The translations under genes were made by a program, and so were the position numbers. The notes below the pieces were generated by a model that saw nothing but the letters and a program-made list of their open reading frames with translations, ran no database searches and was not told the DNA's origin. A stretch of 64,000 nt of DNA. Source: a virus. Taxonomy: Duplodnaviria > Caudoviricetes. The stretch spans positions 1,898-65,897 of the IMG/VR virus record IMGVR_UViG_3300023081_000014. One strand, written 5' to 3'. Positions 1 to 64,000 of the stretch are shown piece by piece. The first letter of the stretch is position 1. Each line of letters begins with the position of its first letter.

Positions 1-1
1 A

Positions 2-943
2 TTTCAAGAAATTCCTTGGTATAGAATAGATATCTATCCTGAAATACTTGGTTATGACGTTGCTAAACAAGATTTTTCTTATACATATCATTTTGTTGTT
101 TCTCCTTATTACATACATTACAGCAAGTTTCCAGGAATACAAATAGTTTTTTCAACAGACAAGCGAAGACAACTTGCGGTAAGAGAATACAATTATATCT
201 ATACTGGAAAAAATTTAGATGTTTTGAGTTTTAATATCAAATACAACAATTTATTTTTTACTCCACTGCTAATGGTTCCTCCTACAGACGAATCATCTAG
301 CAGTCAAACCAATGCCAAACCCGAAAAGAATGTGTTCACACCTAGAACCATGTACGAAAAAGCAATTAACGACATAAACAACAAAATTAGCGGTCATTTG
401 GGTAAAGCCGGAGGCATGCCCTCGCAGATGGTTACTAAACCTGGTTATAGAAGAACACAAATGGAAAACAGAGCGGATATCGCACTTGCATTACAGGACA
501 TGTTGTATAATCCGCCCTCTGAACAGTCATTAATTAGAGCAGAAATAGAAATACTAGGAGATCCTGTTTACATAATTGGTAGTGGTATTCTTGATAGACC
601 TGACGTAACATCTCAAGACCCGGAGGTTTTTAACACCGGCGAAATGAATACATTTACAAGAGAGCCTGATATTATATTCAATATACGATATCCAGAAGAC
701 ATACCAACAGCAAAAGAACTTGACGAAAACACCGGTACTGGCCAGTATGAATTAAAAAGAAAAAGTGGAACAGGGTATAGCGGTTTATATCAAGTAGCAA
801 GAATAGAAAACAGATTTAATGAAGGAACGTTTACTCAACAAATTTTAGGATTAAGACGTCCTAATCAAGAAAAAGACGATGTAAAAGTTGCTAGTAATAC
901 AGATCCACAGGTAAATTTAACTGATACGGAGGGATCATTCTAA
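2..943 (+). CDS. Baseplate hub / tail protein (gpD/gp27-like), 5'-truncated by the window
   Basis: Frame of the 224..943 ORF is open back to position 2 (FQEIPWYRIDIYPEILGYD...REYNYIYTGKNLDVLSFNIKYNN). C-terminal GLYQVARIENRFNEGTFTQQI resembles hub proteins; lies upstream of spike, gp25 and gp6 genes. Confidence 0.6.
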   Translation, partial: FQEIPWYRIDIYPEILGYDVAKQDFSYTYHFVVSPYYIHYSKFPGIQIVFSTDKRRQLAVREYNYIYTGKNLDVLSFNIKYNNLFFTPLLMVPPTDESSSSQTNAKPEKNVFTPRTMYEKAINDINNKISGHLGKAGGMPSQMVTKPGYRRTQMENRADIALALQDMLYNPPSEQSLIRAEIEILGDPVYIIGSGILDRPDVTSQDPEVFNTGEMNTFTREPDIIFNIRYPEDIPTAKELDENTGTGQYELKRKSGTGYSGLYQVARIENRFNEGTFTQQILGLRRPNQEKDDVKVASNTDPQVNLTDTEGSF

Positions 944-1641
944 TGTCATTTCCAATACAAGAAGTTAATAAAAAAACAGAACTAGCAGGCGAAAGCGAAA
1001 GAAATGAACACAAAAAGCCTACTATTGTAACCGTTCCTCCGAATGCATCCGCAAAAACTAGTTTAATTAGTGCGGCACAAGGAACAGGAACAACCGCAGT
1101 CGGATCAGGTGTTGTATCGGGAAGTAAAGCCGCCGCAAAAGGAGCCGATGTGGTTGCAACAGCAAAGGCAAATGCTGACAAAGTAAAAAGCACTATTGCT
1201 ACAGCACAACAAGCGGCAAGCGATCCAATTGGTTTTGCGTTAAGTGCAGTTCAATCAGCAACAGGATTTAGCATTCCAAGCAGTCCCGCGGGAGTAGCGG
1301 CACTATTAAGCAAGTTTTCAGAAAAACCAGATCCTAGAGGTGACGGAACAACAGACATTTCAAAAGAGAAAAAACAAGGATCTAGTATATTAGAAAAAAT
1401 TGGTGATATAGCAAGTTTAAGTCCAGCAGATGCTTTATCTAAAGTAACATCTGCGGCAAGTCAGTTTGTTCCAGAAGGAGTTACTGAAGCGGTAAGCAGT
1501 GTAACTGAATTAGCATCATTGGGCGGAGTACCTGTTGATAATGTTATTAGTACTTCTGTTAACAAAGTCACACAACCTGTACAATCTAGTTTACAAAAGG
1601 TAAAGAATGTTACAGATAATACACAAGGAATTATAACATAA
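943..1641 (+). CDS. Ala/Ser/Thr-rich hypothetical protein, probably structural
   Basis: 232-aa ORF with TAATG overlaps at both ends inside the baseplate operon; low complexity. Confidence 0.6.
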   Translation: MSFPIQEVNKKTELAGESERNEHKKPTIVTVPPNASAKTSLISAAQGTGTTAVGSGVVSGSKAAAKGADVVATAKANADKVKSTIATAQQAASDPIGFALSAVQSATGFSIPSSPAGVAALLSKFSEKPDPRGDGTTDISKEKKQGSSILEKIGDIASLSPADALSKVTSAASQFVPEGVTEAVSSVTELASLGGVPVDNVISTSVNKVTQPVQSSLQKVKNVTDNTQGIIT

Positions 1642-3611
1642 TGCACGGTAGAGGTGGAGTATTTGCTAAACATCATAAATCTTTAAGGCCCACGCCGACC
1701 AAGTATCATAATGAAATGCATGATGCAATTTTTGATTTATTGGTTATGGGACAGGTTAAAGAAGTTGGTGGTTTAGATACTTTTAAGGTAAAACTTTTAG
1801 GAAAACAATACAGTGGGTCTGATGCTATCACTGTTAGACAACTGTATCCGTACATTAGTTCTAAGGATAGAAATTATGTAGGGACAGATATTAAGAATTT
1901 TGAAGATTCCCAAACTAGTTCCGGATTTATAGTACCAACACCAGAAATTGGAACAATGGGATTGGTAGCACTTGCAAATAAAAATGCAACAGAAGGATTT
2001 TGGTTAGGTGGAATTTTACCGGTTGGTATAGGAAAAACTATTCCAGATTTTGCAACAGACTCAAATATAGCCGCTGAAAAAAGTAAACTAGATGAGTATG
2101 CAAGCAGTGTTGGGTTGCCTGCATCAGAAAAACATCATCCATCAGATGACGGTACACCGGAACCTACAAAATTAAAAAGAGCAATACACCCATTTGCTGA
2201 TGTTTTAAAAAAACAAGGATTGCTAGTTGATACAGTTAGAGGACAAACGACTTCTAGTGTATTAAGAGATTCTCGAACATCTATGGTAGGATTCAATACT
2301 CCAGGAAAGTTTGCAAAAAAGAAAGATCTAGTTGAAACTGTTGTAAAGTATGAAAAAGATAAAAGAGAAAGAAGGATTACTAATTTAGGCGGCCATACTT
2401 TTACAATGGACGACGGTGATGTTGCTGATGAAAATAATCTAATTAGAATTAGATCAAGCAAAGGTGCACAGATACTTTTACATGACACCGAAGAAATAGT
2501 TTATATTGCAAATCAATCAGGCAGTGCTTGGATAGAAATGACAGCCGATGGAAAAATTGATGTTTATGCTAAAGACAGTGTAAGCATTCATACAGAAGCA
2601 GACTTTAATTTTCGTGCAGATAGAGATATTAATTTTGAAGCAGGACGTAACCTAAATCTAAAAGGAACAGAAAGAACTTATCTAGAAGCAAGTGAATTAA
2701 GATTGCTTGGAAAAGTTAATGGTAGATTAGAAACAAGGGGACCGTTGGATATCCAGTCTGATGACGCAAGAATAGCCGCTTCTGATTTTTCTTTAAGCAC
2801 TAACAACTTAGATATTAGCAATAAACTAAACACAAGAGTTCGAACAGGTGAAATTGATTTGGTTTCACAGTTTGGTCAACGTTACAGTGCAGGAACTGGT
2901 ATTGAATTTAAGACCAATGTGTTTGAAAACCAAATTTGGAATAAACCAACTTACAATCCTCAGAGAACATATTATAAAGGCAACACTGTTGTTTTTGCAA
3001 CACAGTTCTTTAAGGCATTAACACAAACAACATTACCGTCTAGCAATAATGCTCCAGCGCCGCCGGCACCGGGTCTTTATTGGGAATTGGTTCCTCCAGT
3101 TACACCGCAAACAGTTCATGGTGATTTTAAAATTGATACAAACATTGCTGGACCACTTCCAGCAAAGTTTCAAGTTAATAGTAAGCACGATATTAGGTTG
3201 ACAACTTTTGAGGGTAAAGTAGAAGTTGTCGCAGTTACAGATACAATTGATATAAAATCAACAGCGAATGTTTATGTCGATGGTGCTCAAGTACATCTTA
3301 ACTTACCAGGACCTGGTGCCTTACCGGCAGAACCTATTGTAATATCAGCATTGGGCATACCTACACCTGATGCACTAATACCTTTTGACACAGGTGCTGA
3401 AATGCCATACAACGTTCCAGCGTTAGGAGTATTCCCTAATGAAAAAGTTGACAACACCTTAGAATGGAAAGAGGGTTACTACGCATCTGATACACCATTG
3501 ATTAGCATAATGAAACGCATACCAATGCATGAACCTTGGTCGGGACATGAAGGCAGAGATAAAGAACGCACAACAAGTAGTTACACCGACATAGAAGTTA
3601 GCGGTAAATAG
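1641..3611 (+). CDS. Baseplate central spike (gp5/VgrG/gpV-like) with inserted CBM5/12-like module
   Basis: N-terminal OB-fold-like segment (PTPEIGTMGLVA...GFWLG); beta-helix repeats GHTFTMDDG...IRIRSSKGAQILLHD...AWIEMTADGKIDVYAKDSVSIH; GAQVHLN; terminal RIPMHEPWSGHE; directly upstream of gp25. Confidence 0.75.
   Translation: MHGRGGVFAKHHKSLRPTPTKYHNEMHDAIFDLLVMGQVKEVGGLDTFKVKLLGKQYSGSDAITVRQLYPYISSKDRNYVGTDIKNFEDSQTSSGFIVPTPEIGTMGLVALANKNATEGFWLGGILPVGIGKTIPDFATDSNIAAEKSKLDEYASSVGLPASEKHHPSDDGTPEPTKLKRAIHPFADVLKKQGLLVDTVRGQTTSSVLRDSRTSMVGFNTPGKFAKKKDLVETVVKYEKDKRERRITNLGGHTFTMDDGDVADENNLIRIRSSKGAQILLHDTEEIVYIANQSGSAWIEMTADGKIDVYAKDSVSIHTEADFNFRADRDINFEAGRNLNLKGTERTYLEASELRLLGKVNGRLETRGPLDIQSDDARIAASDFSLSTNNLDISNKLNTRVRTGEIDLVSQFGQRYSAGTGIEFKTNVFENQIWNKPTYNPQRTYYKGNTVVFATQFFKALTQTTLPSSNNAPAPPAPGLYWELVPPVTPQTVHGDFKIDTNIAGPLPAKFQVNSKHDIRLTTFEGKVEVVAVTDTIDIKSTANVYVDGAQVHLNLPGPGALPAEPIVISALGIPTPDALIPFDTGAEMPYNVPALGVFPNEKVDNTLEWKEGYYASDTPLISIMKRIPMHEPWSGHEGRDKERTTSSYTDIEVSGK
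3605..3610 (+). promoter_or_regulatory. T4-late-like promoter core TAAATA, 5 nt before the gp25 ATG
   Basis: ggTAAATAgagttATG; the T4 late consensus is TATAAATA. Confidence 0.55.
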
Positions 3612-3615
3612 AGTT

Positions 3616-4056
3616 ATGGCACAGTATAAAGAAATTAACATTGAAACAAACCTTACTAACGTTAACAACGCTACAAAGGTATCGCAGTTTTATAAAGGTG
3701 TATCCACGGTAAATCAAACGTCAAAAACGTTTTCTTTATACGATACCGAACTTATAAAACAGGATATTCTTAACCATTTTAACACACGAAAAGGCGAAAG
3801 AATTTACAATCCAAATTTTGGTACTTCAATATGGAGTACACTATACGAACCACTTACAGATGATGTTAGAGAACAAATTATGGCCGATGTAACTGCGGTT
3901 ATTAAGGCAGATCCTAGGGTAGTAGCACGTGATATTATAATACAAGAACAAGGATATGGAATACAAGTACAAGTAGAACTTGAATTTAGTGCTTACGATA
4001 AGGTAGAAACTATGACCTTAGCCTTTGATCGTGAAAATGGTTTGCTAACTCTGTAA
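3616..4056 (+). CDS. Baseplate wedge subunit, gp25/GPW family
   Basis: LIKQDILNHFNTRKGERIYNPNFGTSIWSTLYEPL...DPRV is the gp25 family signature. Confidence 0.9.
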   Translation: MAQYKEINIETNLTNVNNATKVSQFYKGVSTVNQTSKTFSLYDTELIKQDILNHFNTRKGERIYNPNFGTSIWSTLYEPLTDDVREQIMADVTAVIKADPRVVARDIIIQEQGYGIQVQVELEFSAYDKVETMTLAFDRENGLLTL

Positions 4057-4082
4057 TAATATACGCAGTTTATAATTTAAGG

Positions 4083-4088
4083 TAAATA
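4083..4088 (+). promoter_or_regulatory. T4-late-like promoter core TAAATA, 5 nt before the wedge ATG
   Basis: ggTAAATAtttgcATG; no Shine-Dalgarno between box and start. Confidence 0.55.
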
Positions 4089-4093
4089 TTTGC

Positions 4094-7000
4094 ATGGCAA
4101 GTTACGACAGACAAAACTCACTTTTACTTACAGAAGACTGGTCTAAGATCTATCGATCATTTACAGACGCAGACTTTACAGCATATGATTTTCCTACTAT
4201 TCGTAGGACAATGATCAACTACCTACGTAAGAATTATCCAGAAGATTACAATGACTATATTGAATCAAGTGAATATCTTGCACTTATTGACGTTATTGCA
4301 TTTTTAGGACAAAGTTTAAGTTACAGAGTTGATCTAAATGCTAGAGAAAACTTTATTGAAACCGCTGAGAAAAAAGAAAGTGTTTTACGACTTGCTAGAC
4401 TTGTTGGATATAACAACAAAAGAAATGAATGTGCAAGCGGAATATTAAAAGTAACAGGAGTTCAAACCACAGAAAATCTCACTGACAGCACAGGAACTCC
4501 TTTGAGAAATAGATTTATTACCTGGAATGATGATTCAAATGCTAATTGGCTAGAACAGACACTTACTATTATGAATAATGCATTTTCAGGATCTACGGTA
4601 TATGGCAAACCAAATGCATCTGAGGTTATAGGTGGAATACAAACAGATTTATACAAGTTAAACAGTAATAACACAGACATTCCTGTTTATTCATTTGACA
4701 AAACTATTAATGGAACACAAACAACTTTTGACATTGTAAGTTCTAGAATTGATTCAACATCAATTTACGAAGAAACACCATTGCCAGCAAATACATTTGG
4801 TTTGTTATATAGAAATGATAAAAAAGGTAACAGTTCAGAAAACACAGGATTCTTTGTAAATTTCAAACAAGGTACATTGGTAACTTCGTTGTTTACAATT
4901 AATGATCCATCAAATAACGAAATCATTAACTTGAATACTCCAAATATTAATAATTCAGATGTTTGGTTATGGGAACTTGATCAGTTTGGTAATTTTGCAA
5001 ACGAATGGACCAAATTAGACAGTGTGTTAGGTAGTAATGCAATTTATAATTCTGTTGCAAACAGCAATAGAAAAATTTACACCGTAGTTTCTAGAGATTT
5101 AGATCAAGTTAGTTTAAATTTTGCTGATGGTAATTTTGGTGATTTACCTAACGGAAACTTTAGAACATATTACAGAATCTCAAACGGATTAACATATACA
5201 ATTAGACCTGCAGACATGCAAAACGTTGTTGTTGAAATTGGTTACACAAGTAAAACAGGACAAGAAAATACTCTTACTTTACAGTGTGCTTTACAAACAA
5301 CAGTAACAAATGCAAGTGCAACAGAAAGCGTTGAGAACATCAAGCGTAATGCACCTCAGGCTTATTATACACAAAACAGAATGGTAACAGGAGAAGACTA
5401 TAATACTTTTCCTTTAACTTCTAGTCCACAAATTGTTAAAGCAAAGGCAGTTAACAGAGCAAGCAGTGGAATTAGTAGACAGTTTGAAATTAAAGATCCA
5501 ACAGGAAAATATTCAAGCACAAACATTATTGCAGATGACGGAATAATTTACAAAAACGATTTTGAAGTTGACTTCGCATTTACATTTTCATCTAGAAATG
5601 ATGTGTTAGGTGTTTTAAGAAATAGAATTGAACCCATTATTGCTGGAATTGCAACAAAGAGTTTTTACTATGATAAGTTTCCAAGGGTAAACACCACAGG
5701 ACTTAATATTGATTGGGTAAAATCGACTAATACAACCGGCGGCGTTACAGGTTATTTTAGAAATACAGTTAACGGAGCACCTATTACTGTTGGTTCGTTT
5801 ACAGGAAACAATTTTAAATTTATTGCAACAGATGCAATGATTAAATTTGTTCCACCGTCAGGCAGATATTTTTTACCTAACGGCGAGTTAACAACAACAA
5901 AAACAAAAACAACCAGAGATTACATATGGGTTAAGGTTTTAAATGTTGTTGGTGATGGATCAAACGGCGGCCTTGGTGCATTAGATGACGGAACAGGACC
6001 AATTATTCTAAGTGAAGTTATTACGTCACTTGCTATTCCAAGCGAAATTATTCCTAACATTGTTACTGATTTACCAAGTGACATTGAAACAGAAATTGTT
6101 GATCTAGTGTTCAATTATAAAAACTTTGGTATCAGATATGATCAATCAACACTTACATGGAAGATTGTAACCAATGCAAATGTAAACACCATTGATCCTT
6201 TTAGTTTAGATAGAGAAGGTGATATTTCAGGCACAAAAGCAGATAAAAGTTGGTTTGTGCTTTTTGAAACAGACGGTGAAACGTATACAGTTACCTATCG
6301 AGGTTTAGATTATAGATTTGAAAGTGAAGATCTGGTACAATTTTATGTTGATGCTAGAGGAAAAACATATGATCCTAAAACAGGATTGGTTATTAAAGAT
6401 CAGGTTAAAATTTTAAAAGTTAACGAAGATCCAATATTGGATACAATATTAACAAAAGATTATCCATGGGAAATTACGGGTACTATTAGAAATGCTGACG
6501 GGTTTGAGGAAACAAATAGGGTAGAAGTTAACTTATATGATTCCGACGATGACGGAATGATCGACGATCCTGATAGTTTTATTAACATTGTTGCACCAGA
6601 GTCTACAGACAGTAGAGGTTACAGAGACAAATTTGTTTTCTTCCAAAACACTGTGGTTGATAATATTACGGTTGCAAAAAAAGTTTCTGCAACAAACTTT
6701 GTAATTTTTGACAATGAAAGCAGTATTCCTGCACTTAGTGATTATACAAATGGACAACTTTTTTATTTTTATGGCTCAACAGAAAATGTTGTAAAAAGTT
6801 ATAATTCAACAACAGGTTCATTAGATTTAGAAAATTCTTATTTTGCAAAACCTGGTAGAGATGGAATTAAATTCCAGTATGTTCATAATGCAGAAAATGA
6901 TAGAAGATTAGATCCAAGCAAAACAAATATAATTGATTTATATATTCTTACAGAAGCATACGATGATTCTTACAGATACTATATTAAGAATGGTGGAACA

Positions 7001-7558
7001 CAACCAGAAGAACCAACTTCGGAACAACTTAGAAGTCAGTTTGAACCAGCATTGGAAAAAGTTAAATCAATCAGTGATACGTTAATTTTTCATACTGTAA
7101 AATATAGAGAATTATTTGGAGCAAATGCTGATACAGATTTACAATCACAATTTAAAATTGTAAGATCAAAACAAAGTACAGTTAGTGATAATCAATTGAA
7201 GTCGGGTGTGATATCCGCAATAAATGAATTCTTTGATATTCAAAATTGGGATTTTGGTGATACATTCTTCTTTACAGAATTAGCAACGTATGTTCATAAT
7301 CAAATGGCGCCGGATTTAGCAAATATTGTTATTGTTCCTCGTAGCAATAGTCAAGCATTTGGATCCTTGTTCCAAATAACAAGCAAATCAGATGAGATTT
7401 TTATTAGCAGTGCTACAGTAGATAACGTTGAAATTATAGATAGTTTAACAGCCGCAAATTTACAAGCATCTGGTAATGTTGTAAGTAGCGTCGATCAAGT
7501 AGGTACAGTTTCCGTTACTTCAACTAGCACTTCAAGTAGCGGAGGTAGTACTTACTAA
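4094..7558 (+). CDS. Baseplate wedge protein, T4 gp6-like
   Basis: DF..YDFPTIRRTMINYLR...YNDYIESSEYLALIDVIAFLGQSLSYRVDLNARENFIETA; SVENIKRNAP..YYTQNRMVTGEDY; follows gp25. Confidence 0.85.
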   Translation: MASYDRQNSLLLTEDWSKIYRSFTDADFTAYDFPTIRRTMINYLRKNYPEDYNDYIESSEYLALIDVIAFLGQSLSYRVDLNARENFIETAEKKESVLRLARLVGYNNKRNECASGILKVTGVQTTENLTDSTGTPLRNRFITWNDDSNANWLEQTLTIMNNAFSGSTVYGKPNASEVIGGIQTDLYKLNSNNTDIPVYSFDKTINGTQTTFDIVSSRIDSTSIYEETPLPANTFGLLYRNDKKGNSSENTGFFVNFKQGTLVTSLFTINDPSNNEIINLNTPNINNSDVWLWELDQFGNFANEWTKLDSVLGSNAIYNSVANSNRKIYTVVSRDLDQVSLNFADGNFGDLPNGNFRTYYRISNGLTYTIRPADMQNVVVEIGYTSKTGQENTLTLQCALQTTVTNASATESVENIKRNAPQAYYTQNRMVTGEDYNTFPLTSSPQIVKAKAVNRASSGISRQFEIKDPTGKYSSTNIIADDGIIYKNDFEVDFAFTFSSRNDVLGVLRNRIEPIIAGIATKSFYYDKFPRVNTTGLNIDWVKSTNTTGGVTGYFRNTVNGAPITVGSFTGNNFKFIATDAMIKFVPPSGRYFLPNGELTTTKTKTTRDYIWVKVLNVVGDGSNGGLGALDDGTGPIILSEVITSLAIPSEIIPNIVTDLPSDIETEIVDLVFNYKNFGIRYDQSTLTWKIVTNANVNTIDPFSLDREGDISGTKADKSWFVLFETDGETYTVTYRGLDYRFESEDLVQFYVDARGKTYDPKTGLVIKDQVKILKVNEDPILDTILTKDYPWEITGTIRNADGFEETNRVEVNLYDSDDDGMIDDPDSFINIVAPESTDSRGYRDKFVFFQNTVVDNITVAKKVSATNFVIFDNESSIPALSDYTNGQLFYFYGSTENVVKSYNSTTGSLDLENSYFAKPGRDGIKFQYVHNAENDRRLDPSKTNIIDLYILTEAYDDSYRYYIKNGGTQPEEPTSEQLRSQFEPALEKVKSISDTLIFHTVKYRELFGANADTDLQSQFKIVRSKQSTVSDNQLKSGVISAINEFFDIQNWDFGDTFFFTELATYVHNQMAPDLANIVIVPRSNSQAFGSLFQITSKSDEIFISSATVDNVEIIDSLTAANLQASGNVVSSVDQVGTVSVTSTSTSSSGGSTY

Positions 7559-10500
7559 TGGCTTACAGCGACAACAGCAACACTCCTGTTAATGCAACTA
7601 ACAAGGACAAATATAGAAATAGTTCCGCACTATTGCCTATGTTCTTTAGAACAGAAGCAAATAAAAAGTTTCTTGGCTCGACACTTGATCCGTTAATTTC
7701 AAAAGGACAATTAGAAAGAATCAACGGATTTGTTGGAAGTAGATATTCTAAAACAGTAACACCAGAGGACAGATATGTTCCTGAACCAACATCAAACAGA
7801 AGAAGATACAATCTTTTACCAAGTGTTGTTATTAGAGATGATTTTGATGACAGGACTGAATGGTTAGCAACATATGATGATTTAATTAATCAATTAAATT
7901 ATTTTAATTCAAATACAGATAACCATGATAAATTGTTTTCAAGCAAATACTATGCTTGGAATCCTCATATTGACTTTGACAAGATTTCAAACTATAGACA
8001 GTATTATTGGTTACCACAAGGTCCTAGTCCTGTAACTATTACTGGATTAGCAGAAGGTACTGTTAGTGCTTTCACAGTAACAAATCAAAATTCAGATGCA
8101 TGGGTGTTTACTCCAGACGGTAGTAGTGCTAATCCTATTATTAAATTATTTAGAGGTGCAACATATAAGTTCGAAGTTAATGCACCAGGACATCCTTTTT
8201 ATATCAAACTTGCCAAGACTACAGGTGCATTAGATCAATACGAAGAAGGTATCACTAATAACGGTACAGAAAACGGTGCGGTAGTCTTTACAATACCAAA
8301 AGGTGCTCCAGATATACTTTATTATACCTGCGGTGTGCATCAAGAAATGCAGGGTATTTTTGAAATTAAAAATGCTGAAGATGAATTAAACATAAACATT
8401 CCAACTGAGATTTTAGGAAAATCAGAATATACAAGTTCTAATGGTGTTAAATTTACAAATGGATTAAAGGTAAATTTTGATGGTAATGTTACACCAAGCA
8501 CATATAAAAATAAAAACTTTTATGTTGAAGGTGTTGGGGATAAAATTAAACTTTTACCAGTAAGCGAATTTGACACTCCTGAAGGATACGGTCAAAACTT
8601 TGATTACGAGTTTGATATCGATGCGTTTGATGAAACACCTTACGACGACGCAGAAAGTTCACCCGAAACTCCAGAGTATGTAACAATTAATCGCGCCAGT
8701 ATTGATAAGAACCCATGGACTAGATACAATAGATGGTTTCATAAAGAAGTTATTGAGCAAACAGCAAAGTACAACAATACAACAGTTGTGTTAGATGAAA
8801 CCCAACGTGCTAAAAGACCTATTATAGAATTTTTACCTAACATTCAATTGCATAACTTTGCCGTAGAAGGATTAGGAAACATTGATCTTATTGATACTGT
8901 TACTACAGATGTCTTTAGTGATGTCGAAGGACAAATAGGTTATTATGTTGATCAGATTGATCTAACAGCAGGCATGAGAGTAAGTTTTAATGCTGACCCA
9001 GATATAACTGTTAAAGGAAAAATTTACGAAGTTCAATTTGTTGAGCATGGCGGAAAAAGCAGATTACATTTAGAAGAAGTTGATGTGCCTGTTCAAGGAC
9101 AAGGTGTTGTTGTAACCAAAGGTGTTAGTAACAAAGGAACCAGTTGGTACTTTAATGGAACACAATGGATTAAGGCACAGCAGAAAACAACAATTAATCA
9201 AGCACCATTATTTGATTTGTATGATCAACAGGGTGTAAGTTTTGCTGATTCTACATACGGTATTGAAAACTTTAAAGGAAATGAACTTGTAAGTTATAAA
9301 CAAGGATCGGGTGCTAATGATCCTATTTTAGGATTTCCAATTGAATATCAGAATGTAAACAACATTGGTGATATTGTTTTTGAATTTGATTGGGACGATT
9401 CTACTTTTGTATATACAAATAATAATCAAAATATTTTACAAGATACAGCAAGTGGCAGTATTAAAATTAATAAATCACTTACAGAAAGTGTTTTTGAATC
9501 AGGATGGAGTCTTGTTGACGAAAAAACAAGGCAAGAAATAGTACAATTAAATGATACTATTGCAGAAACACCATTTATCGAAGTAACAGCAATTCAGGAT
9601 CCAGGATTATACATTGGTGCTGAAAATATAGTTGTTCAAGTAAATGGTGATGTTCTTAAACCAACAACTGGTTTTACAACTAGAAGAAGTGATAACAGTA
9701 AACAGTTGTTTATTGATTTTGTTCAAGCGATACCAACAAATTCTAGAATAATTACAAAAATTTTAACAGATAGATTGCCAACAGATTTTGGATTTTATGA
9801 GCCTCCTGTTAACTTAACCAATAACAGTGAAAATAATGATCTTAAAACATTTACACTTGGAAGTATAACAGATCATGTTAATACAATTTTTACAAATGAT
9901 AAAAGGGTTCAAGGGAAATTCAATTTAACTTCTAATGCTAGAGATATTAAAGATCTATACAAAAAAGGAAATAGATATGTAAAACATCAAGGTAGTTTAC
10001 TTCCGGCAATGTTTGGATTAATAGATTCTGAAACAAATGTTATAAAGGCTATTAGAAAAAATTCTGTAGATTATAATATTTTTAAACAAAGATTTATTGA
10101 AACTTTTGAACAGGTTGAAATTAGCGGTTTACCAAGAGATGACGTTGACGATATTTTATATAAACTTTCCTTAAACAGCAATGTTAATAGTCCATATTAT
10201 TATAGTGATATGGCAGGTTACGGTAAAACTCTTACAAAATTAGAATATGAAGTTACAACATTTGAACAGCAAGTTTTTGGAATTCAAAGTAATTTTAATT
10301 TAACAGAGATAAGCAATAGAAGTATCTACGTTTATTATAATGGAGAGCATCTAATTAATGATGTTGATTATGAGTTTGATTTAACGGATAATACTGTTAT
10401 TCTTAAAAGAGATACATCAATTGGTGATAAGGTTGTTGTTTATGAATATGAAACTGTAGGTAATGCTATTCCTAGCACACCAACAAAACTTGGATTATAT

Positions 10501-13500
10501 CCTAAGTATACTCCTAAGATTTATGTTGACAATACCTACGTAACACCAACTAAAGTTATCCAGGGACACGACGGAAGTAAAACAGTAGCCTACAATGATT
10601 ATCGTGATGATATTCTTTTAGAATTAGAAAAAAGAATTTACAATAATATTAAAGTAGAATACAAACGAAATGTTTTTGATAACAACGAATTTAGACCCGG
10701 TGCTTTTAGAAAAACAGAATTTAATTACGATCAATATATAGATATCTTAAGAGATGATTTTGGTTATTGGGCTAATTTTTATGAAATTGATTATTTGACA
10801 AATACAACATCTGTTGAAGGTGACGTTTTCTCTTATAATCTTGATAATACATCAGATACTATTAACAACGAAAGTTTGCCTGGATATTGGAGACAAATTT
10901 ACAAACAGTTTTTTGATACAGATAGACCTCATACAGATCCATGGGAAATGATAGGTTATAGTGAAAAACCATCTTGGTGGGAAGACCGATATGGTCCAGC
11001 ACCTTACACAAACGGAAACAAAATTTTATGGAATGATTTAGAAAAGGGTTTTGATTTTGGTACTGGCAAAGAAAATTTAATTTATGCTAGACCAGGTTTA
11101 AGCAAAATACTTCCTGTGAACGAATACGGAGAGTTATTATCTCCAATTGAAGCAAACATGGTTGCAGGATTTATTAGCACAAATTTAAACAATGATTGGG
11201 TATTTGGAGACGGTGGTCCTTCAGAATATGCATGGAGATCAAGTAGTTGGTATCCGTTTGCTGAACAAATTGCATTAGCATTATTAAAACCAGCAAACTA
11301 TCTAACGACACAGTTTGACACAAGTCAAAATATTGTATCACCTAGCGGTAACACAGTATACAAGTCAACAGGAAAGATAGTTGACTTTACAGATATTAAA
11401 ATTCATAATCTTTATTATAATGATATAAGATATTTTGGATCAGGGTATCATGTTTGTGTTGTTGATTATTTGAAAGACAAAGGCCAAAACGTTAAAACAG
11501 GTTATTACGACAGATTATCTAATACCAGCATGAATCTAACTTACAAAACAGGTGCTTTTGTAAACAAAGAAAGATTGCGTATATTATTAGAAAGCAGTAA
11601 TCCTAACAGTCCTGATAAGAGTGTTTTCCTACCTCAAGAAAATTACGAAATAACTTTTAGAAAATCAAATCCTGTGTTTACTGCAAAAATGTCAGGCATA
11701 ATTGTTGAAAAAACAGACAACGGTTATCTTGTAAAAGGATATGACAAATATCAGCCTGTGTTTAAAATCTTTAAACCAATACTTTCAGAAAGAGATTCTG
11801 CCGAAGTGGTTGGTGGTACCACAGCAAAGTTTGTTCTTTGGCAAGAAAATAAGTTTTATGGTATTGGACAAATTGTACAATACGAAGATTCTTATTTTAG
11901 AGTTAAAGAAGACCACACAAGCGGAACTACGTTTGATCAATCAAAATATACTAGACTGGCAGAGTTGCCATTAACTGGCGGAACCAGTGTACAAAAACCA
12001 AGACGATTTGAGGAAACTGTAACAGAAATTCCATATAACATTGTTCTTCCTAATGTACAAGAAGTTTATAATCTCATTATTGGTTATGAAAAATATCTTG
12101 AAAGCATTGGCTTTGTGTTTGATGAAAGAGTTAACGAACTAGGAGAATTATCTAATTGGTCGTTTAGCGGAAAAGAATTTTTATACTGGACAACACAAGC
12201 ATGGGGTAAAGGAAGCATTATTACATTGTCACCTTTTGCACAAAAGGTTAAGTTTCAATACGGAACAGGACAAGTTGATAACGTTTTAGATACTTTCTAT
12301 GAATATACAATTTATACTGCCGGCGGAAGTCCGTTGCCTCGTGCAAATATTTCAACCGTGCGTGGCGAAGGCTTGTTTAGTTTATCTACAAAAGATACAG
12401 AACAAGGAATTTATAATATTCAATTAAATCTAATTCAGAAAGAACATGTTGTTGTACTAGATGACAAAACAATTTTTGGTGATATTGTGTATGACCAAGA
12501 AGCGGGTTATAGACAAGAAAGAATAAAATTAATTGGATTTAAAACCACAGATTGGGACGGTGATTTATTTTCTCCTGGCTTTGTATACGATGAAGCAAAA
12601 ATTAGTCCGTGGCAACAATTTAGAGATTACAATCTTGGTGATGTTGTAAAATACAAAACAAAATATTACTCTGCAAAATCATTTTTGCCTGGTGTAGAAA
12701 CTTTTAATTACAGTGACTGGATCTATTTAGAAAATGAACCTAAAGCAGAACTATTACCAAACTTGGATTTTAAAATTAGTAACTTCCAAGACTTTTATAA
12801 TCTAGACACAGAAACATTTGATGTAACAACGTCAGAACTTTCACAACATTTAATAGGATATCAAAAACGTTTTTACTTGGATAATTTGATTCAGGATAAT
12901 GTTTCACAGTATAAATTTTATCAAGGATTTATCAAAGAAAAAGGAACAGCAAACGCTATTGATAAAATAAGTCGTTTAAAAGTTGATGACGTACAAACAG
13001 ATGTTACTTATGATGAAGAATGGGCATTTAAGGTTGGTAGTTTAGGAAGCACATCAACTGTAAAAGAAATTGATTTTACACTTGATGAAACATTAAACGT
13101 TGACAATCCACAAGCATATGATTTTGTTTCTTCGGTTACAACAAACTCAACACCAGGAAACAATATCCAGTTGTTAGCAAATAAGATTGCTGTAAAACCT
13201 GCGGACTATGATAATAATCCTTGGCCTGTAACAACACTCAGTGCAACAGATGGTATTACAAGCACATATATTAATAAACTTCCTGTTGCAGGATATCCTA
13301 GACTTGACGATATTCCAACAACAGCATTCAGTTACAATGATCTAGTTGGTAGTAGCATTATTAATCAACTAGATGACGGCGATATTATTTGGGTTGCAAA
13401 AGACAAAAGCAAAGATTGGAATGTTTATCAATTAAAAGCCATTCCAGCAAGAGTTGTACAAACAGATGATTTAAAAACTGACTTTCTTGATGGTAAGATA

Positions 13501-16500
13501 ACACTTAATACTGATATTGATCATAACTTAGTACAAGGTCAACTTATTAGTGTTAAAAATTTCAACGATGATGTTGATAATGTTTACTTGGTTGACGAAG
13601 TATTATCAACCACTAGATTTAAGGTAATTGGTAACGACACAAGTGCAACACTTGAAGACAGTGCCGGCGGCACAATTTTAGAGTTTTTAAGCCTAAGGGT
13701 TACAAATCCAGACGATATTAATGATTTAAAAAATGTTTCTAAAATAACAACAGGAACATTGGTATTTGCTGACGATGACGGAACTGGCAAGTGGGCAGTA
13801 TATCAAAAGATAGATGCATTTATTGAACAAAAATGGTCAGGTCCTAATCCAATAGTTGGACAGCAATTTGGTTATAACATTGCTTCAGCAGATAACGGTA
13901 GATTAATTGTAGTAGCGGCACCCGGGTTTGGCGATGAAGGACAAATTTATGTGCTTGGCAGAGAATTTAACACAGGCATTGGAACACTTCAAACTACACA
14001 AGGTTTTGCAATTAGTGATAACTCCAGTGACAATATTGTTAGTGATGCAGGTCGTCCTGCACTTGGAACAAGTCTTGCATTAAGCAACGACGGTTCGGTA
14101 CTAGCGGCTGGCGCCCCAACAGCAAGTAACTTTAAAGCCGTTGATGATAGTTCTTACAAGGATAACTTTAGGGTAAGCATAGGAGATTTTACAGCAATAC
14201 CAAGTGACTTTTCACGTGAAGGTGTTGTTACTTTACATACCTATGATACTGAAGATAATCTTTTCAAAAGAAATTATGTTATCGGTTGTAGTGAACCTGA
14301 AACAGATGCATTCTTTGGAACAAGTTTATTAGTTTCAAATACAAAACTCTTAGTTGGAGCCCCTGGAAAAACAGCACATCAAGGTAAAGTATACATTTAT
14401 GATAAGACAACACTTGCCGATGGTAGCACAGTAGATTGGAATATAAGTGATCATCATATTTTAAGCATATCTAATAGCAGAGATGGAGATAGATTTGGTA
14501 CTTCAATGACAGGAACCAAAGACCTATCGTTAATTGCTGTAAGTGCTCCAGGATACGAATTACAAAGTGACGATAGTTCTGCAAGCAAGGGTGCGGTGTT
14601 TGTTTACAGATTACATAATAACGAATATCAATTGCTACAAACTATTAGTTCTGCAACGTTTGATCAAATTGATGCAGGTGATCAGTTTGGATATGCAGTA
14701 TCAATGAGTGAGAATGGAAACACATTAATAATAAGTGCTCCTTTCGAAGATGCTGGCAATATCAATGCCGGCGCAGTTTTCTACTTTAAGAAAACAGGCG
14801 ACGATAGCAGTCAAGATCTTTATACATATCAGCAAACAATCTTCAGTCCATTAAAAGAACTAGAAGAAAAATTTGGTTCAAATATTTCTGTTAACCCTGC
14901 AGGTGACGGATTTGCTGTATGGAGTGAACACGGCAGAAATGTTTTATCAACATCATTTGACAAATACACAAGATTAGAAGATAGCAGTCTAGAAGAAACA
15001 ACACTAGAAACAACATTTGATGCTAACAGTTTAAAACTTGTTGATGAAAATTATGCAAGTGGTACGGTGTTTACATATTCGTTATTGAATACTAAATTTG
15101 TCTTTGGTCAAAAGGTTAACTCAGAAACATTAAAGAGTTTTGATGCTTTTGGTCAGGGAATGAACTACACAAATAATTCATTATTAATTGGTGCTCCTAA
15201 TCATGATCAATATGGAACAGGTGCACTAGGTGCTTTATGGTCTTTCCAAAAAGTTAAAACAGGTGGCTGGAACAAACTAAGAGTACAAGAAGATCCAGTT
15301 GATCCTTACAGTGTCAAGAAAACATTTACATATAATACAGCAACAAATAGAGTTAAAGATTTCCTTGAAACTGTTGATCCTGCTAAAGGAAAAATTCCTT
15401 ACCTAGCAGAAGCAGAAATTTCATACAAGTCCGACGTTGATCCTGCTTCGTATACACAAGGCGATAATAGTGTAACCGTAAGACCTACCACGGCATGGAC
15501 AGAAGAACATGTAGGAGAACTTTGGTGGGATTTAAGCACGGTTGCTTATGTTTGGTATGAACAAGGTGATACAGAATATAGAAAAACAAACTGGGGAACA
15601 TTATTTCCAGGATCAAGTGTTGATGTTTATGAATGGGTAGAAACAGATCTACTACCAAGTGAATGGGAAGAACTTTCTGGAACGGTTGAAGGAACCAGCC
15701 TAGGATTTAGCGGAACACCTAAGTATGGTGACGACATTTATGTAACTAAAAACATCTATAATAGAAACACAAGTGGGTTTGAAACAAGATATTACTATTG
15801 GGTTAAAAATAAAATTACAACACCTGATGTAGCAAATAGAAAATTACCTGCTGTAGAAGTTGCGAATATTATTGAAGATCCTCAAGCGTATGGAATAAAA
15901 AGCATTCAACTATTGAGCAAAAATGCTATTAGTATAAGCAATGTTAAAACAACTCTCGACGATTTAAATATTAATCTAAATATTCAATATAGAAATGTTG
16001 AAACTGACATACCAGAGCACAACGAATGGCAACTTATTGGTGAAAAACAAACTAAGAAAATTGAAAACGAACTATTAGTTAAAAAACTTATTGATAGTTT
16101 GGTGGGGTATGACAGTCAAGGAAACCCTGTACCTGACCCAGCATTGCCAGCAACAAGAAAATATGGACTACAAATACGCCCAAGACAGAGCATCTTTGCT
16201 GATAGACTAAAAGCATTAAAAACTATTATTACATACTGTAATGATGTAATGGGTAAAACTAGAGTTGTTGACACTAAAAACATTCAACCTTTGTTTGAAA
16301 AAGATCCTGAACCAGGATCGGGAACAGGTAAATGGGACGTAAGAGTTGACGACTTTGCAGAAATAAGTCAAATTGGTACACAAGATCTTGTTACAGCAAC
16401 AGCAACAGCAACTCTTGTTAATGGTAGAGTTACTAAAGTTACTGTTAACAACCAAGGATACGGATATGTTAATGCTCCTGAGATTACATTAACAGGAGAC

Positions 16501-19500
16501 GGTTCGGGTGCTAAACTTAAAGCAAATATTGATAGCAGAGGAAGAGTAACTTCGATTGATGTTCTTAAAAAGGGAACAAACTACAGTTACTTAAATTTAG
16601 AAATTAGACCGTTTAAAGTTTTAGTAGCAGTTGATGAAACTGCAAATAATAATTGGTCTTTATATGAATGGGTAAGTTCTGTAAACAACTGGACAAGAAC
16701 TAATACACAAACATATAATCTAAATAGATTCTGGAGTTATAAAGATTACGTTGTTGATGGGTTTACAGTAGACGAAATTATTAATCACAAAATTACAGCA
16801 CCATACGAATTAAACACAATTACTCCAGAATTAGGAGAATTAGTACAGATAGATAACGCAGGTGACGGCAACAAAATGATTCTGCGTAAGGTTATTGCTG
16901 ATGGTACATTTAGTGATGATTATGACTTAATGTACAAAGCAAAATCAACAATACAAATTAATACCAACATTTACAATTACCAAGAACTAAATTTTGGTTT
17001 TGCAGGTTTAGAAAATTATGATGTTAATTTGTTTGATAGTGAGCCAATTACTGAAACAAGAAAAATTCTAGAAACCATTAGAGATAACATCTTTGTAGAT
17101 GATCTAAAAGCCAACTGGAATGAACTATTCTTTATTGCAATAAGACATGTGTTTAGTGAACAAAGTTTTGTTGATTGGGCATTTAAATCTAGTTTCATAA
17201 ACATTACAAATAACCTTGGAACTCTAAGTAGAAAATTAAACTACAAAATAAGTGATCCTGGTTATATTGAAAGTTATGTTAAAGAAGTTAAACCTTATAA
17301 AACTGTTATTAGAAACTTTATTAACAACTATGAAAGTTTAGAAAATGTAAATGCCGGAACAACAGACTTTGATCTTCCTAGTTACTGGGATGAAGAAAAT
17401 AAGAAATTTGTTGCTGTTAAAATTACAGATGACAAGATAAGTGAACAACCTTACATAAATTGGTTTGATAATTATAAGTTTAGCATTGGAAGAATAGATG
17501 TAACCGACGAGGGTGCAGGGTATACAGAACCACCAATAGTTGTTATTAGTGGCGGCCGTACAAACAAGCCTACAATTACTCAAACATCGCAGTTTAGACC
17601 GTTGGTTACAACAGACTATACTGACACAAGGTTCTTTGTTAAAACAACAAGCATACCTGATCACGGTTTCCTTAGAAATCCTGGTGTGAATACTGTTACA
17701 GCACAGGACTTTACATTTGAAATAACACGCACACCTGTTGAAGCAATCGATAAAGTTGCTACACCGCTGGGAGAAATTGGTGTTGCTGTTAATGGTGTTG
17801 TTTTCTACAATCCAAAAGCGGCACTTAGTGAAGTAAGAAATGGTGTTGAGTATGAACTTAATGCTGTAGAAAATCATGAAGAATTGGGAATAGATGACGG
17901 TAGTGGACATCCACAAGAGAATGGTGTTTATCATTATCACTCTGATCCACGTTTGATGTATACAAAAGATGAAAACAATCACTCACCTTTACTAGGTTAT
18001 GCACTTGATGGATATCCAATTTACGGTCCATATGGTTGGGACACCCCAACAGGCAGATCAAATCCAAGGGTTATGCAGTCTAGTTACAGACTTAAGACTA
18101 CTCCACGTGCAGACGGTAGCGATCCTGATGGAAGATACATTGAAGATTTTGAATATGTTGCTGGGTTAGGTGATCTAGATCAACACAACGGTAGAACTTG
18201 TAACACTCCGGAGTATCCAGATGGTACATACGCTTACTTTATAACCGTTGATCCTGCAGACGTTGATAAAGCAGTGTATCCTTATATTATTGGTCCTACC
18301 TATTATGGTGCACCAATACTACCAAATGGAAATAAAACTTTACCTGGAGATGCAGTTGTTGATGCAACCGCAGTTGCTTATACTTCAAGAGGTATTGTTA
18401 GAGAGATTATAGTTACAAATCCTGGTAGCGGATACGCAAGTGCTCCAACGGTTACACTTGCTGGCGGCGGCGGAGAAGATGCGGTTACTAAATCTGCACT
18501 TGCTTATGCTATATTAGAAAACAAAAAAGTTAGAATTAACACTGTTAATATGGCGTTTGATAGATTAAGCAGTAAGAAAATTATACAAACACAAACACAA
18601 ACAGATACATTTACTGCAACTTCTGGTCAAGTTAAGTTTAAGTTGACTTACTTACCAACGCTTGATAAGCGTGAAATTGATATTAACATCAATAATGAAA
18701 CTGTTTATATTGAAAATTATCAAGTTAGCATAGTAACAGCAAAAGATGCAACCTATAAAAAGAAAGAAGGTTACATTATCTTTAATACACCTCCGGGTGC
18801 AAACGCAAATGTTAGCATTACATATAAGAAATCAATTGATCTAATGCAGGCAACTGATAGAATTGATTACTATTATCAACCAACAGCAGGTATGCTTGGT
18901 AAAGATCCAGCACAATTAATGACTGGTGTTGAATATGATGGCGTTCAAGTACAAGGATTAGAGTTTGATATTAGCGTTGGTTGGGATGGCCTTCCATGGT
19001 TTAGTCATGGTTGGGATACATTCTCAGGAACTAATACAGATTATGCGTTCCGTGCAGATGGAACAACAACAACATTTACACTACCGTACACTCCAGAAAG
19101 TGGACAGGAAATAAATGTTTACTTTGATAATGTAAGACAGGATCCTACAAACACACCTACTATTGTTGGTGACGGTAATACGGATACATTTACACTAGGT
19201 GTTGCGGCACTAGATGGAACTCTTGTTGTGTTTAGACAAAAAGAATCAGACGGAAGTCTTGTTCCAACAGACGTAAACAACCTTGATGCAATTATTCAAG
19301 GTGGTAACTTTAGTTACAGCACAGCAACAGGTACACGCCCAGAAGATATTAGCATTGATGGTGATGGATTTGTAACACCAGACACAAGCCATGCTCCAGA
19401 AGAAGTTGTTCCAGGACAGGTATTTGATTCATTAAGTATGCAAATTTACAATTCACCTGCTGACGGATCACCATTGATCGTAACAAATAGATACTTTGGT

Positions 19501-21504
19501 AACAGTATAAAGCGTAATTACGGATTTGACCTTTATCCTGGCACACAAGACAGTGTCTTTGTATCAGTCGCGGGTGTTTATTTAGAAAATGGCATTGATT
19601 ATACAATTGATTATCAGAACAAAGAAATTGATTTTGTTGATGCTCCGGAAATCGGTGAACTTGTAACAATACAAACCTTAAATGTTGGTGGTGCAAATAT
19701 TCTTGAAAGACAAAGATTTGTAAATGATGATTCAACTACAACATTTAGATTAACAGCAAATTACGATGATGTAAAAAGTGCGTTTGTTACTGTTAACGGT
19801 GTAAGACAAGATTATCAAATTTTAGAAGATGCTGATACAGGAAGTGCTGAAATACTGTTAACTAATCCGCCAGATGCTATTTCATCAGGATCTATTATTG
19901 AAATTACTGCACTTAGTACAAGCGAAAAAACATATAGTGAGATTATTAAAGAATCTATAACCGATGACGGTAGCACTATGTCTTATAGACTTACAAATAT
20001 TCCTGGAAATATTGCTCCTTATCATAATATGGTAATTGCAGAAGTAAAAGATTTAGACACAGGAACCATTACTAGACTGTTACCACCAGACACTGTTTAC
20101 TATGTAAGCAACGGTGTAACACAAAGTTATACGGTAAGTCAAGATCCAGAGTATCCTACATTCTTCCTAGCATTGGGTGAGATTGAAGTTCACCTAAACG
20201 GAATTAAATTGGTACCAATTAGAGACTTTAACTTTGACACACAAACAAACTTGGTAACATTTAACCAGAATGTTTTAAATTCAGGCGATGCTATTGCTAT
20301 CACAATACTTAGAAATCATGAATATGAAGTAAGTGTAACAGGTGATAGTGCCGGAGATACTGAAGCAAATCTTGTTATACTAAAAAATAGAGCAGAGTTA
20401 CCAACTAATACAGAGTATCAAGTAACAACGTTTACAAATCATGATGCTAATTTGATTAGAAAAGAAGTGTATACAGGAAAACTTGGTGGGACTTATACGT
20501 TAAGTCGTCCTGCTATCGATTCTAATTATATTTGGGTTGAAATTGACGGAACACCTATAGTAGCAGAAAGAGATTATAAGGTATTAGACAACAATACAAC
20601 TGTTGAAATTGATGATAAGTTTACTGTTACGCCAAGTTCAAGGGTTGTTATCACAACTTTCAGCGAAGAAATAAGTTATGATTCAATTGGCTATAGAATT
20701 TTCAACGACATGTTACACAGATCTCATTACAAACGTATTAGTGATCAAGATTCGACAAAACTTGCCGTTGCACTTAAAAATACCGATAAGAAAATTTCAT
20801 TAACTGATGCAAGTTTCTTGCAAACACCAAGTCCAGAAAACAAAGTGCCAGGTGTTATCTGGATTGATAGAGAAAGAATTGAATTCTACAAAATTAACGG
20901 TAATGATTTAGAACAAATTGTAAGAGGAACACTTGGAACTGGAGTTAAAGAAACTTACGCAGTAGGAACAAAAGTGTTTGATGCTGGACCAAGTCAAACT
21001 GTTCCTTACATTGAAACCGTAAATGTTTACGAAGGTGTAATTAGAGACGGATTACCCAACGGTACCAAAGAGCATGTACTTGAAACTATTAATATAAGTT
21101 CTAGTGCAGAAGCACATGACCAAGTAGAAGTGTACCTAGGCGGTAGAAAACTACAAAAACCAACTGTTTCAACCAATCCAATTAAGATACATGATGTTGA
21201 AATTGCATTTGATAGTAACGAAACTAATAGCACAGGTGTTGAAAGTGATGTATTGCAAACACCGGAGTTTACTATCGAAGCAGTGGGCGATTCAAGTGGT
21301 AAAAACTACTATAAATTAGTACTTAGAGATGAGCCTCAACTAGGTTTAGAACTAAAAGTAATACAAAAACAGGGCAGAGTATGGCACGAGCAAGGCGTTA
21401 ATACAGCGTCAACAGGCACCACATTGCAACGTGCGGAAACTGCACAGGCTAAGTTCTTGCTGGAGAGACCCAGTGGCTTACCTGTAATAAATATTAGGGA
21501 ATAA
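7558..21504 (+). CDS. Giant multidomain virion/baseplate protein (4648 aa) with cupredoxin-like, CBM-like, FG-GAP propeller, YHYH and Ig-like modules
   Basis: Single 13.9-kb ORF coupled to gp6 by TAATG. Motifs: GHPF...YYTCGVHQEMQG; repeated FGxxxA...LxVGAPG; GVYHYHSDP; GxGYxxxPxxxxxGG modules; repeated VxxNG...DY...F...P modules. Confidence 0.8.
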   Translation: MAYSDNSNTPVNATNKDKYRNSSALLPMFFRTEANKKFLGSTLDPLISKGQLERINGFVGSRYSKTVTPEDRYVPEPTSNRRRYNLLPSVVIRDDFDDRTEWLATYDDLINQLNYFNSNTDNHDKLFSSKYYAWNPHIDFDKISNYRQYYWLPQGPSPVTITGLAEGTVSAFTVTNQNSDAWVFTPDGSSANPIIKLFRGATYKFEVNAPGHPFYIKLAKTTGALDQYEEGITNNGTENGAVVFTIPKGAPDILYYTCGVHQEMQGIFEIKNAEDELNINIPTEILGKSEYTSSNGVKFTNGLKVNFDGNVTPSTYKNKNFYVEGVGDKIKLLPVSEFDTPEGYGQNFDYEFDIDAFDETPYDDAESSPETPEYVTINRASIDKNPWTRYNRWFHKEVIEQTAKYNNTTVVLDETQRAKRPIIEFLPNIQLHNFAVEGLGNIDLIDTVTTDVFSDVEGQIGYYVDQIDLTAGMRVSFNADPDITVKGKIYEVQFVEHGGKSRLHLEEVDVPVQGQGVVVTKGVSNKGTSWYFNGTQWIKAQQKTTINQAPLFDLYDQQGVSFADSTYGIENFKGNELVSYKQGSGANDPILGFPIEYQNVNNIGDIVFEFDWDDSTFVYTNNNQNILQDTASGSIKINKSLTESVFESGWSLVDEKTRQEIVQLNDTIAETPFIEVTAIQDPGLYIGAENIVVQVNGDVLKPTTGFTTRRSDNSKQLFIDFVQAIPTNSRIITKILTDRLPTDFGFYEPPVNLTNNSENNDLKTFTLGSITDHVNTIFTNDKRVQGKFNLTSNARDIKDLYKKGNRYVKHQGSLLPAMFGLIDSETNVIKAIRKNSVDYNIFKQRFIETFEQVEISGLPRDDVDDILYKLSLNSNVNSPYYYSDMAGYGKTLTKLEYEVTTFEQQVFGIQSNFNLTEISNRSIYVYYNGEHLINDVDYEFDLTDNTVILKRDTSIGDKVVVYEYETVGNAIPSTPTKLGLYPKYTPKIYVDNTYVTPTKVIQGHDGSKTVAYNDYRDDILLELEKRIYNNIKVEYKRNVFDNNEFRPGAFRKTEFNYDQYIDILRDDFGYWANFYEIDYLTNTTSVEGDVFSYNLDNTSDTINNESLPGYWRQIYKQFFDTDRPHTDPWEMIGYSEKPSWWEDRYGPAPYTNGNKILWNDLEKGFDFGTGKENLIYARPGLSKILPVNEYGELLSPIEANMVAGFISTNLNNDWVFGDGGPSEYAWRSSSWYPFAEQIALALLKPANYLTTQFDTSQNIVSPSGNTVYKSTGKIVDFTDIKIHNLYYNDIRYFGSGYHVCVVDYLKDKGQNVKTGYYDRLSNTSMNLTYKTGAFVNKERLRILLESSNPNSPDKSVFLPQENYEITFRKSNPVFTAKMSGIIVEKTDNGYLVKGYDKYQPVFKIFKPILSERDSAEVVGGTTAKFVLWQENKFYGIGQIVQYEDSYFRVKEDHTSGTTFDQSKYTRLAELPLTGGTSVQKPRRFEETVTEIPYNIVLPNVQEVYNLIIGYEKYLESIGFVFDERVNELGELSNWSFSGKEFLYWTTQAWGKGSIITLSPFAQKVKFQYGTGQVDNVLDTFYEYTIYTAGGSPLPRANISTVRGEGLFSLSTKDTEQGIYNIQLNLIQKEHVVVLDDKTIFGDIVYDQEAGYRQERIKLIGFKTTDWDGDLFSPGFVYDEAKISPWQQFRDYNLGDVVKYKTKYYSAKSFLPGVETFNYSDWIYLENEPKAELLPNLDFKISNFQDFYNLDTETFDVTTSELSQHLIGYQKRFYLDNLIQDNVSQYKFYQGFIKEKGTANAIDKISRLKVDDVQTDVTYDEEWAFKVGSLGSTSTVKEIDFTLDETLNVDNPQAYDFVSSVTTNSTPGNNIQLLANKIAVKPADYDNNPWPVTTLSATDGITSTYINKLPVAGYPRLDDIPTTAFSYNDLVGSSIINQLDDGDIIWVAKDKSKDWNVYQLKAIPARVVQTDDLKTDFLDGKITLNTDIDHNLVQGQLISVKNFNDDVDNVYLVDEVLSTTRFKVIGNDTSATLEDSAGGTILEFLSLRVTNPDDINDLKNVSKITTGTLVFADDDGTGKWAVYQKIDAFIEQKWSGPNPIVGQQFGYNIASADNGRLIVVAAPGFGDEGQIYVLGREFNTGIGTLQTTQGFAISDNSSDNIVSDAGRPALGTSLALSNDGSVLAAGAPTASNFKAVDDSSYKDNFRVSIGDFTAIPSDFSREGVVTLHTYDTEDNLFKRNYVIGCSEPETDAFFGTSLLVSNTKLLVGAPGKTAHQGKVYIYDKTTLADGSTVDWNISDHHILSISNSRDGDRFGTSMTGTKDLSLIAVSAPGYELQSDDSSASKGAVFVYRLHNNEYQLLQTISSATFDQIDAGDQFGYAVSMSENGNTLIISAPFEDAGNINAGAVFYFKKTGDDSSQDLYTYQQTIFSPLKELEEKFGSNISVNPAGDGFAVWSEHGRNVLSTSFDKYTRLEDSSLEETTLETTFDANSLKLVDENYASGTVFTYSLLNTKFVFGQKVNSETLKSFDAFGQGMNYTNNSLLIGAPNHDQYGTGALGALWSFQKVKTGGWNKLRVQEDPVDPYSVKKTFTYNTATNRVKDFLETVDPAKGKIPYLAEAEISYKSDVDPASYTQGDNSVTVRPTTAWTEEHVGELWWDLSTVAYVWYEQGDTEYRKTNWGTLFPGSSVDVYEWVETDLLPSEWEELSGTVEGTSLGFSGTPKYGDDIYVTKNIYNRNTSGFETRYYYWVKNKITTPDVANRKLPAVEVANIIEDPQAYGIKSIQLLSKNAISISNVKTTLDDLNINLNIQYRNVETDIPEHNEWQLIGEKQTKKIENELLVKKLIDSLVGYDSQGNPVPDPALPATRKYGLQIRPRQSIFADRLKALKTIITYCNDVMGKTRVVDTKNIQPLFEKDPEPGSGTGKWDVRVDDFAEISQIGTQDLVTATATATLVNGRVTKVTVNNQGYGYVNAPEITLTGDGSGAKLKANIDSRGRVTSIDVLKKGTNYSYLNLEIRPFKVLVAVDETANNNWSLYEWVSSVNNWTRTNTQTYNLNRFWSYKDYVVDGFTVDEIINHKITAPYELNTITPELGELVQIDNAGDGNKMILRKVIADGTFSDDYDLMYKAKSTIQINTNIYNYQELNFGFAGLENYDVNLFDSEPITETRKILETIRDNIFVDDLKANWNELFFIAIRHVFSEQSFVDWAFKSSFINITNNLGTLSRKLNYKISDPGYIESYVKEVKPYKTVIRNFINNYESLENVNAGTTDFDLPSYWDEENKKFVAVKITDDKISEQPYINWFDNYKFSIGRIDVTDEGAGYTEPPIVVISGGRTNKPTITQTSQFRPLVTTDYTDTRFFVKTTSIPDHGFLRNPGVNTVTAQDFTFEITRTPVEAIDKVATPLGEIGVAVNGVVFYNPKAALSEVRNGVEYELNAVENHEELGIDDGSGHPQENGVYHYHSDPRLMYTKDENNHSPLLGYALDGYPIYGPYGWDTPTGRSNPRVMQSSYRLKTTPRADGSDPDGRYIEDFEYVAGLGDLDQHNGRTCNTPEYPDGTYAYFITVDPADVDKAVYPYIIGPTYYGAPILPNGNKTLPGDAVVDATAVAYTSRGIVREIIVTNPGSGYASAPTVTLAGGGGEDAVTKSALAYAILENKKVRINTVNMAFDRLSSKKIIQTQTQTDTFTATSGQVKFKLTYLPTLDKREIDININNETVYIENYQVSIVTAKDATYKKKEGYIIFNTPPGANANVSITYKKSIDLMQATDRIDYYYQPTAGMLGKDPAQLMTGVEYDGVQVQGLEFDISVGWDGLPWFSHGWDTFSGTNTDYAFRADGTTTTFTLPYTPESGQEINVYFDNVRQDPTNTPTIVGDGNTDTFTLGVAALDGTLVVFRQKESDGSLVPTDVNNLDAIIQGGNFSYSTATGTRPEDISIDGDGFVTPDTSHAPEEVVPGQVFDSLSMQIYNSPADGSPLIVTNRYFGNSIKRNYGFDLYPGTQDSVFVSVAGVYLENGIDYTIDYQNKEIDFVDAPEIGELVTIQTLNVGGANILERQRFVNDDSTTTFRLTANYDDVKSAFVTVNGVRQDYQILEDADTGSAEILLTNPPDAISSGSIIEITALSTSEKTYSEIIKESITDDGSTMSYRLTNIPGNIAPYHNMVIAEVKDLDTGTITRLLPPDTVYYVSNGVTQSYTVSQDPEYPTFFLALGEIEVHLNGIKLVPIRDFNFDTQTNLVTFNQNVLNSGDAIAITILRNHEYEVSVTGDSAGDTEANLVILKNRAELPTNTEYQVTTFTNHDANLIRKEVYTGKLGGTYTLSRPAIDSNYIWVEIDGTPIVAERDYKVLDNNTTVEIDDKFTVTPSSRVVITTFSEEISYDSIGYRIFNDMLHRSHYKRISDQDSTKLAVALKNTDKKISLTDASFLQTPSPENKVPGVIWIDRERIEFYKINGNDLEQIVRGTLGTGVKETYAVGTKVFDAGPSQTVPYIETVNVYEGVIRDGLPNGTKEHVLETINISSSAEAHDQVEVYLGGRKLQKPTVSTNPIKIHDVEIAFDSNETNSTGVESDVLQTPEFTIEAVGDSSGKNYYKLVLRDEPQLGLELKVIQKQGRVWHEQGVNTASTGTTLQRAETAQAKFLLERPSGLPVINIRE
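21488..21493 (+). promoter_or_regulatory. T4-late-like promoter core TAAATA
   Basis: taaTAAATAttagggaataaccaATG, with an AGGGA SD before 21508. Confidence 0.45.
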
Positions 21505-21507
21505 CCA

Positions 21508-22158
21508 ATGTCAGACAAGGATAAAAAAGTGAAACAAACGTATCAAAAGCCAACAGAAAACCAGGGTGTGCTCATGGAAGGTCACATCAAAATTCACGAT
21601 CCTGAAACTAAAAAAGTGTTCGTGGATAAAAGAAATGCTATTCATTATGAAAATATGAGTATATCACTAGCAGAATCGCTAGGTAATGAAGGACGTGGTA
21701 ACATCGTTGAAATGGCTTTTGGCAATGGCGGAACCACAGTTGATCCTACAGGCATTGTTACATATCTTACACCAAATAATGTTGGTGTTAACGCAAGTTT
21801 ATACAATCAAACATACTATAAAACTGTAGATGACAATAACGTTAACAATACAGATCCAAGCAGAAACTTTATTGAAACAAGACATACGCTTGGTACAACA
21901 TATACAGATATTTTAATTAGTTGTTTGCTTGATTATGGTGAGCCAAGCGGTCAAGAAGCATTTGATAATTCTACCGACATGGATGGAAATTATGTGTTTG
22001 ACGAGTTAGGATTAAAAGCATATACTCCTAACGGTGCAAACCAGGGAAGACTTTTAACACACGTGGTATTCCACCCGGTGCAAAAGTCATTGAATAGGCT
22101 AATACAGATTGATTATACAATTAGAATTCAGAGTTTGACAAATATAAGCGAGATTTAA
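21508..22158 (+). CDS. Tail fibre attachment / baseplate protein
   Basis: MAFGNGG...VFDELGL...LLTHVVFHPVQKSLNRLIQIDYTIRIQ resembles fibre N-terminal anchor domains; lies between the giant protein and the fibres. Confidence 0.55.
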   Translation: MSDKDKKVKQTYQKPTENQGVLMEGHIKIHDPETKKVFVDKRNAIHYENMSISLAESLGNEGRGNIVEMAFGNGGTTVDPTGIVTYLTPNNVGVNASLYNQTYYKTVDDNNVNNTDPSRNFIETRHTLGTTYTDILISCLLDYGEPSGQEAFDNSTDMDGNYVFDELGLKAYTPNGANQGRLLTHVVFHPVQKSLNRLIQIDYTIRIQSLTNISEI

Positions 22159-22161
22159 CGA

Positions 22162-24183
22162 ATGGCATATAGTGTAAACTTTACAGATAGTATTAACAAA
22201 AATCCTATTGTTATTGATGACAATAGTCGTAACACTGTTGACACTTCGTTAACGTTTATAGGACGTAATGAAGCCAGTTACGGTCAAGCGATTGCGGAAA
22301 ACTTTCTACATATTTTAGAAAATTTCGCTGACAATAATCCGCCAAATAACCCAATTGAAGGACAACTTTGGTATGACAGCGGAACTAACAGATTAAAAAT
22401 TAATGATTCAACAGCAGGAGCAAGTAACTGGAGACCAGCCGGTGGTGTTCACGTAGAGGCTGTTGAACCAAACAATCCTCTAAAAGGAGATGTTTGGGTA
22501 GATACAACAAATAATCAATTATATCTTTACACAGGTGCTCAGTTCCAGTTGGTAGGACCTAATTTTGCAGGAGGTCTTAAAGCAGGCGCTCAAGCAGAAG
22601 AAGTTGTTGATACACAAAACATTACTCACACAGTTATTAAAAACTATGTTGCAGATAAAGTAGTAACAATTATTTCAAAAGATCAATTTATTCCAAGACA
22701 AAAGATTGAAGGATTTGTTGAACTGTTTCCTGGTATCAATATTTCAAATACAGATTTTAATAACAACGGTATTGTACTAAACAAACTTCATGCAACAGCA
22801 ACAAAAGCAGATGCATTGAATGTTACACAGCCTGCTATTGAAACTGTAAATGCAAATAACTTTGTTCGTTCTGATATTACAGATACAATGAACGGTCAGT
22901 TGTTTGTAAGAAACGACGGTGGTGTTACAGTTGGTGCAAACCAAATATTCAACTTAGAAATTGCAAGTAATAATGCTGTAATTAAAAACAACTCACTAGA
23001 TGGTAATATTGATTTTAAAGTATTCCCAGAAGCGGATAGAGATGTTGTTACGGTTATGCGTGTTGATGGTAGAAACAAACGTGTTGGTATTAACCAAGTT
23101 TCTCCGGCAGTAGCATTAGATGTTACAGGTAGCGGACATTTTACTGAAGCATTACAATTAGCATCAACAGAAAGTGCAACATCAACAACCACAGGTGCTT
23201 TAAGAGTTTCGGGTGGTACAGGTATTGCTGAAAATTTATATGTTGGTGGTAATGCATTATTTGAAGGACATATTCAAGTAGGTGAAACAGGTAGCGGAAC
23301 TGTTGCTATTCAACCAACCGATGATGGAACACAAGCATTTGATGCATCATTGGATATTGGTACAGTAAACAATAGATTTAGAAATGTTTATTCAGAAACA
23401 TTTACAGGAAGATTAACAGGAACAGTTGTTGGTGATGTATTTGGTAACGTTAACGGTACATCAGACAGACTGGTTGCTTCAACCGTTTTTAAAATATCAG
23501 GACACGTTGCTGACTCAACAGGATTCAGTTTCGATGGTCAAACTGGTGGAACAGAAAAAACATTTAACGTAACACTAACACAGGACGCTATTTCTGCACA
23601 AACCGAAGTTACTGAAAATGAAAACAATGATGAATTATTAATAGTTAGAGCAGGTCAAGGTTTAAGAAAAGTTCAAAGAGATAATTTCTTTGCAGGAGCA
23701 TCGTTGGTACCAATTGGTGCTATTATGCCTTATGCAGGACCAATTGCAAGTTTTTCTGATATTCCAAGCGGATATTTGTTATGTGACGGCTCAGAAGTTG
23801 CACAAGGTTTATATCCACAACTTTATAACACCATTGGTACAACTTATGGTACCGGTATTAACCCCAATACATTTAAACTTCCGGATTTACGTGGTAGATT
23901 CCCACTAGGTCTTGATAACATGGATAATGGAACAACAGTAAACGATGTTGGTGGTATCGCAGTAGATGCAGGTGGTGGTGTTGCTAACAGAGTTACAAAT
24001 ACAGCGGCAAGAAGTTTAGGTGGAACACAAGGTAGTGAAACAATTGATACAACAAACGTTGCATTTGGCAGTGGCACACAATATTCAACAACCACTGGTA
24101 GTGGACCTTATAGCACATTAAACGTTATGAATCCATACCTTGCGGTACATTATATTATTAGAGCAGGGGAGCCAGCGGCATAA
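22162..24183 (+). CDS. Tail fibre 1 with C-terminal phage tail collar domain
   Basis: Shared N-terminal module (GRNEASYGQAIAENFLHILENFA...PIEGQLWYD); collar motif PIGAIMPYAG...GYLLCDG...LYNTIGTTYG...FKLPDLRGRFPLG. Confidence 0.85.
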   Translation: MAYSVNFTDSINKNPIVIDDNSRNTVDTSLTFIGRNEASYGQAIAENFLHILENFADNNPPNNPIEGQLWYDSGTNRLKINDSTAGASNWRPAGGVHVEAVEPNNPLKGDVWVDTTNNQLYLYTGAQFQLVGPNFAGGLKAGAQAEEVVDTQNITHTVIKNYVADKVVTIISKDQFIPRQKIEGFVELFPGINISNTDFNNNGIVLNKLHATATKADALNVTQPAIETVNANNFVRSDITDTMNGQLFVRNDGGVTVGANQIFNLEIASNNAVIKNNSLDGNIDFKVFPEADRDVVTVMRVDGRNKRVGINQVSPAVALDVTGSGHFTEALQLASTESATSTTTGALRVSGGTGIAENLYVGGNALFEGHIQVGETGSGTVAIQPTDDGTQAFDASLDIGTVNNRFRNVYSETFTGRLTGTVVGDVFGNVNGTSDRLVASTVFKISGHVADSTGFSFDGQTGGTEKTFNVTLTQDAISAQTEVTENENNDELLIVRAGQGLRKVQRDNFFAGASLVPIGAIMPYAGPIASFSDIPSGYLLCDGSEVAQGLYPQLYNTIGTTYGTGINPNTFKLPDLRGRFPLGLDNMDNGTTVNDVGGIAVDAGGGVANRVTNTAARSLGGTQGSETIDTTNVAFGSGTQYSTTTGSGPYSTLNVMNPYLAVHYIIRAGEPAA

Positions 24184-26021
24184 TGAGTTATACAGTTAAT
24201 AAAACAGACGGAACAGTTTTAACCATTGTAGGCGATGGTACAGTTGATAACACTTCAACAGATATTACCCTTGTAGGTAGAAAGTACAGTGGATACGGTG
24301 AAGTATTAAACGAAAACTTAGTAAAACTATTAGAAAGTTTTGCAAATAGAACAGCACCAGATAATCCTTTAGAAGGACAGGTTTGGTTTGATACACTAGA
24401 AGGTCGTTTAAAAGTTTACACAGGAAGTGAATTTAAACCAACAGGTGGTCCGTTGGTACAAGACACAAGACCTCCAGGATTGGTTATTGGTGACCTTTGG
24501 ATTAACAACGAAACAAATCAACTATATTTTTATGATGGTGTTGATTTAAGTTTAGCAGGTCCAATTTATTCTCAAGCAGAAGGAAAACACGGATGGATTG
24601 TTGAAAATGTTGTTGACCAAGGAAACAATGGACGTTCAATTACAGGTTTATGGGTAAATGGTGAACGTATTGGTATTTTAAGTAGATATCAATTTACACC
24701 TCGAACAGCAATTAACGGTTTTACACAAATTAATGTTGGACTTAATTTTAGTACAGCAGTAGCAGGATTAAAGTTACACGGTACAGCAACATCAGCAGAT
24801 GCTGTTGCAGGAATTGCACCTGGACAGTTTTTACGTTCAGACGAAAGTGATATTACAACAGGAACACTTGGTGTTCTTAATGACGGCGGTTTAACAATCG
24901 GTGCGGACAGCGATTTCACAGCATTTATTAATACCAATACAACAACATTTAAAAATAACCTGCAAGATAGAGATTGGAAGTTACAGGTTAACTCAAGTGC
25001 AACAGGAACATTAACAGATGCAATAGATATTGACAGTTCTACACTTACAATGAAGTTGTTTGAAGGTCAAACAACAAGTACAATTACCACAGGTGGTAAC
25101 TTAATTGTAAGTGGCGACTTAACGGTAAGTGGTAGCACAAGTTACTTAGATACAAACACCCTAAGGGTAAATGATAAAAATATTGAATTAGCATACGGTG
25201 ATACACCAACTGATGTTCTTGCTGATGGTGGAGGTATTACACTTAAAGGTGATACCGATCATACAATTAATTGGGCAAACAGTACACAAGCATGGACATC
25301 AAGTGATACATTTGGTCTTGCTACCGGAAAACACTTCCATATTAACAATAACTTGATGTTAAGTGAAAGCACACTTGGTGCAAGTGTTGTTAATTCTAGT
25401 TTAACAAATTTAGGAATTCTAACAGAGTTACAAGTTGATGATATTGATATTAACGGTAATACTATTTCAACTGTAACAACAAACGCAGATTTAAACATTG
25501 ATGTTCACGGAACGGGTAATGTTGTTTTTGATAACGAAGAAGCAAGTCCAGTAACACAAATTAAAGGAGTCAAAGATCCAACCGATGCACAAGACGTTGC
25601 AACTAAAGCATATGTTGATAGAGAAATTGCTAATCAAACTATTGTGCTAACAATGAATGTAACTGGAATGACAAATCAAAACACTTCTGACATTCCAAAC
25701 GAACTTGCAAAACTTGCACCACCTTTAAACTATGAACTAGGTACACAAGCAAGAGTTTTATGTGAAACACTTTCTCTTGCTGGTACAGCAACTACAATTA
25801 CTGTTAATACTACAGGATCGTCAACAGGCTTAACAAACGAATTGTTGGCTAATCAAGTAGCAGTTGATAAGGACGGCGTGGTAAGTAGTGCAAGTGTTAT
25901 ACAGAGTTTAAGTTTTCCAAATGGTATTACACCAAGTGGTAACTCAATTGCTGTAGCAAGAGTAACAAAAATATTTGAAATCCAAGCAGGCCCACAATGG
26001 GTTTATGTAAGTGATGTATAA
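24183..26021 (+). CDS. Tail fibre 2 (paralog)
   Basis: Same N-terminal module (LVGRKYSGYGEVLNENLVKLLESFA...EGQVWFD); DPTDAQDVATKAYVD fibre motif. Confidence 0.8.
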   Translation: MSYTVNKTDGTVLTIVGDGTVDNTSTDITLVGRKYSGYGEVLNENLVKLLESFANRTAPDNPLEGQVWFDTLEGRLKVYTGSEFKPTGGPLVQDTRPPGLVIGDLWINNETNQLYFYDGVDLSLAGPIYSQAEGKHGWIVENVVDQGNNGRSITGLWVNGERIGILSRYQFTPRTAINGFTQINVGLNFSTAVAGLKLHGTATSADAVAGIAPGQFLRSDESDITTGTLGVLNDGGLTIGADSDFTAFINTNTTTFKNNLQDRDWKLQVNSSATGTLTDAIDIDSSTLTMKLFEGQTTSTITTGGNLIVSGDLTVSGSTSYLDTNTLRVNDKNIELAYGDTPTDVLADGGGITLKGDTDHTINWANSTQAWTSSDTFGLATGKHFHINNNLMLSESTLGASVVNSSLTNLGILTELQVDDIDINGNTISTVTTNADLNIDVHGTGNVVFDNEEASPVTQIKGVKDPTDAQDVATKAYVDREIANQTIVLTMNVTGMTNQNTSDIPNELAKLAPPLNYELGTQARVLCETLSLAGTATTITVNTTGSSTGLTNELLANQVAVDKDGVVSSASVIQSLSFPNGITPSGNSIAVARVTKIFEIQAGPQWVYVSDV

Positions 26022-26034
26022 GGAATAGAGAGCG

Positions 26035-28425
26035 ATGCCATATCAATTAGATAAAACGGACGGTACAGTATTAATAACATTAGCAGATGGTGTTGTTGAT
26101 AACTCAACCGATCTACAACTTGTGGGTAGAAATGTTGCAGGCTACGGTGAGCAACAAAATGAAAACTTTGTAAAATTATTAGAAAATTTTGCTAGAGCAG
26201 ATACACCTCCAAGCAAGCCGTTGGTTGGACAGATATGGTTTGATAAAAATGCAGACAAACTTCGTCCTAGTGTGTTTGACGGAGTGCATTGGCGTAATTT
26301 AACAATCAATCAAGTTTCAGCAACAGAACCTCAAGGTCAAAAAGAAGGTGATTTATGGTGGGATACTGTTAACAATAAATTATATGTATTTGTTGCAGAT
26401 GGTGACCAGCATGTACTTGTTGGACCTGAAAGTGTATTAGGTTTTGGTCAAACTCGTTGGAGTTCAGAAAAATTAACTGACACCGGAGGAACAGATCATC
26501 CTGTATCAATTGGATATGTAGACGGTGCACCATATATGGTAATGGCAGATGCGGCGTTTGAAATTGATCAAACTGCAACACCGTTAACAGGATTTACTAG
26601 AATTGGTCAAGGTATTACTGCAAAAGGCACAAATGTAGATGGCGTAACATCTAGTGCTACAAGATTTTTTGGTACAGCAGGCGATGCTGATAGATTAGGC
26701 GGACGTTTAGCAAGCACTTGGGCAAACAGAAATGACAACGAAGATATTACAGGTGTATACAGTTTTAAAAATGACGGTGGTATCAAAATAGGTGTTGACA
26801 GCGAATTAGAAATTAAAATTGATCCTGGTTCTAGCATTGCACAAATTTACAATGAAGTTGGTACTGTTTTAAAACTTGGTGTTAACTATGCCGGTAGTGG
26901 TGCTGACAAAGAAGTAATACAAATTATTGATAAAAATATTTTACCTTTTGCTAACAATCAAGTAAGCATTGGTTCACCTAGCAAAAACTTTAGAAACATT
27001 TATGCTAATGATGTTTATGCAAACTTTATTGGTACTTTAAGCGGATCAATGGTTGGTACAACAACAGGTGCTAACAGAGGTCAGTTACAAGATAGTTTAG
27101 GTAATACTATTGTTGATCCTGAAACAGGAAAATCTTTTACAATTAACGTAGGTAACTCACAAGCAACAAACGGATTAACTGTTGTTGATGTTGATGCCAC
27201 AACAACTGCTCCTAAAATTCCTGCAAGTGCTGGAACAAGGGTAGGACGTTTTGAAGGTGTGGCGGCATTTGTTGATTATGGTGTATACACAAACCAAAAT
27301 AATACACTAACAGGTATTAATACGTTTAATGGCACATCACAATTTAATGGAAGCGTAACTTTAACATCTTCACAAACAACCAACGGTTATATAAGCGTAG
27401 GTAGAATTGGTAGAGGTGCAATTACTACACCAAGTGATCCTAATCAAAATATTGGAGACATGTTAATTGACAGGGTTACTATACAAGACTCAAGAATTAA
27501 CAATCCTGATTTAAGAGCAGGAACAATTTCAAATGGTACTGTTATCGATGGTGCTGACATTGGTAAAAATGCACCAGCAATACAGGTTAAAGCACAAAAG
27601 TTTGTTGATGCTGTTGGTAGAACAGTTACACGTATTAGTGACGACGGACAATTTTTACAAAACAGTGCAACTAATTTAGTAACAGAACGTGCTATTAAAG
27701 AATATGTAGATACGGTATTCCAATCAACCGGACAGGATATTCAGTTCTATCTTGACACAAAAGATATGACACAAGCAGATGTTAAAACACAGTTAACTAG
27801 ACTTGCTCCACCAGAAAACTTTAAAGAAGGAACTATTGCAAGAATACTAGGAAGTTACTACTATGGTAACCTTGGTGTTAACAGTGAAGGTAATCCAATT
27901 TATGTTAAGAAATATAGCACAACAACACGAAGAGGTATTGGCTGGATTGGTGGTAGAAGTGTAGAAAGTGGTTCTGGTATTATTACTGATATAATTGATA
28001 AGAAAGCCGCAACAACAGGCTACGAATTCCAATTAAGTGCAACAGGCAATGTTACCACAGATTCACAAACATTCCCTACAAATTCAAATGCAGGAACATT
28101 TAGTACGCTGTTATCAAACGGTACATTAACAGGTTGGTTTGTTTTCCAAACAGCATTAAATGTAGATCAAGCAGATGAGTTTTCTACTAATGCTGTTCAA
28201 GGTGCAAAAGTTGTTATTGTTAGAAACGGTTTAGTTGAGTCATATAGTTCTAATGATGGACTATTACAATTATTGGTTGGAAATGTAACCTATGAACGTG
28301 CAGGTGCAAGCACCTGGAATAGTGCTGTAAACATTGCAGGATTTACCACAACTGTTACAGCATATACATTTAATAGAACTAGTAGAACAAGTTCTGCGGC
28401 ATGGGTTTATAAAGGTAATTTTTAA
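26035..28425 (+). CDS. Tail fibre 3 (paralog)
   Basis: Same N-terminal module (LVGRNVAGYGEQQNENFVKLLENFA...VGQIWFD); Gly/Thr-rich shaft. Confidence 0.8.
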   Translation: MPYQLDKTDGTVLITLADGVVDNSTDLQLVGRNVAGYGEQQNENFVKLLENFARADTPPSKPLVGQIWFDKNADKLRPSVFDGVHWRNLTINQVSATEPQGQKEGDLWWDTVNNKLYVFVADGDQHVLVGPESVLGFGQTRWSSEKLTDTGGTDHPVSIGYVDGAPYMVMADAAFEIDQTATPLTGFTRIGQGITAKGTNVDGVTSSATRFFGTAGDADRLGGRLASTWANRNDNEDITGVYSFKNDGGIKIGVDSELEIKIDPGSSIAQIYNEVGTVLKLGVNYAGSGADKEVIQIIDKNILPFANNQVSIGSPSKNFRNIYANDVYANFIGTLSGSMVGTTTGANRGQLQDSLGNTIVDPETGKSFTINVGNSQATNGLTVVDVDATTTAPKIPASAGTRVGRFEGVAAFVDYGVYTNQNNTLTGINTFNGTSQFNGSVTLTSSQTTNGYISVGRIGRGAITTPSDPNQNIGDMLIDRVTIQDSRINNPDLRAGTISNGTVIDGADIGKNAPAIQVKAQKFVDAVGRTVTRISDDGQFLQNSATNLVTERAIKEYVDTVFQSTGQDIQFYLDTKDMTQADVKTQLTRLAPPENFKEGTIARILGSYYYGNLGVNSEGNPIYVKKYSTTTRRGIGWIGGRSVESGSGIITDIIDKKAATTGYEFQLSATGNVTTDSQTFPTNSNAGTFSTLLSNGTLTGWFVFQTALNVDQADEFSTNAVQGAKVVIVRNGLVESYSSNDGLLQLLVGNVTYERAGASTWNSAVNIAGFTTTVTAYTFNRTSRTSSAAWVYKGNF

Positions 28426-28916
28426 TGTATGAAATTGTCGATGGCTATATTACAAACGTTGACGAAATCATGCAAAAAGTGTATGAACACGAAAGCAAAG
28501 GCAAATTTACAAATAGAGGCATAGGAGGCACTGACAAACACGCTACTATATACGGTGAAAGTCATTTTTCAAGTTTATATGAAAAAGACATGGACAATGA
28601 CTTAGTTGAAACTGTATGGAAAACCATACCACAAAGTGAACGCAAATGGTGTTCACAGATAGTAGTAAACAAATACAAGCCGGGAGATTGGCTAATAAGG
28701 CACCAAGATAGTGCAGGCGGCTACTGGCAGTTTAAGTTAGTGTTTTTAACAGAAGGCAAGCCTCATTTTAAATACTGGGACAAGGATGACAATGAGCATT
28801 TAGTCCAAGAAAGAAAAGGAGCAATGTTTAAAATGCCGATAGAAACATGGCATGAAGTAACAAAGATAGAACAAGGCGAACAGACAAAATACAGTCTTGT
28901 GCTAATATGGGAATAA
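28425..28916 (+). CDS. 2OG-Fe(II) oxygenase (prolyl-hydroxylase-like)
   Basis: VVNKYKPGDWLIRHQDS (HxD) ... WHEVTKI (distal His) ... KYSLVL. Confidence 0.75.
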   Translation: MYEIVDGYITNVDEIMQKVYEHESKGKFTNRGIGGTDKHATIYGESHFSSLYEKDMDNDLVETVWKTIPQSERKWCSQIVVNKYKPGDWLIRHQDSAGGYWQFKLVFLTEGKPHFKYWDKDDNEHLVQERKGAMFKMPIETWHEVTKIEQGEQTKYSLVLIWE

Positions 28917-28920
28917 GGAT

Positions 28921-29397
28921 ATGGCAAAAGAAAAATTTAAATTGATGTTTAATGCTAAAAACGGTGCTCTTTTAGGTCACTTACCTAAAGGAATGGACAC
29001 CTTTGGCTTAGATCCTGACGAAGTAAAAATTAAAACGGTTGAATATGATCCAGACAAAGAAATATACATTGGCACACTCACCGAAGGTGGTGTAAAAAAG
29101 ATTGCTGATCTTGATGACGGCAAAGCATTTATTGATGAAGAAGTTCTTAATGCAGGAATAGCAGATGAGATACATCAAAAATATCCAATGCACAAACAGT
29201 TAAACATTATTATTGATATGCTTGATAAGTGCGACTATCCTAATACTCCAGAATTTGCAGAAATGGTTGCATATATTAAAGATCTTAGAGAAATGAATAA
29301 AGCACGTAAAGAACAATTCAAATCAAGTGATGCATATTTCTTTGCAGATAAGAAGATTAGTGAACTTGATCGCAAGAAACGTATGGGACAAGCATAA
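28921..29397 (+). CDS. Hypothetical protein, possible tail fibre assembly chaperone
   Basis: 158 aa between fibre genes; IHQKYPMHKQLNII resembles fibre chaperone motifs (weak). Confidence 0.5.
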   Translation: MAKEKFKLMFNAKNGALLGHLPKGMDTFGLDPDEVKIKTVEYDPDKEIYIGTLTEGGVKKIADLDDGKAFIDEEVLNAGIADEIHQKYPMHKQLNIIIDMLDKCDYPNTPEFAEMVAYIKDLREMNKARKEQFKSSDAYFFADKKISELDRKKRMGQA

Positions 29398-29399
29398 GG

Positions 29400-29405
29400 T
29401 AAATA
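29400..29405 (+). promoter_or_regulatory. T4-late-like promoter core TAAATA
   Basis: ggTAAATActgctagtAGAGGAataaaATG before 29425. Confidence 0.5.
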
Positions 29406-29424
29406 CTGCTAGTAGAGGAATAAA

Positions 29425-31182
29425 ATGCCATATATTATTAACACATACAATGGAACACAAATTGCAGTAGTACAAGACGGTACTGTTGATAACACCACTG
29501 ATATAAAACTTGTTGGTAAGAACTATGCAGGTTTTGGTGAAATCATCAATGAAAATTTTGTACACCTAATGGAAAGTTTTGCTGGTGCAAATCAACCACC
29601 AAATCCTTTACCAGGACAGGTGTGGTACGATAGTGCAAACCGTGTTATTAAATTTTTCGATGGTGGAAGATTTAGAATTGCAGGTGGTGCAGAAATTGGT
29701 CCTAACCAACCAGTAGGTTTAGCAAGAGGCGACCTTTGGTGGGAAACAGACGGTGAGCAATTATATGTTTACAATGGTGAAGATTTTATTCTAATTGGTC
29801 CTGTTAGCACAGGCGGTGAAGGTGTATCTCAGGTTACTTCAAGGGTTGTAAAAGATATTACAGCCAACGATAGAACGATTCTTACATACACAGTTAATGA
29901 CTCAGTAATGGGTATTACTGCTAAAGATGAATTTATTTTAGATAGCACAAAAAATCCTATTGCAGGATTTAGTCAAATCAAAAAAGGTTTTAACCTAGCA
30001 GATGAAATTACAGTTCCGGGTATTAGATATCATGGTACTGCGGTAAATGCAGACAACCTAGGAGGCATTCCTGCGGCACAATATGTTCTTAACAGTGGAT
30101 TGCAAAGTTTTGCTGACCTAGTTAAATTCTTAAATGACGAAGGTCTTACTGTAGGTAACGGTCAAGATTTAAAACTACACGTCACAGGTGGTGACCAAGC
30201 AAACATTACAAACCAAGTAGGTAATAAAATTAATTTCTCAGTTAACACCGGAACTGGTGCTACTGCTGTTGCAAGATTTGAAAATAACTCGTTTATTCCT
30301 GTACAAGATGGCGTAGGTTCAATTGGTACTGTAGCACAAAAATGGCAATCAATAAATGCTTATAGTGTTACTATTGACAGCACAGGATTTTTATCAGGAG
30401 ATGTAGTAGGTAATGTTACAGGAAACTTAACAGGTAATGTTACAGGAAACTTAACAGGTAATGTTACAGCATCTTCAGGAACAAGCACATTTAATAATGT
30501 TACTGTAAATGGTACATTAAACGCAACGGTACAAGGTACATCAGATATTGCAAATAAACTTGTAGTTGATTCTGGTACAGCAAGAGAAGCAAACACACTA
30601 TTAGTAAATAATTCAATCGTTGCACGAGATGGAAGTGGTAACATTAACGTTAATATTGTTAATGGTACTTCTACAAATTCACAAGCACTCAATGGTGCAA
30701 CAGCAGACACTGGCGCAGTTTCTGGAAGCATTGCACAACGAGATGCAAACAAAGATCTTACAGCACGTAAGTTTTTAGGTACAGCAACCGCGGCACAATT
30801 TGCTGATTTGGCTGAAAATTATCTAGCAGATGCTGACTATGAAATTGGTACAGTTTTGATACTAGGCGGCGACAAAGAAGTTACTCAAAGTACATCACAA
30901 ATGGATTCAAGGGTAGTTGGTGTTGTTTCAGAAAATCCAGCACACTTAATGAATAGTAATCTACAAGGTGAGTTTGTTGCTCCAGTTGCATTGCGTGGTA
31001 GAATCCAAGTTAAAGTAACAGGTCCTGTACGCAAAGGTGATATCCTAATTACAAGTCATGTACCAGGCACGGCAACAGCACTAACAGAAGACAGTGCTAT
31101 TCCAAATGCAGTATATGTAATTGGAAAGTCGATTGAAACTAATCAAAGTTCAGAAGTTAAACTAGTAGAAGTAGTTGTATAA
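29425..31182 (+). CDS. Tail fibre 4 (paralog) with C-terminal intramolecular chaperone (peptidase G2/S74-like)
   Basis: Shared N-terminal module; C-terminus ADLAENY...YEIGTVL..GGDKEVT...VVGVVSENPAHLMN...VALRGRIQVKV.G.VRKGD.L.TS..PG. Confidence 0.8.
   Translation: MPYIINTYNGTQIAVVQDGTVDNTTDIKLVGKNYAGFGEIINENFVHLMESFAGANQPPNPLPGQVWYDSANRVIKFFDGGRFRIAGGAEIGPNQPVGLARGDLWWETDGEQLYVYNGEDFILIGPVSTGGEGVSQVTSRVVKDITANDRTILTYTVNDSVMGITAKDEFILDSTKNPIAGFSQIKKGFNLADEITVPGIRYHGTAVNADNLGGIPAAQYVLNSGLQSFADLVKFLNDEGLTVGNGQDLKLHVTGGDQANITNQVGNKINFSVNTGTGATAVARFENNSFIPVQDGVGSIGTVAQKWQSINAYSVTIDSTGFLSGDVVGNVTGNLTGNVTGNLTGNVTASSGTSTFNNVTVNGTLNATVQGTSDIANKLVVDSGTAREANTLLVNNSIVARDGSGNINVNIVNGTSTNSQALNGATADTGAVSGSIAQRDANKDLTARKFLGTATAAQFADLAENYLADADYEIGTVLILGGDKEVTQSTSQMDSRVVGVVSENPAHLMNSNLQGEFVAPVALRGRIQVKVTGPVRKGDILITSHVPGTATALTEDSAIPNAVYVIGKSIETNQSSEVKLVEVVV
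30409..30469 (+). repeat. 24-bp coding tandem repeat, about 2.5 copies (GNVTGNLT)
   Basis: ggtaatgttacaggaaacttaaca x2 plus partial ggtaatgttacag, in frame in fibre 4. Confidence 0.95.
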
Positions 31183-31225
31183 GGCGTCTTAAACGCATTT
31201 TAAGCGTCATACAGCGGTGTTTATG

Positions 31226-31648
31226 CTATTCGCTAGTACTTTGTTTATCAACGTGCATAACGCCTATTTTAGACGCTTGTAAGAAGTCTATTCCGTCATT
31301 ACTGCGGTAATGCTCTCCAAAATAAACTGTTTTTATTCCACTTTGGTAAATCAATTTGGCACATTCAATACAAGGACTATGAGTAATAAACAGGTCAGCA
31401 CCCAAACCACTTTCGTTGCTACGGGCCAATTTTGCAATAGCATTTGATTCCGCGTGTAATACTTCGGGTTTTGTTTTTCCATTTTCTTCACAGCAATTAT
31501 CCCATCCACTTGGCATTCCGTTATATCCGTATGCAATTATGCGATCATCCTTTACAACAATCGCACCGACTTGAAGTCTTTCTGCATGTGACAGTTGTGC
31601 AAACCGTTTTGCAACATCCATGTATGCATGAATAAATTTAGGCTTCAC
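31226..31648 (-). CDS. dCMP deaminase
   Basis: QVGAIVVKD...GYNGMPSG...HAESNAI...THSPCIECAKLI (HAE and PCxxC zinc motifs). Confidence 0.92.
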   Translation of the reverse strand: MKPKFIHAYMDVAKRFAQLSHAERLQVGAIVVKDDRIIAYGYNGMPSGWDNCCEENGKTKPEVLHAESNAIAKLARSNESGLGADLFITHSPCIECAKLIYQSGIKTVYFGEHYRSNDGIDFLQASKIGVMHVDKQSTSE

Positions 31649-32312
31649 TTACAAGTTCCTTTGCCAAAGGAAAGATTTCTGCGATTACTTTCGCACAGGC
31701 ATGAGCAATTTCCATATGCTCTTTTTGTGTTCCGTTTGCACCACGTAGTTCAATATAGTGTACCCACGAACGTAGTGTACCATTCATATACAAACGTGTT
31801 TTGGTAAGTCCTTCAGGTAGTACCTTACGTGCTTGTTCTTTTGCAATTCCTCGTTCTAATGCCCAATCATAAACTTCTTTTGAAAGATCAATAATTCTTT
31901 TTTGTTGCTGTTCCCAATGTGTTTGAAGCAGTACATCATCAGTTTCGATTGAATTTTGTCTGTTCTTTTCGTCCTGTAGTCGTGCTTCTGATAGTTCAAA
32001 CATATTACCCATATCCTCAGGGTTGGCATAACGCTGACTAAATTCTTGAAAAGAGAAAGAACGATGACGAACTACTTGATGTGCAATATCACGTGTAGTA
32101 TCAATTTCCAAACAAGCACTAACCATTTCAAGTGGAGACCAATGTGCGTGTTTGATCAAATACTTTATAAGTTTTTCTGAAGTCTCCTTGTTCATTTGAT
32201 TGCTTGGATTACTAACTCTTGCACAAAACGCGATTAGTTCTTGTGCATCATTTAAACCTTCTGCTTTAAACTCTTCAGACGGTTGTGAATATGATACTAG
32301 TTTTACGTTCAT
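31638..32312 (-). CDS. thyX: FAD-dependent thymidylate synthase
   Basis: HWSPLE...RDIAHQVVRHRSFSFQEFSQRY (RHRX7S motif). Confidence 0.95.
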   Translation of the reverse strand: MNVKLVSYSQPSEEFKAEGLNDAQELIAFCARVSNPSNQMNKETSEKLIKYLIKHAHWSPLEMVSACLEIDTTRDIAHQVVRHRSFSFQEFSQRYANPEDMGNMFELSEARLQDEKNRQNSIETDDVLLQTHWEQQQKRIIDLSKEVYDWALERGIAKEQARKVLPEGLTKTRLYMNGTLRSWVHYIELRGANGTQKEHMEIAHACAKVIAEIFPLAKELVSEA

Positions 32313-32962
32313 GGTAAATCTTTCCTTTGATAATTGACATTAAACGCCATGTTAATTCTTTCTTTTTCGCTTGGGTTAGGATGTACTTTGTGTAGTAAGT
32401 AACTTGGAAAAATTAATATATCTCCGTCCTTTGGTTCGTAGTTTGCCATTCCATGATAAGGCCATGCTGGATTGGTCATTTTGTATAATGCATTTAATGG
32501 TAAGAATTCAATTGGTCCTGTATCAGTTGCCTGAAAATAAGCAACACCACTTGCTAAAAATCCACTATGTGAATGTTCTCTATTTTCTGCTTTTTTTCTA
32601 TTAACATTAAACCATGCATCAAACACATATCGCGATTTGTCTAAGTATTCTGTTGATTCGCCAAAAGTATTAATTGGTTTTTCTAAACGTGACATGTATT
32701 CGTTTACTGCTTCACTGCAACGATCAATAATCATATCGTTCATTTCTTCTGTAAAGCCTCCTTTGACATGAGGCCATCCTCTCCAACAGCCTAAATTTGC
32801 GTTAGGATCAAAACTAGGAGATTTGTTTTTGTAATCAATTACTGCTGTTGCAATGTCTTTGCATTCTTGCTCTGTAAATGCTTGTTTAATATGCAGAATA
32901 GCAGTTTGTTCTATAACGTTAAAGTTAACTTCACTCACGACCTTTTTTCTTCCTTTCTGCAT
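32309..32962 (-). CDS. Putative 2OG-Fe(II) oxygenase
   Basis: WFNVN...EHSHSG...SGVAYF...DGDILIFPSYLLHKV.PN...RINMAFN; the true start may be the GTG at 32938. Confidence 0.8.
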   Translation of the reverse strand: MQKGRKKVVSEVNFNVIEQTAILHIKQAFTEQECKDIATAVIDYKNKSPSFDPNANLGCWRGWPHVKGGFTEEMNDMIIDRCSEAVNEYMSRLEKPINTFGESTEYLDKSRYVFDAWFNVNRKKAENREHSHSGFLASGVAYFQATDTGPIEFLPLNALYKMTNPAWPYHGMANYEPKDGDILIFPSYLLHKVHPNPSEKERINMAFNVNYQRKDLP

Positions 32963-33311
32963 TTGACTTTTTAAAGTTTTTATTTACTTTCTTCGTAAAT
33001 GCGTCTCTAGCCTGCTTAACTTGATTTTGCAAACCAGACATATTAACTTTGAAATCTATATTTTCAAGTATGTTAGAATGTTCTCTTATAATGTTATTAA
33101 CCCGTTGCGCCGCCTGGTCTGAAGTAGGACTTTGTGCAACAATTGATCGAACATCAATAATTACTTTTTGTTTGTTTTTTAGATTGAGTTTTAATTCGGA
33201 AACGTAATGAATGGGAAGACTTTCGATTTTGATGTCTTCAATTACGCCTTCCCATTCTGGATTAAGTGTCGGATCACCGTGTAAGATGATTCTGCCCTGC
33301 GACTTGGACAT
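32931..33311 (-). CDS. Hypothetical protein
   Basis: 126-aa ORF packed into the operon with overlapping start/stop. Confidence 0.65.
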   Translation of the reverse strand: MSKSQGRIILHGDPTLNPEWEGVIEDIKIESLPIHYVSELKLNLKNKQKVIIDVRSIVAQSPTSDQAAQRVNNIIREHSNILENIDFKVNMSGLQNQVKQARDAFTKKVNKNFKKSNAERKKKGRE

Positions 33312-33904
33312 TACGCATTAGTCTTTGCAGATTTCTTTGCAGTTGTTTTAGGAGACAATTCATCCGCTTTTTTGCGAAGTTCTTGTACTTCTTTGTACAA
33401 TGCATCTGCATCCGCTCTATACTTTATTGCAAGGTCTTCATCACTTAGAACTGATTGGTCTTTTACAGTAGCAATAGTTTGAACTACCGCTTCTGTTTTA
33501 CCAGGTTCACCTGATGCTGTAACCGCAAGTTCATCAATGCCTACACCTTTTTGTTCAGCAATGATTTTGTTAAGTTCATCTAACTTAACCCATGTTTCTC
33601 TTTTTGTGCTAGGTTGCATAGTTACTTCGCTTGTTGGAACCTTTTGTAGGTTGCCTCCTGCATGAAGAGCCGATAACATAGTTCTTCCGTCTGAAAACTT
33701 ACGTACTGCTAAAATGTTTGCAAACTCATATGATTGCTGTGATTGTTCTGACATAACCAACGAATCTAATTCATCGTGATATGTTTGTTTTAAAGAAGCA
33801 GTAGGAATAACCAATGCACTATTAGGATCGCCTGGTAATGTTCTGTAAGCAACTAATACCTTAGTTCCTTTTTCGCCTACTACCGCTACGTGTTTAACTG
33901 CCAT
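33311..33904 (-). CDS. Hypothetical protein
   Basis: 197-aa ORF, GGAG SD, TAATG coupling to the next gene. Confidence 0.7.
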   Translation of the reverse strand: MAVKHVAVVGEKGTKVLVAYRTLPGDPNSALVIPTASLKQTYHDELDSLVMSEQSQQSYEFANILAVRKFSDGRTMLSALHAGGNLQKVPTSEVTMQPSTKRETWVKLDELNKIIAEQKGVGIDELAVTASGEPGKTEAVVQTIATVKDQSVLSDEDLAIKYRADADALYKEVQELRKKADELSPKTTAKKSAKTNA

Positions 33905-33907
33905 AAT

Positions 33908-34213
33908 TTACTCCTTTGGAGCCTCTGCTGTTTGAGCAGGTGCTTCTGTTGGTTGAGCAGAATCTGTACTTGGTGCTTCTCCTTCTGCTGGCTTCTTAGG
34001 TGTAATTGCTTCTAAGAATGCGTTCAATCTATTGTAAGTGCGACCAACTACTTCCATTTCGTTTGGCTTATATGCACCACGTTGACTTGCAACGTCAATG
34101 ATTGCTTTTAATGCCTGAAGATCTTGTACAGTAAGATCTGGTGCACCTGGTTTTGGTGCTTCTGACTGAGGTGCCTCTTGTGCTGGCGCCTGAGTTTTAT
34201 TTTCTTCTGTCAT
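33908..34213 (-). CDS. Hypothetical protein (Pro/Ala/Glu-rich ends, helical core)
   Basis: AAGGAG SD; core LTVQDLQALKAIIDVASQRGAYK. Confidence 0.7.
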   Translation of the reverse strand: MTEENKTQAPAQEAPQSEAPKPGAPDLTVQDLQALKAIIDVASQRGAYKPNEMEVVGRTYNRLNAFLEAITPKKPAEGEAPSTDSAQPTEAPAQTAEAPKE

Positions 34214-34261
34214 TTTGAGTTAACTCCTTGTTAATTAAAGTTTGTGTTATAACACTAGTAA

Positions 34262-34570
34262 TTATATGATGTTGATATCACGGTCGTGCAAATGTGAGCA
34301 CGCCAAACTAAACATTGTGGACTCTGATGCTTCTTCAAAGCCAATTTGGATAATTGATTCCATTTTATTGTTGATTACATCAAGATCTTGCACAATACAA
34401 AACCTTCCGTGCAAGTTATTGTAGATCCATTTTCTAATTAGTTCAACATCGTTTTTAAAATTCCAACTGTTGTTTCCTAGTTTTATTTTTGTCCAATTTT
34501 TTGGACAGAAGTTTAATTCTCGAATTTCGAGAACATTATTTGGATTAGGTTCGTCTACTAGTAACTTCAT
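34262..34570 (-). CDS. Hypothetical protein
   Basis: 102 aa, ATGA overlap with the vwa stop. Confidence 0.65.
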   Translation of the reverse strand: MKLLVDEPNPNNVLEIRELNFCPKNWTKIKLGNNSWNFKNDVELIRKWIYNNLHGRFCIVQDLDVINNKMESIIQIGFEEASESTMFSLACSHLHDRDINII

Positions 34571-35856
34571 GCCGCCTCTTTTTGTAAATCATAATGGCAA
34601 GTTATACCGTGCGGTGCTTCGATTGATTTATCTGAGTGAATAACCCAAATAGTATCGCAATAGTTTTCGTCACCCCAGTTCCATGAATAACCATCTGTGA
34701 ACACAATGAATTTCTTTGGTTGAATATCGTTGTCTTTCATATATTTCCAGTTTGCATCGAAGTCAGTACCACCACCGCCAGCAAGTTCATAATCTTCAAT
34801 TGATTCTCCGCTGTCAGGAGTAAAGTCTTGTTCGTTGTAAACTTCTGTATCAAAACACCAAATTTTAATTTTGTAATCATCGTACTGATCACAAATACCT
34901 TTAACTTCACTTAAGAAGTCACGTGCTTCTCTGCTACCAATTGAACCTGACATGTCAAGTGCAATAGCAATATCAATGGTTTGATCAAAATCCATGCCTG
35001 GAAGAATAGCACCGGTGTGCCATGCTTTACGTGAAGGACGCATAAATGTGTAATTACTTTTTAAGGTGCTTTGAATTTGTTGATTCAACAGTTCACGCCA
35101 GTTCATTTTAGGTTCTGTAAGATCTTTAATGATACGTGCTACACCTTTAGGAACATTACCAACACCTGCCGCCTGTGCCGCAGATACCATAGCCTCTTTC
35201 ATTTCGTCTCGGATCTTTTTAAGTTCTTCTTTGGAATAAGAAGGACGGGAATCTTTTTTTCCTTTTCCGTCTTTCTTAGTTTCTCCTGCAGGTCCTTGTC
35301 CTTTTCCTTTTTCCCAGTCAATATGCTCATCGAGTAGTTTTCCTAACTGTTCAAGTTGTTCTTCATCGTACTTTTGGTAGATGTCGTCGTACACAGCCTC
35401 TGATGCCCAACCATAATACTTAGGATCATGAAAGGGTTTAACCTGTGTAATAACTTCGCCAATGTTATGACGAATTAGATCACCGTTAACACAATAGTCA
35501 GCGGCAATATTATAAATGTTAGGATCTCGATTATCTCTACGTGTAAAGTGATCATATACACAGTGTAGGATTTCGTGACCAAAAAGAAATTCTGTTTGTT
35601 TTTGTGTTAGTTCGTTTACAAAATTTTCGTTGTAGAAAAAATGACGACCGTCGGTTGCGGCAGTTGAACACCAATCCGTTGCGTCAATAATTTGTAAACG
35701 TGTAGCAAGATTACCAAAAAATGGTTGACGAATTAACAATGCAATTCTAGCGGTTGTTAATTTTTCTTTTACTTTGTTTGAATCAATTGAAGGATTACGC
35801 TCATAGATTTTACCCTCCATCATGCTCTGTTCTACTGCGGTTGTATTCTTTGACAT
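34567..35856 (-). CDS. Putative metallopeptidase plus VWA-domain protein (DUF2201-like), MoxR partner
   Basis: AATDG..FFYN; LFGHEILHC (HExxH); C-terminal IAIALDMSGSIG (DxSxS MIDAS) and GGGGTDF. Confidence 0.88.
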   Translation of the reverse strand: MSKNTTAVEQSMMEGKIYERNPSIDSNKVKEKLTTARIALLIRQPFFGNLATRLQIIDATDWCSTAATDGRHFFYNENFVNELTQKQTEFLFGHEILHCVYDHFTRRDNRDPNIYNIAADYCVNGDLIRHNIGEVITQVKPFHDPKYYGWASEAVYDDIYQKYDEEQLEQLGKLLDEHIDWEKGKGQGPAGETKKDGKGKKDSRPSYSKEELKKIRDEMKEAMVSAAQAAGVGNVPKGVARIIKDLTEPKMNWRELLNQQIQSTLKSNYTFMRPSRKAWHTGAILPGMDFDQTIDIAIALDMSGSIGSREARDFLSEVKGICDQYDDYKIKIWCFDTEVYNEQDFTPDSGESIEDYELAGGGGTDFDANWKYMKDNDIQPKKFIVFTDGYSWNWGDENYCDTIWVIHSDKSIEAPHGITCHYDLQKEAA

Positions 35857-35887
35857 TGTTTGCTCCTAACTTTCTAACTATAATATA

Positions 35888-35915
35888 ATTATAGCATCAA
35901 ACAGGTATTTGTCAA
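35888..35915 (-). promoter_or_regulatory. Sigma70-type early promoter of vwa
   Basis: TTGACA-16 nt-TATAAT with extended -10 TG on the minus strand. Confidence 0.8.
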
Positions 35916-36491
35916 CTAAAATTGTGCTAAAAAATCACGTTGCATCTTCATTTTGGCATCTTTATATGACACAGATTCTGCTAGATCTAGTGGTTTATAC
36001 TCGCCCGGAACGAATACATATTGTACCATATTGGACGGCAATTTGGAAGTTTTAAGGCCATCACCGGCATCAATTACAAAAGGAATAAGATCATTTTTGG
36101 CAATTAGTGCCACACTGTCTGTATCACAAATAAGAAGAAAGTCAGCATATCCCGGAGGAAGCGTACGACCTGCACTAGATCCACGACTGTTCATTAACTG
36201 TAGATCTGATACGTGTTTCTTTTTCTTTTTGGTTTTGCGTGTAAACAACGAACCTTCTGTGTACTTCATTTCAATCATCATACCGTTGGGTCCAATATGA
36301 TCCACACCTTCCAAATTAACATATACTAGATTGCCATCGCTAAACAGTTCTAGTGAACGTTCAAGTAAGTCGCTTTTGTCAAATCGTAATTTACGCTCAT
36401 TTAGTTCGTCACCAATTGTATGTACAAGTGTAACATACTTGTTCCAATCTACGTTATTACGCAACCATATTGCTAAGTCTACAGTTTGCAA
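35916..36491 (-). CDS. Putative PD-(D/E)xK-like nuclease
   Basis: TTG start after AAGGAG; EGVDHIGPNGMMIEMKY fits D-x9-E-x-K; later DFLLICD strand. Confidence 0.45.
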   Translation of the reverse strand: MQTVDLAIWLRNNVDWNKYVTLVHTIGDELNERKLRFDKSDLLERSLELFSDGNLVYVNLEGVDHIGPNGMMIEMKYTEGSLFTRKTKKKKKHVSDLQLMNSRGSSAGRTLPPGYADFLLICDTDSVALIAKNDLIPFVIDAGDGLKTSKLPSNMVQYVFVPGEYKPLDLAESVSYKDAKMKMQRDFLAQF

Positions 36492-36523
36492 TTTTTCTCC
36501 TTATTTGCAATTTAACTGTAATT

Positions 36524-36552
36524 ATTATAACAGAAAACTATCTAGTGGTCAA
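36524..36552 (-). promoter_or_regulatory. Sigma70-type promoter of the nuclease-like gene
   Basis: TTGACC-17 nt-TATAAT with extended -10 TG. Confidence 0.7.
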
Positions 36553-37061
36553 CTGATTTGGTTAAAAACTTTTTTGTAGTGTGGTTTTAGTTGTTCCATT
36601 ACTTTATGATATTCGTTTTCGTCTTTGTACAGTTTTTTAGGAACTAGATCTCCTGCAAGTGTACTTTTAATCATATTACAATCCAAACAAAGTGTTTGAG
36701 TATTTTGGTCGCAATGGCTACCACCGTCTCGTTGCGTTTCAATATGATCTACAAATAACATACCCCATGCAACACGATCACGAATTAGTTCATCTTCTAT
36801 TAGTTTTACTTTAGGATGTTCCCATGGATTATGTCCACAAATTTCGCAAAACCTTTTCTTATTAAATGTCCACGGACGATCCATTCTAGCAGGACCTCCG
36901 TACTCTCTTAGTAAACTTTGATGATGTTCACAAAGACGTGAGCCTGCTCCTTTGTACTTAGAAGATTGTTTGTTACAATAAGGAAGTGTACAAGTTGTGG
37001 TTACAGAATTTTTTATACCTGCATAACCTTGTTTGTGTCTTTCAAAAAAATGTCTGCTCAT
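36549..37061 (-). CDS. HNH endonuclease with N-terminal Cys/His zinc-finger-like segment
   Basis: CEICG...VDHIETQRDGGSHCDQNTQTLCLDCNMIKS; N-terminal CTLPYC...LCEHH; AGGAGG SD. Confidence 0.8.
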   Translation of the reverse strand: MSRHFFERHKQGYAGIKNSVTTTCTLPYCNKQSSKYKGAGSRLCEHHQSLLREYGGPARMDRPWTFNKKRFCEICGHNPWEHPKVKLIEDELIRDRVAWGMLFVDHIETQRDGGSHCDQNTQTLCLDCNMIKSTLAGDLVPKKLYKDENEYHKVMEQLKPHYKKVFNQIS

Positions 37062-37080
37062 TTAGGCCTCCTAATAGAGC

Positions 37081-37102
37081 GAGGGGATCCGAAGACCCCC
37101 TC
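37081..37102 (-). other. Stable RNA hairpin with cUUCGg tetraloop after the moxR stop
   Basis: Minus strand GAGGGGGUC-UUCG-GAUCCCCUC: 9-bp stem with one GU pair and no following U-tract. Confidence 0.8.
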
Positions 37103-37111
37103 TATAGTTAG

Positions 37112-38203
37112 TTAGGATGCCATAGCGGCTTGAACATACTTGCCGTACTTGTCATGGAAACGGTCAAAGTTTTTCAAGTCCTTTGGCGAAAATGGCAGTT
37201 TGTAAGTAGCGATAGCAACTCGCGTACCCATTACAACAAGTTCAGTTTCAAAATTATCCATCATAAAACCAAAGAAGTTGTCTGCCATTTGATTCCAACC
37301 CTTCTCCTTGCTTTTGAAAGCCTCTTGAAGTTCATAGCACATACTTACAGTTAGCGAATACATCGCCGAAATTTCTTTCGACTCCATAGTCTTAACCTTG
37401 CCTTTAAGTATGTCTGTTGGATTTGGCAGTTTAGAAGCAACCTTACGGTGTGCCGCAAATTTAACTGCCAAGCCTTCGCCGACGCTACCTGCAACCAAGT
37501 CTGTAAGTGTAGACTCAGGCAGTTCATCGTCGAGAAGTTCGCTTACGAAACTCCAAGAACGTGGAGTTGCGAATGCTCGTGAACTTGACTTTGGATCAAA
37601 ATCATATAGATCCTGTTTAGCGAAAGTCAAGTAACCCACTACATCAGAGTGGATTTTGTTTTCTGTCGCCCATGTTAACCAGTCTTCAAAGTCAACACGT
37701 AGTTCAAGGTGTACAAAACGATTGGCAAGTGGTGCCGGCATACGATAAGTTACACCCTTATCAGTTTCACGGTTACCTGCCGCGACAATTACAACATTGT
37801 CTGGAAGTTTGTATGTACCAACCTTACGATTTAGAATAAGTTGATAAGCCGCCGCCTGTACTGCTGGCGCGGCAGAGTTCATTTCGTCTAGGAAAAGAAC
37901 GATTGTGTCAAATTGTTTAGCAAATTCTTCATCTGGAAGTTCTGCTGGAGGTGCCCATTTCATAGTGTTGTCGTTTGCACTATAATAAGGCATACCTTTT
38001 ACGTCCGTTGGCTCCCATAATGAAAGACGAACGTCAATAAGATGTGCGTTTTTAAGTTGTGTTGTAATCTGACTCATAATGTCAGACTTACCAATACCTG
38101 GAGGACCCCACATAAAGATAGGACGCTTCAGTTTCATTGCGTGTTGTACAGCCGCCTTTGCTTCGTTTGGTGTAACTGTACGTGCTTCTGTTGTTTGTGC
38201 CAT
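37112..38203 (-). CDS. MoxR-like AAA+ ATPase
   Basis: Walker A WGPPGIGKS, Walker B LFLDEMN, VAAGNR, PLANRF. Confidence 0.9.
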   Translation of the reverse strand: MAQTTEARTVTPNEAKAAVQHAMKLKRPIFMWGPPGIGKSDIMSQITTQLKNAHLIDVRLSLWEPTDVKGMPYYSANDNTMKWAPPAELPDEEFAKQFDTIVLFLDEMNSAAPAVQAAAYQLILNRKVGTYKLPDNVVIVAAGNRETDKGVTYRMPAPLANRFVHLELRVDFEDWLTWATENKIHSDVVGYLTFAKQDLYDFDPKSSSRAFATPRSWSFVSELLDDELPESTLTDLVAGSVGEGLAVKFAAHRKVASKLPNPTDILKGKVKTMESKEISAMYSLTVSMCYELQEAFKSKEKGWNQMADNFFGFMMDNFETELVVMGTRVAIATYKLPFSPKDLKNFDRFHDKYGKYVQAAMAS

Positions 38204-38237
38204 TTGCTATTGCTCCTTTGTTTCTAACTATAAGTAT

Positions 38238-38265
38238 ATAATAGCATCAGACAAGGAAATGTCAA
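38238..38265 (-). promoter_or_regulatory. Sigma70-type early promoter of moxR
   Basis: TTGACA-16 nt-TATTAT with extended -10 TG; leader nearly identical to that of vwa. Confidence 0.8.
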
Positions 38266-38308
38266 GCGGTTTTTCCACTATTTTGGAAAAAAACTATCCA
38301 AAATGAAC

Positions 38309-38698
38309 TTAATCTTCTAGTTCTTGAGCCATAGCACGGGCAAGGCCGTACTGTTTGATATCTCCAGCAAACATCATAAGTTGTAAACCCATTTTTTCGC
38401 TGAAAACAAAGATACGTTTCTTTGTAACGTAGTAAGGACAATCAATAAAGTTGTCTAGATATAAGAATACTTGTGGAGTAAACTTAATTTCGTTGGGGAA
38501 TTTAATTTCGTATGTTTGTAAATCTGCACGTTCAACAGCATAATCAAATCCGTCTTTGGTTAAACGCAATCCAGCATCGCCTTTTGCTCTAGTATTTTGC
38601 CACCAAAGCATATAATTCTTTTTTATTTCCTGTTCTGATGTATCTTCTTCACCAGCACCTATCATAAAGGTTTTGGTGTATGCTTCTTTAATATCCAT
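38309..38698 (-). CDS. Hypothetical protein
   Basis: 129 aa, WWQNTR..GLRLT...LDNFIDCPYY. Confidence 0.7.
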   Translation of the reverse strand: MDIKEAYTKTFMIGAGEEDTSEQEIKKNYMLWWQNTRAKGDAGLRLTKDGFDYAVERADLQTYEIKFPNEIKFTPQVFLYLDNFIDCPYYVTKKRIFVFSEKMGLQLMMFAGDIKQYGLARAMAQELED

Positions 38699-38700
38699 TA

Positions 38701-38982
38701 CTAAACTTTATCGCCTTTTGTTAACTTATAAACTTCAAATTCTTGTGTTTTGAATGTTGTGTTTAGTTTTCTTGCAAGATTTAATGCATGTCCAGGATTA
38801 GAAAAACTTGTTTTCTTATATTTAGGTCCCGGTGTTGGCGAAATGCTATTTGAACTTTTTAAATTAAAAGGTTTACCTTGATAAAAGACCGCCCAGATTG
38901 CTTCTGCATCTAGTACTTCTTCTTTTCTATATGTGTTCTTGTCGGTATATTCCAACAAGATAGTTGGTTTTGGTCTACTCAT
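38701..38982 (-). CDS. Hypothetical basic protein (start revised to MSRPKP)
   Basis: ATG at 38982 follows an AAGGAA SD and a TAAATA box; the track's upstream extension is unlikely. Confidence 0.7.
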   Translation of the reverse strand: MSRPKPTILLEYTDKNTYRKEEVLDAEAIWAVFYQGKPFNLKSSNSISPTPGPKYKKTSFSNPGHALNLARKLNTTFKTQEFEVYKLTKGDKV

Positions 38983-39014
38983 TGTACGTAATTCCTTTAA
39001 GTTAACTACGTACT

Positions 39015-39020
39015 TATTTA
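39015..39020 (-). promoter_or_regulatory. T4-late-like promoter core TAAATA
   Basis: gaTAAATAag on the minus strand upstream of 38982. Confidence 0.45.
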
Positions 39021-39028
39021 TCGAAAAT

Positions 39029-39256
39029 TTAGAAGTTTCCGCCGTCCATTTTAACATCTACACTAACCTCTTGTGGTTGTTGTAGGCGTGTATCTTGCAG
39101 TTCTACAAGCCTTGCAAGTAACATACTAATGCTATCTGCAAGATCTTTATATTGTTTAGAGTCTAGTTTAAGTTCTCGTTGTTGTGTTTTGCCTGCTACT
39201 TTTGCCGCTTGCAAAAAGTTTTCAATTGGAACTGTATTAACTGGATTTCGAGACAT
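39029..39256 (-). CDS. Hypothetical protein
   Basis: 75 aa in operon. Confidence 0.6.
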   Translation of the reverse strand: MSRNPVNTVPIENFLQAAKVAGKTQQRELKLDSKQYKDLADSISMLLARLVELQDTRLQQPQEVSVDVKMDGGNF

Positions 39257-39719
39257 TTGATAATACCTGACGCATTTCTAGTTCTGTTGTAAAAGGACCT
39301 TTGTATTCATATCTTTGTAGTGTGATAAGTTTAGGACAAAACGATTTAACCCAACCTTTTGCAAAACGTATTGTATAATAACCTGCACAGTATAAACTTT
39401 TAGATTTTTTGCTTTTGCTATACAAAGGTAAGTTGTTTTGCACATCTAGTAAAGGATTATATGCTTGTGTGCTAGTAGGGTATCCATGCACTTCCATAAC
39501 CTTTGAATCTTTGGTTTTCTTTTTTACAATCTGTTCAAAAAAGTCTTTGCCAAATGCATCGTATACCTTTTCTACATTTTCAAAATGTATTTTATCTCTT
39601 GGAGTAACAAGAATGAATCCTTCTTTTTCTTTTGCTAAGGTTCCTACCTTACGTCCATGATCTTGTACAATCCAAAATTTATTTGGAATTAGTTGTTTTG
39701 CTTTAAATTCAAATTCCAT
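39237..39719 (-). CDS. Hypothetical protein
   Basis: 160 aa; KSKSLYCAGYY...WVKSFCPKLITLQRY. Confidence 0.7.
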   Translation of the reverse strand: MEFEFKAKQLIPNKFWIVQDHGRKVGTLAKEKEGFILVTPRDKIHFENVEKVYDAFGKDFFEQIVKKKTKDSKVMEVHGYPTSTQAYNPLLDVQNNLPLYSKSKKSKSLYCAGYYTIRFAKGWVKSFCPKLITLQRYEYKGPFTTELEMRQVLSNVSKSS

Positions 39720-40708
39720 TATACTCTCCCGTATCTTGCGTTTAAAGGTTTAGCATACGTTTCTGCTTGTTCTGTAATTTTATTAAGATCGTAACTGCTT
39801 GCAAATTTTACTAAACGTACACCTACCTGAGAAATATCTTTACCTGCAGAAATACCATCTGCAATAGTTTTCCCTATTAGTTCTTTTATTTCAGGCGGTT
39901 GTGCTGTTAGATCGCAAAGTATTACATTTCTTGAGTAATCATCTAATACCCTATGCTCATTACCTTCGTGATCTGTCCAACGTTGTAACATAAGATTATT
40001 CCAATTAAATCCTTTTGTTTCTCTGTCTTCAAATGCTTCTTGTAATCCTACTTTGTTCTTTGTACCTTTTACACGAACACCTGGATAAGCACTAAACACA
40101 TTATCGCTTGTATCACCACGCATACATTTTTCAAACAATAACCATTGTGGATTTGGAGCAGGTTTTTCTGCTTTAGTTTTCTTATCTACAACAGGTTTAC
40201 CTTTTTCATCAAAGTAACCTTCGTGTGTTATTGTTGTTTTTGATACACCGTTGTATTGTTTTACATTGGGTGAAATTAATTGTGCAAAGTCACCGTCTGT
40301 GCTAATAATAACATGATCATCTTTAGGGTGTGCTTGTATCCAACCAGCAATAAGATCATCTGCTTCTAGTTGCGGATGTTGTAACACACTGCAATTTGTT
40401 TTTTCTCGTAGAAATCCAGTAAACTCATCAAATGTTTCCCAGAAGATTTTATCTTCTTCCTGTTGCGAAGGCGTAAGTGCGTCACGAGTTTCTTGACGAT
40501 TGCGTTTATATGGTGCATAAAAGTCTTTGCGCCAACTACGACCTTCGAGACAAAACACTACATGACTGCCGTTAAAATCATTCCAAGCCTTACGAATGCT
40601 TTGGAATGTTGTGTGCAAAGCCATGCCAATTTTAATATCAGCATCACCACGTACAACGTGCCTTGCACGGAAGAATGTATTTGCTGTGTCTACGAGAATA
40701 TATGTCAT
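39719..40708 (-). CDS. rnh: T4-type RNase H / 5'-3' flap exonuclease
   Basis: YILVD; CLEGRSWRK..YAPYKRNR; LEADDLIA; ISTDGDFAQL; MRGDTSDNV. Confidence 0.9.
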   Translation of the reverse strand: MTYILVDTANTFFRARHVVRGDADIKIGMALHTTFQSIRKAWNDFNGSHVVFCLEGRSWRKDFYAPYKRNRQETRDALTPSQQEEDKIFWETFDEFTGFLREKTNCSVLQHPQLEADDLIAGWIQAHPKDDHVIISTDGDFAQLISPNVKQYNGVSKTTITHEGYFDEKGKPVVDKKTKAEKPAPNPQWLLFEKCMRGDTSDNVFSAYPGVRVKGTKNKVGLQEAFEDRETKGFNWNNLMLQRWTDHEGNEHRVLDDYSRNVILCDLTAQPPEIKELIGKTIADGISAGKDISQVGVRLVKFASSYDLNKITEQAETYAKPLNARYGRV

Positions 40709-40881
40709 TATTTTCTGCCTATGTATTTCATTCTATACCATTTAGCAAAGTCTGGATTAAAGATCATTGTTTCATGTACTTGTTTAGCACTTAATTGATC
40801 TGATCTAATACAATCTGCTAATGCTTGCCAATCTTCTTTTCTATATTTTTCAGTTTTTCTAGTTTTAGTTACTGGAGTCAT
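40708..40881 (-). CDS. Small hypothetical protein (57 aa), not in ORF track
   Basis: Manual translation MTPVTKTRKTEKYRKEDWQALADCIRSDQL...KWYRMKYIGRK; TAATG overlaps at both ends. Confidence 0.7.
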   Translation of the reverse strand: MTPVTKTRKTEKYRKEDWQALADCIRSDQLSAKQVHETMIFNPDFAKWYRMKYIGRK

Positions 40882-41252
40882 TAACTAACCTCCGATTTGT
40901 TGTCTCCTAAAGGTTTTACATTAACATAGCCAGCACCCATAGGATTTTCTGCTGACGCTACACCTTGATCTTTTGCAACATTACCGCATAGTTCTTTAAA
41001 CCAAGCGTCTACAATTTCTTCTTCAGAATCACCTTGATAACCATTAAGTTTTAACTCACGTATAAAGTATTGATTCCAATCTAATTCAAAGAAGCCGTTG
41101 CGTGGATTATTATCTTTCATTTCCACATTGAGAACCGCTACATAAGGTTCTTTCTTTTTTGTTGCTTCTGCTTTAGCGTCTGTTGTCTTTTCTTTAGACA
41201 CCGTAGCAGGAACATGGTTTTTATTAAACATTTTTTTAATTACATCTATCAT
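40881..41252 (-). CDS. Hypothetical protein
   Basis: 123 aa; NGFFELDWN...GYQGDSEEEIVDAWFKELC. Confidence 0.7.
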   Translation of the reverse strand: MIDVIKKMFNKNHVPATVSKEKTTDAKAEATKKKEPYVAVLNVEMKDNNPRNGFFELDWNQYFIRELKLNGYQGDSEEEIVDAWFKELCGNVAKDQGVASAENPMGAGYVNVKPLGDNKSEVS

Positions 41253-41294
41253 TATAGTCCTGCCTTTCTTGCTTTATCATCTAAATCTTCTTTA

Positions 41295-42188
41295 TTAAGT
41301 CCCCCAAGCGTTGCCGAAGATGTCGACGTGTAGTCGGGGTGTATACCTCCAGCCTCGCTCCATTGCCAATGTTGCGACTCCTCTTGTGTTGAGGCTGTAT
41401 TCTTCTGAACGACCCCCAAGCGGCATAACATAGACTGGAACATCGATTCCTTCTGCTCTGTACTGTTCAACTGCTCTTGTAACTTCATCCACATCTTCTT
41501 CGGTAGCCACAACAAACTTGAAATACATACTACTATTAGGTACATCGTAATACTGCCTAGCAATATCAGGCTTGATAGCAGTATCCCAAGGCTCTCCTGA
41601 TACGGAAAGTTTTGGACTGCACGACCAAGTGATGTGAAATGCTCTTTCGTTGTTGAGCCACTCTCGGAAATCATCTCTAAGAGTTTGTGTTGTATTTGTT
41701 TCAAATGTAACATTTTTTAAGTCTCCCATGCCAGGGTGTTCGAATAGATCCATGTAAAGACGTTGCCACCCTAGCAGGGGCTCTCCGCCTGTGAGTATAA
41801 AATGAACATCTTGTCCATTGTCCATTGTCCACTTATTTTGTGGAGTAAGACTTAACACATAGTCAACAACTTCGTCAACTGTGTGGTCTTTCATATACTT
41901 CTTAAATTCTGGATAGATACTCGCATATGTATCACAACCTGTGTGTACAATAGGCAAATCCTCAAATCTATTTACCTTGTCTAAAATACCATCATCAAGT
42001 AATTGTTTTACTTCAGGATTATACTTGATGCCTTGTTCTAATTTTTCTGCTCTGTTTGGATGCTTGTCCAAACCAAAATTCATACAACGAAAGTTACAGC
42101 CAAATGTACGTAAAAATACACTAGGCACGCCTACAAAACGTCCTTCACCTTGTACACTATAAAATGCTTCACTATATCTAAGTTTCAT
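41295..42188 (-). CDS. queE: 7-carboxy-7-deazaguanine synthase (radical SAM), non-canonical cluster motif
   Basis: YSEAFYSVQGEG.FVG.PSVFLRTFGCNFRC...GCDTY; LTGGEPLL; TFETNTT; SCSPKLS; PRLHV.IFG. Confidence 0.88.
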   Translation of the reverse strand: MKLRYSEAFYSVQGEGRFVGVPSVFLRTFGCNFRCMNFGLDKHPNRAEKLEQGIKYNPEVKQLLDDGILDKVNRFEDLPIVHTGCDTYASIYPEFKKYMKDHTVDEVVDYVLSLTPQNKWTMDNGQDVHFILTGGEPLLGWQRLYMDLFEHPGMGDLKNVTFETNTTQTLRDDFREWLNNERAFHITWSCSPKLSVSGEPWDTAIKPDIARQYYDVPNSSMYFKFVVATEEDVDEVTRAVEQYRAEGIDVPVYVMPLGGRSEEYSLNTRGVATLAMERGWRYTPRLHVDIFGNAWGT

Positions 42189-42206
42189 TTACAACTCCTA
42201 TTATAT

Positions 42207-42235
42207 ATTATAGTGTTTATTTAGGTTTTTGTCAA
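42207..42235 (-). promoter_or_regulatory. Sigma70 consensus promoter of queE with embedded TAAATA
   Basis: TTGACA-17 nt-TATAAT; spacer contains CTAAATA (42218-42223); AGGAG SD. Confidence 0.8.
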
Positions 42236-42238
42236 CCA

Positions 42239-42667
42239 TTAACATCCAACATTATCATCAAAAAGTTCAATTTGGTCTTCGTCTTTTTTGATATATTTTT
42301 GTTTTTCTGGAATAACACCACGAACACCACCTGCGGGGTCTTCCATATCGCCATCACGTCTAAAGATTAAATGAACATGTGGATACATGCAAGTTTGACC
42401 TGCACTCTTGCCCATATTGATTCCAATATTGAAGCCTGTGATGTTATTATTTGCTTCAACGTTTTGTTTACCCATTGCTAGAGCAAATTTAAAACAACGA
42501 AGTATTTCTTCGTCTAAATTTTCTGTAGGAACAACAAGTGTATGTCCTTCTGTTACAGGATAGATATCTTTGTAAACAACAAAGTCTCTAGTTTTGTATT
42601 CTACTTCTGTCCAAGGTGCTCTACCTTCTGCTTGTGCTTTTTCTAGTGTATCAATCATACATTCCAC
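42239..42667 (-). CDS. HIT family nucleotide hydrolase
   Basis: DIYPVTEGHTLVVP...GFNIGIN.G.SAGQT.MYPHVHLI; first His of the triad replaced by Tyr. Confidence 0.85.
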   Translation of the reverse strand: MECMIDTLEKAQAEGRAPWTEVEYKTRDFVVYKDIYPVTEGHTLVVPTENLDEEILRCFKFALAMGKQNVEANNNITGFNIGINMGKSAGQTCMYPHVHLIFRRDGDMEDPAGGVRGVIPEKQKYIKKDEDQIELFDDNVGC

Positions 42668-42858
42668 TCCATCTTAGATTCAATAGCGAAACGAGCACCT
42701 TGTATATAATCTCTATCTTCTTCTGACAAAGCACTCCAAAACTTGCTTACACTTTGAATATGTTCTTCTACTTCTTCAGGATGTTCTAAATGATAGTTTG
42801 ATTCCATCCATGCCTGTAGTTTATCCATGCGTTCATTAATTTTATCTTTAACAGTCAT
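42655..42858 (-). CDS. Small hypothetical protein (start revised to MTVKDK)
   Basis: GGAG SD and TAATG coupling at 42858. Confidence 0.65.
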   Translation of the reverse strand: MTVKDKINERMDKLQAWMESNYHLEHPEEVEEHIQSVSKFWSALSEEDRDYIQGARFAIESKMEWNV

Positions 42859-43592
42859 TAATACTCCTGTGTCCATACATCCGCCGAAAACCCTTTTCCG
42901 TTAGTATCACCACCGTTGTTATCTACATCTTTACCGTCGTAAGTAATACCACGTACTATGTCTTCTCCATTGGTAGTTTCGCTGTATTGAATTTTAAGTT
43001 TTTTAGGATCAAACTCTCCCACAGTTTCTACTATGCCATCAAAGAATGTACCTTTTTCTAGAGAAAGCATTTGTACAATGTGTGTGCCTTTTTCTGGATA
43101 TGTATCCTCTACACTTTCTAGTATTTCTGTTTCGTAATTAGTTTCTTCACTAATACCATTTGCCCATTCACCTACATCTGTGTTTTCAACAATAGTATTA
43201 ATGTGCTTACTGCTGTATTCTATTCCGTCTACTTCGTTTATCTCAATATTAGCACTATCAATTGAAACAGAGTGTATATGCTCAAACTCGTTTGGCATTT
43301 CGTACCACGAACTGCAAGCACCTACGCCTTCTTCATCATCGCTTAAAAAGTTTGCTTCAGGCGGAACACTTTCAATGTCTTCAAAGTCAAAAGTGCCGTC
43401 TTCTGCGTTTAGCATATAGTTAACAAGATCACTGTCGCCATGTTCTTTAACAATAGGTTGCCAAAAATCATATGCTTCTTTTGATATGCTTGCGTATGCA
43501 TGTTCTGCACCATATCCCCATAATTGTATATGATAGTATCTAGGACCTTTAATTCTATCCAGTGTTTCTTGTTTTTCCTCAAGCGTGGCCAT
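42858..43592 (-). CDS. Acidic hypothetical protein
   Basis: 244 aa, very Asp/Glu-rich. Confidence 0.7.
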   Translation of the reverse strand: MATLEEKQETLDRIKGPRYYHIQLWGYGAEHAYASISKEAYDFWQPIVKEHGDSDLVNYMLNAEDGTFDFEDIESVPPEANFLSDDEEGVGACSSWYEMPNEFEHIHSVSIDSANIEINEVDGIEYSSKHINTIVENTDVGEWANGISEETNYETEILESVEDTYPEKGTHIVQMLSLEKGTFFDGIVETVGEFDPKKLKIQYSETTNGEDIVRGITYDGKDVDNNGGDTNGKGFSADVWTQEY

Positions 43593-43983
43593 ATGTTAGT
43601 TCCTCTGTAATGTATCTTTTAAGTTCTTTGTCCTTAACATCGTTGGGTATTTCGTTTTTATAAAAGATTCTGTAACTATCACTACCATATTTGCCAATAC
43701 CATAAAGTTGTGTAGCATCATTTCCGTCCCAACTTTCAAACTGTATGCTCATCTTATAAATGCGTTTTGCTCTTACCTTTTGCATACCCAATGGTGCTAG
43801 AAACTCTTCCAACATAGGAATTGTTGCTGAACGTAACAGTTTGTTTGCTGTAGGCCAACGTTTAAAAAACTTTGTAAGCAAAGGTTTAGTTTGACGTCTA
43901 TTAACTTGATTAAGACAAATAACACCAACCATATGTTGCCATACATTTTTTACCTGCTGTTGTACCATCAAGTCATCACGCAT
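43579..43983 (-). CDS. HhH-GPD DNA glycosylase, MBD4-like
   Basis: WQHMVGVICLNQ...FFKRWPT...LAPLGM..VRAK...LYGIGKYGSDSYRIF, closely resembling the MBD4 motif LHGIGKYGNDSYRIF. Confidence 0.82.
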   Translation of the reverse strand: MRDDLMVQQQVKNVWQHMVGVICLNQVNRRQTKPLLTKFFKRWPTANKLLRSATIPMLEEFLAPLGMQKVRAKRIYKMSIQFESWDGNDATQLYGIGKYGSDSYRIFYKNEIPNDVKDKELKRYITEELTYGHA

Positions 43984-44540
43984 TAGTATAGTGCCTCGAT
44001 CTTATCACAGATTTTTAGTTTCTTTGCTTCTTCCGCACTTAACCAAACGTCTTGCGGTGGAAGAAGAATTTCTTTGATTTTAGCCTCAGTCATTCCTAAG
44101 CATTTTTTATAATGATTAATCATACGTTCTGTGCTTAGTTCAAACTCTTTAACACGAGCATATAGTTCGTGTTCTTTACCTCTGCTACCCCAACTGTATT
44201 GATGTGATAATATGCTAGTGTTTGGTGTAAGGATACGTTTACCTTTTGTACCCGCAATAAAGATTAAAAACCCACAACTAGCAATTAATCCTAGTCCTAC
44301 AGTCTTAATAGGTATACTGCTTGATTTCATTACATCTATTAATGCAAAAGCGGCATGTACATCGCCGCCTGGTGAGTTAATTACTATTGTTAATTGTGGT
44401 AATGGGTTATCACTTAAATTATGATTCATTACCCATTTAATTGCTTCCTTACAACTAGCATATGTTATTTGATCCATCAAAAGATAGACGCCATTTGCTT
44501 CTATATTCTGTGGCTGTTGTTGTTCTTGTTTTTTAGCCAT
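43983..44540 (-). CDS. clpP: ClpP-like serine protease subunit
   Basis: INSPGGDV.AAFALID...TVGLGLIASCG..IFIAG.KGKR...NTSILSHQ...WLSAEEA. Confidence 0.85.
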   Translation of the reverse strand: MAKKQEQQQPQNIEANGVYLLMDQITYASCKEAIKWVMNHNLSDNPLPQLTIVINSPGGDVHAAFALIDVMKSSSIPIKTVGLGLIASCGFLIFIAGTKGKRILTPNTSILSHQYSWGSRGKEHELYARVKEFELSTERMINHYKKCLGMTEAKIKEILLPPQDVWLSAEEAKKLKICDKIEALY

Positions 44541-45027
44541 AATGTCCTACATTCTCCCAGGGATATACTAACCATACATCTTCCTCGGCTTTGTTTACTT
44601 CATCGCAAGAGTATGATACACCGTCAAACTCACTGCTTAAATTTTCTGTTAATACCGCAAAGCGAACATTGTTACCCCAAATATCGTCTGACAAGTTATA
44701 AACACTTGATTGCCAATCTTGTTTAATCCAATTAAATGTAGCACCAGTGTCGTTAATATCATCTACGATAAGAATTTTCTTACCTGCTTGAGCATCTTCA
44801 CTCATCCAGCAGTTTGTTTCACTTTCGCTGTTGTCATCACGTAGACTAACTTTAAGTGCTTCACAACGAATGCCTGTCATGTTACTAATAATAGTAGCAG
44901 GAACATTGCCACCTCGTGTAATACCTACAATGTAATCAGGCTTCCAGTTGTCTTTGTACATTTGATTAACAACGCTAGTACACATTGTTTCCACGTCTTG
45001 CCAACTGTAAAATTTCTTTTTGATCAT
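44533..45027 (-). CDS. Purine phosphoribosyltransferase (Gpt/XGPRT-like)
   Basis: IVGITRGG.VPA; PRPP loop ILIVDDINDTGAT; terminal WLVYPWE. Confidence 0.85.
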   Translation of the reverse strand: MIKKKFYSWQDVETMCTSVVNQMYKDNWKPDYIVGITRGGNVPATIISNMTGIRCEALKVSLRDDNSESETNCWMSEDAQAGKKILIVDDINDTGATFNWIKQDWQSSVYNLSDDIWGNNVRFAVLTENLSSEFDGVSYSCDEVNKAEEDVWLVYPWENVGHYG

Positions 45028-45030
45028 TTT

Positions 45031-45189
45031 TTAGTCCTTATTAACTATATCAGGTGTAATAGCATCTATTGTGTTTACTACTGTTTTACCTGCATAAATT
45101 GCCGTTGATGCTGTTACGTCTAATACTGCAACAGTAGTTGAACATCCTGTACAAAACAAAACAACAATAATAGCAATTAATTTGTTCAT
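45031..45189 (-). CDS. Small lipoprotein (52 aa), not in ORF track
   Basis: Manual translation MNKLIAIIVVLFCTGCSTTVAVLDVTASTAIYAGKTVVNTIDAITPDIVNKD; signal peptide with lipobox-like TGC; GGAG SD. Confidence 0.7.
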   Translation of the reverse strand: MNKLIAIIVVLFCTGCSTTVAVLDVTASTAIYAGKTVVNTIDAITPDIVNKD

Positions 45190-45491
45190 TAATCTCCTAA
45201 CGAAAACTCAACCTGTGTTACGTTTGCCCAGGTAAAAGAACGCCAACCTTCTGCATTAATATCATAAACAGCAAGAACATTGTCATTCTTTTTCTTTTGT
45301 TCACCTTCGGGTTTTTCTTTAGGGCGAAATGCTTCCGGAATAATATCTTGATTTAATGTACAAGTCATTATTCGTTTATCGCCATCTTTTTTGTTAAAAG
45401 TAACAACTACTTTTTGCTCTCGTAGAATTCCTTTGAGCCATTCACGGCCTTCGGGTGTGTCAATTTCGCTTGTTTTAGTTTCAGTATTCAT
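45189..45491 (-). CDS. SH3/WYL-like fold protein
   Basis: VVVTFNKKDG.KRIMTCTL...VYDINAEGWRSF. Confidence 0.65.
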   Translation of the reverse strand: MNTETKTSEIDTPEGREWLKGILREQKVVVTFNKKDGDKRIMTCTLNQDIIPEAFRPKEKPEGEQKKKNDNVLAVYDINAEGWRSFTWANVTQVEFSLGD

Positions 45492-45523
45492 TGTGCCATG
45501 CCCTTATAATATGATTGTAATGC

Positions 45524-46030
45524 TCACGCATCGTCCTTTGCACCCCTTGCGAGGTATTGTTCGTTGTGGATCCATCTGTAGCCTTCGTGCTTGACATGAT
45601 CCATGAAACCCCATTCTTTAACTTTTTTGCCCATGAAGAACAAACTCCAACAAGGTATTTCATTTCCGTCCTCATCTTTCTCTAATTCTAGCCAGTGTAA
45701 ATCATCTGCGTTACGAATACGGAAGTGTCCTGGCCCACGCCATACTCTAGTGCTACCTACCACATTACCTTCTTTGCTTTTTAAAGGAATCCATTCCCAG
45801 TAACCGCCTTTAAGTATTAGGGTTGCATAACCCCATGGATGATCATGTAGTGTAGGTTCGTCACTTACTAAAACTTTGTGTAATGTAATATTAAAAGGAA
45901 AGTGTTTTCTATTTTTAAGGAATAGATAATAACGTATTAGATAGGGAACATCGCTATCACGTTCTGTGATAACTCTGCGTCTACCCAATTTATCCATTAC
46001 TTTTGCAAAAATATTCAACTTATTCTCCAT
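45524..46030 (-). CDS. Cupin-fold metalloprotein (HDHPW family)
   Basis: LHKVLVSDEPTLHDHPW..ATLILKGGYWE...HWLEL...WSLF. Confidence 0.65.
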   Translation of the reverse strand: MENKLNIFAKVMDKLGRRRVITERDSDVPYLIRYYLFLKNRKHFPFNITLHKVLVSDEPTLHDHPWGYATLILKGGYWEWIPLKSKEGNVVGSTRVWRGPGHFRIRNADDLHWLELEKDEDGNEIPCWSLFFMGKKVKEWGFMDHVKHEGYRWIHNEQYLARGAKDDA

Positions 46031-46310
46031 TCAATTTTTCATCTTCTTCACACATATTATACACGGAAATGAACTGATTGTAAAGAGTTTTCGCGGTCGG
46101 ATATTTGTCCAATACATCAAAATCTATATATTTTCCGTTATTTGGATTCCAATTATTGTCAAATGTAATCGAACTAATATCTACTGTACTAATTGTATTA
46201 TCATAATTATAACTTGTAAAATTACTGTCTATACTATATGTTCCATCGCCTATTGTATATTCGTCGCAGTTGTCGAGTGTAATACTGTAAGTTTTTTCTT
46301 TGTCACCCAT
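46020..46310 (-). CDS. Hypothetical protein
   Basis: 96-aa acidic ORF in operon. Confidence 0.55.
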   Translation of the reverse strand: MGDKEKTYSITLDNCDEYTIGDGTYSIDSNFTSYNYDNTISTVDISSITFDNNWNPNNGKYIDFDVLDKYPTAKTLYNQFISVYNMCEEDEKLNGE

Positions 46311-46320
46311 TTTGTAATCC

Positions 46321-46974
46321 TTAATTTATATTATTGTACAACCATTTGACGTAAAAATCAATCTGTTTTTCGTTTCGTGGTCCGTCAATTTTTTCAATAA
46401 AATCTATTAATTTGTTTGGTTGATACAAGTCCCAAGCATGAATTACATATTCGCTATTTGTAGTTAATGATTCTGGAATATATCTATCCCAAATATTTTT
46501 CCTTATTAACATTTCTTTATGTGCAAGCATATCTAATTCTTTTTTTGAAATGCTAGTATCAAGGCCTTCGTTAACAAATTTGTTAACCTTAATTAGATCC
46601 ATTAATACAATATCTCTTTCTTTTGATGTATAATCAATGCCTATCGTAACTGTATTATGAAAATGTTCTTTTATTATGTGTTGTTGTTTAGGATCATAGT
46701 TTCCTAAAACTATATTCTTGTCTGTGTTTTTTAACAGATGTTCTAATTTGTCTAGTTTGTTAGTGTAATCTATTTCACGAAAACTGTTTATATTTCCGTC
46801 GGTAATGTAGTTTACATATTCAGCATCTTGTGTTTCGTCAAAATATAATGTGCCATTATTAAGAATTATAGGAACACAAGGCTGGAGGAACCTATCAGTC
46901 CATCCAGCCAGTGTTAATATTAAAGAATCACATAGTGTTCCTATAGGTCCGGTGACAAAATAAATTTGTCCCAT
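46321..46974 (-). CDS. Hypothetical protein, possible degenerate P-loop/sulfotransferase-like fold
   Basis: 217 aa, AT-rich; N-terminal IYFVTGPIGT resembles a P-loop start. Confidence 0.55.
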   Translation of the reverse strand: MGQIYFVTGPIGTLCDSLILTLAGWTDRFLQPCVPIILNNGTLYFDETQDAEYVNYITDGNINSFREIDYTNKLDKLEHLLKNTDKNIVLGNYDPKQQHIIKEHFHNTVTIGIDYTSKERDIVLMDLIKVNKFVNEGLDTSISKKELDMLAHKEMLIRKNIWDRYIPESLTTNSEYVIHAWDLYQPNKLIDFIEKIDGPRNEKQIDFYVKWLYNNIN

Positions 46975-46980
46975 ACTTTG

Positions 46981-47637
46981 TTAACCTCGTTGTGTGTCAG
47001 CGAGTTTGTTCTTCAAGTAGTTTAGAAGAACACCGTATGCTGGTAGGAACACAATTAGACCAACCACAATCTTGGTTAGTGTATTGTTCTGTGCAACAAT
47101 GTGCCAGTTCTCACCAATCCAAGTTAGTTTGCCTTCTGCGTCTGTTGAACCTGCGAATGCCACATAAAAGAATGAATATGTGTCAATGATGTTTGCGACA
47201 ATAGTTGAAATCGCTGGTGCCGCCCACCATGCAGTTGAACGTTCACGGATTGCTTGGAAAACATATACATCAAGCATTGTGCCGATAGCATATGCTGTAC
47301 CACTTGCAAAACCTACTCTATATGCGTGTTCATCACCCAGTGCTAGTAATACTAGTACCGAAGCGATAATAGCAGGAATAATAGCCATTGCTACAACGGC
47401 TCTACCTGCTTCTTTACCAACCATACGTACTGTAAGGTCGGTTGCTACTACAACAATCGGAAATGTAAATGCCGCGGCGGCTAGTGGAAACGAGCCAAAC
47501 AATGGCAAGTCCGCGCCAGGGAATAATTCAAATCTAATTGTGACTAGATAATTCGACACAGCAATAACCAACGTGTGTAGAATAACTAGATTTCTGACAA
47601 GTGCCTTATCGACACCTGCTAAAAGTTTATTGAACAT
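46981..47637 (-). CDS. yhhQ: Queuosine precursor (preQ0/preQ1) transporter, YhhQ/Vut_1 family
   Basis: Multi-TM; VIAVSNYLV, AFTFP.....TDLTVRMVG, ASGTAYAIG..LDVYVF, STIVANIIDT..F...AF. Confidence 0.88.
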   Translation of the reverse strand: MFNKLLAGVDKALVRNLVILHTLVIAVSNYLVTIRFELFPGADLPLFGSFPLAAAAFTFPIVVVATDLTVRMVGKEAGRAVVAMAIIPAIIASVLVLLALGDEHAYRVGFASGTAYAIGTMLDVYVFQAIRERSTAWWAAPAISTIVANIIDTYSFFYVAFAGSTDAEGKLTWIGENWHIVAQNNTLTKIVVGLIVFLPAYGVLLNYLKNKLADTQRG

Positions 47638-47651
47638 TTGTCCTCCTTTTA

Positions 47652-48338
47652 TTATCTTGGCGCAAATTCTTGCTGGAGTTTGATGTTATCCATAAACTCT
47701 TTTTTAGTTCCAGCATCGTCTTTGAACGCCCCCTTTAACACAGTGGTCTGTGTCAAACTTGAATGTGCCATGATACCTCGGTTCTCACAGCATCCGTGTG
47801 TTGCTTGAATGTACACACCTAAATGTTTTGAATCTGTTGCTTTGCTAATTTCTCTTGCAATGTCATTAGCAAGTTCTTCTTGTAGTGTACCACGTCTAGC
47901 ACACCATTGTGCAATACGTGTATATTTAGAAAGTCCAATAACTTTACCATTTGGAATAATACCAATATATGCTACGCCTGTTACTGGCTGGTGGTGATGC
48001 GAACAAACACTTTTTAGTTCACTTCGCACAACTAACATACCTGTATAAGCATCTTCACCTTCATTTGGAAAAGCAGTAGCATTAGGAATACGATCATAAC
48101 GTCCTTGCATTAGTTCATTGTAATACATTTTAGCAAGACGTTTAGCAGTACCATGACTGTTAGGATCTGTTGCTCTATCAATAATAAGTGCGTCTAACAC
48201 ACCTTCAAATTTTTCTGCGGCTTCTTCGATTAGTTTTTCTTTTTCGCCAGCATATATAAATTCGCTAATATTATCACCCGCCCAAAAACGCTTGTTAGCA
48301 TCTTTGATTCTGCGTGTTACTTCTTCATACTTTTTCAT
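47652..48338 (-). CDS. folE: GTP cyclohydrolase I
   Basis: SVCSHHHQPVTG.AYIG..PNGKVIGLSKY.RI...RR..LQE; HGCCENRG. Confidence 0.95.
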   Translation of the reverse strand: MKKYEEVTRRIKDANKRFWAGDNISEFIYAGEKEKLIEEAAEKFEGVLDALIIDRATDPNSHGTAKRLAKMYYNELMQGRYDRIPNATAFPNEGEDAYTGMLVVRSELKSVCSHHHQPVTGVAYIGIIPNGKVIGLSKYTRIAQWCARRGTLQEELANDIAREISKATDSKHLGVYIQATHGCCENRGIMAHSSLTQTTVLKGAFKDDAGTKKEFMDNIKLQQEFAPR

Positions 48339-48353
48339 TTTTTCTCTCCGATG

Positions 48354-49478
48354 TTAAGGCAGTGGATTGCCATTGTCTAATTGTAACTTCTCAAGTAAAT
48401 TAGTGCAACTAAAATAATTGTCATTTAGATGAGTAGTAAGTTTATTTAGGTCAACAAGATAGTTTTCATAATTTTCCATATAGTCAATTATGCGTTCAAC
48501 TACCTTGTCTTTGTGTTCTTTGTATGCGTTAAAAGATTCTGTCCATTCACTTGGATACAAAAACTTACCTGTGTTCTCCATTTCAGTATAACTTAATCTA
48601 TCTGGAACCATAGGTAATGTTCCTACAACTGCACCTTCATACCAACTAATACCAAGTGTTTCTTGTAGGTTAGCACTAAAGATAAGTTTTGCTTCTCCTA
48701 GTGCATTATAGTATTCTTTCTTTGTATAGTTCTTTTCCATACAAATTTCAAATTCATATTGTGGTAAACTTTCTTTTAGATCACGGAATATTTCTGGTTG
48801 TTTCTCTGGAGCAACACGATGCGGAAATAATATAAGATTACGCTTTTGCATATTCTTGTATGGTTCTAGTTCTAGTCGCTCATACTCCATAGGCCATCCG
48901 CAACGTACAATCTTGCCATTGCTATAACGTTCATTCCACATTTCATCATACCACGGATTTTCTTCTTTAAGTCCGTCGTTAAGTAATTCGTCAAAGAACA
49001 GTTTTACATGAAACTCTGTAGCAAAGTAATTGTGATCATAACTGTGAAAGAAACTTTTTTCAGCATTTCTAACCCATGGTGCATTACCTATAAGTCTACC
49101 TAAAAAGTCCTGTGGATCATATGAACCTGCATGCCAAAGTGCGTGTGTTGTTACCTTAATGCCTAGCAGTTCACTCATATACTTGATGTTAATAATACCA
49201 GGATGCCAAGCATCAGTAAAGATAACATGATCACCACTTTGAACTTTGCCTGTAGTAAATGCTCTACTAATTTGCTCTACTTGACTTGCTTTGTAGATAT
49301 TAGTACCACCAAAGTTTAAGAAAGCACCTGGTGTAGTTGCCGCTGGAATATCAGTTGGCCCTTCAATAACAAATACTTCGTGGCCTTTCTTGCGTAGTAA
49401 TGCTGGAAAATAAGTTTTCCATTCTTTAGTGTAGCGTGTTTCTACACTTTCTAAATCTATTAACCAAATTCTAGCCAT
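48354..49478 (-). CDS. GT-B (GT4-like) glycosyltransferase
   Basis: C-terminal LFPHRVAPEKQPE...IFSANLQETLGISWYEG...PMVPDRLSY matches the R..K / E-x7-E pattern of retaining GT4 enzymes. Confidence 0.78.
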   Translation of the reverse strand: MARIWLIDLESVETRYTKEWKTYFPALLRKKGHEVFVIEGPTDIPAATTPGAFLNFGGTNIYKASQVEQISRAFTTGKVQSGDHVIFTDAWHPGIINIKYMSELLGIKVTTHALWHAGSYDPQDFLGRLIGNAPWVRNAEKSFFHSYDHNYFATEFHVKLFFDELLNDGLKEENPWYDEMWNERYSNGKIVRCGWPMEYERLELEPYKNMQKRNLILFPHRVAPEKQPEIFRDLKESLPQYEFEICMEKNYTKKEYYNALGEAKLIFSANLQETLGISWYEGAVVGTLPMVPDRLSYTEMENTGKFLYPSEWTESFNAYKEHKDKVVERIIDYMENYENYLVDLNKLTTHLNDNYFSCTNLLEKLQLDNGNPLP

Positions 49479-49713
49479 TTTTATTTGCCAACCCTAGTAA
49501 TGTTAAAATTCTAATATCATCATATTTTATTATTATAGCATCATCCATGTTGTCATTCCAACCTTGATCATCCCAAATAAAGTCACGTCCGTAGACGTAG
49601 CCGTGAATGCCAAGCATATTACATACTTTGCCAACTGCGTCTACGGTCGTGTAGTTCGCATTTAAAGCACCACCTTCAACTGAATTGCCATAAGCATCAG
49701 TTTGGTAAGGCAT
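49471..49713 (-). CDS. Small hypothetical protein (start revised to MPYQTD)
   Basis: C-terminal part of the 49471..49896 track ORF; the ATG at 49713 abuts the upstream gene's stop. Confidence 0.55.
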   Translation of the reverse strand: MPYQTDAYGNSVEGGALNANYTTVDAVGKVCNMLGIHGYVYGRDFIWDDQGWNDNMDDAIIIKYDDIRILTLLGLANKNG

Positions 49714-49714
49714 C

Positions 49715-49948
49715 CTAGTGCTGTGTTCTGCGATTTTTAAAGCCACGGTTCTTTTGAACACGGTTCTTTGCCTTCCTAGGATTGCCACGATTTTCGTAGG
49801 CTCTCCATTCTCTACATTTCTTATCGTAGAGATACTTCTCATTAAACACAAATCCTTCAAAGCGACAAAAATCGCGGAAAGATTCCAAGTCATCAAAGAT
49901 TTTTACAATCTCTGGATGTTTTGCAAAATATGACTCAGTCACCGTCAT
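49715..49948 (-). CDS. Small hypothetical protein
   Basis: AGGAG SD; IFDDLESFRDFCRFEG..FNEK.LY. Confidence 0.7.
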   Translation of the reverse strand: MTVTESYFAKHPEIVKIFDDLESFRDFCRFEGFVFNEKYLYDKKCREWRAYENRGNPRKAKNRVQKNRGFKNRRTQH

Positions 49949-49953
49949 CTCCT

Positions 49954-50379
49954 TTAGTATTTTGCGTACTCGATATGGGCACCGTTCTCGCCATCTTCAC
50001 TGACGTCAATATGAACTTCTCTGCCCGGGTGTTTTTCGCTGATTTTTTCGTATAGATCATCAGCCATCATTTCACAACTTTTATAATCTAGTTCAAGGGT
50101 CTTCTCCTCATAAAGTTTTTCTAACCATCTTTTGAATTGGATAAACTCGATATCTCTGTCGTTGTGTGTTACAGTGATGCCGACTTTGAAATGGAATATG
50201 TGTCTGTGGGGATAACCCAAAAACGAAACATCATATTCATCTCCTGTTGCAAGATTGGGATCTTCCAATGCCGCAGGATACTTGTGGATACCTTCCTTGC
50301 GAAAAGTAACCCAAATCATACGCTTTGCTGTTCTCATAATCTTTTCATGTCTTTCTATGTTAGCCTGTTCTTTTAACAT
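49954..50379 (-). CDS. QueD/PTPS-like T-fold protein, DpdL-like (predicted CDG decarboxylase)
   Basis: T-fold pattern FRKEGIHKY...LGYPHRHIF...IEFIQFKRWL...SCEMMA...VSEDGENGA. Lacks the QueD catalytic Cys before HxH and matches LxxxHRHxF. Start uncertain: frame open to 50463, a promoter lies at 50398-50426. Confidence 0.75.
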   Translation of the reverse strand: MLKEQANIERHEKIMRTAKRMIWVTFRKEGIHKYPAALEDPNLATGDEYDVSFLGYPHRHIFHFKVGITVTHNDRDIEFIQFKRWLEKLYEEKTLELDYKSCEMMADDLYEKISEKHPGREVHIDVSEDGENGAHIEYAKY

Positions 50380-50397
50380 TTGTTCTGTTATACCCAT

Positions 50398-50426
50398 AGT
50401 ATAGTGCCTTTCTTGATCTTTGTCAA
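50398..50426 (-). promoter_or_regulatory. Sigma70-type promoter of the T-fold/GT/folE/yhhQ operon
   Basis: TTGACA-17 nt-TATACT. Confidence 0.7.
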
Positions 50427-51661
50427 TTGTTTTTCCAATTAGTTTGGTTCCAAATTTTACCATTATTAATAAGTGTTACAAACTTTTTGAATACGTTTTT
50501 AATGTAATCTGTTTCAATATTATTTAGGTCGTAAAAACTTAAAAACCAAATTCTAGTATGTTCTGGATTCCACAGTTTATGACTGTTTAAAAAGGTAGAT
50601 AATACCTTGCAGTCGTTGTTCTTAAACTCTGAAAAATCACAGTATAGTATGCTATGATTGTGAGTTACCTTAAATTTTTCTACTTGACGTAAAATATCTG
50701 CTAATTCGTTTATAAATGGTGTAACTTCGTTTATAACTTTATTACCAATATCTTCGTTTACACACTTGTTAATTGTTTCTATTGTTGCTCTAGCACCAAC
50801 ATTGCTTTGGCTTCTTGTATTACCAACTGCAATCGGAAAATTATCCCACATGCTTGTATCGTATGCACTAATAACATCGTGAACGTTATTCTTAATAACC
50901 GTAATTGCAAATGATGCAAACCCTCCCGTAAGTGCTTTACCAAAGCAGATAATATCAGGATCTATACCTTTGCTTATGCTATGAGAAAAATGTCCTATTC
51001 TCCACATACCAGTTAATACTTCGTCGACAATAAGCAAGCAACCCGTTTCTTCTCGTGCTTTTTGAATTTTTTCTAAAACACCATCACTAATTTCACTGAT
51101 ACCTTTGTACCAATTAACAGTATCAATTAAGATACCAGCAAGATCGTTTTTGTGTCTTTGGTATACAGCATCAAAGTCTTCGTCAAAGAAATCAACAAAG
51201 TTTACAGCCGGCCAATCTTTAATCCATTCTTGGTCGTCGGTCATTTGCCAACCAGTAATACTTCCTGAATGAAAACTGCCTTTTCTTACAAGTATCGTAT
51301 GTTTGGGTTTTAGTTTTTTAGTCCAATATCTCCAAGAAAGTTTTAGTGCGTTATCGACACTATCACTGCCTGTAAGTGCAGGAACAAAACCTGAATAAGT
51401 TTCGGGTAATACTTTTTTAAGAGTATCTTCAAGTTCGTACCAAACACTGCTTTTTGTTGTCCAGTCATCGTTAGCAAATTTAAAACTAGTTTCTGCAACT
51501 TTTGCCTGAATATCTGTTTGTGTAAAACCAAATATGTTGCAACCAGTACCTCCACTCATATCATACCATTGTCCGTGTTCACCTATTAAAAAATGCCCGG
51601 ACATTTCCTTGATATGTGTATGTTCGTCTTTAGGTTGCGAAAAAGGATGTATTAATTTCAT
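50423..51661 (-). CDS. Class III PLP-dependent aminotransferase (start revised to MKLIHP)
   Basis: DMSGG; GSDSVDNALKL; SFHSG; LLIVDEVLTGMWRIG; PDIICFGKALTGG (PLP Lys); ATGA overlap with the upstream gene. Confidence 0.88.
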   Translation of the reverse strand: MKLIHPFSQPKDEHTHIKEMSGHFLIGEHGQWYDMSGGTGCNIFGFTQTDIQAKVAETSFKFANDDWTTKSSVWYELEDTLKKVLPETYSGFVPALTGSDSVDNALKLSWRYWTKKLKPKHTILVRKGSFHSGSITGWQMTDDQEWIKDWPAVNFVDFFDEDFDAVYQRHKNDLAGILIDTVNWYKGISEISDGVLEKIQKAREETGCLLIVDEVLTGMWRIGHFSHSISKGIDPDIICFGKALTGGFASFAITVIKNNVHDVISAYDTSMWDNFPIAVGNTRSQSNVGARATIETINKCVNEDIGNKVINEVTPFINELADILRQVEKFKVTHNHSILYCDFSEFKNNDCKVLSTFLNSHKLWNPEHTRIWFLSFYDLNNIETDYIKNVFKKFVTLINNGKIWNQTNWKNN

Positions 51662-52215
51662 ACTATTACTTCTTTTAATAATTCTATTGCAATATCCCAA
51701 TGAATAAATTCTTCTTTATCAATAAACGAAGGAACAATACACAATGTCCATCTACCTTCATCTGTTGGGTTATAGGTACTGTGTAATCTACCTACATTTA
51801 GCAAACTAGGTTTGTTAATTACTTGTTGATAAGTCATGTTGCAATGATGTTCATCAGCAACTAAAATATCTGCTCCGTATTCTGTTCCACCGTTTTTTAA
51901 AAACTTTTCGTCTTTAACACTCCACCAGCGGGTATAACTATTTTCATCCCCCCAAGTAAAGTTAATTTTTACATGGTCATCAAATTTAGGACTATCACAG
52001 TGTATAAAAATTTTATCATTTGGTGCTGTAAAAAATGCTTCTGTATGCATAGATTTTAGTCCTAAACTTTTTAACCATTCTCTTACTTTTACAGGAACAA
52101 ATTTTTCCTTTAATTCAATATGTTGGATTTTGTCAGGATCCTTTTTAAAAATCAAAGGCTTATCTACTTCAAACGGTAGATTTAGATATCTATGATACTT
52201 CTGATGGACTGTCAT
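51658..52215 (-). CDS. 2OG-Fe(II) oxygenase-like / cupin protein
   Basis: IFIHCD (HxD) ... NVGRLHS (distal His) ... RWTLC. Confidence 0.55.
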   Translation of the reverse strand: MTVHQKYHRYLNLPFEVDKPLIFKKDPDKIQHIELKEKFVPVKVREWLKSLGLKSMHTEAFFTAPNDKIFIHCDSPKFDDHVKINFTWGDENSYTRWWSVKDEKFLKNGGTEYGADILVADEHHCNMTYQQVINKPSLLNVGRLHSTYNPTDEGRWTLCIVPSFIDKEEFIHWDIAIELLKEVIV

Positions 52216-52717
52216 TTTCGTACTTTGACCAATCTGTAAATTTATTCCTATCTAACAAGTCGTGTACTTGATGTATCCAAACTCCGGGATTAGAATGTTT
52301 AAAGTCGGCGTCATCTATCTTGATACAAGCATTATAACCGAGTTGGTTAACATACGGAAGTTTTACACTTATCATAGGAATAAAATTATGTCTTTCAGTC
52401 ATTCCTGTTTCAAGGATCCATTCATGATATTTTACATCATAATCTAGTGTAACCAAATATTGTGTTCCTAATTCGGATTTAGCATCAAGCAATCCTAATA
52501 CTAGATCTTCCCAATCTTCTTTGGGTACAAAACTATGGTTCGCACCAAGATAGATATGATCTACATGTTTCTCTTTTGCTTTTTCAAGAACTTCCTCTAA
52601 TGGCCGACAGCCTACCACAAACAGTGTGTCCATATCATATGCTGGAGTTTTTTCTACTTCATAACCTGTGAAGTATATAACATCATCCTTTACACCATCT
52701 GCGTAATCACGCTTCAT
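52190..52717 (-). CDS. Hypothetical protein linked to the transglycosylase (start revised to MKRDY)
   Basis: GGAGG SD before 52717; GYEVEKTPAY..TLFVVG...HIYLGANHSF...KIDD.DF..SNPGVW.H. Confidence 0.7.
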   Translation of the reverse strand: MKRDYADGVKDDVIYFTGYEVEKTPAYDMDTLFVVGCRPLEEVLEKAKEKHVDHIYLGANHSFVPKEDWEDLVLGLLDAKSELGTQYLVTLDYDVKYHEWILETGMTERHNFIPMISVKLPYVNQLGYNACIKIDDADFKHSNPGVWIHQVHDLLDRNKFTDWSKYENDSPSEVS

Positions 52718-52922
52718 CTTGTGCCTCCAATGAAACAATTTCAAGTTCAACTTTCCACATTTCGTCTTTAAGAGCAAGTTTCTTCTTTTTCATTTCAGTT
52801 AAGTATTTGTCTTGTACATTTTCTGCCTCTGCGGCTTCGCATTTTTGATGTTCAAGTGCGTGTTGCTCTTTAAGACTTTGTAGTCTGTTCTTTAGTTTGT
52901 CTATCTTTTCTAAGTTAGTCAT
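52707..52922 (-). CDS. Small coiled-coil protein, DUF465/YdcH-like (start revised to MTNLEK)
   Basis: LKEQHA...LTEMKKKKLALKDEM pattern; GAGG SD. Confidence 0.6.
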   Translation of the reverse strand: MTNLEKIDKLKNRLQSLKEQHALEHQKCEAAEAENVQDKYLTEMKKKKLALKDEMWKVELEIVSLEAQDEA

Positions 52923-52923
52923 A

Positions 52924-54387
52924 CTATACCTCCTCAAATAGGTTTGCATATTGCGTACTAGCATTTACTGTTTTCTTGCCAGTAGCACCTCTAGTGCCAA
53001 TAATTGACATCCAGAATCTTGAAAATTCTTCTATGACCGCTTCGGCTTCATCTCTGTTGTCTGTTGCAAATATTGCTTCCACAACATCTCTAAAAAATAC
53101 CCTGTCAAAGGACTCCTCAACAAGCATTCCTGGAACAACTTTGTTGTCGTATTGCCTGTTTGCTTCTTGCACTGCATTAATGTGACTCCATACGTTATGC
53201 CCCATTTGTATAGCATATGAAAAACTATCCCACGAGGTCTTTCCTTCTTTGCCTATTTTATTTAGGTCGCCCGGAGCATAGATACAAATATCTTTTGCTT
53301 GAAGGTTTTGTGTAATCGGACTGTCCAAGAAACTTCCATGTTTTCCTTCACGTACAAATGCTTGTCCAAATGATGTTGTGTCAGTTGCCAATGCTTTGTC
53401 GTCAATGCTAGGTACCATTCTGTATACCCATTTACTTCTGTCTTGTGTTTCAAGTTCGCAATAGATTTGACCATTTGCTGTTGCTAGGAACGGACTAGCA
53501 CAGTCAAATGTAATCGTAAAGTTTTCATTGTGATACTTGCGAACTGCTCTTTGAATATCTGTAAGCAGAGTTGCCCACTCTAGTTTACTTGTACCCAAGA
53601 AGTGCATAAAGTCATGCTTACCTTTTTCTAACAAGCCATCAAAGCGTAATGCTACCATTCTTTTAAGAACAAGATGCACATCACACATATTCTGACCACC
53701 CATCGACCACCCATTAAAGTGTGTGTCTGGATATTTTTTAGGATCACAATAGTCCTTCATCTGCTGATACCAATCTTCTGCATCAGCATGATTTTCACCT
53801 TGCAATACGTTTAAGAATTTACAACTACCATTTCTATTCTTCATAAAGTAGTCGTTGTTAATGCGTGTGGCATTTACTGCTTCTTGATATGTGCTAATAC
53901 CTGTTGCTTTTACACCTGCAGGCGAACGTGCCACCCAAGCCGGAATATCAAGAATCATTCCATAGTCCATATAAGCGTCCATCCACGCAAGAACTTGCTC
54001 ACGTTTCTTTTTAGCCTTAGGACAATTAGGATCTTTCCAATCACCTTCCCATACGCCTTTACCAATTTGGAATCCACCCGAGTCACCTAGTAGCCAACTG
54101 TTTTCGCGATCACGTTCACGAATCATAAGTTCTTTAGGTGCGTCTTTATTGATATCTAGTTCAGCATGTCCTGCCGAATACAAACTCCAATGATAATTGA
54201 ATAGTCCGTCTTTCTTGTTAAACCAATTAAGACCTTCCATCTCGTTGTTAGGAAAAGGAATACGACTTTTGTCTACATACTCTTCTCTACGTTGTTTGCC
54301 GATGAAAGTCGCATAGAAACCACTGATCGCTGGCAAAAATATAGCGTAGTCTTTTTGTTCTTTTGTTAGATCAGTGTTCAATGTCAT
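52924..54387 (-). CDS. dpdA: tRNA-guanine-transglycosylase-like protein, probable DNA deazaguanine transglycosylase
   Basis: TGT barrel motifs in order: GDSGGFQ, ILDIP, NVLQG, GWSMGG, HFLG (His, as in archaeal TGT/DpdA), FDCASP, HN; clustered with folE and queE. Confidence 0.78.
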   Translation of the reverse strand: MTLNTDLTKEQKDYAIFLPAISGFYATFIGKQRREEYVDKSRIPFPNNEMEGLNWFNKKDGLFNYHWSLYSAGHAELDINKDAPKELMIRERDRENSWLLGDSGGFQIGKGVWEGDWKDPNCPKAKKKREQVLAWMDAYMDYGMILDIPAWVARSPAGVKATGISTYQEAVNATRINNDYFMKNRNGSCKFLNVLQGENHADAEDWYQQMKDYCDPKKYPDTHFNGWSMGGQNMCDVHLVLKRMVALRFDGLLEKGKHDFMHFLGTSKLEWATLLTDIQRAVRKYHNENFTITFDCASPFLATANGQIYCELETQDRSKWVYRMVPSIDDKALATDTTSFGQAFVREGKHGSFLDSPITQNLQAKDICIYAPGDLNKIGKEGKTSWDSFSYAIQMGHNVWSHINAVQEANRQYDNKVVPGMLVEESFDRVFFRDVVEAIFATDNRDEAEAVIEEFSRFWMSIIGTRGATGKKTVNASTQYANLFEEV

Positions 54388-54392
54388 TCTCC

Positions 54393-55124
54393 TTACTTGC
54401 TTTGTGCTGGCAAGATATATTCATAAGTAGCCAAACCACTGTCTACACTAATCTGCATAGCACCTTGATCTGAAAACTTCATTACCTTGTCGCCATCTAA
54501 ACTTAGAATAGCAAGTGTTTGTTGCACTGGCCATGCCCATTCATTTTTAAGGCTACCTGTAACTCCTGTTGCAAATACAAACTCACCTGCGTGTGTGCTT
54601 GCATCACCAAACTTAAACTTAATATCTGTACCATCTGTAATAACAGTAAACACAGTTTCTTCTGCATTTGCAGTTGCCTGCATCTTAAAACGTTGTACGC
54701 TCGATAGTGTCGGCGATACTTCAACGTCCCACTGTGCACCTTTAAACTTAACAGTTTTAAGTTTTTCGTTAATAATCTCTGCGTTCATAAAACGATAGTC
54801 GTTTTTAAAATCGCCTGTTGCATTTTCAAAGTGAATTCCTGTTGGAATTTCTACACCATTTCTGTCCTGATGCACAACATCAATAGTTGCACCATCCTTG
54901 TATTCTGGACACTTCAAATGGATGTCTAGTTTATTTAGGTTAGGCATGCCAAATGTGCCCTTCATTTCTACCTGGGCGTTTTTGGTATTTGCTTGCATGA
55001 TAACAGAGCGATCCTCTGCCATGCTGTCGATACCTGTTTGTGCATCATCACCATTTACCTTAACAATGTTAAGAAAGCCAAGTGCGTGTGTATGTGCAAC
55101 AATGTCTTGTAAAATGTCTTTCAT
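54393..55124 (-). CDS. Probable sliding clamp / polymerase processivity factor
   Basis: 243 aa, beta-rich two-domain pattern ending YEYILPAQ as in clamps; immediately downstream of polB. Confidence 0.55.
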   Translation of the reverse strand: MKDILQDIVAHTHALGFLNIVKVNGDDAQTGIDSMAEDRSVIMQANTKNAQVEMKGTFGMPNLNKLDIHLKCPEYKDGATIDVVHQDRNGVEIPTGIHFENATGDFKNDYRFMNAEIINEKLKTVKFKGAQWDVEVSPTLSSVQRFKMQATANAEETVFTVITDGTDIKFKFGDASTHAGEFVFATGVTGSLKNEWAWPVQQTLAILSLDGDKVMKFSDQGAMQISVDSGLATYEYILPAQSK

Positions 55125-55148
55125 AGTTTTCTCCGTTCCTTATATACT

Positions 55149-55177
55149 ATTATATTTAGAAAATCATTCAAAGTCAA
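55149..55177 (-). promoter_or_regulatory. Sigma70-type promoter of the clamp/dpdA operon with embedded TAAATA
   Basis: TTGACT-17 nt-TATAAT; CTAAATA overlaps the -10 box. Confidence 0.7.
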
Positions 55178-57833
55178 ATAAATTATTGAATGTATTCTTC
55201 TGTTCGGTTGATTTTATATCCCACTCCAAAACACCAATTAGATTATCTAACTTGTTATCGATAATGGTTGATTCCATTTCGTCGTCAGCAAATGGTAGTT
55301 CTTGGAACCATTTTGGAATACGTAGTTCATCCGTAGGATACGCAACCGAAGTATATCCCATTGGATTGTTTTTTAGTTTGCATACGATAACTTTCATACC
55401 ATCTACGATTTGCATACTAAACTTGTCGCCATTCATTTCTTTGAGCGTGTTCCAATTAATTGAAGCACGAACGTGTCCTGGCATGTTCACTTTGCCTTGC
55501 TTTTTAAGTTTGGCAAGATAGTCTGTGATATTATTTGCACGTTTTGGTGAGCCTTTTTCCCAACCCGGTCGTGCTTTGAATTTTGTTCTAAAGTCTGTAA
55601 TCATATCAAGAACTTGTTCTTCTTGGGCACCTGTTAGTACAGCCAATAACACTTCGCTTAAGAAGTCCTGCATAAACACAGGAGTGTCAGAACGCTTAAG
55701 ATCGAGGCCCATTGCTTTAACCTTACCAGGCTTACCATCTGCATCTGTTCTAAAACCTTCTAGGTCATAAATCAATACAGCATAACGTTTCTTTGTAATA
55801 AACAAACCTTTTTCGCCGATAACTTCTCGACCAGCGGCAATAACTTCGCCTCTTGATTTAGGACAATGAAATGCTTGTCCCATAAATGTTGGAAACGTTG
55901 TATTTGCTTCTTCACAGATTTGATCATATAGTTGAATAACACTTTCTTTATTCCAAGGAATATCTCCTTTTTGTATTTCTGCACGTAGACTCGTGTAAGC
56001 ACTAAAGTATACGGAGTCAGTGTCGCCATATATAATGCTCTTACCTACATGATCGTATTCGCCTGTTATAATTTCATTGACCTTAGAAGCCATATGTTTT
56101 GCAATGCTTCTTCCGGTAAGTGTTGTACTTTGACCAATGCGATGATCGAAAAATCTACAGCCAGGATTAAGAATAGCACCATACAAACTGTTAAGGTTAA
56201 TTTTCTTAACCAACTGACGCTTGTCCCAAAAAGCAGTTTCAATCTTGTTGCCTGCATCTTGTGATGCAACTTTCTTTGCTTGCATTTCTTTACGTTCTGC
56301 ATACCACCTCTTTAATAGTCCTGGAATAATACCTTCATATTCTGTTGTAAAAATTGTTCCGTTAGCACTTAGCATCCACGGTTGATTGCTTTCAAAAACC
56401 AACCTATAAACTTCCGCGGCACTCAGTGCATCACTTTCTCCGTTTTCCCAGTCAATATGTATTTCAATATCTTTGCGTTGCTCCATAACATAATCATATT
56501 CAAGGCTACCAAACTTACCTTCCCATGCCGCCGCAAATGATTTTTTCTTAAAGTTCATTTGTTCGCTAAGGTAGTTTTCTGTATGATTTTGTCTCAGTTG
56601 ACCCACAACTGTTGCAGGATCCATATTCAATGCACGAATTACTGAGGGATACAGTGAATTCAAGTCCATCGAACCAATCCAATCATGTAGTCCTTTTTTG
56701 GGATATGCTACATAAGCACCTGCCGCTTGTGCTGAACCTGGTTCTCTGTGTACCCTGTTAGGAACAACAAATCCACGTCTGTGTGCTTCGTTAATAATTG
56801 CTTGTTCTGTAACAGCCACAGCACCCATAGTGGTGGGTAGCAAAACTGTATTTGCGTGTGCAAGTTCGTTGGCTAAGTCAATAAACTTTAGTTTTTTGTC
56901 CAACTTGTCCAACAGTGCAACGTCTTGCCTGTTGTATTCGATGAACGTTCTGAAGTCATTGTTATAAAGTTGATCGAGCGTACCTTCGTACACAGTTTTC
57001 TTTTCGCCAACTTCCATTTCGCCAATAGCGTCAAGTCGATATGTGTGTCGTTCTTCATATGTGTATTTACGATACAATTCTAAACTATCTAAATGCTGTC
57101 TGCCTATTAGGTCATAGGTTTCTTGTTCTCTTCCGTACTTTTCAAATGTACGTTTTTTAGGATATTGATCCCACAAACAAAAACGTCTTGTATCTTCTTT
57201 TGAAAGAACACGAGTAATACGGTTTACGGTATAAGGAATATCATAACCTTCACTGTTCCAACCACTAATGATATCTGCGTCTTTGATCAAATCCAAAAAC
57301 GTATCAAGCATTTCTGCTTCAGTTTCAAACAGGTATGTGTTAGGAAATTCTTTTACTTCTTCCTTGGCCTGTTCCATTGTAAGTGTTTTAGGCGGAAGTG
57401 CTAGTGTTATAAGACTGTCAAGCCATTGTAAGTGTACAGTAATTGCGGTAATGGCTGTAAATGGATCTTCAGGTGAACTGTAACCACGTTCTGGGTCAAA
57501 GTCAACCTCAATATCGAAAAACGCAACATTTAGATTTGGTGCGTCTTGTCCTAAATAGTTTTCTTCAAGTAGTCTGTATACAGGATTAATATCTGCTTCA
57601 TATAATCCGCGATGTTTGTTAATCTTTTGTTCTTTAAGAAAGTCTTTCCAACTCTTACAAACAACACGACTCACGCTATCGCCAAAAGTACTTTTTTGCT
57701 TACCTTTAGCATCGCCATAATAGAATACATACCTTGCGGGGAATTCGCGAAACTCTCTTTCGCCTTTTTTGTTTCGCTCTACAACCTTGATAATGTCTTT
57801 ATCACGATCCCAGAGTGCATCTACGTAACTCAA
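55164..57833 (-). CDS. Family B DNA polymerase (gp43-like) with 3'-5' exonuclease
   Basis: Exo FFDIEVD, GWNSEGYD, YNRQD; pol DLNSLYPS, KINLNSLYG, YGDTDS; TTG start after AGGAG. Confidence 0.96.
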   Translation of the reverse strand: MSYVDALWDRDKDIIKVVERNKKGEREFREFPARYVFYYGDAKGKQKSTFGDSVSRVVCKSWKDFLKEQKINKHRGLYEADINPVYRLLEENYLGQDAPNLNVAFFDIEVDFDPERGYSSPEDPFTAITAITVHLQWLDSLITLALPPKTLTMEQAKEEVKEFPNTYLFETEAEMLDTFLDLIKDADIISGWNSEGYDIPYTVNRITRVLSKEDTRRFCLWDQYPKKRTFEKYGREQETYDLIGRQHLDSLELYRKYTYEERHTYRLDAIGEMEVGEKKTVYEGTLDQLYNNDFRTFIEYNRQDVALLDKLDKKLKFIDLANELAHANTVLLPTTMGAVAVTEQAIINEAHRRGFVVPNRVHREPGSAQAAGAYVAYPKKGLHDWIGSMDLNSLYPSVIRALNMDPATVVGQLRQNHTENYLSEQMNFKKKSFAAAWEGKFGSLEYDYVMEQRKDIEIHIDWENGESDALSAAEVYRLVFESNQPWMLSANGTIFTTEYEGIIPGLLKRWYAERKEMQAKKVASQDAGNKIETAFWDKRQLVKKINLNSLYGAILNPGCRFFDHRIGQSTTLTGRSIAKHMASKVNEIITGEYDHVGKSIIYGDTDSVYFSAYTSLRAEIQKGDIPWNKESVIQLYDQICEEANTTFPTFMGQAFHCPKSRGEVIAAGREVIGEKGLFITKKRYAVLIYDLEGFRTDADGKPGKVKAMGLDLKRSDTPVFMQDFLSEVLLAVLTGAQEEQVLDMITDFRTKFKARPGWEKGSPKRANNITDYLAKLKKQGKVNMPGHVRASINWNTLKEMNGDKFSMQIVDGMKVIVCKLKNNPMGYTSVAYPTDELRIPKWFQELPFADDEMESTIIDNKLDNLIGVLEWDIKSTEQKNTFNNLFDFE

Positions 57834-57917
57834 TATTTTCTCCTATACATGCCACTTGCGGCTGGCAAATACCAATTATGTCGTTTATGGCCGACCGACC
57901 TTCTTCAACATTATTTA
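57834..57917 (-). promoter_or_regulatory. Structured 5' leader of the DNA polymerase gene with upstream TAAATA box
   Basis: GC-rich island: hairpin GUCG-GCCAUAAA-CGAC (57880-57895) and UGCCA-GC-C-GCAA-G-UGGCA (57850-57867) just before the SD; TAAATA at 57912-57917. Confidence 0.5.
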
Positions 57918-57961
57918 CTATTATACGTTCTGTGCCTAAAAAAATCAAGCCTTTAATTAAT

Positions 57962-58069
57962 TTATTTTACCAAAGTCCAAATAAAGAATCCTATGAAGGT
58001 TAATTCTAGAATTCCTAATATAATTATGGCTAACCAATTATGCCAGGGTTTAGTGATATATGAAAGCAT
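57962..58069 (-). CDS. Single-TM small peptide (35 aa), not in ORF track
   Basis: Manual translation MLSYITKPWHNWLAIIILGILELTFIGFFIWTLVK; ATG directly after the upstream stop. Confidence 0.5.
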   Translation of the reverse strand: MLSYITKPWHNWLAIIILGILELTFIGFFIWTLVK

Positions 58070-58351
58070 TTACCACCATCCTGCGGCTACACCAAATCCA
58101 AATACGTTTACACAAGCAAAATATGAAGTTAACAACATAATCCAAGCGGCACCTCTACGCCAACTAGCATAGACTTGTGTAATGCTTCCAATAAAGAATC
58201 CTGGATATACAATCATCATATTAGGATCTCGTGCATTAAATGCCAGTGTCATGCTTGCGGTAACTGTAAAGATAAAACTAACAAGTTCAAATGAAAATGC
58301 TATTTTATCACTCCTGTAAGAGTTTATCCAAAAGTCTTTTACTTTTTGCAA
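58070..58351 (-). CDS. Small membrane protein
   Basis: 93 aa with three hydrophobic segments. Confidence 0.65.
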   Translation of the reverse strand: MQKVKDFWINSYRSDKIAFSFELVSFIFTVTASMTLAFNARDPNMMIVYPGFFIGSITQVYASWRRGAAWIMLLTSYFACVNVFGFGVAAGWW

Positions 58352-58353
58352 AA

Positions 58354-58617
58354 TTAGACTTTGTCCTTGCCTGTAGTAACAATGATGGTTTCCAAATCTT
58401 CAAACTCATCAACTGCTTTGTGCCATTCACCTTTTTGTGCAATCTTAATTGCTTTGTTAATTAGTGCCGGCTTGATATCTAATTCTTCTGCTACTGCTTT
58501 TACAGTATCACGTAGTCCTTCTTGTAGATCTTGTACTTCTGTAAGTACTGTTACACCTTCGTTTACAATTTGGACAAGTTTGGCTTTTTCTTCGGCGCCA
58601 AAAGTTCTATCACTCAT
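58354..58617 (-). CDS. dsDNA-binding protein, T4 DsbA/GapR-like
   Basis: 87-aa helical protein, LRDTVKAVAEELDIKPALINKAIKI pattern; AAGGAG SD and own promoter. Confidence 0.55.
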   Translation of the reverse strand: MSDRTFGAEEKAKLVQIVNEGVTVLTEVQDLQEGLRDTVKAVAEELDIKPALINKAIKIAQKGEWHKAVDEFEDLETIIVTTGKDKV

Positions 58618-58645
58618 TCGAGTCTCCTTTGTTAATAATTTTTAT

Positions 58646-58674
58646 ATTGTATATAGATTTATGCTAGTTGTCAA
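58646..58674 (-). promoter_or_regulatory. Sigma70-type promoter
   Basis: TTGACA-17 nt-TACAAT. Confidence 0.7.
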
Positions 58675-59203
58675 GAACTTTAAACGGAATTGGCACCGTT
58701 TTATCTAAACACGTAAACCAAACATTATTTGGACCAATATGATGATTGTTTGGTAACAGTTCGTTAACTGCTTGATTAACACCCGGAAAATCCATATCGT
58801 GTCCACAAAGCCAACCGTTTGATTTTAGTTTTGGTGTATAGTATTCTATATCGCCTTTAACACTATTGTAGTCGTGACTGGCATCGATAAACACAAAATC
58901 CAAACTGTTATCTTCAATCTGATCATGTACTTGGTGACTGTGTCCTTGTATTGCTTTTAGTCTAGGACCGTATTTTAATATTACACTGTCTTTGTAAAAC
59001 AATTTAATATCATAATCTATTGCATACATTTTTAAGTTTGGAAATGCATCTAATAAATGAAATGTAGTACGACCGTTGCGTACACCAACTTCACAACCTA
59101 TTGTGGGGTTAAATTTTTTTAGTAAATCTGCTAAGAAATAGTCTCTTTTATTTGGACCATTATATTCTATAGTTCTGTTAATTTTAATTTTATCTTTTGC
59201 CAT
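58664..59203 (-). CDS. Class I SAM-dependent methyltransferase (Methyltransf_24-like)
   Basis: GCEVGVRNGRT...YAID...LDFVFIDASHDY..VKGD...GWLCGHD. Confidence 0.85.
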   Translation of the reverse strand: MAKDKIKINRTIEYNGPNKRDYFLADLLKKFNPTIGCEVGVRNGRTTFHLLDAFPNLKMYAIDYDIKLFYKDSVILKYGPRLKAIQGHSHQVHDQIEDNSLDFVFIDASHDYNSVKGDIEYYTPKLKSNGWLCGHDMDFPGVNQAVNELLPNNHHIGPNNVWFTCLDKTVPIPFKVLDN

Positions 59204-59364
59204 GCTTCTTCAAATCCGTGTTCATGAACATACGATTCTTCGTTATACCATACTCTTTTAAAATATGAATCATAACAATCTAGTATGCACTGATGTGATG
59301 TATTTAAATGTCCTTTGACTAACCAAAATAATCTATAAGCCTCTTTAGTTTTCTCCAGACTCAA
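59167..59364 (-). CDS. Small hypothetical protein (start revised to TTG at 59364)
   Basis: GAGG SD then LSLEKTKEAYRLFWLVKGHL...FEEAW. Confidence 0.55.
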   Translation of the reverse strand: MSLEKTKEAYRLFWLVKGHLNTSHQCILDCYDSYFKRVWYNEESYVHEHGFEEAWQKIKLKLTEL

Positions 59365-60004
59365 CTTCCTCGTCCTTTGCTTTATATGCCCATTCGTCTG
59401 TGTGTCCAACGCTCCATTTAGGTGTGTTCTCTACTGTGTAATTTTGTGTACAAACTTTAAAGTCCGGCATTAATCTTTTATCAGGTATTAAACTCTGATC
59501 AGTCCAAATAATTCTATTGTTTGGTTGTGCCGCAAATTGTCCGTTGTCTAATTTAATGAAATTAAATGATTTATGTTCTGGATCGTGTTCTGAAAAGTTT
59601 ACGTTTAATGTGTTGTTATCTCTATGACAGGTATCGAGTGTAAACAAATATTCTCCTTTGTGCATTTTCTTGTCCTTGCCAAAAAATTCACAATCGCATA
59701 ACATGGGTTTTTTAATTATTGTAATATCGTAATCAAAACAATCCCATATTTGTAAATGATCTAATGGAAGTTGATTATCTTTGTCGTAATCAGTTTTCCA
59801 AACAAATGCACTTATAGGTAGTTTGTCATACAAAGCACCATAGTCTGTTAACAGTGTTTCTATGTATAATGCTTTGCTTTCAATACTTCTAATGCTAATC
59901 CATAGTCCAGGAGTTAGTTCGCCGTGGCCTTTTTGATGATCGTATAAGTATTCTTTTTTCACATATACTTCAATAGGCGGTAGGTTGTGTACTAAAAAGG
60001 CCAT
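59345..60004 (-). CDS. Hypothetical phage protein
   Basis: 219 aa; GAGGAG SD; TAAATA box at 60030-60035. Confidence 0.75.
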   Translation of the reverse strand: MAFLVHNLPPIEVYVKKEYLYDHQKGHGELTPGLWISIRSIESKALYIETLLTDYGALYDKLPISAFVWKTDYDKDNQLPLDHLQIWDCFDYDITIIKKPMLCDCEFFGKDKKMHKGEYLFTLDTCHRDNNTLNVNFSEHDPEHKSFNFIKLDNGQFAAQPNNRIIWTDQSLIPDKRLMPDFKVCTQNYTVENTPKWSVGHTDEWAYKAKDEEVESGEN

Positions 60005-60032
60005 GTGACTCCTCTTTTGTTAATGTACGTAT

Positions 60033-61070
60033 TTATTGATTTCTTTTAGATATTACTTCATTGATACTGTCTTGATTTTTGCTGTATTCACTAGCAAAAG
60101 GTTCTAAGATGTATGGATTATAATTTTCTATAAGATTTCCGTAGTCATACTGTATTCTATAAGCAAGTCGATTGTCAGTGCTACCTAAACGTCTATGCAG
60201 TGTAATGCTATTATCAAACAAGCACAAATCGTTATCATTTGTGTACCAATGATCGTAAATGTAATCGTCAGTAAACAGTGTACTATTGATGTAATCAAAA
60301 AGTTTTTGCGACTCTGCTTGTGACATATCTTTAACACCGTATACTGTATTAACCGAATAGTGTAATCCTGTATGTCCAAAAGGAGATTTTATTACCAAAG
60401 GAATATAACTATCTTCAGGACACATATTTTTTTGCATAACATAATCCTGTTCAGCACGTAACCCAGGATTAATCTTTCCTGGTGTAAACCTGTGTTGTAT
60501 TATTATTTGATCTAGTTCGCTTCTAAAACTTTCAGTTTGATTTTCATACCATTCAGCGGTTGTAACAAACCCTGTACAACTTTTGGTCATTCCGGTACTA
60601 CCCAATAAACTTACTCCCGGAGTATGATTTAAACAAGCACTTTCGTTGCTGTGCCAAAGAAGTTCTCCTTCAGCAAACATTCCGATTGGATTACCTTGGG
60701 CGTCTTTCATTCCGCTTACTCTAACCACTTCGTCTGTTTCACAATAATTTAAAACGGTTTCAACCCATTTTCGATCATCTTCGTTTACGTGTTTACCGTT
60801 TATTTCTTTGTCACGTAACAGTTTAGTCACATCTAATGTGTTATATTGTTGTTGTAAATGGATTTCAAATAGATCAACGTGTTTGCCCCACTGAAGAATT
60901 CTACGTCTATATTCTTCTACGCTAAAGTCAATGTTGCGGATAATTGTTACAAGGCTTTGTAGATGTATTGATCCGATTTCTAACCATAGGTCATCGTCTA
61001 TATCTTTGGCTTTTAAGCCATCAATATAAACACCATATTTTCCCATGCCGGGAATGCTAGTAACTTTCAT
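60033..61070 (-). CDS. TauD/TfdA-family 2OG-dependent dioxygenase-like protein
   Basis: LVTIIRN; LLWHSNES; GFVTT; DLCLFDNSITLHRR...RLAYR. Confidence 0.75.
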   Translation of the reverse strand: MKVTSIPGMGKYGVYIDGLKAKDIDDDLWLEIGSIHLQSLVTIIRNIDFSVEEYRRRILQWGKHVDLFEIHLQQQYNTLDVTKLLRDKEINGKHVNEDDRKWVETVLNYCETDEVVRVSGMKDAQGNPIGMFAEGELLWHSNESACLNHTPGVSLLGSTGMTKSCTGFVTTAEWYENQTESFRSELDQIIIQHRFTPGKINPGLRAEQDYVMQKNMCPEDSYIPLVIKSPFGHTGLHYSVNTVYGVKDMSQAESQKLFDYINSTLFTDDYIYDHWYTNDNDLCLFDNSITLHRRLGSTDNRLAYRIQYDYGNLIENYNPYILEPFASEYSKNQDSINEVISKRNQ

Positions 61071-61078
61071 AACAGTAA

Positions 61079-61240
61079 TTATGCTTTACTAGGCTTTGAT
61101 TTTACTTTTTTGGATTTGTGAAGTTTTGCTCTTGGAATTTTTAAATTCTTTTTACCATATACATCACCAACCTTATGCCTATATGACATATGGGCAGGAT
61201 CTAGTCCGTAAAAATAATCTACAACTTCATTAATTTTCAT
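61079..61240 (-). CDS. Small basic protein (53 aa), not in ORF track
   Basis: Manual translation MKINEVVDYFYGLDPAHMSYRHKVGDVYGKKNLKIPRAKLHKSKKVKSKPSKA; MKINE start like MRITE of 62403..63716. Confidence 0.6.
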   Translation of the reverse strand: MKINEVVDYFYGLDPAHMSYRHKVGDVYGKKNLKIPRAKLHKSKKVKSKPSKA

Positions 61241-61349
61241 CGCTACAATGTGGGCAATTACATTTTACGCAAACATCGTTAGCACATTTTTCGCATTCTT
61301 TTCCGCAGTGATGATCACATCCGCAGTTTTCGCATTTACAATCTGACAT
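61230..61349 (-). CDS. Metallothionein-like Cys/His-rich peptide (39 aa), not in ORF track
   Basis: Manual translation MSDCKCENCGCDHHCGKECEKCANDVCVKCNCPHCSDEN: 11 Cys, 3 His; GGAGG SD; TAATG coupling. Confidence 0.7.
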   Translation of the reverse strand: MSDCKCENCGCDHHCGKECEKCANDVCVKCNCPHCSDEN

Positions 61350-61939
61350 TATTTTCCCTCCAGTTCTTTTAAGAAACTAGCAAATCCTTTTTCTAAAGAT
61401 TCTTTTGTGGTTTCTTTACGTTCTTTTTCTAAACTTAGTTTACGTTTTTTAATTGCTTCTTTAGACTCTTTGTCTTGTAGTTGTGGATTCATTTCTAAAT
61501 CATGTAGTGCTTTACGTTTTTCACGATAATCTTCGTCACTGATTTCTGATAAACGTTGAATACTTTCTACAATTGAACTTAGTTTGCTTTCAATATTGCT
61601 TAGTCTAGCATCAACTTCACTCCACTTATCTGTAGTCTGAGTAGGAGCAATAGTCATGTTTGGATTAGGATTTGCAGGTTGTGGTCTTTGTTGTGGTTTA
61701 CCTACACCGGCTAGTGCGGCCATATCACTTGCACTAGTATCACTTACTCCTGGAATATGTTTTCCTTGTACGCTTTCTGCTACCATACGTGCATGAGCAT
61801 TTGGATCAGTTGATTGGTTATTGTTTCCGTATTGTTCTTTTAATGCTTGACCTTGTTGCATTGGATCATCGGGTACAAGTCCTTTGTTTTTAATTCCTAG
61901 TTCTGAAAATTTGTTAAGTATTTTTTGTAAGTCCGCCAT
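61349..61939 (-). CDS. Hypothetical protein, probable head/internal protein
   Basis: 196 aa; Gln/Pro linker; charged coiled-coil end LEKGFASFLKELEGK. Confidence 0.65.
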   Translation of the reverse strand: MADLQKILNKFSELGIKNKGLVPDDPMQQGQALKEQYGNNNQSTDPNAHARMVAESVQGKHIPGVSDTSASDMAALAGVGKPQQRPQPANPNPNMTIAPTQTTDKWSEVDARLSNIESKLSSIVESIQRLSEISDEDYREKRKALHDLEMNPQLQDKESKEAIKKRKLSLEKERKETTKESLEKGFASFLKELEGK

Positions 61940-61948
61940 TGTTTATTC

Positions 61949-62401
61949 CTACATCTTAACGCAATTATCTACAGTCTTGCCGCCTTTTTTCTTAGTGCCC
62001 ATACGCTTGTAGCCTTTCCAGCATACTTTGCCATCAACACCTTTTTGCTTTTCTTCTGGTAGTGTAGTATAACTTGGTTTACCGCACTCTTTACATAAAC
62101 CTTTTGACTCGTTAAGTTTACGTTCTAGCGATTCGAAATAATCATCTTTCATATCCTTCATGCTCATCATGCGTTCACGTTCTTTGGCTTGCTGACGCTC
62201 ACCCTCCATGTATGCATGAAGTGTTTTGATTTTTTCGTGTACACCGCTTAGTTTGTTTTGAAACCATTCAGGAAACACGCCACCCTTGTGTACGTGATCT
62301 CTAATTTCGTCAGCCGCATACTTGATAAATGCTATTTGATTGTCTAGCATTTCTGCTTCGTAATTTGATGCCGGCTCGTCATATTTGTCTTCGTTTATCA
62401 T
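61949..62401 (-). CDS. Modular probable internal head protein
   Basis: EAEM..QI..I...A.E...FPEWFQNKL module plus terminal VCWKGYKRMGTKKKGGKTVDNCVKM module. Confidence 0.65.
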   Translation of the reverse strand: MINEDKYDEPASNYEAEMLDNQIAFIKYAADEIRDHVHKGGVFPEWFQNKLSGVHEKIKTLHAYMEGERQQAKERERMMSMKDMKDDYFESLERKLNESKGLCKECGKPSYTTLPEEKQKGVDGKVCWKGYKRMGTKKKGGKTVDNCVKM

Positions 62402-62402
62402 A

Positions 62403-63716
62403 TTAACTCCTTTTTAAAGGCCCGCCAAATATACTAGTGCCTTTCATATTTAATGCGTTGTCGGTTGGTTTTTGTGCTTTGGCTTTGGGTGGATTTGGTA
62501 ATCCTCCTGTCAAGCCGTATTTTTTACGTGTCTTTTTATCGCCAATAGCAATGTGTGGACTTGCAACTGTTGCAATATTTCCCGCACTAGTAGCACCTGC
62601 TGTTGCTGTTTCGTCTACTTGTTGTAGTGCTTTAAAAATATCGCTTGATTCTTTTGCCATCTTGGTTGCTGTAGCATACATAACTGCTTCAGCATCATCA
62701 CCGTAGCGTTTTTTAAAATCTTTTTTGTTCTTCTTCATGCCCTTTACGTATTTTTCTTTGTCTTTTTCTTCGCCTTTGGTAAGTGATCTCTCGTTTGCTA
62801 TTGCTTCATAGAATGGACTGTATTGCTTATAAAGTTTACGATCCGGATCAACAATATCACCTAATGCTCTAATTGCTTTCTCTTCTTCAGATCCTTTAAC
62901 ATAGTATCTATGATCATCTGAATAGTTATAAGTCCAATCATGTTTTTTAAGCATATCAATATATTTGTCCATTGCGTCGGGCCCAAGTTCTTTCATCTTT
63001 GCTTGGCGTTCTGCTTCTGCTTTGTCTTTAGCCGCTTGTACCTTTGCTTTGTCATCGGTGTCAACTTTAGATAAAACATCACGCATTTTATCATTCATTT
63101 TACCCAGTGTGTCCGGGTCTGCTTCCATGTATTGTTGAAACTGATCTTCCATTGAAATCTTTTTGTATTTTTCTTTGCGTGGAATGGTCTTGGTCTTATC
63201 ACCATGTGAACCTGCCGCACCGCTTTTACGCAATGCTTCCATATCACGCCAGTTAGGATCACGTGCCTTAATTGGCTTTTGTTCTTTTGCTTCGGAAGTT
63301 TTTTCTGCTTGTTGTACAGCCTTGGTCAATTTTGATTTTACATTGCTAGGCAAGTCTCTCATAGTCTGAGGATTAGTAAAGTCCACAACTGTTACTCTTC
63401 GATCACCAAACGGTCCGCCTTGTTGTATAGATTGACCAGGAGCAATGGTTTTTGGATCGTTTACTGCCCATGGATGATATCTTCGGGCACCGGGTAATTC
63501 TTGTTTACGACCTTGATATTTGTCATCCAAATAACCATCCAACCCAAGTTTTTTTGCAACTTGAGGATCTAGTGGTTCTGCTTTAAAGAATGCTCCACTA
63601 TCGCTTAACCCTGCTGTAAATTGATGTCTTCTAAAATCAACTTTATAATATGATTTATCAGCCATTCTTACGAAGACTGTTTCTGGAGCAAATATATCTA
63701 ATTCTGTAATACGCAT
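62403..63716 (-). CDS. Modular Lys/Glu-rich probable internal head protein
   Basis: MRITE start; modules ARDPN...SGAAGSH, HDWTYNYSDD, ERSLTKGEEKDKEKYVKGMKK...YATATKMAKE, ETATAGATSAGNIA. Confidence 0.65.
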   Translation of the reverse strand: MRITELDIFAPETVFVRMADKSYYKVDFRRHQFTAGLSDSGAFFKAEPLDPQVAKKLGLDGYLDDKYQGRKQELPGARRYHPWAVNDPKTIAPGQSIQQGGPFGDRRVTVVDFTNPQTMRDLPSNVKSKLTKAVQQAEKTSEAKEQKPIKARDPNWRDMEALRKSGAAGSHGDKTKTIPRKEKYKKISMEDQFQQYMEADPDTLGKMNDKMRDVLSKVDTDDKAKVQAAKDKAEAERQAKMKELGPDAMDKYIDMLKKHDWTYNYSDDHRYYVKGSEEEKAIRALGDIVDPDRKLYKQYSPFYEAIANERSLTKGEEKDKEKYVKGMKKNKKDFKKRYGDDAEAVMYATATKMAKESSDIFKALQQVDETATAGATSAGNIATVASPHIAIGDKKTRKKYGLTGGLPNPPKAKAQKPTDNALNMKGTSIFGGPLKRS

Positions 63717-63720
63717 ATTG

Positions 63721-63999
63721 TTATTTATTCCTACCGCTTTTCATGTTGGCACACCAATGATACATTTTAGCCTTCTCTCCAGATGCGTTTTTAGCCTTCT
63801 TACGCAACGATGTTACACTACCATTGCAACTAGCACCTGCACGTTTTACACGCCCTGGTCTGCTTTTGCCCTTTACTTTACCGTCAGCAAAGTTTTCTTT
63901 TATTTTGTTACCCAGTGAATCGTGATCATATCTCCACATTTTGCCCGGCTTAACAAGTTGCATTTCTTTTTCTAATTCTGATTCTCTGCGAAATAATTT
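63721..63999 (-). CDS. C-terminus of a basic modular protein, 5'-truncated by the window
   Basis: Frame open to the window edge (KLFRRESELEKEMQ...); ENFADGK...RPGRVKRAGASC...HWCANMKSG. Confidence 0.65.
   Translation of the reverse strand, partial: KLFRRESELEKEMQLVKPGKMWRYDHDSLGNKIKENFADGKVKGKSRPGRVKRAGASCNGSVTSLRKKAKNASGEKAKMYHWCANMKSGRNK
63722..63727 (-). promoter_or_regulatory. T4-late-like promoter core TAAATA, 5 nt before ATG
   Basis: gaaTAAATAacaatATG on the minus strand. Confidence 0.55.
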
Positions 64000-64000
64000 T

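Follow-up and report, generated by a model that had tools for sequence, protein, structure and literature searches.

Why should a glycosyltransferase gene lie inside a cluster for the modification of DNA with 7-deazaguanine, and what would its acceptor be? The question is raised by the window, a stretch of 64,000 nucleotides from an IMG/VR virus record (IMGVR_UViG_3300023081_000014), which is a jumbo-phage fragment with a 7-deazaguanine DNA-modification module (Table 1). An earlier note on this DNA had proposed a deazaguanine substituent in DNA, or the precursor base, as the acceptor. Homologues of the glycosyltransferase (GT) accompany deazaguanine-insertion enzymes in more than 100 phages and prophages, a finding suggestive of a form of 7-deazaguanine in DNA that bears a sugar and has so far gone undescribed.

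The glycosyltransferase and its neighbourhood

The open reading frame of GT is a genuine gene, and the N-terminus of its product aligns with those of its homologues. The protein (P0001) had no match in Pfam, PHROGs, NCBIfam or the PDB (phmmer), and none to PF00534 or PF13439 even at E ≤ 10; among 60 homologues, 33 matched PF00534 (Glycos_transf_1, best 1.3e-8) and one matched PF13439 (Glyco_transf_4). Its assignment as GT4-like, in agreement with the earlier note, thus comes from the predicted structure and not from direct sequence search. The AF2 model (pLDDT 95.5, pTM 0.92) has a GT-B fold with two Rossmann-like domains, which Foldseek related at probability 1.0 to the GT4 enzymes BshA, MshA, PimA, PglA and WaaG and to the GT5 glycogen synthase; VIA gave Z 20–26 over 300–325 aligned residues for such same-fold GT4/GT5 enzymes.

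Both donor-binding motifs are intact, namely R221-x4-K226 (reading FPHR221VAPEK226) and E273-x7-E281 (reading QE273TLGISWYE281). We take the R/K pair (GRxxxxKG-like) and E-x7-E to be the defining motifs of the GT4 C-domain. R221, K226 and E273 are conserved at 96–98% in the 60 sequences, where Q66, E140, E281 and E299 are invariant; across homologues of 28–90% identity, R221, K226, E273, E281 and H116 are 96–100% conserved. We predict an NDP-sugar-dependent activity of the retaining type. GT shares with BshA, MshA, PimA, PglA and WaaG the fold, the two motifs and a conserved N-domain His. Unlike typical GT4 members, however, it falls below every Pfam and NCBIfam threshold, carries LEPIETRYT in place of the Gly-rich β1-α1 loop, and has an N-terminal stretch of ~75 residues specific to the dpd-linked clade; its context is DNA modification, whereas theirs is cell-envelope or thiol biosynthesis.

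The GT-B matches of the model all fall within Z 17–26, and the structure search does not separate DNA from small-molecule acceptors. Net charge was dropped as a sign of DNA binding: the GT family is acidic (median pI 5.7), but so are T4 AGT (pI 6.1) and DpdA3 (pI 5.4–5.7).

The neighbours identify the module. The T-fold gene that the earlier note had placed upstream of GT is DpdL, with a small lineage-specific ORF, which has no family match, in between. Its motif fits LxxxHRHxF, the signature defined for DpdL (PMC10516641); eight lineages including phiST all keep its L, H, H and F. DpdL also matches phrog_17812 and is homologous to the phiST gene adjoining MazG (33% identity, 3e-8); its true start is probably at 50379. 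In the DpdA3-like protein, D102, S103, G104, G105 and Q107 are invariant across seven lineages, the family profile found only TGT chains in the PDB, and weakly (best E 0.016), and the protein is 36% identical to PA5oct EST35_0316. The Pfam TGT model had no match anywhere in the contig; DpdA3 was likewise missed by this model, and its detection needed HHpred, in a previous report (PMC10516641). Downstream, as the earlier note had it, GT is followed directly by FolE, 15 nt beyond the GT stop codon, and then by the YhhQ/Vut_1 gene, which just 3 of 86 related loci possess. The QueE-like protein is homologous to PA5oct EST35_0322 and to the QueE of Xanthomonas phage X1. The window holds FolE and QueE for the synthesis of 7-carboxy-7-deazaguanine (CDG); searches of the 65.9-kb contig, which is ~19% of the genome, revealed neither PTPS/QueD nor QueC.

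The 175-aa protein between DpdA3 and DpdL has a counterpart in ACP17 (ASD50402), and its model (pLDDT 77.6) gave no clear fold match, the best being STAS-like at Z 7.8. The phosphoribosyltransferase-like gene occurs in 53/86 loci and in PA5oct. The cupin-like gene is a conserved accessory of the window's own clade (68/86 loci) and is absent from the GT flanks of PA5oct, ACP17 and Phosso. The cupin, aminotransferase, TauD-like and methyltransferase genes of the window are not conserved with GT outside this clade, and were therefore left out of the mechanism proposed below. The earlier note had also suggested one transcript from the promoter upstream of DpdL. The site matches the consensus well; nevertheless, a second promoter-like site (49561–49532) and a weak hairpin (49599–49584) lie between DpdL and GT, which leaves a single transcript no more than possible.

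Table 1 The 7-deazaguanine module of the window and the genes around it
Feature	Coordinates	Strand	Details
QueE-like radical-SAM 7-carboxy-7-deazaguanine synthase	41295..42188	(-)	NCBIfam QueE models, N-terminus, 1e-9
Xanthine/guanine phosphoribosyltransferase-like	44533..45027	(-)	PF00156; NF006613 4.3e-15
Cupin-like protein, HDHPW motif	45524..46030	(-)	phrog_4786
YhhQ/Vut_1 queuosine-precursor transporter-like membrane protein	46981..47637	(-)	PF02592, 2.9e-20
GTP cyclohydrolase I (FolE)	47652..48338	(-)	PF01227, 1.7e-40
GT4-like GT-B glycosyltransferase (GT, P0001)	48354..49478	(-)	374 aa, ATG start
Small lineage-specific ORF between DpdL and GT	49471..49896	(-)	141 aa, TTG start; homologue in only 3/86 loci
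DpdL, QueD-like T-fold, predicted CDG decarboxylase	49954..50463	(-)	motif LGYPHRHIF
Sigma-70-like promoter upstream of DpdL	50426-50398	(-)	TTGACA-17-TATACT, 11/12 matches, consensus match only
Class III aminotransferase, lineage-specific, outside conserved module	50423..51700	(-)	PF00202 1.6e-28; 1/86 loci
Conserved 175-aa protein between DpdA3 and DpdL	52190..52717	(-)	in 72/86 loci
DpdA3-like DNA-guanine transglycosylase (P0274)	52924..54387	(-)	487 aa, DSGGFQ catalytic motif

Linkage of the glycosyltransferase to DpdA3

DpdA-like and/or DpdL genes flank the GT homologue in 119 of 125 loci, and in the other six the sequence ends within 2 kb of GT. Where at least 4 kb is available on both sides, DpdL lies within 4 kb of GT in 38/39 close viral loci, and DpdA does so in 37/39 of these and in 22/22 bacterial loci. 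The homologues adjoin DpdL, DpdA, FolE and QueE in Phosso, PA5oct (where the homologue is EST35_0317), ACP17, X1 and BCSR5, and DpdL is present in each of the 17 phage records that contain a close homologue. The linkage extends to an IMG/VR lineage of 28–30% identity, one cluster of which has two GT paralogues (L087 and L088), a pairing compatible with a sugar-decorating role. Genome assemblies of bacteria and archaea add a further 36 loci with this linkage, including ones in alphaproteobacterial assemblies and in MAG contigs resembling jumbo phage; some GT loci are alphaproteobacterial prophages or islands. About 10 gene orders and, in a quick tree, about 10 deep GT clades are represented, and the GT and DpdA3 ORFs often overlap or abut. 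A lack of synteny with dpd genes in relatives had been named in the earlier note as evidence against its idea; the survey found instead that GT is repeatedly syntenic with them, distant relatives included. The family is large: clustering its proteins at 90% identity gives more than 8000 clusters, clustering at 50% gives 1147, and at least 588 IMG/VR contigs carry a member.

The only relatives free of DpdA and DpdL form the PhiXhv-12 group, which sits with GlmS and a deacetylase instead. These proteins share residues 78–309 of GT without the N-terminal ~75 residues, which presumably form the acceptor side.

Comparison of loci shows that neither the T-fold DpdL nor FolE is the constant partner of GT; that role falls to the DpdA3-like transglycosylase. 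DpdL as an obligatory partner was rejected, because its profile finds none in four of the five whole alphaproteobacterial genomes with GT and DpdA3; it is thus dispensable for the GT–DpdA pair. When the prophages and islands with GT were searched by tblastn, with phage proteins as queries, neither FolE nor a polymerase was recovered and hardly any QueE; QueD-like genes occur in some of these elements. A 201-aa gene beside GT in alphaproteobacteria ('p201') was considered as an equivalent of the window's 175-aa protein and rejected (E 2.2); it is weakly YhhQ/Vut_1-like. Conversely, the GT profile found no copy in four complete DpdL-carrying genomes (phiST, RHph_I1_18, Ahp1 and D479), and GT is therefore not a general gene of the replication module. 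The DNA of phiST carries plain dDG (PMC10516641). Since phiST reaches dDG without GT, GT is not needed for insertion.

Parallels among deazaguanine and DNA glycosyltransferase systems

The window shares DpdA3, DpdL, FolE and QueE with the Dpd systems described so far (DpdA1-4, DpdL, DpdM and DpdN; Cui, Hutinet et al. 2023), of which the known end products (dDG, dCDG, dPreQ0, dPreQ1, dADG, mdPreQ1 and fdPreQ1) are sugar-free. ACP17 was the source of dpdA and dpdL in that study, which nowhere mentions a glycosyltransferase ('glycosyl' 0 occurrences). In our analysis, the GT of ACP17 lies between ASD50403 (424 aa, taken as dpdA) and the dpdL homologue ASD50405. When ACP17 dpdA and dpdL alone were placed in E. 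coli, no dDG was obtained, and the authors noted that other enzymes may be required; reconstitution with phiST dpdA and dpdL failed as well (PMC10516641). As phiST itself lacks GT, these failures do not point specifically at GT.

A functional parallel is offered by HuiG (KALB_4073), which uses UDP-GlcNAc as the donor and places GlcNAc on a nitrogen atom of a 7-deazaguanine scaffold, in a cluster family (huimycin) annotated with PF13439 (Glyco_transf_4) glycosyltransferases (bioRxiv 10.64898/2026.04.15.718813). Both HuiG and GT are glycosyltransferases encoded near FolE/QueD/QueE genes, and the acceptor of HuiG is a 7-deazaguanine-type base. That acceptor, however, is free O6-methylated preQ0, and its cluster is one for an actinomycete secondary metabolite without a transglycosylase, whereas GT is tied to the DpdA3 DNA transglycosylase in phages. 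HuiG may thus be regarded as a precedent for action on a deazaguanine scaffold, as a functional parallel only.

QTMAN (GTDC1) is a GT4-type enzyme, and its N-terminal marker domain is, we assume, DUF3524 (PF12038). No DUF3524 was found in P0001 by hmmscan against all Pfam at E ≤ 10, which returned only two unrelated weak matches. In vertebrate tRNA, QTMAN mannosylates and QTGAL galactosylates queuosine (PMC12518689). The likeness to the role proposed for GT is that a sugar is placed on a 7-deazaguanine derivative already within nucleic acid; the difference is that their acceptor is the cyclopentenediol hydroxyl, which the phage pathways, having no QueC, QueF or QueA, cannot make.

The phage DNA glycosyltransferases form the remaining comparison. 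T4 alpha-GT (GT72), T4 beta-GT (GT63), the HY126 5-hydroxycytosine arabinosyltransferase and GT all have the GT-B fold and are encoded in the replication/early region, and the phage DNA enzymes act on a non-canonical base whose synthesis is encoded nearby, a setting like that of GT. With respect to structure, the comparison with T4 AGT that the earlier note had suggested bore out a shared fold (Z 18.3 for T4 AGT and 19.2 for the HY126 enzyme, VIA) but not a special closeness, the GT4 enzymes being nearer (Z 20–26). The GT profile aligned to T4 AGT at a probability of 1.2% over 21 columns around E-x7-E only (hhalign), i.e. no profile similarity. Moreover, the acceptors of the T4- and HY126-type transferases are hydroxyl groups of pyrimidines; the literature searched describes no glycosyltransferase with a DNA acceptor of purine or deazapurine type. 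We also found no description there of a glycosylated deazaguanine in DNA, nor did the earlier note know of one.

The proposed acceptor and its implications

We propose that GT is an active retaining-type enzyme, accessory to the DpdA3-type system, that glycosylates 7-deazaguanine, most likely in DNA, a reading that we hold to be evenly poised. CDG would be made by FolE, QueD and QueE of the phage or the host and, where DpdL is present, trimmed to 7-deazaguanine. The DpdA3-like transglycosylase would exchange guanine in DNA for the deazaguanine base, GT would add a sugar, most likely after this insertion, and the glycosylated base would further shield the genome against nucleases. Because DpdL is dispensable, the sugar is more likely attached at a feature common to all 7-deazaguanines than at a side chain on C7; the exocyclic N2, which is the site in huimycin, and the pyrrole ring are both candidates. 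In plain 7-deazaguanine no O-nucleophile is obvious, and the linkage would thus be either N-glycosidic, C-glycosidic or mediated by a further substituent. A counterpoint to a DNA acceptor is that the structural neighbours are mostly small-molecule GT4s, whose Z of 22–26 exceeds those of T4 AGT and the HY126 enzyme.

These neighbours, with BshA, sucrose-phosphate synthase, LmbT and the pterin transferase BGluT at the top, would suit an enzyme that glycosylates the free base (CDG, DG or preQ0) before insertion, the product being either inserted by DpdA3 or used as a storage, export or decoy form by which the precursor is withheld from the host tRNA-TGT. HuiG, acting on a free deazapurine base, and the YhhQ-like precursor transporter that is often adjacent (in the window; the weakly similar 'p201' in alphaproteobacterial loci) fit this as well. 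Nevertheless, because pockets of the TGT type recognize the 2-amino group, they should not accept an N2-glycoside for insertion; a sugar linked at C7 is at odds with DpdL, a frequent member of these loci whose predicted role is to take off the C7 carboxyl; and the characterized phage DNA sugars are all added on the polymer. We consider glycosylation of the free base unlikely.

The strictness of the linkage to DpdA3 itself, with ORFs that often overlap or abut, and the failure to reconstitute DpdA3 alone in E. coli (Cui, Hutinet et al. 2023) could also mean that GT belongs to the system without decorating its base, either as a partner with a structural or DNA-handling task, in the manner of DpdB with bacterial DpdA, or through protein glycosylation. 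This appears improbable, since the 96–100% conservation of the donor-binding residues argues for retained catalysis and the DpdA3 of phiST replaces G fully without GT. Still more doubtful is a GT unrelated to deazaguanine that acts on a pterin by-product of FolE and the T-fold protein (BGluT-like), on another DNA base or on a host surface polymer, and is linked through the replication module only. A pterin glucosyltransferase (5zer) is indeed a structural neighbour (Z 20.3), and the PhiXhv-12 relatives do without dpd genes. The linkage, however, is kept across the many gene orders and in prophages and islands where FolE and polymerase went undetected and QueE nearly so; no hydroxymethyl-pyrimidine pathway is conserved with GT (86 related loci); and GT was not found in the four complete DpdL-carrying phage genomes.

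Returning to glycosylation of 7-deazaguanine in DNA, the wider proposal would be that such DNA, made by a previously unannotated GT4-like family together with DpdA3, occurs across a large group of phages and prophages abundant in the environment; we regard this as slightly less than an even prospect. To our knowledge, the sugar-bearing DNA bases known so far are all pyrimidines (glucosyl- and arabinosyl-hmC, glycosylated 5-hydroxycytosine and base J). If true, glycosylated 7-deazaguanine would represent a chemically new class of genome modification; it would be the first purine-type base of any genome to bear a sugar, possibly through an N- or C-linkage, and GT would be a new enzyme for site-directed DNA glycosylation. 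GT could also be the missing component in the failed DpdA3/DpdL reconstitutions. To the proposed group belong PA5oct, a candidate for therapy, and several thousand protein clusters from metagenomes. The enzyme-resistance pattern of PA5oct DNA points to a modified G (PMC12191111), and a glycosylated 7-deazaguanine would explain this modified base of PA5oct-like jumbo phages studied for therapy. Cultured phages with GT exist (PA5oct, ACP17, Phosso and X1). Because the GT family is very common, its product would matter for the evasion of restriction, CRISPR and END-nucleases, and for sequencing artefacts in environmental viromes.

Genomic setting and family of the glycosyltransferase

The window takes up 64 kb of an IMG/VR viral contig that is 65.9 kb long and, according to CheckV, ~19% complete, and is therefore a fragment of a jumbo phage. 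Its minus strand carries, at ~39–58 kb, a replication and nucleotide-metabolism module with genes for a family-B DNA polymerase, a clamp-like protein, a flap endonuclease, ClpP, a HIT protein and an HhH-GPD glycosylase. The plus-strand half holds a 4648-aa ORF, presumably for a giant structural or injected protein. The earlier note's label 'deazaguanine operon' is correct, given the DpdL, DpdA3-like, FolE, Vut_1/YhhQ and QueE-like genes around the glycosyltransferase (GT; protein P0001), and the GT indeed lies directly upstream of folE; QueC and QueD were not found in the 65.9-kb contig. A single transcript from 50398–50426, as the earlier note proposed, is one possibility: a promoter-like site (11/12 matches) is present there, but a second such site and a weak hairpin lie between DpdL and the GT.

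Features of the window and of surveyed loci
Feature	Sequence	Position	Strand	Remark
4648-aa ORF	window	7558-21504	+	
QueE-like	window	41295-42188	-	sequence match
Xanthine/guanine phosphoribosyltransferase-like	window	44533-45027	-	
Vut_1/YhhQ	window	directly after FolE	-	sequence match
FolE	window	start 15 nt past GT stop	-	sequence match
GT (P0001)	window	48354-49478	-	374 aa
DpdL, T-fold	window	49954-50379/50463	-	LGYPHRHIF; upstream of GT
Class III aminotransferase and 185-aa gene	window	50423-52215	-	between DpdA3 side and DpdL
175-aa protein	window	52190-52717	-	between DpdA3 and DpdL
DpdA3-like, 487 aa	window	52924-54387	-	DSGGFQ
DpdA3-like	Phosso (L001), PV764938.1	323228-324655		
GT-core homologue locus	PhiXhv-12 (L086)	7669-10903		
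Two divergent GT paralogues	L087	1584-2630, 10001-11065		one deazaguanine cluster
Two divergent GT paralogues	L088	4802-5758, 10001-11065		one deazaguanine cluster
Island	Magnetospirillum aberrantis (L118)	8330-15371		

For P0001, searches of PHROGs, NCBIfam and Pfam, the last with a cut-off as loose as E ≤ 10, gave nothing useful, nor did phmmer against the PDB. Although unrecognised by these sequence libraries, its family is very large, with >8000 clusters at 90% identity in a word-indexed search and 1147 at 50% identity in an exhaustive one (231 with E ≤ 1e-30). A relative occurs on at least 588 IMG/VR stretches, and the related ESM Atlas clusters are 95–100% viral. An AlphaFold2 model from a 60-sequence alignment (pLDDT 95.5, pTM 0.92) was matched by Foldseek, with probability 1.0 at ~11% identity, to the retaining GT4 enzymes BshA, MshA, PimA, PglA and WaaG and to GT5 glycogen synthases, a group that an independent structure search placed at Z 20–26. 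That search gave Z 20.3 for the pterin glucosyltransferase BGluT, 19.2 for the HY126 DNA arabinosyltransferase and 18.3 for T4 alpha-GT. GT4 hallmarks are an R/K diphosphate-binding pair and E-x7-E, to which we take the C-domain motifs FPHR221VAPEK226 and QE273TLGISWYE281 (96–100% conserved) to correspond. Because of the modelled fold, these motifs and the PF00534 matches of 33/60 homologues, the GT4-like label of the earlier note is right as regards fold and motifs, and the enzyme looks catalytically intact. A quick GT tree gave ~10 deep clades, whose branching order the backbone does not resolve.

The motif of the window's T-fold protein fits LxxxHRHxF, the signature defined by Cui, Hutinet et al. 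for DpdL, a predicted CDG decarboxylase (PMC10516641), and its gene has a phiST homologue adjoining MazG. DSGGFQ, in the 487-aa protein, is the motif of tRNA-guanine transglycosylases (TGTs). A seven-lineage profile of this protein matched only TGT chains in the PDB, weakly (best E 0.016) and with the catalytic motif aligned, and the protein is 36% identical to the product of the gene immediately upstream of the PA5oct GT homologue; we label it DpdA3-like.

Three further features accompany these genes. The phosphoribosyltransferase-like gene, kept in 53/86 loci and in PA5oct, could return the guanine released by DpdA at each base exchange to GMP/GTP for FolE. Alternatively, it could form a deazaguanine nucleotide, as do the phosphoribosyltransferases encoded in tubercidin and toyocamycin clusters. 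The 175-aa protein, kept in 72/86 loci and in ACP17, belongs to a family of >4800 clusters without annotation, and no known fold clearly matched its model, a STAS-like hit at Z 7.8 being the best. The aminotransferase and 185-aa genes are a lineage-specific addition, since at most 1/86 relatives has them, and their products might make an additional change to the base or sugar.

Linkage to dpd genes across phages, prophages and islands

The earlier note had made synteny in relatives its own refutation test. The GT is syntenic with dpd genes across many gene orders and hosts: DpdA-like and/or DpdL genes occur in the fetched flanks of 119/125 GT loci, and the other six are all cut <2 kb from the GT. 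Where each flank spans 4 kb or more, DpdL lies within 4 kb in 38/39 close viral loci and 12/22 bacterial assemblies, and DpdA in 37/39 and 22/22, respectively.

In cultured phages, homologues (23–49% identity) sit inside deazaguanine clusters. The order is DpdA3-GT-DpdL...QueE in PA5oct and ten relatives, FolE...GT-DpdA-DpdL-QueE in Xanthomonas phages X1 and BUDD, GT-DpdA-x-QueE in Burkholderia phage BCSR5 and QueD-x-FolE-x-DpdA-GT-DpdL-QueE in Acidovorax phage ACP17, where the GT falls between the gene taken as dpdA and the dpdL homologue. In Sinorhizobium phage Phosso the order is DpdL-GT-x-FolE, and ~3 kb further a QueE-like gene follows. This phage is the single case in which GT and DpdA3 are not neighbours; its DpdA3-like gene is ~170 kb from the cluster. 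An IMG/VR lineage at 28–30% identity has FolE-PolB-DpdL-GT...DpdA3, and in two members the cluster includes another GT paralogue; such pairs could mean two linkages or a disaccharide.

Bacterial and archaeal assemblies yielded 36 loci, eight of them jumbo-phage-like contigs in MAG bins. Module-bearing contigs of this kind (L093, L096, L097, L098) carry the labels Neomarinimicrobiota, Legionellales, Methanobacteriota and Pacearchaeota, which probably reflect viral contamination of the bins, not hosts. Alphaproteobacteria account for most of the remaining 28 (Methylobacterium, Aurantimonas, Pelagibacterium, Ochrobactrum, Azospirillum, Shimia, Sulfitobacter, Thalassobius and six Magnetospirillum assemblies). 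In these 28 the GT lies ~2 kb or less from a DpdA3-like gene and frequently adjoins DpdL. The locus in Methylobacterium, a prophage, carries genes for capsid, serine recombinase, VapE and endonuclease I, and that of Magnetospirillum is a mobile island with an integrase fragment, CoiA-like nuclease and HEPN genes and QueD. A GT-DpdL-DpdA3 core, with further genes behind it, is common to the six Magnetospirillum assemblies (L114, L116–L120). The CoiA-like gene precedes the core and QueD follows it in L118 and L119, and in L118 the HEPN gene and integrase fragment are also near. Rather than a prophage, this may represent a cellular island for modification and restriction.

The constant partner and relatives without dpd genes

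The GT profile, which finds the PA5oct copy at 7e-127, had no match in the complete genomes of the DpdL-carrying phages phiST, RHph_I1_18, Ahp1_CNU-2021 and D479. As phiST DNA carries plain dDG (PMC10516641), neither synthesis nor insertion of 7-deazaguanine requires the GT. The DpdL profile in turn found nothing in 4/5 whole alphaproteobacterial genomes with a GT and DpdA3-like pair; the constant partner is therefore the DpdA3-like transglycosylase. A membrane protein with weak likeness to YhhQ usually adjoins as well in these hosts.

The sole relatives without dpd genes, the PhiXhv-12 group, share residues 78–309 but not the N-terminal ~75 residues (with E10, R15, Y16, W20, F53, T59, K63 and Q66), a subdomain that is likely, from this comparison, to be the acceptor-recognition part of the dpd-linked clade. 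In Xanthomonas phage PhiXhv-12 and relatives, genes for a GlmS-like amidotransferase and a PIG-L/BshB-like deacetylase accompany the homologue of the GT core. Phage-collection searches for DpdA3 or DpdL did not return these phages; their genes may form a separate (amino)sugar modification pathway.

Possible acceptors and implications

Fold, intact donor site and repeated close linkage to DpdA3 across gene orders and hosts form the established side of the mechanism. The enzyme would move a sugar from an NDP-sugar onto the 7-deazaguanine handled by DpdA3. We favour, at about even probability, action on DNA after base insertion, because every characterised phage DNA sugar modification works so and the 2-amino group is read by the pockets of TGT-type enzymes. 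It is considerably less probable that the base is glycosylated while free, be it ahead of insertion or to serve as a decoy. A non-decorating partner role for DpdA3 is more doubtful still, and an unrelated acceptor, e.g. a pterin, is the least probable reading.

For glycosylation of the inserted base, a site common to all 7-deazaguanines is more likely than a C7 side chain, since DpdL is dispensable. In the huimycin pathway, HuiG uses UDP-GlcNAc to attach GlcNAc to a nitrogen of the 7-deazaguanine scaffold, the cluster family is annotated with PF13439 glycosyltransferases, and dapiramicin likewise carries a disaccharide (bioRxiv 10.64898/2026.04.15.718813). HuiG is a direct precedent for a GT acting on this scaffold. 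One could also conceive of a C-glycoside at the electron-rich carbon of the pyrrole, but we know of no precedent for C-glycosides by GT4 enzymes. Sugar addition to queuosine in tRNA by QTMAN/QTGAL is established (PMC12518689), but QTMAN and QTGAL act on hydroxyls that are beyond the reach of these phage pathways.

In agreement with the earlier note, no glycosylated deazaguanine in DNA was found in the literature searched. PA5oct is a target of END nucleases, enzymes that detect hypermodified bases (PMC12191111). In E. coli, dpdA and dpdL of ACP17 did not yield dDG, and the authors remarked that further enzymes may be needed; the text of that study contains no mention of a glycosyltransferase (Cui, Hutinet et al., PMC10516641). 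The observed association of GT and dpd genes is confirmed and its interpretation partly supported, strongly so for the linkage, with a deazaguanine as the candidate acceptor. The gene represents a new GT4-like family, unannotated so far and devoted to deazaguanine systems of the DpdA3 type, a variety of phage DNA hypermodification.
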